Assembly: GCA_032718475.1 (NCBI GenBank)
Contig: JAUCBJ010008664.1
Location: 1 to 32,002, forward strand
From: Nemertoderma westbladi
Lineage: Eukaryota; Animalia; Xenacoelomorpha
Length of the DNA stretch: 32,002 bases
Direction: 5' to 3'
Part shown: positions 1 to 32,002 of the stretch, piece by piece
How the letters are laid out: each line of letters begins with the position of its first letter
Numbering within the stretch: the first letter of the stretch is position 1
Notes under the pieces: model-generated
Told to the model about the DNA's origin: nothing
Seen by the model: only the letters and a program-made list of their open reading frames with translations
Database searches by the model: none
Translations under genes and position numbers: made by a program

Positions 1-1
1 C

Positions 2-3000
2 CGCGGTATTTATTAGATAACAGGATTCATTGGCGTCGGAGAATTCGTCAGTATAGAATCCTTCCATCTCAGACTCTTGATCAGTGTCATTTACGTCACT
101 AAATTGGACATGTAGTTCGGGCTCACTTACCTGACTCTGTTTGTCTCGTTCAAACTCACTGTGTAACAAGATGTGATGTTTCGCGCCACACTTTGCACAC
201 TTTATGTCTGAGTAACAGGTTCGCCGTTGGTGTCCTGGTCTGAGGCAATTATAGCATAACCGCTTGTCCCACACAACTGTACGTCTGTCTACAAGGGATT
301 TCTTTAGAAATTCAGCACACGCACTCAAACGGTGTGTCCCGTCGCACAGCGCACAGTTAGGTTTTATGTTACTTACCTTACCTTGGGTAACTTGATGCAC
401 TCTCGTTTTTTCTTCGGGTTTTCTTCGGTGCATTCTGTTAGGAGACTGAGGAGGGGTCTTGGCAACCTGTTCTCTCCTATCGTTGTTTCGAGCCTTATAT
501 TTACTTACATCTTTTGAGGTTTTGTCAACATAGTAAGATCGGTCTGTGTCTTTCCCGCTGTCCTCTTCTTGGGAAGCTTGGCTTTCGCCGTCGTCAGTGT
601 AACACACCGGTGTTACTCTTCTCCTAGAAGTGGGTTTCTCACTTACCTTATTTTCCGATGTTTTCTCTCTGGACTGCTTGATGAGTTGTAGTTTGACTTC
701 ACCATCTAAGAAAGACATGAGGTCAGCCATGGTAGGACTTCGTCGTTGTTGTTCATTCATGTACAACACTTTCTTGTCCCAGCGTGTACATACTCCACCC
801 TTTGGTAAAGTAGAGACTACGGCTCCAATAACCATGGAACTCTGATATTCATGCGACTTACCTAACCAGTCCAGTTGTCTACAGATCTCTTGAATTTCAT
901 CGGAAAACTCTATAATCCCACTACTAAGGAAGTGTCGGGGGGCTACTAATTTTGCATACAAATACTTAGCTATGTTATCCTTGTTACCATACCTGATGTT
1001 TAATGTATCCCAAACTTGTCTTAATCCTTCTGGATGTCCAATAAACTTTAACGCCATTAACTTGGGAGGTCCTTCCAAGCACTTCATGAGGAATCTAAGT
1101 TTCTCTCCGTTAGATAGTACAGAGTTCTGTATGCTATCTTTGTAATATTCGTTGAAAGGTAACCATTTCATCTCATCTCCATTGAATTTGACGATCTCTC
1201 CCACTTTGACCGCTTGACGGGCTTCTGTTCTAGCCATCTGACGCGTAAAGCTTTCTTGGGCCATCGTGTTATTTAATATCGAATTATCGGTATATAAATT
1301 TCTCGGATCATTATCAGGTCTATAGGGAATATCATTAATAACAGGTCTATAATCACCCTTAATAGGGTTTGCTATAGGAGTTTCAACTTCACTAGCAGTA
1401 TAGATGCGTGTAGGCTCCACACCTTGCGCATGTAATACTTCAGACCTAACAGGTTGACACAATGTTACAGGGGGTATTGGTATGCCTCTTTGTATATTGA
1501 CTAATTTGTCGCGTTCTAGCGCGATACTTTGCTGCACTTCTTGCAACTCTGCTCTACCTTCCCTCACTGTTCCCTTAAGTTGGTGGACAGTCTCCTGCAT
1601 CTGTCCTAGCAGGAGATTCATCCCCCGCCGTCCCTCTTCCACCCACTCAACCGCCGAAGCGGGAGTCGCCAACATAGTAGCGGGCTGACGCGGGACGACG
1701 GGAGACAAATTTTTGATTTCTCTCTCTGCTATCTGGACAGGGATATTCTCTTGGACTGCTCCACCGGGTACAGGCAATGTAGTACTATGTAAAGGGAATT
1801 TAGAGTTAAGCTCTGGAAGTACAGGGGTCTCTAACACAGAAGTGACTTTGGGAACGACAGGCCTAATTATCTCAGGCTCATCAACTATTGTAGAGAGTCT
1901 TTGGACCTTAATACTTTGGGCTGTAGGTTCTATACTACTCAAGTCTGTGCTAGCTAGCTGTCTTCTAACAGCTGGGGGCAAATCAGGCAATTTGCGACGG
2001 TAAGATGTTTTTCTACGCCTACTTAGATGAGATCTATTTCCTCCGCCTTCAGGATCGGTAGTCTCGCCTTCCTCCGAGGACGTGTATCCCTGGCGCTTGG
2101 GAGTAGATTTTCTCATCATCTGCATTTGATTAGCAGTAAACTGTTTATTTATACTGTCTTGTGTCTCTTGCAGATTTTCCAACTCCAGTTGGGTAGTCTG
2201 CTCAGAGGCTCTCCGTTCTGCTTCTGCCACTGCCTTTGCTGCTTTTCTTTCTGCTTCTGCATCTGCCGCCGCTGCCTTTCTTTCTGCTTCTGCATCTGCC
2301 GCCGCTGCCTTTCTTTCTACTTCTGCTTCTGCCATAGCCGCCGCCTTTTGTTCCTCTATCCTTCTTTTCTTTATTTGTTCTTCTCGGACTCTAGTGAGGC
2401 GGAGTTTTTCATCACATTCAGCTTGGTTTGCAGCTAACATTTCGGCATCGATTGAGTCCAACACAAGCTTGGTTCCTTCACTATTAGGGGAAAGTCCAGA
2501 CAGCCGTCTCCTCAACTCTTCGTCTCCTAGGAATCGCTGATAGTCGGACAAATAAATGTCGATAGCGTCTCTAGTTCGCGGTTTCTCGGCGGTCTCTTCG
2601 CTTTCCGCTTGAGAAAGGGTGACATTAGTTGGTTCTTCATAGGTTGATCTCTCAGCCAGCTGGGATTTCCACTGGGCCGTTTCCTGTACTTTGAGATCTA
2701 CCCGATGTAACCAAGTTTTGACAGCAACCTGCAGCGACGTGTCCTGTCTTCTTTTGGAAGTTTCCTCAAAGGCTGAGAGGATTAGTCGAATGCGTAGGGT
2801 TCTTTCGCGTACTTGGTATAGCAGCTCTTCCTGCTCTTGAGGTCCTTGAGGTTGTCGAAACAGTTGTTCTTCCAATCGCTCCAAGGAGCCGAAGAATCCC
2901 TGCACATATCCTGATGCCGACCTCTTCCAAACAGCTGGATCCATTGTATCTTTTGCCACTCCCATCCTGTGTATATCTTCCCAAGTAGCCTCGGACAGGT

Positions 3001-3517
3001 CCAACGGGAGTCCGAGTCCGGGAAAGTTCCATTGTGACTCGACAATAGAAATTAATTCTTCCCTGGCGTATCCCGCATAATTATCTTGGGTCGCTCGCTT
3101 ATTCCTCGCCCAGTCGGCTTGATGTTCTTCCACCGCAATGAATATAGTAGTTAGCACTGCAGCAGGAAGGGTAAGAAGGGGGTCCGAGTAGACTGTTACA
3201 GCCATCTGCACTCCGCGTTCGGGGGTCAGCTCTACAGTATCCGAACTGCTGGAGCTATCGGGTCGCTGGGAAGTAGGTTCTTGACCAAGATGTTGCTGCG
3301 ATGGGACAACTGCCTCTTGGTTCCGTTTGACCTGTGCCCGAGTGCCTATGATGGACCTATGGTGGATTAGCCTAGGGTCTGATACTACTGGAGGGATGAC
3401 CTTTTTTGCAGTAGGAGGTGAGCTGAACTCCTTTCTTAATCGCTCCACACTCCTATCTGAGTCACAGATAGTTGTATCGATCAGACTGTCTGACAGGTTT
3501 TGCTGAGTGTCAGACAT
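2..3517 (-). CDS. gag: Bel/Pao LTR retrotransposon gag (N-terminal part of gag-pol), open through the left window edge
   Basis: I translated the minus frame by hand: ATG at 3517 (in-frame TAG just upstream), no stop down to position 2 (at least 1172 codons). It contains an Ala/Glu/Lys coiled coil (AEAERKAAADAEAERKAAAD, ~2220-2340), a DUF1759-like capsid segment (VKFNGDEMKWLPFNEYY...EKLRFLMKCLEGPPK...WDTLNIRYG, ~980-1200) and the Bel/Pao triple zinc knuckle CALCDGTHRLSAC / CYNCLRPGHQRRTC / CAKCGAKHHILLH (~160-355). It is absent from the ORF track because it has no stop in the window. Confidence 0.93.
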   Translation of the reverse strand, partial: MSDTQQNLSDSLIDTTICDSDRSVERLRKEFSSPPTAKKVIPPVVSDPRLIHHRSIIGTRAQVKRNQEAVVPSQQHLGQEPTSQRPDSSSSSDTVELTPERGVQMAVTVYSDPLLTLPAAVLTTIFIAVEEHQADWARNKRATQDNYAGYAREELISIVESQWNFPGLGLPLDLSEATWEDIHRMGVAKDTMDPAVWKRSASGYVQGFFGSLERLEEQLFRQPQGPQEQEELLYQVRERTLRIRLILSAFEETSKRRQDTSLQVAVKTWLHRVDLKVQETAQWKSQLAERSTYEEPTNVTLSQAESEETAEKPRTRDAIDIYLSDYQRFLGDEELRRRLSGLSPNSEGTKLVLDSIDAEMLAANQAECDEKLRLTRVREEQIKKRRIEEQKAAAMAEAEVERKAAAADAEAERKAAAADAEAERKAAKAVAEAERRASEQTTQLELENLQETQDSINKQFTANQMQMMRKSTPKRQGYTSSEEGETTDPEGGGNRSHLSRRRKTSYRRKLPDLPPAVRRQLASTDLSSIEPTAQSIKVQRLSTIVDEPEIIRPVVPKVTSVLETPVLPELNSKFPLHSTTLPVPGGAVQENIPVQIAEREIKNLSPVVPRQPATMLATPASAVEWVEEGRRGMNLLLGQMQETVHQLKGTVREGRAELQEVQQSIALERDKLVNIQRGIPIPPVTLCQPVRSEVLHAQGVEPTRIYTASEVETPIANPIKGDYRPVINDIPYRPDNDPRNLYTDNSILNNTMAQESFTRQMARTEARQAVKVGEIVKFNGDEMKWLPFNEYYKDSIQNSVLSNGEKLRFLMKCLEGPPKLMALKFIGHPEGLRQVWDTLNIRYGNKDNIAKYLYAKLVAPRHFLSSGIIEFSDEIQEICRQLDWLGKSHEYQSSMVIGAVVSTLPKGGVCTRWDKKVLYMNEQQRRSPTMADLMSFLDGEVKLQLIKQSREKTSENKVSEKPTSRRRVTPVCYTDDGESQASQEEDSGKDTDRSYYVDKTSKDVSKYKARNNDRREQVAKTPPQSPNRMHRRKPEEKTRVHQVTQGKVSNIKPNCALCDGTHRLSACAEFLKKSLVDRRTVVWDKRLCYNCLRPGHQRRTCYSDIKCAKCGAKHHILLHSEFERDKQSQVSEPELHVQFSDVNDTDQESEMEGFYTDEFSDANESCYLINTA

Positions 3518-3629
3518 GTTTAGCTATACAGTTGAATGTCTACTACTATAGTTTCAGTTAAAGCAAGTCTGGTAATTCAGTATGACCGCAAGCCTAGCGA
3601 TTTATTACCGATACCGTCACTCAGTGTAA

Positions 3630-3903
3630 CGTGATATATATACAATATATTAGAATACCGGTATGCTTATAATATATATATAAGTATTATTACAGACTAG
3701 ATTTGTCACAGAGTACCGGTATGTAATTTTAGCACAAATATATATAAATATATAATAGGCCTATAGTGAATACCGGTATACAGCTTACACTTATAGTATA
3801 TATAAGTATAATTATGAACTAGAATTAATTACAGAATACCGGTATGGTTTCAGCTCAAATTTATAGAAATAAATATAATAAGCCTATGGTAAATACCGGT
3901 ATG
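3630..3903. repeat. Degenerate AT-rich tandem repeat (~60-bp monomer, ~120-bp dimer) anchored on TACCGGTA
   Basis: TACCGGTA occurs at 3656, 3714, 3771, 3837 and 3894 (spacings 58, 57, 66, 57). Alternate units share TATATATAAGTA..ACTAGA and AAATA..TAATA.GCCTAT. Confidence 0.8.
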
Positions 3904-4869
3904 TCAATTATTTTTAGAATAATTGAATTTCTGAATATTTTAGGGTTACTTGGTTACTTTAACTTACTTTATTACCGTTATTTAAGCAGTAGTCCAACTG
4001 ATATTGAGACCTAGTTGTTATATGGCAGGCCTACTATTTATAAATCGTTTGAGTGGATTTATAATAGATATATACCCGTTTAAAAGGGTTTTTGTCAATA
4101 TTTGAAATAAATGTTATTATTTCTGGGGAAGTCACTACACCGAAGCTGTGCGCTCTCAGTGAAGTGCTATTTATTTGACACTAAAACTGATAATTCTAAT
4201 TTACCTAAGTTACTTAATACTACAAATTACTTACGATACGGGTGAGATTAAATCTCTAATTAAACACAACAAAAATATTACGTACGAAATTTTTAGGGTA
4301 ATTTTACAGGAAGTCTACAAACCAGCCTAACAAAGGGTTAGAATTCTGGTTATTACAACTGACAGGGTACTACGGTATTTGAAATAATAAGTAGTAGTAA
4401 ATATATTGCACTGTCCAGATAGGAAAATACCACCGCCTGACGACCTATAACCGTATCGCTATAGGTACTACGTTATGTATCACGGATTGTTCCTACCCAG
4501 AAGTTAATAGAGCTAACGAATGTGCCTATCAACCACTTTACAACACAAATATACTGCCTACACACTAATTACTTCGGAAAGCACTGTACACTAAACCCTA
4601 AATTAGGTACAAGTACCGGTATAACAAATAATCAGTAGTTAAATATACTTGAACAGTTAAAAGAACCACGGCATCTGCTGGAGTGACCAGGGCACAATGT
4701 CACCAGTCTTGTCCTACGCCAAGCAGCCCGTGTAGTACCGGGGTTAATTTAACTATAACGGTATGTATAACAAGCACAATTACTGTAGGAATAAACTTGG
4801 GGACATGAATGTTGCGAATAATCGCATAAACTCTGAATAATAAATATTACGCTACCCGTACAGAATACT

Positions 4870-5408
4870 CAAACAAAATACAAACCAAACGCTGGCAGAC
4901 TACTATCAAGCCTAAATAAACTACCGTACGTGTAGATTCTGAAATGGTTAGTTAGTATGCGTTCTAACACGGTAGTACGACGACTTATTCTTTAAGAGGG
5001 GATTGACCTTACAGCATATGGCTGCCCCAACTTACTAACAGCACTTTATCAGACCAACTCCACACACACAGCAATCTCTTCAGACCTAATAATAGCTAGA
5101 CAACAATCCAGCCTACAAAATATCTGAGTAATAACTATTACGGTACCTGAACAGACTACACAAACAAACACAAGCCAAAAATGCTGGCAAACCACGATCA
5201 AGCCTAAATAAACTACAGTATATGCAGATTCTGAAACAGTTAGTTAGTATGCGTTCTAACACGGTAGTACGACTTATTCTTTAAGAGGGGATTGACCTTA
5301 CAGCATATGGCTGCCCCAACTTACTAACGGCACTTTATCAGACAAACTCTACACACGCCGTAATCTCTCCAAACCCAACAACAGTCAGACAGCAGCTCAG
5401 CCTACAAT
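4870..5408. repeat. Direct tandem duplication (~290-bp period) in the Bel/Pao A leader
   Basis: GCTGGCA...ATCAAGCCTAAATAAACTA...GTTAGTTAGTATGCGTTCTAACACGGTAGTACGAC...TTATTCTTTAAGAGGGGATTGACCTTACAGCATATGGCTGCCCCAACTTACTAAC...CAGCCTACAA is present twice, starting near 4891 and 5183. Confidence 0.92.
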
Positions 5409-5805
5409 TATTTGTACAATCTGAGCAGGGTCACACGCCTTCTGCTCAATATTAGCCTACTAGTAAATAAAACCGACAGAAATAAGTAGAATCTCAAATA
5501 AAAAATCAGGGCGGCCGTTCCCTGATTAAGTACCAAGACCTACCGGTATACAATAATCAAAATCGAATAACACTAATGTACTTATACAGCAGTACCGGTT
5601 AGGACAGTTGGGCCTACAGACCTACAGAAGTACCGGTTCTGGTATCTTGCAACCTTATTGCCTACTGCAATAAGATTATAAACTGTTATTGTTCGTACCA
5701 GAACAATATTAAACTGTATTTAATGCCTACACTGCAATACCGATATAAACTGTTATTGTTCGCGCTTTTGAAGACCTTTAGCAGTTTAACCTGCCAAAAT
5801 TTATA

Positions 5806-7263
5806 TGTCTTTTAGTTAATTAAAACACCTTTAGCATACGACAATATTTTATGCTAATAAACAAAACATTACCCGAAGTCAGCCCATGCGCGATCATTCA
5901 CCCGATGGATCTACACCCGGGAGGCTGAATTCGGCTGCTTAAATTTTATTATTGCAGTGTAAGGTTGCAGTGTAAACTTACTGTATTATTCGATTGATCG
6001 TTATTAATTAATTTCTGACAGATATTATTGGCTTTCGGGAAATATTAACAGTTCCTTTAGGACGTGGCGCCTCTATTTAAACAGAACTAGGACTTATACT
6101 AAACGCAACGATACTGCTTATGATTAAAGTATAAGGCGCATTCTTTAGGAAATGCTTTGTTACCAATCACAATCATACACACTATTCTGCCGACCGTCAG
6201 TAAATTTGATCACACATAAAGAGAGCAGCAATTGACTCATGTAGGGTCTGCTAAATAACATTAGATTCAATACACACCACAGTAATATAAATCGCAATTG
6301 TTATATATAGCCTGTCTCTCTAACCTGTAGTGTATCAAGAAAATTGGGAAATTTGGGTGATTTATCAGTATTCTCCAAAGAGCAATATTTCCATCAACAA
6401 ATAGATACAATTAATAACTGACGGTAAATAACAGTACAAACAATATGATTAATAGTGAGTTAATTAGATCAGATAAGATTGATTGATTAGTTGATTAGAT
6501 AACAGTTTATACTTTCGATAATTTAAGCAGTTTTACTAGAGTTCTTCCCAAAAAGCCGGTGTTATGGCGAAAATGGGAACACAACAACAGAATCATATAA
6601 AATCATATGACTACTTGACTATACGAGGATACCAACCACCTTTATTCCCCGAAGCTCCCGTCCAACACAGAGGATGAGCAGTGAGATAGGAAATTCAGTT
6701 CAGTAGCTCTGGGATAGGTCGAAATCAACGCCCACTCAAATTCTATTGGCCGACACGGACAGCAGGGCTTAGGCAACCTCCCTAGGCTGGTTGGCCGATT
6801 AAACTGAGCCCAGATACCTCCGTACAGCACATCAGCCAATAAGCTGGTAGCTTGCACTATTTTACCTATAGCTCCCTTTTAGAGTATTCTAGCGACCGGG
6901 GGGGAACTGGCCAGCAAAGGCAAACGTATCAGTTATCCCACAAAAGCTTTTACACTAACATTGCTAAGTACAAGTGACTTATTTAGTTTATTGAGATCAT
7001 ATGAACCACATAAATTAGCAATACGCAGAAGGTTAGCACCACTAAGAGAAGCACAGTTAAATAAAGCAATAGCTGACAGAAACCGCACGCAAGGCTTGCT
7101 AGATATTAGCTATATTGTAAAACGACCACAATATTGCGAACATAGTAATAACAATAGCTACTAAGAGAGGGCTCAGCGATTCTTACAGTTTGAGTATCAA
7201 AATTGAATTAGAGTAGTATAGATAAAGAAAAGGAAACAATACAATGGAGCTCCTACTGTAACA
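5806..7263 (-). repeat. Candidate 5' LTR of Bel/Pao A (unconfirmed)
   Basis: It has TGT...ACA ends and a more GC-rich interior with CCAAT-like boxes (~6745-6840). On the minus strand it is followed by TATAAATTTTGGCAG, a weak PBS-like TGG. No second LTR is present in the window to confirm it. Confidence 0.3.
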
Positions 7264-8458
7264 TATCTTCTACATAAAAATTCATCCCCCTCCAGGGGAA
7301 ATTCGACGCAAATTGCAGCTGATTACTCTTAAAAATAAAGCTGTAACCTGTTCTATTGTGTTTAGTTTATTGTTTTGGTTAAAATAAAGTGTCACTGTAA
7401 CCTGCTCCTTTCCCTAAATTGAGAATTTACCATTGAGGCGGGATATTTATTCGCCAAGATTGGATTTGCGTCCAGTATCCCCCCTGTCTCTCTACTGTAG
7501 AAGAGATTACTACTTACCATATCTACTGCACGAAGCGAAAAAAAATGATAAACAACAGCGTGCGGTCTACCGATTAGTTAGTACATTATAATAGTTAAAG
7601 TAAAGTTTTCTTCGGAAGTTAGGACAGGGATTATGCACAAGCCTGCCGACTTTAGAATACAATATGTAATGGAAAGGCTTGGGCAGCATCCAGGTTATCC
7701 ACGATTTTGATGTCACATAGAATATATAGGAACTTTAAGTTTCAATTTTAGAGCAGCAGTAGAACCAGTACTACTTCCAGTGCAGATAATGATGACTTTA
7801 TTAATTAAGAACGCCACAAAACTATATGAAAAATAGCCAAATTCACGGCAGTTTGAATTCGCTGTCAATGTTCACGCCAACTTTTTCCCATAGATACGTA
7901 TTGAGTTTTTATTGTGAAAAATGTGTACTCTGGTAACTAAATTGGTATGTATGTACTGTAGAAGTGCATAGTACAGTAGGATAATAATTGGATTAAAGCT
8001 TTTTTACACCAAATTTGGATAAATCCCACCAATTAATTGTCCCCTTGAAAAAAGTATCTTATGAATCAGAATTCAGAATTCAAATAGCATCTTTGCTATT
8101 GATATTGAGAATGTGATTTGTAATGCAAGTAAATGACATTATACTGAGTAAGTGCACTCGGTACATTTAGAATTCCTATACAAATATATTTCTTGGCAGC
8201 ATTGTAATATCGAATTGTAATCAATAACTGAACCTACCTACGTGTGTACTGCATGTGCAATACATGCAGTGATGTATCTGCCATTATACAACGAACTGAT
8301 TTCTGATATAAAATGTAAACCTCCATATTAAACATAATGCCTATCTTTGGATATGTGTGAGGAAAATAATAATTATTGATTTGGTAATTTTAAGCAAAAA
8401 AATAAATTGAAATAATTCACATATATTTTATAAAGTTGTAATATACTTAATTACTTAC

Positions 8459-8635
8459 TGTTGCAACTGGTTGTTGCGACTCAATAACAAAGAAGCACTA
8501 CCAATGGTACTGTGTACCCTAGGCCTACCTAAGTCCCAGTGGTTGCTAAGCAAACAAATATACATTTCAACCGTTTTATCTAATAGTATGTTTCGAGTCT
8601 GTGTAGATTGCAGATTGTAATATGTGGCCGCCACA
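8459..8635 (-). repeat. Gypsy 3' LTR (177 bp)
   Basis: TGTTGCAACTGGTTGTTGCGACTCAATAACAAAGAAGCACTAC...TTTTATCTAATAGTATGTTTCGAGTCTGTGTAGATTGCAG..TGTAATATGTGGCCGCCACA aligns to 12612-12727 apart from about 60 extra bp. Confidence 0.93.
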
Positions 8636-8652
8636 TGACCCCCCCCCCCAGA
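8636..8652 (-). promoter_or_regulatory. Polypurine tract of the Gypsy element
   Basis: The minus strand reads CTGGGGGGGGGGGTCA immediately before the TG of the 3' LTR. Confidence 0.85.
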
Positions 8653-8666
8653 CTCGAAATATAGAA

Positions 8667-11600
8667 TTACAGGTAGTTGGGAGGGTGAACATTTCGGCCC
8701 GACCGAGTTTGTACGTGCAGTTTGTTCCAGTTCTGTGTCGGTTTTGTGGGCACCGGCCATGTCCTGGGAAGTTGAGGTTCTGGTGAAGGAACATGAGCAA
8801 TCGGAGGCTGTCCTCTATGGTGAGGCTGTCCGAGGACGACGGGCTCGGAGCAGTCGAGGTGCGCAGGTTTCAATCGGTCCACAGACACAGTTTCAGTGCG
8901 ACCCCCCATGTCGACCTGGAACGTCTTCGGCCCGTGGACGAGGACCTTGTATGGGCCCTCATAGGGACGATCCAGAGGAGTCCGGTGGGCGTCTCGTCGG
9001 ACGAAGACGTAGGTAGCCTCGTGGAGATCATGGGGAACCGATGATGGGGTGCAACCGTGACGCGATGTGGGAACCGGGGCGAACCAGCTGACTCATGGAG
9101 TTGCGGGAGGATCGTGGATGGGGTGTGTGGAGCATTCGGAGCTGATGGCAGGAACTCGCCTGGGACTATGTAAGTGGGGCACCATAGACGAGCTCGGTGG
9201 AGGAGGTTCCCAAGTCGTCCTTGGGGGCAGTGCGGATCCCAAGGAGAACTCACGGCAACTCGTCGACCCAATAGGGGCTGGTGAGGGAGGCGCGGAGGGT
9301 GGCCTTGAGGTGACGGTGGAAACGTTCCACCAGTCCTTTCGCCTGTGGGTGGTAGGCCGTGGTGCGGTGCAGTTGGGTGCCAAGCAACTGGTTTATGGCA
9401 GACCAGAGCTGGGAGGCAAACTGTGAACCGCAGTCGGAGGAGATGTCGGCTGGAACGCCAAACTGGGCAATCCAAATCGCAATGAGGGCGTGGGCGCAGC
9501 TCTATGTTGAAATATCCGCGAGTGGCACCGCTTCCGGCCACCGAGTAAACCAGTCCACCATGGTTAGTAGGTAGTTGAACCCCTGTGATGGTGGCAGAGG
9601 GCTGACGATGTCCACATGGATATGGTCAAAGCGGCGGTGGGGCAACTCGATGGTGCTGAGGGGAGTGCGCAGCGCACGTGGTGATGAATTTTAGAAGTCT
9701 GGCACAGCATACAAGTCTTTGCCCACTCTCCAACTTGTTTCTGCAGGCCATGCCAGATAAACCTGTTGGTGATGATAGTTCTGGTGGTTCGAATGCTGGG
9801 GTGGGACAGTCCGTGTATGGCGTCGAAAACATGGCAGCGCCACGAGATGGGAACTACAGGACGAGGACAGCCGAGGGAGACGTCGAAGAGCAGCGTGGTG
9901 CCGGAGGGACCGATCGGGACATCCTCCAGCTGCAGGCTGGAGATGGCGGTGCGGTAGGCAGGTATTTCGGCATCGACACATTGTGCAGTTGCCATGGCCG
10001 CGTAGTCGAGACAGGGAAGAAGGGCCTGGACTGCACCGAAATGGGTCCTTGAGAGCGCGTCAGCCACACGGTTATCTTTGACTGAGACGTGAGCGATCGC
10101 TGTGGTGAACTTGGAAATATAAGCAAGGTGCCGTTGTTGTCTGGCGGACCATGGGTCGCTGATCTTTGCAAATTAGAATGTAAGGGGCTTGTGATCGGTG
10201 TAGACAGTGAAGCGCGGCCCTCCATAAAATACCAGAAGTTGCGATCCGCGAGGTACAGGGCGAGGTGTTCGCGGTCGAATACACTGTATTTGACTTCCGA
10301 TGGACGGAGTTGGCGGCTAAAGAATGCTAGGGGGCACCACAAGTCGCCAACGAGTTGCTCGAGGACGGCACCTACCACCGTGCCAGAGGTGTCCACGATG
10401 AGTGGCGTGGGGGTGTTGGCGTCAGGGTGGACAAGCATTGTTGCATTGGCAAGGGCCTCCTTGGAGTCCTGGAATGCGCCCGCCATGTCGGAAGTCCAGT
10501 CGAGGATCTTCGGTTTCTCGGCAAGGGCTGCATAGAGAGGCCGCATGGTTGTAGCGGTAGCGGGGACGAACCAGTGGTAAAAGTTTACCATGCCTGGGAA
10601 CTCCTGCAGGACAGGCCCTTAATGGTGGTCGGCTGGGCGAAGTCCCGGATGGCGGCGACCTTGTCGGGAAGCGGGACGTCGCCATCGGCTGAGACGCGGT
10701 GGCCGAGGGGCTGGCACTTCCCCAGGTTAATGACAAGGCCTTTTTGTTGGAGGCGAGTAAACAGCTGTCGGAGGTGATCGCGGTGCTCCTTGGGTGACCT
10801 AATTGCGATGATGATGTCGTCGAGGTATACGAAGACAAAGTCGAGCCCCTGGCACACTGTGTCCATAAGCCGTTGGAAGGCCTGGGCCGCATTCTTCAAC
10901 CTGAACGGCATTCGAAGGAATTCGAACAGGCTGAATGGGGTTATGATGGCTGTCTTGGCGATGTTGGCCTTGTGAACAGGGATCTGGTGGTAGCCACACA
11001 CCAGATCGATCTTGGAAAAGATCTTGGCCCCAGCCAGTCGGGAGGAGAAGACCTGGATGTGAGGGATGGGGTACCGGTCCGGGGTTGTGGCATCGTTGAG
11101 GCGCCTGTAGTCGCCACATGGCTGTCTACCACCCGAGGGTTTAAGAGCCATGTGAAGGGGCGACGACCAGGGGCTGTTGGACCAACGGATGATACCCATG
11201 TCTTCCATCCTCCGGAACTCCTCTCGCGCAATCTCGAGTTTGTCCAGCAATAGGCGACGGGAGCAGGCATGCACAGGAGGTCCCTGGGTGGGGATGTAGT
11301 GCTCCACGCCGTGTTTTCCTGTGGGGTCGGAGAACCGCGGCACCATAATGTCGGGGAACTCGGCGAGTAACCGGGCAAAATCGTCATCAGAGGTGGTGAC
11401 TGAACCGAGGTGGAGGGCGTGACCAGTGGTTCATCCACACTGGATCGAGGTCAGCGTCTCGGTGTCGACCAGTCGGTGACCTCTCAGGTCGACCAACAAG
11501 TTGTTGGCTCGGAGGAAGTCAGCTCCAAGGAGAGGCTGGGTGATGTCGGCGGTGGTGAACTCCCATTCAAACTCCCGAGTTTGTCTGCAGCAAAACAGTG

Positions 11601-12528
11601 CGGTATCCATAGGTCCGAATGGAAGTTTTGATGTGGTGTTGTGATTGTTGTGGATCATGGGTTGTTGGCATGGGCTGTTGTGATTCGTGCGAGTCGTTTC
11701 TGGAATCATGCTGACCTCGGCCCCAGTGTCCACTAAGAATCGTTGCCCGGAAGTGCAATCCAGGGCAAAAAGCAGCAGATCGGGGTGGCCGGCCGTGGCC
11801 GCTGCTACTGGCCGGCTGGAGCGTTTCCTGCGAAAGTGCAGGGTGGGCGGCACTGCATAGCATTGGTACCGAAGGTTCAATGGTGGTAACACCACTCATC
11901 CTGTGCAGTTGCGGTTGAGGGTGCCGAGTTCATTGGCTTGGAGGCAGGGGTTCGAGTTGAGGTTGTCTTTCCGGTTTTTGGAAGCGCTTTTCATCCCGAC
12001 AACTACTGGTTTCGTAGCAGCGTGGGCGGAGAATGAGTTCAGCCGTGAAGTCACCCACAGCGTGTCAGCCCAGTCCGCGAGTCGGTCGAGGTCGCGAAAG
12101 TCCTCCTCGGCTAGTTAAAGGCGGATGTCAGCGGGCATCTGCCAGAGGAACACTTCCTCAAACAGCTGGCAGCTGTGGTTGTCACCAAGTAGTGCCTTCA
12201 TCTCGCTGAAAAGTTGAGAGGGACAGCGGTCACCGAGGCTGTTCAAATCCCAGAGCCGGGCAGCGCGGTCGCGGCGAGAAAGTCCGTAGGTCTTTAACAG
12301 CTTCGCCTTGATCGTGGTATACTGTTTGGTGGTGGGTGGGTTTCGAATGAGGTTGAGGAGTTGGCTGGTGGTGTCCTGGTCGAGGGCCCCCACCACTTAG
12401 TAATATTTAGTTTCCTCAGCAGTTATCCCCCAGTGGATGAACTGGGCCTTGGCCTGCTCGAACCACACATCCGGGTGTGTGGTCCAGAAGGTCGGCAGTT
12501 TGAGTGCAACTGCGTTGGCTTCAGCCAT
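8667..12528 (-). pseudogene. pol: Gypsy gag-pol, disrupted by multiple stops and frameshifts
   Basis: Gag starts MAEANAVALKLPTFWTTHPDVWFEQ at 12528 (in-frame TAA at ~12398). Protease FLVDTGAEVS lies in 11431-11895, RT DYRRLN...FSKIDL...MPFRLKNA...YLDD in 10585-11346, RNase H LIVDTSGTVVGAVL in 9854-10591, integrase H2C2 HGLSH...CMLC in 9564-10067, and the C-terminal VSVDRLKPA in 8667-8909. Confidence 0.94.
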
Positions 12529-12601
12529 TGCCTTGCAGCACTAGGAAGATAGAAGGGGTGCAGTGTTCTAGGGCTAACTTTAAAATACGTTCAAAGTCAT
12601 T

Positions 12602-12610
12602 GGGTCACCA
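12602..12610 (-). promoter_or_regulatory. Primer binding site of the Gypsy element (tRNA-Trp-like, partial match)
   Basis: The minus strand reads TGGTGACCC one base after the 5' LTR. This matches the first 9 nt of the usual tRNA-Trp PBS (TGGTGACCCCGACG), then diverges. Confidence 0.7.
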
Positions 12611-12611
12611 T

Positions 12612-12727
12612 TGTTGTAACTTGTTGTTGCAACTCAATAACAATGAAGCACTACAGAATGGTACCTTTTATCTAATAGTATGTTTCGAGTCTGAGTAGAT
12701 TGCAGAATGTAATATATGGCCACCACA
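12612..12727 (-). repeat. Gypsy 5' LTR (116 bp)
   Basis: TGTTGTAACTTGTTGTTGCAACTCAATAACAATGAAGCACTAC...GGCCACCACA, a diverged copy of 8459-8635 adjacent to the PBS. Confidence 0.93.
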
Positions 12728-12824
12728 TTGCTATACTTTTTTAAATTAGCGATATTTATAAATTTAATTTATTACTCATATCGATTAAAACTGTCTTTAC
12801 AACTTATATTTATTATTATCCACA

Positions 12825-15617
12825 ATGGAATGTATAGAAGGTCCTTATCGAATAACAAGAAACGGACGTAAAATCTGCCTCATCATCAATATTACTAAAT
12901 ATCTCAATAGTTGCCGTGATAGAACCGATGGATCCCAACGTGATGCCGAACATATCAAGAAAGTATTTGGTGACCAGCTTCACTGTGAGGTTATGGAATT
13001 TAAACCAGAAAACAACGGTTTTATAACACGTGAGCATTTAGTTTCAGGAATGACCAGTTTTCGTAACAATGATTGTTTGAAGGATATTGAATGCCTATTC
13101 GTTTTTTTGATGAGTCACGGTTGTAGAGGTTCACTTATTTGTTCAGACCAGGAACAGGTTCCCATACGAGACGTTATTAACTTATTATCAAATGACTGCC
13201 TTTCTCTAAGATTACCGGTAGCAAAACCTCGAATATTTTTTGTGGAAGCTTGTCAATCAAATAATGCTGACTTTGATCAATATGATATTGATATATCTAG
13301 TCATAAATTCAATCACATTGCATTGGCTATGGGTTGCAGCCCAGGCGAAACACTGCCACTATACAATGATCAAGGTTCCCTTTTTATAAGTACGGTTTGC
13401 GGAATCATAAGTTATATAATACAAAACCATATACGTGGAGAAATTAAGACATTATTTGGGAAGCTAAAATCAGAACCAATATCGTACGGTCAAGAAGGTC
13501 AAATGATATCTCATCCACAAGTGACTGACAATTTACTGCACAACTTATTCCTTCTCGACTTTGTGCAGAGTGTTTCCAAATTTAGAATTGACAGTTTGTG
13601 TGAGGTACACTTTAATGGAGCTGAAAAATACCTGAAATGTGGAATTAATGGGATTGGCATTTTTGAAAAGTCCACAGAAGAAATTCTGCAACTACCAATC
13701 CCATCTCACCAAGGTTTAATTACGAGTTGCGCACTATCGCAAAGTAATAATAGAGTAGCAGGATGTTCACAGAATGGCGGTGTAGTTATCTGGGACATCG
13801 GTTGTTATCCACCGACAATATTGTATGACATTCCGCATTCTCAAATAATAATGAATATTGAGAATGAAAATCCAATCAATCAACCAGTACTCACCCCACG
13901 CAGAGCTGTCTTCAACCCAACCAATGATTCAATAATTGCAACATGCCATTGTGGTGGAAGCTGCACAATCATCCATCTTGGCAGTCAAAATATTTTACAA
14001 ATGACATGGAGATTGCACGATAATGGTGGTGTATTTGATATTGCTTACTCCCCAGATGGTACAAAACTGGCTTCATGTGCTGATAAATGGTTGACAATAT
14101 GGAATTTGGAAGGGGTGCCAATGGCTTTACCAAAAAAAATTGAAAGTCATTTTTTTGAAACTACATCACTTCTTTGTGTTAGATGGACACCTAACGGAAG
14201 ATATATGTTAACCACAAGTGAAGGGGAATTTACTGTTTATTGTTACGATATTGAAAGAAGAGAAATTGTCTGGAAGAAGCCAATAGACGCTACTCGTATT
14301 GCGATTCATGAATTTGGTAATATTTTGGCTGTTGGGGGAAGTTTGGGAATCTATCTACTGAAAACTGCTACAGGAGAACAACTTCGAAAAGTTAGTGAAA
14401 AGGAAAACGCTGCTCTCATTGGTTTAGAGTTCTTGGGAGGCAACCTTCTCATTGGTTGGAGTATTGGGCTGGTTCTAGAATATAATTTAGAAACAATATT
14501 ACAGACAAATGAAGCAAATCCACATTCAACATACGAAGTTGAACTCTCTCTCCAAAGTGACAATTTTAAAGGCTATTCTTCACATCTTGATGGACAAGAT
14601 GGAGAAATCAATAGTATTAAAGAAGGGTTCACAAATAAGGATAAACAAGTGGTTGGGAATGATACTGTAAAAGAATATTCTCCACATCCTGATAAACATG
14701 ATTCTGGAAGATTTAAAAATTGTTCTACACATGATGATGAACACTTTAATGAACCTAACAATGCTAAAGAATATTATACTCTTGACGATGAACATATTCT
14801 AGAAACTTCAGGGAATTTTCATTCTACATATAATGTAGAAGATGTTGTTGGAAGTGATATTGTTGAAAAAAGTTTTTCTCACCATTATAATCATTCTGAA
14901 TCACAAATTGAAAATCCAACCATGCTGTTGAAGGATGCTGATCGCATTCTGAGAATCAGAATGGTAGCAAACCATCTAAAGCGTCGCGATCTTAGACACA
15001 TTAATTTTCTCTGTTCTGATATGATCGATGAGAAGTGGTCAGATGAAATCGTTTCAGGACCAAAAGAGGTTTATGATCTAAGTCAAACAGGTTTAATCGC
15101 AGTGGACAACATGCACATTTTAGATATTCTTCTGTATATGGTGGAACGAAAAGATCTATTGGAATTATTGAATACGAATAGTGTAACAGTTAAAACTAGA
15201 TTACAACCTAGTCCCTTTAAATACTTCTCACCGTATCGCTGTCTACTTTATGAGGTGGCAAAGGACTTTGCAATGAAGGATTTCAGGGATTTTAAGAAGA
15301 TGTGTTGGACTCGCAATTTATTGATTACTCACTATTCTTGGGCTGATGTTACTGACACCATAGGACTAATTCGAATTCTAGAAAAGTCTAAAATCATTTC
15401 TGAGGACAATATATCCACACTTACTGAGTTTGTATCTGAAAAAGCAAATTTAGGAAAAACCCACAGTATGTTAGTCAAATACATAGATAGATTATCGTTA
15501 AAGAAACGTCACAAGGAAGATTGTCAACTGCATGAAGAGTTCCTCCAGGTGCCAGGGAACAAATCAGTAGATTCCCCAATAGTTAAGTCAGGTCAGGAGA
15601 TAAGCGAAAAGAGATAG
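12825..15617 (+). CDS. 930-aa protein: N-terminal caspase (peptidase C14A) domain, WD40 beta-propeller, acidic linker, two C-terminal death effector domains
   Basis: Uninterrupted ORF with start context ACAATGG and an in-frame TAA at 12786. Caspase, aa ~8-245: CLIIN, FLMSHG (His98), KPRIFFVEACQ (Cys143), p10-like GSLFISTVC and HPQVTDNLLHNLFL. WD40, aa ~250-556: HQGLITSCALSQSNNRVAGCSQNGGVVIWD, VFDIAYSPDGTKLASCADKWLTIWNL, LCVRWTPNGRYMLT. DED1, aa ~705-783: DLRHINFLC...LIAVDNMHIL...RKDLL. DED2, aa ~801-888: SPYRCLLYEVAKDF...LEKSKIISEDNISTL. Confidence 0.9.
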   Translation: MECIEGPYRITRNGRKICLIINITKYLNSCRDRTDGSQRDAEHIKKVFGDQLHCEVMEFKPENNGFITREHLVSGMTSFRNNDCLKDIECLFVFLMSHGCRGSLICSDQEQVPIRDVINLLSNDCLSLRLPVAKPRIFFVEACQSNNADFDQYDIDISSHKFNHIALAMGCSPGETLPLYNDQGSLFISTVCGIISYIIQNHIRGEIKTLFGKLKSEPISYGQEGQMISHPQVTDNLLHNLFLLDFVQSVSKFRIDSLCEVHFNGAEKYLKCGINGIGIFEKSTEEILQLPIPSHQGLITSCALSQSNNRVAGCSQNGGVVIWDIGCYPPTILYDIPHSQIIMNIENENPINQPVLTPRRAVFNPTNDSIIATCHCGGSCTIIHLGSQNILQMTWRLHDNGGVFDIAYSPDGTKLASCADKWLTIWNLEGVPMALPKKIESHFFETTSLLCVRWTPNGRYMLTTSEGEFTVYCYDIERREIVWKKPIDATRIAIHEFGNILAVGGSLGIYLLKTATGEQLRKVSEKENAALIGLEFLGGNLLIGWSIGLVLEYNLETILQTNEANPHSTYEVELSLQSDNFKGYSSHLDGQDGEINSIKEGFTNKDKQVVGNDTVKEYSPHPDKHDSGRFKNCSTHDDEHFNEPNNAKEYYTLDDEHILETSGNFHSTYNVEDVVGSDIVEKSFSHHYNHSESQIENPTMLLKDADRILRIRMVANHLKRRDLRHINFLCSDMIDEKWSDEIVSGPKEVYDLSQTGLIAVDNMHILDILLYMVERKDLLELLNTNSVTVKTRLQPSPFKYFSPYRCLLYEVAKDFAMKDFRDFKKMCWTRNLLITHYSWADVTDTIGLIRILEKSKIISEDNISTLTEFVSEKANLGKTHSMLVKYIDRLSLKKRHKEDCQLHEEFLQVPGNKSVDSPIVKSGQEISEKR

Positions 15618-15671
15618 GCGATAGTCGATAGGCGATAAGAGCTAAGCGATAGGCTATAAGAGGTAGGCGAT
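15599..15671 (+). repeat. Short degenerate GCGATAG-type heptamer repeat spanning the stop codon
   Basis: GATAAGCGAAAAGAGATAGGCGATAGTCGATAGGCGATAAGAGCTAAGCGATAGGCTATAAGAGGTAGGCGAT. Confidence 0.7.
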
Positions 15672-15870
15672 CTGCACAACCCATCTCATATCTCAAGCCG
15701 ATCTCTCCATTTCAAACCTTTAGATTCCAATAATATGGAAATCGGTGCATCGGGAAATCTGGAATTACACATCCTTTAGTTCTTATTAAGTATCTGAAAA
15801 CTCATTTATTTCACCTTTATTACATTAATTTGAAATCAATTGATTTGATTGTGGACAATTTAAAATTTAA

Positions 15871-16224
15871 GCCCCCCCCCCCCCCCCCCCCCCCCTCACT
15901 CGGAGCAACTCAGGTTTGGTACAACCTGTGTTTTAAGAAAGTACCTCGAGTGAGGGAGTCTGCAATAAGTTGCTGGATTCGGGACACTCTCAGCAACATT
16001 TGGCAACAAACGTATTAAGGACGTTTCTGTGTGAGGTAGTCAGAGACCTACCTAATATTATTTTAATGGTTTGCGTAGTTTTATAGTTTAATTAAAAGAC
16101 TGGAAACTTTTTAGCTATTTATTTTAAAATAAATTATTGTTATTCTTGAGAAAAAGGTTTCCCTCGTGTGAGGAGTCTAGCAACAAGTTGCAGAAACAAG
16201 TTGCTCCGTGTTAGGGGGAGGGGC
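15871..16224. mobile_element. PIF/Harbinger-like MITE (~350 bp)
   Basis: Imperfect TIRs GCCC...CCCCTCACTCGGAGCAACT and AGTTGCTCCGTGTTAGGGGGAGGGGC, flanked by TAA on both sides (3-bp TSD), with internal subterminal AAGTTGC repeats. Confidence 0.7.
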
Positions 16225-16882
16225 TAATTATTATGCAATAGGTGATGTACAGTATGTGGTGGCGGTTTATGGTTTAATCTAATTGTTTTTGCTGTTGAAT
16301 TAGGAAATAAATTTAAAAGTAAATAGTAATCGACTAGGGCTATTAAGATTAAGATTGAAATATTAAGGCATGGTCTATTAAGATTACGTTTTCACTTAAG
16401 AAGACACATAATTAAACATTATTCTGCATCACATTACTTAAAGGCAGGGTTCCGGAGTTGGAATGTTTAATAAATGAATAGGACTCCAAGTCCATAATTA
16501 AGCATTGTTTTGTAATCCTCATGTTTATCTTAGAAACCAATATGATGTATTCTCATTCAAAAATGAACGCATATACTGACAATGATTGTTGGAATTAAGC
16601 ATAATTCACATTTGAGTTTTTTTCAAATTAATTTAATTTTTGGTTTGGGAAAGATTTCGGCAAGAGACGGAGTCTTTTTTACGTCAGATTTGGAGTCTTC
16701 AAATTTTTCCAGGACTCCGGAAACTTTCTTATAGGAGTAATTTCTCCACCCTAGGCTTCTGTTCGCTGAGAAAATCATGGCAATATGAAGAAATGAACTC
16801 AAAAAGAGTTGACTCCATGAAAAAATCAAACGAGTTTAATTCGATTTATCGATGAACAAGAATTTTAAAAGTTAAATAAAGA

Positions 16883-16927
16883 AAAGTAAAGTTTTCTTCG
16901 GGTGTTACTCACCCGAAGGCCAGGGAT
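16883..16927. repeat. Dispersed repeat terminus with a perfect 9-bp hairpin; related partial copy at 7597-7632
   Basis: AAAGTAAAGTTTTCTTCGG is identical at 7597 and 16883, and both copies are followed by CAGGGATT. The right copy forms CTTCGGGTG-TTACT-CACCCGAAG (16896-16918). Confidence 0.65.
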
Positions 16928-18404
16928 TTCGAACAAAGTATTACGATTTAATTCCAATGCGGCCCCCAGAACTATAGGCCTACCCCCAGAGGAAACTCCA
17001 TACTCATTAGCTACTACTTCAGGGTGCAAGGCAGAGATGCGCCCTGGCTAGTCCATTTAAATCATTCTTGCCGAAGCGAAAACTACCCTTGCAAACCTCC
17101 AAAGAAATGTTAATTCAAGGCAATGGATTTAACCACTACAGCAAAGTGGGACACATTATTAGTAATTTTGTAGCATCAAACTCTGAGAAATTTAAAAAAC
17201 ATATACACATAGCTTTAATAAGATAATAATAACATAACATAAGATAATGACGATTTCAAGTTATCAAGTGTTAATTAAGCTTTACTCCTGTAAATGATAC
17301 GTAATTACTATATCTACAGGAGCAACCTGCGTAAATACACATTCGTTGGTACAGTACTTCGAGCAGTACAAGTCTAGATGAGCCTTAGCTTGCAGTATTA
17401 TTAGTGGATAAGGTCCAGGTCACTCCTACCAAAATTTAGATGATTCTGATAGTTGTTTCTATAATAATTATAGCTACTCCAAGTTTTCTCACAATTCGCC
17501 CCCTAGCGGACGACAGATGAACTATAGAACTTATACAGTATCTGTGTGTGGAATTTCTAAACTTTTGATAGACTACATTTGTATAAGTTTGCTTATTAGC
17601 GTTCAAACATTTTCCAACTACGACAACGACAGTAACGTAGCGTTCTCACCCACACGGCAGAGGCTTCTCAGAATCAACAAGCAAAATTCGGTATGGTATA
17701 GGGAAATCACCATTCTATCTGACAAACTGCTATGTTTCCGGTGTGATGGAAAATAATGTCAGTGATAGTGAGATTGAAACATCAAACGTCAGATAACATT
17801 TATTATAATGTCGGTATAAATAAAGGCACTTCTTTATCTACTTATGGCTTTATGTTTGCACGATACATCAGTTAGGCAAAGGGGTATATTGTGTATGTAA
17901 TGTACTCCATGGACTGGGTATATTATGGACTAAAGGGGTGATATTTTATGTCAATGACTATTCCGTTGTTAACCTTGTTAATATTTAATATAAAGGACCC
18001 CCTCAGAAATAAGCTGACAAGCTTTAGGGGATTTCCGATTCCCTGTATGTTAGATAAATATTATTATTAAATGTAATAATTACAATTGCTTTGTATTACA
18101 ATATTAGTGTAAGTACAGCATGTCACCCTTCGGCTCATTTTTTGTCGTTCTGTCATCCATATACCAAACGTGACACGCATAACTTCAAATTAAAGAGACC
18201 GTTATGACGTCACTGTTACATAAATGTACAGTAGGCGTAAAAACAATGAAGTTCTTAATTAATAGTAAACCTAACTCAATTACTATCTTTAAATGCTTGC
18301 CTACCACAAACTGGAATACACCATAGGCCTACCTTTTGTAAATATAATATATTATTTTAATAATTATTTAATCATCAGTAAATATATCATTTTACATTAT
18401 ATAT

Positions 18405-18682
18405 TTAATGAGGGGCGAGCGACGAAAGTAAGCGAGCTTAGCATACAGGTACCACTAACTCAATCGGTGTGTCTGTAGGGCGAGCAACGAAGTGAGTGAG
18501 CCTTAGCGTAGTGGTACCATTAATCAACCTGTCGTTCTGTCGCTTTTTTTGCGGTGTTCAATTTTGAACGTTAATAACTCGATCAATCCTCGATGAAATG
18601 TAACCAAACTTGGTACACAAATAGTCTGTCAAAAGTTTAGAAATTTTCCAAGTTGAATTTGCTTGGGGCCTTCGTGCAGCAC
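18405..18682 (+). mobile_element. Helentron/DINE-like non-autonomous element fragment, copy 1
   Basis: Duplicated GGGCGAGC.ACGAA.GT.AG.GAGC motif, then a TTCTGTCG...AATAACTCGA...CCAAACTTGGTACACA...AAAAGTTTAGAAATTTTCCAAGTTGAATTT core repeated at ~20410-20552. The family assignment is by resemblance only. Confidence 0.5.
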
Positions 18683-19789
18683 CAGTGTAACTGTCTTACA
18701 GTTATAATAAATTTATTTATCCAAAATTATAACACTTGACATCAGCAGGTTGTTAGGAGACTAAATCAGCTGGGTTTCTGCAATTACAAATTACAGTACT
18801 GCAGTAATACCATTGTGGCCTGTCTGCCTGTACCGGTACTATACTCAATGTCAATCCCTGAATCAGGAATCCTGCAATCAGACAATACTGCAATACCATA
18901 CTGTATTCGGTGTTTTACGGTACTGGCTGACTGGTACCGGTACCGGTGCAGTGATTATAGTTCACGTATACTGGTACAGGACAGGCTGACAGGCCTCTGT
19001 AGGCCCTAATTAGCCATGCCTGCATGCTATGCACTGAAGTGCGGACTCCGGAGTGCTGGACTGTGGTCCTGAATTAGATTAGAGGGTCCGTTGGCGCCGT
19101 ACCGCCCTACTACTGTCAGACTGTAGAACCGGACTGGTAGCAACTGCCAACTACAGAACTACAGGTACGGTACCGGTACTGAACTACGACAGCACTATAC
19201 CGCATTTCTACGCTCCTGTCAGCGACGGAAGAAAATGAATTTCTTCATTTGCGGTTTCTACTCTTGTTAACGGTTAAATATGTTAATTAAAGACTATGTA
19301 TTGGTACGACCGACGGCACCGCACTGGCAACTGGTATAATCAGATGTAGATGTACATACCAATCTGCCAATACAACAATAGCAATAGGCCTACCCCTACC
19401 AACCATCCATCGACTCGGCAACTGCAACAATGGAAGTTATGTGGACTAACCAGCTGACCGGCATTCTAAGATCAGGTACCCACTACCAGAGTCTACCCAG
19501 CTGCCCAGAAAAGTGTTGGAATTGAAATCAAACAACTCACCACCAAGGCCGCCTCTGTCTGTTGACCTCGACTTTCGGTATCGCTGCCGCTACGGGCAAA
19601 CTGGACTAACCGTAACCGAGGATGAAATAATCCGGTTTTTTAATCTCACTCTGCCATCACCCAGTGCCCGGCGGTGTTGAAATTGACACGCATTGTACAA
19701 GCAGTAGGCCTATTGCTCCGAGTTTCCGGCTGGTCGGGTGCAACTACTGCATCTACATTGCCACACTATAACTCGGGCTCATGAGGAAT

Positions 19790-20136
19790 GAGTGCTGCGT
19801 AGACTATATTCCTATAAACCAAAACCATACCTGGCTTCGCCTATTGAACGCATTATAAAGATCGTCAGTCTTCGTTTAGGAAAGATATTTAAATACAAAA
19901 CAGGACGAGCACAACGAGACTTATAATGAAGACGAGTACTGCGTTGACTATTATTATTATATAAACCACCTGGCTTCACATATTGAACGCATCCCTTGTT
20001 ATTATTATTATAAAGATCGTCAGCCTGCGTTTAAGAAATATTTTTAAATACAAAACAGGACGAACTCAACGAGGCTTATAATGAACGTACTGCGTTTATT
20101 ATATTCCTATAAACCACATGGCTTCGCATATTGAAC
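19790..20136. repeat. Tandem repeat with a ~145-155-bp unit, about 2.3 copies
   Basis: GAGT.CTGCGT.GACTAT...CCTGGCTTC.C.TATTGAACG...TATAAAGATCGTCAG...TTTAAATACAAAACAGGACGA..CAACGAG.CTTATAATGAA is repeated. Confidence 0.88.
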
Positions 20137-20364
20137 GTGCGATTGGAAATAAGTTTGTGCTACCCTTCCGCCCCGTCAGCCCGTGGGTGGTAGATTAGCG
20201 GTTATGTATTGGTTGGTGAGAAGGGGAGGGGGGGGGGGGGGGGGTGCAGATTTAAAGGGCTGAACACGTATTGTCCCCCTTTCTTTGATTGATTGGCGGT
20301 GTGGTTAAATTTCTCAAATACTTATTTTGTGATACAGTCGCTCAATTTTAATTTGTATCTCATA

Positions 20365-20555
20365 ACTGGGCCTCGTGCTGCGTGAAGGCCCCACGAACGT
20401 GTCGTTCTGTCATTCTGTCGCTTTTTTTGCAGTGTTCAATTTTAAACGTTAATAACTCGACCAATCTTCGATGAAATCTATCCAAACTTGGTACACATGT
20501 TGTTTGGCAAAAGTTTAGAAATTTTCCAAGTTGAATTTTCGTGAGGCCTTCGAGA
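20365..20555 (+). mobile_element. Helentron/DINE-like non-autonomous element fragment, copy 2
   Basis: Direct repeat of ~18531-18674. It is preceded by CGTGCTGCGTGAAGGCCCCA, whose reverse complement recurs approximately at ~18664 and ~21672. Confidence 0.5.
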
Positions 20556-21208
20556 AGCTATAATAATAGCAAGTAATTAGTTAATTAAATTGATTACGGT
20601 AAAAACAGCACTTTCAACCTGCCTTTTAAAGGAAATTAATTATTTTACAGTATAAGATTTAAATAATTATACTTAAAAATTATACAGATGTAATCCACAT
20701 ACCCCATTCTATTATAGTTTTTAATTGATCACTAATTAATTAGTGTCTTTAATTGATCTAAACGTAATTAAAGCAGCATAATTATTGAGTACAAATTTAA
20801 TCCTGCCCATTATTGGTTAACATAGTCTCTGCGGGGGTGTAGAGCTGCTAGCTGGCTGGGAGATGTAATAGGCAACCAGTAGTATTGCTATAGCAACCCA
20901 GACATAACTCCAACCATACACTGCCTGTATTTCAATTCCTATTGACTCTATACTATAAATGTTGTATTACTTACTATCTCAGGTGACAGAAGATATAATG
21001 ACTTGTAGGCTTATATCTGAAATAGTTTATTCCGCAATATATTTTTCTGGTTATTTTTTAATTGAATTTTTGCAAAGTAGTAAAATTAATGTTCTTAAAA
21101 ATAATATTATTATATTATTTTATATGTAACCTAGAAAATTATCTAAATTTTTTCGCTGCAGCTTTAAGAGTGTCCACATTGATTTAATATTATTTCAATA
21201 CCCATATT

Positions 21209-22546
21209 CAGGCCCGTATCGTGCGGGGGGGGGGCTTTGGGGGCACTGCCCCCCCCCCCCCCCCCCCCCAGAGAAGTCTCACTGCCCCCCAGACATGTAT
21301 TGTTCACTCGTCTTGTTCACAATTAATTAATAATAATATTTTTGGTAATCAATATTATTGGATTCACATACTCCTGCCCACTGACCTGACCTGACTCCCC
21401 ACCGTTCCTTTTGCTGATTTGGTCCAATTCTATAATACTACATCACATTAATATACCTACCTACCTGTAATTACTAAAAATACTTGAAAGCTCTAGGTTC
21501 TCTCATTGGCTACCAGGGTGGAGGGGTTGTTTGTTGTTGACCCATTGTCTAGTTGCTTGTAGTTGGGAGCCAGCTTGCAGCTAAAAGGCTTGGCGCTGAG
21601 GGTTGCTTGCGCTGGTATCCATAGCTAAAAATGGTTGTAACTTAGCCTTAAAACCATATTATACCTGAAGTCGGTCCTTCGCGCAGCACGTGATATAAAG
21701 TTATGTATTTAAGTGTAATCTTGAAAGAAAAATCATCAAAATCTAAGCAGATACCCTTGATCACTTTACACCAGCCTAGAGGCAGGCTTGAAAAATGCAG
21801 TCGATTTAACAGTTTAACCCTTGTGCTCTCTTTGGGGTCATTTTTGACCCATCAAAGATTTAAACTTACACAATTTTATCGCACATTGATATTTTATCTC
21901 GAAATTTTGTGACATTTATTATTTTATAGTACTTCTCAATTAGAAAAACAAAAATGTAAAAATTTTCAAGGGGGTCTTTTCAATTTTACAATTTATTGGG
22001 GCCTACACATATGACCTTGAGGTCAAATTTCACCTCATCGTGATTTGTACCTGTACCATTCAATATCAACGAAAAACTTTTTTTGAATTTCAACTCAGTT
22101 CGCACATCATACAGTATGTCATCAAATGGGCCCAAACTTAGCCCGCCCTTTGCCTTGGCACTTGGCACAAGAGAGTCATATTCCCCATTTTTGTGATGAT
22201 CAACTTCTAGTATTCCTACTGCATTGATATTATGCTCATTTAGAACCGCAATGACCGATTTAGTTGTTGTAGACACCTTCAAAACAAGCATAAAGAGAAT
22301 ATTTTTTTGAGATATGTCAGGTATTTGTCAATATCGCATCAAGGCGCTAATTTTGACTTGTACCGGACTTCACATTATCTGCAATAACTCAAAAACTATT
22401 CGCTCTATGTTTGTTTTGAAGGTGTCTTCTAAATTAACTAAATTAACACTCACTTTGTTGTATGCTCCCCAAATCCCTGTTATGGGTTTGCCCCCCCCAG
22501 ATTTGGCCTCTGCCCCCCCAGATGTTATGATCACCATACAGGCCTG
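21209..22546. mobile_element. hAT-like non-autonomous element (~1.3 kb), probably with nested insertions
   Basis: TIRs CAGGCCCGTAT / ATACAGGCCTG (one mismatch), an 8-bp TSD CCCATATT / CCCTTATT (one mismatch), and subterminal TGCCCCCCCAGA repeats at both ends. Confidence 0.8.
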
Positions 22547-22656
22547 CCCTTATTACTACATCGACATATAATGCGTTGGCGTTGTATCACACATCTCCAC
22601 ATAGATGTATCAGCAGTTACTCGCACAGTTTCGAAACTTCGCATAGTTATAACTGT

Positions 22657-22807
22657 ATAAAGATTGTCAGTCTTGGTTTAGGAAAAATATGGACAAAACA
22701 GGACGAGTGCAACGAGGCATATAATGAAGACGAGTACTGTGTAGACTATATTCCTATTAACCATACCTGGCTTCGCCTATTGAAGGCATCAGTAGTTATA
22801 AAGATCG
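22657..22807. repeat. Additional unit of the ~150-bp repeat seen at 19790-20136
   Basis: TATAAAGATTGTCAGTCTT...CAAAACAGGACGAGTGCAACGAGGCATATAATGAAGACGAGTACTGTGTAGACTATATTCCTAT..ACCATACCTGGCTTCGCCTATTGAA. Confidence 0.85.
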
Positions 22808-23042
22808 CATCTAATTGCATCTTATTGCACTAATTGCACTTTTAATTAAATTTGCACTTAGGGGTTGGTATTACTTAACATGTGGTGCCTTCCAGGCATC
22901 ACCACATCTAAGTTCTAGTTCGCTCCTCCTGACTTTGGGAACCATCTCAACTACTTCCCTCTGTCGTCCTCCTCCCTCGGTCGTTTCCTGTTCGTTGCCG
23001 CTCCCTTGTTCTTATCCCCTTTTAGGTTCCTGATCCTTGCCG

Positions 23043-25543
23043 TCACCTCTCTACCGATTCCCTGGGCGCTGGTGTTATTAGCTCCCAGTATCGCTTCGTG
23101 GGTGGCCCCTCCGAATGGCCCTGTTGTTTCCCCCTAGTGGCGTCCCATAGGATCACTTTTATAGCCCGCGGCACATGCTCCGCCAAGAAATCTCTGAACT
23201 CTCCCCGGTTCTGTGGTGTCCACCTGTCCAAATACCTCTGAGTATTTATCACTCCGGCATACGACGCCGCCGTTGACACCTCCTGATAAGTAAACGGAAG
23301 TCTCTGTTTAATAATTTCCAGGTGGGCCTCCTGGTTGATATTAAAGAAGCCCCACCGGAATTCCTGGGCCTTCATCCGCTGCCGGGTCATAGCGCCGACA
23401 TCGGCCCACTCCTCGAAGATCCTAAACTTCTCCTCGTCGTCCATCCAGTCGCACTGGCGTCCGTAGTGCCCCCGGAAGTTGCACTTAGAACACCGGTTGT
23501 GCAACCGTGGACACGCCCCCATCCTATGACTCGACTCGCAGCAGTAGAGACAGCTAGTCCCTTTCTGGAATCGCTACAAGCAGCTCCTTTCCTGGTGAGT
23601 CTGCCTCCCGCAGTAATCGCAGCTGAGTACCAATGCCTCCCGCCCCACGTCGTCTTTCGTCCCAAGCGATCTCCTCGGTCTATGGAGTCGCTGGTAAGCA
23701 AACTTCTGGACGTTAGCGTCTCTGTCCACGTCTATCTCCTCGCCCCGCCAGGGCATCGTCTCTCCGAATACTACCCGTGGTGCCGTTCCCGGTTGCTCGC
23801 CCAACCTGATGGTGCTCCCCGCGAAATCCATCGCCGGTTCCTCATGCACCCAGGCCTGCCTGCTGGGTCTATCCCAGAAGGCTCTCGCCCCGCTGGCCAT
23901 CACCACTCTACCGCCAACCCAGTCCGTGTCCGAGTGGCCGATTCTCCCGATGGGCGGCATCTCTTCGAACTCGTTGTCATCCTCGTCCTCCTCTGGGAGT
24001 GGCTCCAATCCCGGTATCCCGGTGGATCCACTGTGTCCCTTCCCACCTTGGCTCTCGCCCGTGATTCTCCATCCTTCCAGTTCCATTGGCCTCCTCTGCG
24101 CAAAATCGCCCTCGGCGCCCGCTGGTATGGGCGTTGTCTGCAAACCCGATGTCGACTGTTTCGGCGATCCTACCGTCCACCCCAATTCTCGCCCTAGAGA
24201 CTCGCCCAAACTCCCTGATGTCCAGTGCAGGTCATCTAAGGCCGCCTGTTCCTCGAACCCGTAGCCTTCTCCTCTAGTTTCCGCCTCCCTTTCTTCTGCC
24301 TCCCTCCTTTCTCGCCTCTCGTCTATCCGCCTCTAGCTGCTCCCACCTCTGATATGGCGTATCCACCTCCCCATCTACTAGATATCAGCAGTTATAGTAT
24401 ACCTTCAGCCCCGGGTGGTCTACCTGACCCTCAAAAGCCACTTTGAAGGCTCTTCCTTTGTTCAGGGGTGATCCCGATAGCAGGAATGCCGTTGGTTCTC
24501 TCTCGATAACCACGGTCATAAATAGGTTTAGCAAACCTATCATTATCCAGTCCTCCTGCAGGATATATCGCTTCTGATATACCTTTATCACTCCTCTCCG
24601 GAATTGATACACCTCTTGCTTCCCCCTTCTCGCTCCCCACTTCAGCGAGTTTGCCAACTCCGCCTCGTACTCCTCTCTGAATTTACTCCAGTCCATTGGT
24701 TTGTGGCATACGAGACCCATCATCCGACCCATCGCCACCGCTCCACAATGGCCCACGTTCTCTACTAGTCCCAACCCGTCTGGCGCTGTCATAGCCATGT
24801 AGACCGTCTGCATGTCCAGGAGGTTGGGGGTCTCCGGACCGATGATCCTCTCCGCATCGTTGCAGATCGCCGATCCCACCTTTATCGTCGACTTCTCTCT
24901 TATTAGGTACTGCACCGCCTTTGGCAACCGGTTTAACTTCGGCCCGTTCTTCTTCCCATACGTTCCCAGATCGAACAGGAAAATATCCCCATTTGGCGTG
25001 GCCAAATGTAGGAGTATAGTTCTGGCCGACCCCACCGACCCTCTTCTCGAACCTTCCTTGTCCTCCACGGTCCCCTCATCGTCTAGGACCATGTATCCTC
25101 CCCTGCTGACGGAGTCTACGAACCTCTTCCAGTCTTTTCTCGGTGGTTCCTTTGGATACTTTGGTATCTCGAACTTTGCCTCGTCTCCCCTCACCACGTA
25201 GTGGAAATGCCTCGAAGATCACGTTGTCTAGCGATGGTGTCCCGTAGGTCCCGACCAGCCGCTGTTCGTGCACCTCCCTGAAATGGTCCTGCAGCGCTCG
25301 CGCTTTGTGACCCCTCTCTAACTGCTCGTAGTATCCCCTCGTCTTCTCTTCCGAATGCCTTTCGGTGAAATCCACCAGTATCTCCTTTCCTCCCAACTCC
25401 GCCTTTCTCTTTCTGACAAGTTTCTCCGCCATTTCGAACTCTCCCGATCGCTCACCTATAAGGTGGGGCCTTGCCAAGGCACAATACAAGTGAGTGATGT
25501 AGTTAGGATGGTCTGTACAGTCCGATAATGGCCTATCTCTCAC
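23043..25543 (-). pseudogene. Disrupted accessory ORF: DEDDy (WRN/EXD2-like) 3'-5' exonuclease, charged/acidic region, three CCHC zinc knuckles
   Basis: Consecutive minus ORFs 25076-25543, 24385-25197, 23574-24209 and 23043-23522. The last two are in the same frame, separated by one TAG. Exonuclease motifs: YMVLDDEG, ILLHLATPNGDIFLFDL, LPKAVQYLI, IKVGSAICND, LLDMQTVY, QKRYILQED. Knuckles: CDYCGRQTHQERSC, CLYCCESSHRMGAC, CSKCNFRGHYGRQC (23451-23621). The first ATG in good context is at 25432. Confidence 0.75.
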
Positions 25544-25861
25544 TGAATGTTAGGTTATCGCCTAATTTTTCTACCTTATTTTCTAAAAGTGCTAAATTTA
25601 CTAAATTCTGTAATTTTTGTCCGTTACTTTAATTGTGTTCTGGAATATTTTTCCCTACTGTTACCATAATTTGTCTAATTTCTAATTTTTTAATATTTAT
25701 TTTAATTCTACAACTGTGCTATCAGTATCTACTAATGCATTATTCTACTTATAATCCACATTCTGGCCTACTCTATGGGCTTGTGCAGTACAGCAGTATG
25801 TCTCGTGTGGCCTACACGATCTGTCCAGCTGTACCCACGTGCCCCCCTCTCACTACTCACT

Positions 25862-26410
25862 CCTAACTCTACTAACTTTCTAACTAATTTCTACTAACTC
25901 TTACTAACTCTTACTATATACTACATAGCTTCCTACCACTAACTCTTACTACTAACGGTACTACACATACCCTCTTACTAACTACTCTACTAACGGTACA
26001 ACACGTACCCTCTTACTAACTCTTCTACTAACGGTACTACACGTACCCTCTTACTAACTCTTTTACTAACGTACCCTCTTACTAACTAACTCCACTAACT
26101 CTTACTACCAGTACTACGTACCCTCTTACTAACTAACTTCACTAACTCTTACTAACGGTACTATGTACCCTCTTACTAACCAACTCCACTAACTCTTACT
26201 AACGGTACTACGTACCATCTTACTAACCAAGTCCACTAACTCTTACTGATGGTACTACGTACCCTCTTACTAACTAACTCTTACTGACTAACGGTACTAC
26301 GTACCCTCTTACTACTAACTCCACTAACTAACGGTACTACATACCCTCTTACTAACTAACTAATTCTCTAACTAACGGTACTACGTACCCTCTTACTAAC
26401 TCTTACTAAA
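25862..26410. repeat. Minisatellite (~38-47-bp unit, about 10-11 copies) built from CTCTTACTAAC plus the hairpin GGTAC-TAC-GTACC
   Basis: Hairpin cores or variants at ~25957, 25995, 26033, 26111, 26157, 26204, 26251, 26293, 26333 and 26377. Confidence 0.92.
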
Positions 26411-26538
26411 ACTTCTATCTGCCTACTTACTCACTACATACCTACTATGTACTATTACTTTCCTTTCTCTTACTCTTTTTCTCTTTTATTTTTTTTTATT
26501 TTATTATATTTTGTGTGGGAAGGGCGTCTCGCCCTCAA

Positions 26539-26551
26539 TCCCACCCCCCTC
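26539..26551 (-). promoter_or_regulatory. Polypurine-tract-like sequence directly after Bel/Pao B pol
   Basis: The minus strand reads GAGGGGGGTGGGA-T-TGAGGGCG, about 25 nt after the pol stop at 26577. This is where Bel/Pao elements normally have the PPT and the start of the 3' LTR. Confidence 0.65.
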
Positions 26552-26576
26552 AGTCCAACACTTGGACGACTAAACT

Positions 26577-29500
26577 CTACAGTGCCCCTTCTAGCAGGCA
26601 GCACTTTCCTACAGCCCTCCTGTAGGTCTTCCTATCTTTCGCTCCTATCTTACCACCTATCCGCACTTCCACCGATTGGACTCTTCCGTCCTCGTCAGAG
26701 TAAGTGTCCACTACTTTTGCCAATCTCCATTGATTGTTGATGATGGTGTCGTCCATGACGATCACCAAATCACCCTTCTTTAACTCCCTTGTGGTATTTC
26801 TCCACTTACTCCTCCTATGAAGTGTGGGTAGATATTCCTCGACCCACCTCCTCCAGTACTCCGCGCTTATCGCCTTAGCAACTTTCCAACTCTGTCGGGA
26901 GTGTATATCGTCTGGGTCTACACCCCGCATGTCGATGGTCGCCGGCCTCTCCATTAGAAAGTGACTGGGTGTCAGCACATCTAATGATTCTGGGTCATCA
27001 TTTTCTGGGTATAGCGGTCTGCTATTAATGATACCCTCGCACTTAGCTAGCACCGTCCTTAGTACATCTTCTGTCACCATGTGGGTGTTCATCAACTTCG
27101 TCATCAGACGCTTGGAACTACCTACCGACGCATCCTAAAGTATGCGGAGCATACGGCGTCCTCCTCTCCCACTTCACCTGTCGTCTTCTCATGGCTGCCC
27201 TGACTTCCTCCCCTTCCAGGATGTCCAAGGCCTCTGCCAGCTCGTTCTCCACCACCACAAAGTTGGTTCCATTATCGGAGTATATTACTGCAATCGTCCC
27301 ACCTTTGCGGTCTCTGAACCTCACTAGGGCATTGATGAATGCCGATGCGGTTGCGTCTTGGGCGAGTTCTATTCCTACCGCCTGCGTGTTGTTACATACG
27401 AAGATAATGCCGTAGCGCTTCTCCGTGTGCCGCATCACCCTGATCTTTATTGGCCCGAACATATCTACACCGCAGTGCGTGAATGGCGGGTCGTGCTGTC
27501 TCACCCTGCTGGCCAGTAATGGCGCCATCTCCTGTATGGCCCGCTCCTTCCTTGTCCATCGGCAGGTCTGGCACTGCCCCACTACCGCCTTCACCTTCTT
27601 CCTTAGCTGTATGATCCAGAAGGTCCTCCGGATCTCCGTGAGGGTCCGGTTGGTGCCCCCGTGCAATATCGACTTGTGGGAGTCCCAAATGACCTGGTGG
27701 ACTATCGGCGATCCATTTGGGATGATGATGGGTTTTGGTGGGATAATGAGGCTGTTGTTATTTAGCACTCTGGAGTTCATTACTAAGATCCCATTGTCAT
27801 TGAGTTGTGGCGACAGCGTGATAAGCTCGCTGTCCCGTCGAAGATGTTGTTGTTTACCGACGTGCTCCATTCCACTTTCTCTGTTCGTAGCGAATCACGG
27901 CCTTGACCGCTCCCTCCAGATCGATGTTTGGTTTCTTCTTGCTGTCTTTGCCGACTCCCTTGAGGAAATCCCCGAAGGCTCTCCAGTACGCCACTAACTT
28001 CTTGGTCTTGTACCAACTTGAGCTGTAGCTGAGGAGTTTGTCCGTTGGTTATCGCATGATTCTTCTGGTTTTGGTTGCACGTCCCTGATCTCCCTCACTA
28101 TCTGACTATATATCTCTTCACCTTCTGAGTCTCCTCCCTCTTCCTCTAGTACTACATCCTCTGAGCCCGGGTCCACCTTCTTCATCGGTGGCCAGGCTGT
28201 CTTATCGTCCAGGAATTGCGGCCCGTGCTGCCACAATACTTCCTTCTTCAAGAAAGTGTGGCGTGCCACGCCCCTCGATAACAAGTCTGCTGGGTTCTCG
28301 TCCATTGGGCAGTAGTGCCCCCTTTCCAATTCCGTCTTCGCTCTTATCTTGTCCACCCTATTTGCGACAAATATAGGGTATCTCGTCTTCTCATTGTGTA
28401 GCCAACCAAGTACTACCATGGAGTCCGTCCAATAGTGTGTTTCCACTATGTTGGGGATATTGTCCATCAAGTAGGCTGTGGCTCTTACTCCTAACCCCGC
28501 AGCTGTCAACTCGAGTTTCGGGACCAATGCTGAATCTGGCAGCATTGACTTTGCTTTGCTGAATGCAAGTCTAGGCTTATGAGCCCCCTCCCGTTGTACT
28601 AGGTAGAGTGCCACTTCGTATGCTTCCAACGACGCATCGGAGAACATGTGTAGATCCAGATTTGCCATATCCCCATCTGGGAAATACACGCGTGGCATGA
28701 TGTATGTCCCCATCTGTTCTAAACTCTCTGTCCACTTACTCCACTGCTTGCTGATCTCTTCCGGGACCTCTGTATCCCACTCGTCCTTTAGCTTATATAC
28801 TTTCTTAAGTATTTGCTTCCCCGTGACTAATAGTGGGGATGCTAGGCCTAGGGGATCGTATATCTGTGCTATGTACGATACATAGCCCCTCTTTGTGTGG
28901 ATGTCCGCGCCCTCTTGGCTCAGCTGGTACTTGAACTCGTCCGTCTCTCTGTTCCACACGATCCCTAACACCTTCTGCTGGGACTCTACCCTCTTGTTCG
29001 CCATGTCCTGTCCCTTGGCTGTTGTGGGATTATCCATGGTCGACTCTGGCCTCCTGTCCTCTATGGCTTTCATAAACTCTTCCGAGCTGGATTGGAACTT
29101 GGTCAAGTTAAACCCGGATCCCTTCAGGATGTCGCGAACCTTGCGCCCTGTATCCAGCAGTTCTTTAACCGTGTTTCCAGACTCCATTCCGTCGTCTACA
29201 TAGAAGCCGCGTCAAATCATATTGACGGCTTTGGTGCTATATCTCTCCTCTTTCCCCTCTACTGTGTCCCTCACAGCCACAGTCGTCGTGAATTAGGACG
29301 ACTTGGTCCCCATATTCTGCACCAACATCTTGTACATCGGTATTGTCAACGGTTCCTCGTCGCCATTGTACCATAGGAAGCGCTGACTGTCACTATCCTC
29401 CTCCATTACACGGACTTGGTTGAACATGCCTTCAATGTCGCAGGTGAAGGCGTTCCTCCCGTTTCTGAATCTGAGTAGGACCTCGATCCCTGAGTTGTAG

Positions 29501-32002
29501 ATATTAGGACCCTCCAGCAGATAATCGTTTAGGCATTTTCCGTTGGTCTTAGCCGATGCGTCAACTACCATCCGCAGTTTACCTTTCTTCGGGTCTAGAG
29601 CCACGTGAAGTGGTAGGTACTAGGTCCTGTCCGTGTTTGGTTTGTCGACCGGTAACTCCACGGCCCATCCTTTCTTGACGTACTTTCTTATCATCCTATG
29701 AATGTACTTATTCTTTTCGGGGCTCCGTCTTAGCGTTTGCTTCAGTTTACGAAGCCTCGTGAGTACCATTCCCTTGTTGTCAGGTAGCGGTAATTTTGGT
29801 TGTTTCCATACCATCCCTATGGTGTATTGTCCCTTGTCGCATCTCATTGACTCCTTTACGCTTTGCATTGCCTGTTTATCTTCTACCGAGGTTCAGACCC
29901 CGGTCTATTTTAATCCCTCAAAATCCTGCCTGAGTAGTCTCCTGAGCTGCTCCTCCGCTCCTTCATCTTCCATCTCCCGCATAGTTCCCGCGAACATGCA
30001 CACTGATGTCTCCGACATTCTAAACGGTATCTTGGCTCTAATTGGGCCGCTCAGCGTCCACTCAAATGGTGTTAAAATTGCCACCGGGTCACACTGTCTG
30101 TCTTCGCCGAAGACCATCTGCATTCTCTCGTGGGTTGTTGGGCAGTCCATTCCTACTATAATGGATACTTTCCTAACGTCCACCTCTGGTATTGAGAAGT
30201 CAATACTGTCCAGGAATCTATATTGTTCGACCTCGATGTTGGTTGGTCGCCTGGCGTTGATATTTATCGACTCTATCACCTGAATGGGGTCGATTGTCGC
30301 CCCATAATTGCATCCCAGTGCTATCGGTGCTATCCCGCACCGTCCAGTCCTCATCTCCAGGACCTCATCTTTGCTGGAGATGGTTGTTACCCCCATTCTA
30401 CTTGGCCTTGTCTCCACTTCAATCCTATCTCTTCGAACACCCAATTCTCGACTAATGTAAAGGCTGCCATCGTCTGTCCTTTGCTTTGACCGAACTTAAT
30501 TGGTGTTTCCTTGCATTGGTTAGCTCTATGTCCACCTGTCACACATCGAGGACAGATGAAGTGATGAAGTGCGTTCGTGTGTAATTGGCATTTGTTGTTT
30601 GGGTTATAGCCATCCTTGTATAGTACGCTGCGTATCGCATTTGCGTTCGTACCTAGATCCCTACTGTTCTTATTGTTTGGGTTCGGCCTACTGGGCGTGA
30701 TGGGGTTATGTTTATTTGTGTTGTTATTCTTCCCCTGTCCGCTCCATGGTGTGGCCCTACCCTTGGCTACATGTGGACTAGTAGTCCCCTGTGTCGCTGA
30801 GTATGGCAGCGATTGTCTGAGCTTTGGCAATGCGTTCGCCGCGTTGTGTTCTGGTTTCGGCCTATTGTATTCGGTCTTTGGCCACTTTCCCAGACTATCC
30901 TCGCTATAGACTGGGTCTGTGATCAATTCGGCTTTATAGTTTAGGAAGCTCGACATTTCTTCTAGGCCCGGTTCCGCACCCTTCCTCTCTCGAGTGGAGA
31001 AAGCGATTTTCCTCCACTTGTTGCGCAGCCAGATCGGTAGTGCCTGAGCTATCGTGGTGATGTTATTAGATGCGTTGAGTTTGTATGGCGCGTCTAGCGT
31101 CTTTAACACAATTAGCGCCTTCTTGACGTTGTTCGCCATCGTCTTTATGCTAACGGGGTTATCCTGTAGGCCACCCGATGTTATACCTCTCAGGGTTTGC
31201 CGGATGATCTTGGCCGGGTGCCCGCACTCCATGTCTAGCGCCCGCCATGCTGTCGTGAAGCCACCCTTGATACCCTGGTACTGCCTCACGATGTCGTATG
31301 CTGGGCCTCCTGTATACACCTGTAGATATTTTAGGCACTCCACCTGCGTCAGGTTCTTCGTCAATATTTTATTGCTGTACATGCGCCGAAATTGCAGGTA
31401 TTCTTCCGGCCTACTTCCAACGAATTTAAATGGCTCTACGGGTGGTAACTCGATCCTGGTCTTTAATGCATCGATTAATGTAGCCATTCCCATCGCCTGT
31501 GCTTCCAATGGGTTCGATGGATGCTGTACAGATTCTCCCGTTGGGTGCAGTCCGCCCGTCCTATCTGTTGCCCTTCTCTGTATCGGGTATATCATTAGGG
31601 GTAGCGGCCCCCCTCATATTTCCGTGTTGCATGATCTGTTCTCGTCCAGGGGGTTCGATGTTCTTATTCCTGTTTGAGTATATTGTTGATATTGTAATGG
31701 GGGAATGTCACCCTGCCCCCCCCCCCCCCCCCCCCCCTACCGGTATGTTTGGTACTGGGGTTGATGTTAATATATTGGGGCCCATGCACCTATCCGCAAT
31801 AGCTCTCCCCTCTCCTGGATATATGTTATGTCCTTGCATGCTATAGTCATACTGTTGTGCTGGTACCGGTATAGGCCTATCCACTTCTGGCCTACCTACC
31901 GGTATGTACTCCGCAACTTCTGGGTTTAATCCCGTCGCCTGCACTGCCCTATCGCCTTCGCCTACATTATCTCTCCCAGCATGGCCTATAGTATGTGCAG
32001 TA
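26577..32002 (-). pseudogene. pol: Bel/Pao gag-pol, disrupted (stops, frameshifts, small deletions)
   Basis: DUF1759-like gag (FVGSRPEEYLQFRRMY...CLKYLQVYTGGPA, 30387-31595). RT KLRMVVDASAK...LLRFR...DIEGMFNQV...QRFLW with FYVDD at ~29191-29205. Pao RNase H region IYDPLGL...LHMFSDASLEAY...PKLELTAA...WTDSMVVLGW (27994-29187). Integrase HKSILHGG...CQTC, GVDMFGP, SDNGTNF (27118-27870). DUF5641-like LTPSHFL...YWRRWVEEYL (26577-27104). Confidence 0.95.

Follow-up and report, generated by a model that had tools for sequence, protein, structure and literature searches.

Described DED caspases carry their DEDs ahead of the protease. The related regulator c-FLIP lacks the catalytic dyad. Caspase-8 mutated at its exposed Phe-Leu motif forms no filaments on its own, and the mutation blocks chain growth, not initial FADD recruitment, in the parts cited of PMC3477315 and PMC11074299; the mutant still makes short filaments with FADD (PMC11074299, part cited). 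In caspases Arg179, Gln283 and Arg341 form a basic pocket for aspartate. Meta- and paracaspases have Asp at the Gln283 position, where an acid is typical of non-aspartate relatives, and the relatives that cut after Arg or Lys have Asp or Glu at the 341 position and Leu at 179 (PMC2064784, section cited). Shuffled death-fold proteins of invertebrates include TNFR-caspase, LRR-caspase and DED-TRADD-N-WD40 proteins and proteins ending in DED-DED (PMC2575513, PMC8195603, parts cited). In bacteria, caspase and WD40 share one chain in 10.9% of homologues (PMC3501461, part cited), and one supplement row of PMC8195603 gives a bacterial caspase followed by a death-like domain, beside an ATPase-propeller gene.

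We describe a locus in a window of 32,002 nucleotides, the whole stretch of DNA that was analysed, where such modules are encoded in the order caspase, WD40, DED, DED by one gene, probably an animal one. This order appears to be new; that invertebrates shuffle death-fold proteins is already known. The features are as follows.

8459..12727, minus strand: broken Gypsy-type LTR retroelement with LTRs at 8459-8635 and 12612-12727; context, outside the protein.
12730..12824, plus strand: likely 5' untranslated part, in which two in-frame stops precede the ATG, and splice acceptor (AG at 12748-12749); weakly indicated, by run X1 only.
12825..15617, plus strand: coding sequence without intron, 930 aa, caspase, WD40, acidic linker, DED, DED (ORF and Pfam).
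12840..13553, plus strand: caspase (C14, animal type), large and small subunit, no prodomain, aa ~6-243, small subunit strongly diverged (Pfam, PDB matches, alignment).
13116..13118, plus strand: catalytic His98, kept (alignment).
13245..13253, plus strand: Glu141-Ala-Cys143, with the catalytic Cys retained and Glu in place of the pocket Gln (alignment).
13353..13361, plus strand: Leu177-Pro-Leu179 against Ser-Trp-Arg in caspase-3, second pocket Arg lost, with neither Arg nor Lys between aa 162 and 203 (alignment).
13602..14486, plus strand: WD40 propeller (aa 260-554) predicted to have seven blades, blades 2 and 3 being joined by a long loop at aa 337-357 (Pfam, AlphaFold2, Foldseek).
14505..14924, plus strand: acidic linker, aa 561-700, degenerate in-frame repeats of ~51 nt (composition, self-comparison).
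14964..15173, plus strand: DED1, aa 714-783, buried Phe728-Leu729 and Arg-x-Asp-Leu (775-778) kept (Pfam, alignment).
15234..15434, plus strand: DED2, aa 804-870 and probably on to ~890, with its exposed Phe-Leu motif replaced by Lys825-Met826 (Pfam, alignment, shuffles).
15618..16325, plus strand: possible 3' untranslated region with AATAAA at 16306-16311; weakly indicated, by one contig end in one run.

The open reading frame (12825-15617) encodes 930 aa and a stop, with 0 internal stops. The other two plus-strand frames hold 57 and 107 stops across the same span, and the chance of 930 open codons at the local base composition is about 1e-31. A reading made earlier from the letters alone (the sequence-only reading) had claimed a single intact frame and the present domain order; the frame is indeed intact, and the order is borne out by Pfam and the predicted propeller.

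The caspase domain lies at the N-terminus, as that reading had placed it: PF00656 matches aa 15-213 (E 5.7e-21, profile positions 1-206 of 233). The best 60 of 109 PDB matches to this part are all animal caspases, and caspase-8 and caspase-3 score alike. Both the PF00656 domain and the His-Cys dyad of C14 proteases are present. His98, Gly99 and Cys143 are invariant in alignment A1, the animal-caspase motif preceding the Cys is kept, and Asp residues stand at 149-156, where caspases undergo maturation. The last strand region was aligned to fetched caspases (n=2); the small subunit alone scores 0.2 bits against these two, the shuffle maximum being 1.1, and its fold is thus putative.

Two of the three residues of the basic aspartate pocket of animal caspases are replaced. 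The first is kept as Arg33, with a one-residue insertion beside it, while Gln283 corresponds to Glu141 and Arg341 to Leu179; a gap-free alignment to caspase-3 and the alignments to both fetched caspases agree on this. With Glu141, Leu179 and Arg33, the acidic pocket of meta-, ortho- and paracaspases is absent too. Pro178 lies within the substrate-binding loop in the alignment to PDB caspases. Mussel caspases also vary at Arg341 and Ser339 (PMC3037946, part cited), and such changes are therefore no proof of a dead pocket. As aligned, the pocket is of neither the aspartate nor the Arg/Lys type.

At the C-terminus, DED1 (E 2e-10) exceeds the Pfam cut-off. DED2 is below it (E 1.8e-5, 25.3 bits against a cut-off of 35.9), yet its score against a caspase-8-like protein is 19.8 bits, the highest of 40 shuffles being 2.2. 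The two DEDs proposed from the letters are thus supported, one of them below the Pfam cut-off and far above shuffles, as is a caspase-8-like segment between them, which aligns to human caspase-8 with one gap. Among solved structures caspase-8 is closest to the pair (E 5.5e-8; c-FLIP 0.013), and the pair groups with animal DED clusters at a high score. It looks folded, since DED1 retains the motif that packs two DEDs together. Lys825-Met826 aligns with Phe122-Leu123 of caspase-8, the exposed DED2 motif, and an alternative DED2 register likewise lacks Phe there.

The altered substrate pocket and chain-forming surface suggest that the protein probably modulates cell-death or immune signalling instead of setting it off. 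A caspase-8-like trigger role appears unlikely because the aspartate pocket is rebuilt and the exposed DED2 Phe-Leu motif is Lys-Met. We suggest, at just short of an even chance, that the protein is a modulator particular to one lineage, which would dock on platforms of the FADD/caspase-8 type and cap or divert them rather than fire. In brief, the tandem DED would fold as in caspase-8 and be recruited to the host DED platform. Without the exposed motif the pair would extend a chain poorly and so end or slow it, which c-FLIP does by other means. The 140-residue acidic linker would let the caspase domain, at the opposite end of the chain, reach a neighbouring caspase. With its rebuilt pocket this domain may be a weak or non-aspartate enzyme, acting mostly as a dimer partner, and the propeller may bind a protein ligand that decides when or where the platform is modulated. 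Within one lineage, a duplicated caspase-WD40 gene could have acquired the repeat linker and two DEDs of caspase-8 type, in line with the higher read depth over the caspase-WD40 half. In insects, caspase-like decoys arise through duplication (PMC3141678, part cited). Against a modulator, the His-Cys dyad and the Gly after the His are kept, as would be expected of an active enzyme; the DED surfaces may have co-evolved with host partners, and the Phe-Leu mutant of caspase-8 retains short filaments with FADD. The second option of the sequence-only reading, a regulator of DED filaments, fits better than a polymerising protease given the lost Phe-Leu motif and the rebuilt pocket.

It is possible, if doubtful, that the protein is instead an active protease of changed specificity: the DEDs would recruit, clustering would activate, and the propeller would pick a substrate cut after a non-aspartate residue. 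The dyad, Arg33 and the motif before the Cys speak for this, as do the Asp residues in the maturation site region and the synonymous half (11 of 21) of the listed changes in the caspase-WD40 half of the gene. The acid at the Gln283 position is as in non-aspartate relatives, but Leu179 is not the Asp or Glu of those that cut after Arg or Lys (PMC2064784, section cited), and Pro178 in the substrate-binding loop also counts against the putative activity. One could further imagine that caspase-WD40 proteases with exchangeable tails form an animal family not yet described, of which this would be an active non-aspartate member brought to death-receptor platforms by its C-terminal DEDs and aimed or switched by the propeller; we consider this a minority possibility. 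A pocket of neither type allows a direct check on whether an animal caspase can take on a new P1 specificity with its dyad intact.

The propeller bears on a further alternative. PF00400 scores three repeats (E 3.2e-14), and an AlphaFold2 model of aa 246-565 (pLDDT 77.7, pTM 0.79) predicts seven blades at aa 260-554, the last with three strands, from an alignment of generic WD40 proteins that biases the model toward a propeller. With that qualification the model agrees with the roughly seven blades counted earlier and with a predicted closed ring of seven four-stranded blades. Foldseek matched the model to WD40 propellers over its whole length (TM 0.62-0.75 among the matches listed). A single-sequence model of the full-length protein was uninformative (pLDDT 33). 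In alignment A3, WD40 proteins came to lie over the caspase part, and it was left out of the modelling; the Pfam scan of its proteins covers the best 25 of 131 families.

In a single-chain sensor-adaptor-protease, a ligand of the propeller would free the DEDs, the DEDs would polymerise, the caspase would cut aspartate substrates and the cell would die. This, the main proposal of the sequence-only reading, is now unlikely. Its domain order and intact gene stand, all three parts are in frame, and amphioxus has sensor-caspase fusions of TNFR-caspase and LRR-caspase type (PMC2575513, part cited). Three of the four listed non-synonymous propeller changes cluster in a single predicted loop (aa 337-345), a pattern expected of a variable binding surface, the numbers being tiny. 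The proposal is weakened by Lys825-Met826 in place of the exposed motif and by the two replaced pocket residues, and no NTPase family scored in the ORF.

We think it quite unlikely that the gene is a young chimera whose role lies in the caspase-WD40 half alone, with a DED tail lately acquired and carried along neutrally, or that the whole gene is drifting. Half of the listed ORF changes (11 of 22, drawn from 40 of 320 rows) are synonymous against 21-27% under neutrality, none is a stop, and pN/pS is 0.26-0.38 (p 0.002-0.02), which are signs of purifying selection on the gene. The DEDs hold only one of the 22, a non-synonymous one, and the variant signal is therefore limited to the 5' half, in line with a passenger tail. 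The earlier argument from an intact frame to selection or recent origin is supported on the side of selection, by variants of the caspase-WD40 half. Summed depth is 1.5-2.9 times higher over the caspase-WD40 half than over the DEDs in runs X2-X4, which points to extra copies of that half only. The degenerate state of both the pocket and a DED surface, and the lack of a relative of this order in any collection searched, also fit a young chimera. However, the DED pair is only ~30% identical to the fetched caspase-8-like protein and still runs through 190 codons without a stop. The linker argues in the same direction. It holds 20% Asp+Glu against 7% Lys+Arg over aa 561-700, as acidic as the sequence-only reading had said, no Pfam family scored in it in a scan of ORF parts, and its degenerate repeats of ~17 aa (at offset 102, 33 of 45 nt agree, against at most 28 in 30 shuffles) have diverged yet are still in frame. 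The gene also survived the insertion of an LTR element with ends now ~9% diverged: the two LTRs of the upstream Gypsy-type element are ~91% alike, and the element ends 22 nt before the likely exon start. Of the two decayed retroelement neighbours noted from the letters, the decay stands (frames in pieces), and the count becomes three elements.

An assembly chimera of two paralogues joined within the propeller, which the sequence-only reading had named as grounds for giving up its claim, is very improbable: no single listed contig spans the whole gene and the listed X1 pieces overlap by just 15 and 20 nt in the propeller, of which other copies exist, but each junction between domains is crossed by single contigs of public runs. 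One X1 contig (12750-13915, depth 31.6, with one gap relative to the window at a position not listed) starts before the ATG and reaches blade 3, and a second (14213-15831) runs from blade 5 through both DEDs at a similar depth, 33.4. Runs X2, X3 and X4 each give one contig from blade 7 through DED2, and X2 has the window's own letters at depth 33-34 at listed places in caspase, propeller and DEDs; one of the X-run studies may be the source of the window's own sequence. Depth in X1 covers 23 of 30 bins, with none across most of the upstream retroelement or 16346-16679, gaps in cover to which no weight is given here. Because the junctions are bridged and the listed variants lean synonymous without a stop, an artefact or pseudogene is unlikely. 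A circular permutation from a tandem copy is without local support, since a search of the window turned up no trace of another caspase, WD40 or DED module. The first X1 contig matches the window from 12750 and carries 134 further letters, and there is a weak hint from one run that the locus is expressed.

Searches for relatives gave no homologue of this order among the 157 matches listed or in the literature searched, in agreement with the earlier statement that no such protein is described. Word-based searches, insensitive at ~30% identity, gave seven full-length matches among 5077 candidates, none covering more than 30% of the query, and for the caspase domain 0 of 393 longer and 0 of 1675 shorter proteins. 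The exact sequence is absent from the protein collection searched, and NCBIfam gave no match. HMMER against 1.84 billion representatives gave 15,261 matches at E 0.001; the order is absent among the best 150 (at least 79 bits), 149 of which are generic WD40 proteins. Prokaryote genomes, plasmids and viral and metagenome contigs yielded no confirmed relative: 0 of 32 pattern matches in metagenomes, 0 of 3 in viruses and 0 of 69 in prokaryote contigs held up, and two plasmid matches, at E 1 and 4, are chance. A fish paper speaks of dual C-terminal DED domains in caspase-8 and -10 (PMC13067673, part cited); we read this as a slip of wording because the CARDs of caspase-1, -2 and -9 are also called C-terminal there.

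Compared with known systems, Apaf-1 and the apoptosome share a WD40 propeller in a death-signalling protein. The likeness drawn earlier to Apaf-1 is otherwise loose: no NB-ARC, NACHT or CARD scored by Pfam in the ORF and its parts, there is a single propeller, which shares its chain with the caspase, and caspase-WD40 fusions are frequent among bacteria (PMC3501461, part cited). Atlas clusters of those bacterial proteins score fairly high, whereas here the protease is of animal type, the DEDs are true DEDs and the neighbourhood is one of eukaryotic retroelements; the likeness is likely convergence rather than transfer.

In amphioxus, oyster and sponge, shuffled death-fold proteins likewise join sensor-like repeats, DEDs and caspases in ways particular to a lineage (PMC2575513, PMC8195603, parts cited). 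They include DEDs with a WD40 propeller and low-complexity linker, and C-terminal DED pairs. In the part cited of the PMC8195603 supplement, however, a caspase occurs in 0 of the 14 'propeller+DED' rows, the caspase of a 7154-aa amphioxus model adjoins a DED with no propeller listed, and the caspase-WD40-DED-DED order was not found.

The long form of c-FLIP and the viral FLIPs likewise combine a tandem DED with a caspase-like domain, and the present protein would, like them, be a regulator rather than an executioner. It differs from c-FLIP in its intact dyad, its reversed order, its propeller and DEDs that match caspase-8 better than c-FLIP. Should it prove a modulator, it would be a c-FLIP-like brake that was invented independently. 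It has been seen in one lineage so far, and its putative function is read here from sequence and models.

Caspase-8 and -10 share with it the tandem DED, closest to that of caspase-8, the inter-DED segment, the His-Cys dyad and an animal-type caspase. In contrast to them, it has its DEDs at the C-terminus (aa 714-870) and its caspase at aa 15-213, no prodomain, a propeller and a repeat linker in between, a changed pocket, no exposed DED2 Phe-Leu and a coding sequence without intron. The reversed order allows a test of geometry against mere proximity on DED platforms.

The gene under study is open over 930 codons with no internal stop, and the other two forward frames over the same span hold 57 and 107 stops. 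The probability of such an open frame by chance is about 1e-31. Its parts are as follows.

Window 12825-15617 (+), the open reading frame, 930 aa
aa 15-213 (+), caspase domain, Pfam E 5.7e-21
Middle of the ORF (+), WD40 repeats, Pfam E 3.2e-14
C-terminal end of the ORF (+), two DED stretches, Pfam E 6.9e-15
aa 714-783 (+), DED1, scanned separately, above the curated Pfam cut-off
aa 804-870 (+), DED2, scanned separately, E 1.8e-5, below the curated Pfam cut-off

The order caspase-WD40-DED-DED in a single intact ORF, proposed in the sequence-only reading, is borne out, and Pfam recognizes every module. DED2 alone is under the cut-off, yet against a fetched caspase-8-like protein it scores 19.8 bits, far above the maximum of 2.2 in 40 shuffles. 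The closest solved structures to the DED pair are the caspase-8 DEDs (E 5.5e-8; c-FLIP 0.013), and Atlas, a protein-cluster collection compared by features, places the pair with animal DED clusters (0.93). In the predicted model of aa 246-565, residues 260-554 form seven blades (pLDDT 77.7, pTM 0.79), and a structure search matches the model to WD40 propellers along its full length; its alignment consisted of 55 generic WD40 proteins picked from 157 hits, which biases it toward the propeller fold. Acidic in composition, the linker (aa 561-700) carries degenerate repeats of about 51 nt, with the best ten self-match offsets all multiples of three. The stop codon sits within a 14-nt degenerate tandem repeat (window 15595-15671), and the final residues of the protein may derive from repeat DNA.

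DED1 retains Phe728-Leu729, the motif packing into DED2, and Arg-x-Asp-Leu at 775-778. In DED2 the counterpart of caspase-8 Phe122-Leu123 is Lys825-Met826. Mutation of this caspase-8 motif stopped filament growth and activation and kept initial FADD recruitment (passages of PMC3477315), and the same mutant with FADD still forms short filaments (passages of PMC11074299). By their defining features, the protein lies outside the caspase-8 and c-FLIP subfamilies. We suggest that it likely works as a c-FLIP-type modulator. In the form that we tentatively favor, at somewhat under an even chance, the DEDs would attach the protein to a FADD/caspase-8 type platform, the chain would then be extended poorly, and the long linker would deliver the caspase domain, acting chiefly as dimer partner. 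The propeller would bind a ligand, fixing when or where this happens. The anatomy is observed, and all binding steps are what we infer from it.

The caspase domain retains His98, Gly99 and Cys143 in the alignment. Pocket sites were converted from caspase-3 to caspase-1 numbering by a correspondence that we take to hold. Caspases bind aspartate via Arg179, Gln283 and Arg341 in caspase-1 numbering (passages of PMC2064784). Arg33 corresponds to the first of these, Glu141 occupies the Gln283 position, and caspase-3 Ser-Trp-Arg is replaced by Leu177-Pro178-Leu179 in a gap-free stretch flanked by two anchors. The stretch between aa 162 and 203 contains neither Arg nor Lys, so a register shift cannot restore the pocket Arg. 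The pocket does not match the acidic type of meta- and paracaspases either. It should be noted that the small subunit is strongly diverged, scoring no better than shuffles, and that mussel caspases vary at the same pocket sites (passages of PMC3037946); the pocket changes are therefore not to be over-read. Among the rival readings, an active protease of new specificity is possible but rather unlikely. The single-chain sensor-adaptor-protease of the sequence-only reading, cutting after aspartate, is unlikely: the domain order and intact gene stand, but the aspartate pocket is altered and the exposed DED2 Phe-Leu motif is absent.

The gene was found in four public sequencing runs (X1-X4) from three studies, one of which may be the source of the window; none is on record as RNA. 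Of the 40 variants listed (320 in total), 22 are within the ORF, 11 synonymous and 11 non-synonymous, with no stops. This gives a pN/pS of 0.26-0.38 (p 0.002-0.02), against a neutral expectation of 73-79% non-synonymous. No ORF indel occurs among the 12 listed of 60. Since 21 of the 22 variants lie in the caspase-WD40 half, the selection signal concerns that half and not the DEDs. The earlier suggestion of selection on the ORF holds as a synonymous lean in the caspase-WD40 half, and the DEDs hold just 1 of the 22. That the gene is a recently formed chimera whose tail is neutral is doubtful, slightly more so than the aspartate-cutting protease.

Summed contig depth, a rough measure, is higher over the caspase and 5' propeller than over the DEDs in X2 (2.3 times), X3 (1.5) and X4 (2.9), and 0.8 times in X1. 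In X2 the letters of the window occur at depth 33-34 and alternative letters at about 40 at the same positions. This fits one or more additional copies with at least 90% identity across the 5' half, so that many listed variants are inter-copy differences, not alleles; the DED tail of these copies may be either absent or diverged. Seven listed differences cluster at window 13832-13871, altering three codons; they fall in the loop predicted to connect blades 2 and 3, which is a candidate for a variable binding loop. X3 and X4 share one sample label yet disagree at several listed positions within 12672-14341, and the label may include more than one individual.

An assembly chimera is very improbable, as contigs bridge every domain junction: one X1 contig, with one gap at an unlisted position, runs from the caspase into blade 3 (12750-13915, depth 31.6), another from blade 5 through both DEDs (14213-15831, depth 33.4), and in each of X2, X3 and X4 a single contig reaches from 14439 to beyond DED2, though among the listed pieces the caspase-propeller junction is bridged in X1 only and none covers mid-propeller with long overlaps.

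In X1, the one run concerned, and by tests picked after the data were seen, one contig alignment starts exactly at 12750, immediately downstream of an AG that has a pyrimidine-rich tract, a context shared by 22 of 9979 positions. Another X1 contig stops 14 nt past AATAAA at 16306-16311 (126 of 4383 qualify). The first contig bears 134 additional letters. A retroelement-free allele would be expected to align 22 nt further. These contig ends are a weak hint of expression, with the AG as a candidate splice acceptor. Two in-frame stops precede the ATG downstream of the candidate acceptor; if it is real, that splice supplies no N-terminal prodomain.

The window is AT-rich DNA apart from three broken LTR retroelements. 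Taken with the animal type of the caspase and DED domains, this setting indicates an animal genome. The neighboring elements had been read as decayed, which is correct, and as two in number, which is not.

2-3523, Bel/Pao-type gag, broken
8459-12727, Gypsy-type LTR element, broken
About 23000 onward, Bel/Pao-type element, broken

The Gypsy-type element ends 97 nt upstream of the ATG and 22 nt upstream of the likely exon start, and may influence splicing or expression of the gene. When aligned, its two LTRs agree in 106 of 116 columns, or about 91%, and the LTR nearer the gene is missing 62 nt found in its partner. The flanks of the element agree at 3 of 4 letters, a possible target duplication. 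Additional frames occur within or next to the second Bel/Pao-type element (23043-25549, -). By eye, we take frame 24385-25218 to resemble a 3'-5' exonuclease, and frame 23043-23573 has Cys/His knuckle-like motifs; neither has a Pfam or PDB match. Frame 23574-24329 has a weak zinc-knuckle match (E 0.051). A 47-nt tandem array lies at 26071-26305, and the first gag contains a 33-nt coding repeat (2183-2347). Two dispersed duplications are present at 4887-5407 and 18529-20558, and very high-copy repeats occupy 17014-20000.

None of 157 hits, among them the 150 top-scoring of 15,261 representative hits, joins two of the modules in this order: 155 are propeller-only, one is a caspase-only glass-sponge protein (31% identity) and one has caspase and DEDs without a propeller. 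Nor was caspase-WD40-DED-DED found described in the literature searched, with most subscription papers and domain-architecture databases outside reach, in agreement with the initial impression that no such protein had been described. No relatives turned up in the collections of prokaryote, plasmid, viral or metagenome sequences searched. The fetched database protein P0105 reads caspase-DED-DED-caspase and is possibly two tandem genes fused in one model; such merged models can imitate reversed domain order in databases.

By features, the whole protein is nearest to bacterial WD40 and caspase-WD40 clusters in Atlas (0.78-0.86), which is a lead only. Caspase-WD40 fusions are common in bacteria (passages of PMC3501461), whereas the protease of this gene is of animal type. 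Amphioxus carries TNFR-caspase and LRR-caspase proteins (passages and five supplements of PMC2575513). DED-TRADD-N-WD40 occurs in amphioxus and oyster, and sponge and amphioxus also have proteins that end in a DED pair; a caspase is present in 0 of 14 'propeller+DED' rows of the supplement (PMC8195603, passages and supplement). In the parts of these sources consulted, invertebrates reshuffle caspase, DED and sensor-like parts freely.

Follow-up and report, generated by a model that had tools for sequence, protein, structure and literature searches.

A Bel/Pao retrotransposon with a third reading frame predicted to join a DEDDy-type 3ʹ-5ʹ exonuclease domain to three zinc knuckles

The only third gene described for the Belpaoviridae is env-like (PMC8742986). 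A stretch of 32,002 nucleotides from Nemertoderma westbladi, analysed here at its full length and called the window, raises the question of whether a Bel/Pao element might carry a gene of another kind. A broken frame of about 2.4 kb (ORF3) lies on the minus strand, which is also the strand of pol, 1 kb after pol/integrase, and the original prediction read it as a DEDDy 3ʹ-5ʹ exonuclease followed by a triple CCHC zinc knuckle. What does this frame encode, does it belong to the element, and how might its product act? We favour the view that a multi-copy family of Bel/Pao LTR retrotransposons with ORF3 is represented in the window by a decayed copy, an account that is narrowly probable when taken as a whole.

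The host element occupies the right end of the window, where a decayed gag is followed on the minus strand by pol in pieces (Table 1). A Pfam search found DUF1759, Peptidase_A17 (E 2e-37), Integrase_H2C2 (E 6e-11), rve (E 0.003) and DUF5641 (E 2e-24) in the order expected of a Bel/Pao gag-pol, and both this order and the families agree with descriptions of the group (PMC8742986 and the available text of PMC3118150). The assignment of the host element to Bel/Pao is thereby borne out by DUF1759, Peptidase_A17, Integrase_H2C2 and DUF5641. Pol consists of six stop-free pieces and has its 3ʹ end at 26577; the protease piece and the first reverse transcriptase piece gave no Pfam match and were assigned by position. 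Because gag runs past the end of the window, the 5ʹ end of the element and its 5ʹ LTR lie outside, and no LTR pair was found within the window by repeat search or self-BLAST. The G-rich tract that directly follows the pol stop could, from its composition, be the polypurine tract. Gag contains one complete CCHC knuckle at 30513-30554 (minus strand), preceded by a C/H-rich variant, which raises the possibility that the knuckles of ORF3 compensate for a reduced array in gag.

Table 1. Positions of the element's genes and neighbouring features within the window.
Feature	Position	Strand	Basis
Bel/Pao gag, broken	30387..32001	-	DUF1759 E 7e-8 on 30387-31613
Bel/Pao pol in pieces: protease region, RT, RNase H/Peptidase_A17, integrase, DUF5641	26577..30495	-	Pfam
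G-rich purine tract directly after pol stop	26539..26551	-	read from sequence
AT-rich spacer between pol and ORF3, with 38- and 47-nt tandem arrays at 25863-26401	25550..26538	-	repeats, contig joints in 4 runs
ORF3 N-terminal piece, charged, first ATG 25430-25432	25214..25549	-	third-position composition as in pol
Predicted DEDDy 3ʹ-5ʹ exonuclease domain, WRN/Mut-7/EXD2 group; D46, E48, D121, Y218, E222	24388..25218	-	profile, motif and selection tests
Linker: Glu/Arg-rich predicted coil, Gly/Pro-rich stretch, acidic patch	23622..24387	-	translation
Three CX2CX4HX4C zinc knuckles	23451..23621	-	motif scan, shuffles
ORF3 C-terminal region, ~135 aa, without known family	23043..23450	-	
RNA hairpin downstream of ORF3	22873..22913	-	-17.3 kcal/mol

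The flanks of the element are AT-rich and crowded with other repeats. A second, different Bel/Pao gag, open over 1174 codons, occupies 2-3523 on the minus strand and contains DUF1759, knuckles and 33-nt tandem repeats. A decayed Gypsy-like element with an RVT_1 domain lies at 8459-12728 on the same strand, and the direct repeats at 8459-8636 and 12612-12728, about 4.1 kb apart, are probably its LTRs. A 157-nt MITE-like element with 37-nt inverted arms is found at 22271-22427. The plus strand carries an intronless open frame of 942 codons at 12789-15617, which begins with a caspase domain (Peptidase_C14, E 6e-21) and continues with WD40 repeats and two C-terminal death effector domains, an unusual order. 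Its active-site motif reads EACQS, where the usual caspase motif is QACxG.

ORF3 runs from its first ATG, which we take to be the start codon, to position 23043, and it comprises four stop-free pieces (25076-25549, 24385-25218, 23574-24332 and 23043-23573). Between them lie two frame changes, one near 25210 and the other near 24335, and in-frame stops at 24385-87 and 23574-76, in agreement with the earlier view that the region can be joined across about two frameshifts and a few stops. This copy of the ORF3-bearing element is dead. The motifs VLDDEG, LLHLAT, FLFDL, IKVGSAICND and YILQED and the three knuckles all lie on the minus strand where the original prediction had placed them. The nuclease frame is stop-free and measures 277 aa from stop to stop; an earlier count of 270 aa begins seven codons later. 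In the N-terminal frame a C-x2-H-x5-H-x2-C cluster (25480-25520, minus strand) lies shortly before the first ATG, and further upstream there is an open stretch in another frame; together they hint that ORF3 might start earlier than 25432 or be spliced.

Outside the nuclease frame, neither the N-terminal piece nor the linker, which contains one stop and one frame change, matched a family (for the linker, in Pfam, NCBIfam and PHROGs), and a search among longer proteins gave no relative of the C-terminal piece. Exact CX2CX4HX4C knuckles lie in tandem at 23580-23621, 23511-23552 and 23451-23492, the in-frame stop at 23574-76 separating the first from the second. When the 430-codon frame was shuffled 50,000 times, a single knuckle arose in six shuffles and two or more in none. 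Matches of the knuckles to zf-CCHC in Pfam were weak (E 0.02-7, below cut-offs), as were matches of the knuckle region to nucleocapsid and AIR2 proteins (E 0.17-4.5). A hydropathy scan of ORF3 found no membrane anchor or hydrophobic fusion segment: the highest 19-residue value was 1.46, in the ExoIII helix, and the other three pieces reached 0.13-0.42. ORF3 is therefore not env, which upholds the observation that it does not resemble that gene.

A 306-aa plus-strand frame at 23277-24197 was treated as an antisense shadow. An origin of ORF3 as a host pseudogene was rejected, given that ORF3 is multi-copy, its domain is free of introns and its composition is unlike that of the host gene. The hairpin downstream of ORF3 has a z score of -3.6 in a 56-nt window picked around it and of -1.8 in 150 nt. 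It is followed by 10-nt tandem repeats at 22807-22838 and, from about 22807, by another repeat family; no Rfam family was found in 21000-27000. Hairpins with short tandem repeats are reminiscent of the 3ʹ ends of some LINEs. Repeats that share a unit of about 150 nt occur at 19790-20140 and 22656-22807, and one of these copies directly adjoins the element on its 3ʹ side.

Could the nuclease frame be recognized by direct comparison with known proteins? Its motifs are precisely placed: VLDDEG contains D46 (25081-83) and E48 (25075-77), IKVGSAICND contains D121 (24856-58), and YILQED begins with Y218 (24565-67) and ends with E222 and D223. Nevertheless, PF01612 was not reached at its curated cut-off and no Pfam family matched at E <= 1, so that the Pfam check proposed with the original prediction came back negative. 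Searches of Pfam, NCBIfam, PHROGs and PDB sequences gave no match at loose thresholds either, and no relative emerged from a word search of 5.8 billion proteins of near and longer lengths or from metagenome and viral contigs, phages and plasmids. Among 1.84 billion representative proteins there was no true relative, the two matches both being TPR repeat proteins. The seven weak matches in 301 bacterial genomes included no exonuclease by inspection, and pairwise phmmer comparison with 13 single enzymes found nothing.

Comparisons that draw on whole families tell more. The ESM Atlas features of the nuclease frame scored 0.93-0.94 against PF01612 clusters, a level to be read against the 4-10 of 100 shuffled proteins that reach 0.9. 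In the cluster at 0.94, 34% of members carry PF01612; three unnamed eukaryotic clusters score higher (0.95-0.96), and PF01612 occurs in 30 of 30 matches to named clusters, the second of which is named 'Werner syndrome-like exonuclease'. We also built a WRN/EXD2-type profile from 59 bacterial enzymes (60 candidates, one dropped for a missing motif), whose best PDB matches were WRN (E 2e-31), Mut-7 (E 1e-21) and EXD2 (E 2e-19). With this profile in HMMER, the nuclease frame ranked first of 2083 sequences, a set that includes 2000 shuffles, the reversed nuclease frame and 81 other frames of the window, yet it scored 6.5 bits only. In hhalign, the frame aligned to the same profile with E 0.0021 and a probability of 13.5%, compared with E values of 0.4 and 0.095 for two control frames. 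A profile of 56 NrnC, RNase D and Pol I domains left the frame undetected at rank 173 of 1054, and the signal is therefore specific to the WRN group.

The order of the conserved elements points the same way. Six conserved blocks, which coincide with the motifs named in the original prediction, were found in order with a score of 83.8 (shuffles 30.4 +/- 6.9, none of 5000 as high), the best among 24 frames of the window, where the next best of the other 23 reached 48.2; block edges were set after the alignment had been viewed, and block scores come from the alignment without the query. The DxE of ExoI and the Asp of ExoII stand in the sequence context and order of the WRN group. An ExoII pattern of fixed spacing, built from the columns that WRN shares with three Dada sequences (PMC3706591, Fig. 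S1) and chosen after the likeness had been noticed, matched once in the six frames of the whole window, at the nuclease, and in 4 of 200,000 shuffles. Structure prediction added less. For a single-sequence AlphaFold model (pLDDT 31.7), Foldseek and VIA returned nothing but noise. An alignment-guided fold (pLDDT 68.9) matched WRN with Z 11.9 (rmsd 3.6, 163 aligned residues) and tied it with RNase D, EXD1, Nibbler and TbRND (Z about 12), which indicates compatibility only, because an alignment of WRN-type enzymes itself supplied the fold and the test is circular. Overall, the ESM Atlas, profile-rank, hhalign and six-block tests support the original assignment of the 277-aa frame, as predicted from its sequence, to the DEDDy-type exonuclease domains of the WRN/Mut-7/EXD2 group.

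Whether this frame once served the family can be judged from other copies. Contigs from four runs (X1-X4), which carry one species label and come from three studies, were placed on the region. The 921 bases of the nuclease were covered by 1977, 1343, 1285 and 5 contigs, respectively, and in the first three runs the largest class was 90-95% alike, which means that the family is multi-copy and diverged. Over 167 bases, one contig of X1 matches the window without a difference; X2 and X4 belong to other studies, and X1/X3 may be the origin of the window sequence. Selection was assessed for the nuclease frame only, using the best-supported 40 of 158 variant rows, 37 of which lie in the open frame. 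Copies vary among themselves at 22 of these sites; 17 of the 22 fall on third codon positions (p 3e-5), and 14 are silent as against 6.3 expected when changes of the same kinds are placed at random (p 0.00045). Mostly silent differences of this kind indicate that the gene was under purifying selection. The mirror frame of the nuclease shares third positions and has the same silent count (14/22), as expected, which does not point to a second gene.

Differences that set the window copy apart have another character. At 15 sites where nearly all other copies differ from it, the three codon positions are evenly represented (4/6/5), and in gag-pol 19 of 21 tested variant rows change a residue, nearly all of them separating the window copy from the others. 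The window copy has decayed on its own in both gag-pol and ORF3. At the first stop (24385-87), all covering contigs in three runs differ from the window copy, and at the first frame change a length difference appears in a minority of the depth in X1-X3 and in the single X4 contig.

WRN-group enzymes use two metal ions to remove nucleotides from 3ʹ ends. By analogy, the ORF3 product is likely to be an RNA-tethered 3ʹ-to-5ʹ trimmer, which joins a WRN/Mut-7/EXD2-type DEDDy domain to three CCHC knuckles; its message would be separate and probably spliced. D46, E48, D121 and E222 (or D223) would hold the two metal ions that remove nucleotides from a single-stranded 3ʹ end, and the knuckles would grip the RNA upstream of the trimmed end, as in TbRND. 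The least certain step concerns the substrate, which might be RNA from the cycle of the element itself. Ragged or added 3ʹ tails would be the likeliest target, whether on the element's transcript or on primers in the particle, and their trimming could keep the template fit for reverse transcription. The candidates would be, as first choice, the element's own RNA or primers, then host small RNAs or cDNA ends, or none if Glu222 disables catalysis. Trimming of an element's own RNA or primers has also been raised in PMC5408684.

The same gene, in the same element, might instead encode a counter-defence enzyme that binds host piRNAs or siRNAs, or their precursors, and degrades them from the 3ʹ end to weaken silencing, a possibility that we consider unlikely. 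Mature piRNAs bear a protective 3ʹ methyl group, which counts against this mode of attack. In its favour, the nearest structural group of the domain includes Mut-7/Nibbler and EXD1, which act in small-RNA pathways (PMC5408684); arenaviruses have an exonuclease that is proposed to suppress the immunity of their hosts (PMC7968707), and the family described here is multi-copy. Against this, in the available portions of PMC5408684, small RNAs cover every ORF type of the rotifer elements, and DEDDy ORFs show no clear relation to copy number. One variant, which we regard as doubtful, is that an independently built TbRND-like enzyme acts as an encoded counter-defence by stripping host-added U tails from the element's RNA or chewing back the 3ʹ ends of piRNAs or siRNAs. 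If true, this would be an LTR-retrotransposon enzyme aimed at host RNA surveillance, and it would explain why unrelated retrotransposon lineages have repeatedly captured 3ʹ-5ʹ exonucleases in the env slot. The role against piRNA/siRNA silencing or in cDNA processing that had been put forward with the original prediction is a guess.

In the alignment to the 59 WRN/EXD2-type enzymes, E222 rather than D223 occupies the column of the ExoIII Asp, and W224 aligns two columns beyond it, at a position occupied by Trp in most of the rows shown. The YxxxD motif of ExoIII accordingly has its Tyr, and the YILQED motif is in place as described earlier, although its fourth ligand shifts to E222; the tetrad D46-E48-D121-E222 reads D-E-D-E, with D223 adjoining, and is acidic but non-canonical at this position. 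Glu instead of Asp as fourth ligand may, judging from the alignment, weaken or end catalysis. The domain would then be weak or dead and kept as an RNA-binding platform, like EXD1, Maelstrom and Egalitarian, that carries or packages the element's RNA with the help of the coil and knuckles. This distinctly unlikely alternative would fit the substitution, the long insertions before ExoIII, the presence of a coil with three knuckles, and the reported RNA binding of dead DEDD derivatives in the piRNA pathway (PMC5408684, available text). It is opposed by the three canonical ligands of four and the Tyr, by the acidic fourth ligand with a second Asp beside it, and by the variants: none of the 37 examined rows falls in the codons of D46, D47, E48, D121, Y218 or D223, and none of the best 40 of 158 lies in 24547-24567. 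The nuclease is likely, on these sequence features, to be active despite its Glu.

A further requirement of the preferred reading is that ORF3 belongs to this gag-pol. At third codon positions, ORF3 (G 0.41-0.44, T 0.09-0.15) resembles the gag-pol of this element (G 0.31-0.36, T 0.10-0.18) and is unlike the host gene (G 0.14, T 0.39), the other Bel/Pao gag (G 0.22, T 0.25) and the Gypsy reverse transcriptase. Contigs chain ORF3 to pol: one bridges ORF3 into the spacer (25520-25741, X3), a joint from 25674 to 25751/2 recurs in all four runs, joints from 25812 or 25861 to 26292-26368 (short sides 24-48 bases) cross the tandem arrays, and one contig covers 26548-26741 from the far end of the spacer into pol. 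The chain is complete except for 62 bases outside the mapping (26458-26519), which no listed piece spans. Summed contig depth looks similar over ORF3 and pol, but it is no measure of copy number and carries no weight here. Constant linkage of the extra gene to this pol, as had been claimed, is likely, and ORF3 very probably belongs to the element.

It is improbable that the spacer of about 1 kb is instead the 3ʹ LTR and that the nuclease-knuckle gene comes from a neighbouring element or a non-autonomous derivative. The G-rich tract right behind the pol stop would suit such an LTR, as would the length of the spacer, given that Bel/Pao LTRs measure 0.2-1.2 kb and follow a purine tract of about 10 nt (PMC8742986); the bases left unbridged by mapped contigs, and the finding past ORF3 of a hairpin and 10-nt repeats with no LTR partner in the window, also fit. 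However, contigs from three studies run from the spacer into the start of ORF3, unlike what the random flanks of a 3ʹ LTR would give, ORF3 shares the strand, purine richness and third-position bias of pol, and none of the best 15 of the 122 joints listed removes ORF3. Very improbable, finally, is that the nuclease likeness arose by chance, through short motifs in coding sequence of a different descent, for although the lack of a database match, the low HMMER and hhalign scores and the uninformative single-sequence fold would allow it, the motif, ordered-block, profile and language-model tests converge on one subgroup.

Taking ORF3 as a gene of this element, its closest parallels are found in rotifers. 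The available text of PMC5408684, repeated in PMC6338049 and PMC6431247, describes DEDDy ORF3s with a DEED tetrad in Juno, Vesta and Athena/Terminon elements, where a 3ʹ-5ʹ exonuclease likewise forms a separate third ORF after pol and replaces env; in both cases these are candidate nucleases, with activity inferred from sequence. However, the rotifer hosts belong to clades with a dUTPase in pol rather than to Bel/Pao, and the tetrad is DEDE here, with D121 as the ExoII residue. The rotifer ORF3s are called RNase D-like, with no mention of CCHC knuckles in the available portions of PMC5408684, whereas ORF3 of the present element fits the WRN/EXD2 profile and not the NrnC/RNase D profile.

Other relatives share single aspects of the architecture. 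TbRND, the RNase D of Trypanosoma brucei (PDB 7c42), also places CCHC fingers in an array behind a DEDD exonuclease, and these fingers bind single-stranded RNA and raise cleavage and trimming (PMC7797062, available text). The TbRND gene is cellular and belongs to the RNase D group, and its four fingers are attached through a linker of 28 aa, whereas three fingers lie about 250 aa from the nuclease here, on a mobile element. The PDB search found no sequence match between TbRND and the nuclease frame, and the likeness is likely to be convergent. WRN, Mut-7 (Nibbler) and EXD2 (PF01612) share ExoI, the two next strands, the KVG...D ExoII motif, an LLD strand and the ExoIII helix in the same order; ORF3 differs in the Glu at ExoIII, the insertions before ExoIII and the fusion to knuckles, and its identity to bacterial members is about 20%, below Pfam detection. 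Dada DNA transposons of Laccaria and Ectocarpus carry a WRN-group DEDDy domain with a very similar ExoII block, but inside a DDE transposase and with four of four residues canonical (PMC3706591, available text).

A search of the open literature found no DEDDy third gene described for Bel/Pao elements and none fused to knuckles, although curated collections (Repbase, Dfam and GyDB) or the sequences that supplement PMC3118150 may contain such elements. The word 'exonuclease' occurs 0 times in the available main text of PMC3118150, and the available portions of PMC8278194, PMC2774666 and PMC7264820 added nothing on this point. The cargo had been called unfamiliar from Bel/Pao elements, and for that group this stands in the open literature searched; DEDDy cargo in the env position was already described in rotifer LTR elements (PMC5408684), so that novelty is confined to Bel/Pao as the host, the WRN-like subtype and the fusion to knuckles.

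With these observations, Bel/Pao joins the Gypsy-like and Penelope-like elements as a branch that carries a nuclease in the place of env. The exonuclease is of another subtype here, and this points to capture that was repeated and independent, and hence to a recurring benefit. The purifying selection seen among copies of this nuclease ORF3 contrasts with the rotifer env and GDSL ORF3s, for which the available text of PMC5408684 (2017) reports no departure from neutrality in a test that did not include the DEDDy ORFs. The fusion to knuckles supplies a concrete biochemical model in TbRND, and the role of the nuclease would be testable on a small isolated domain.
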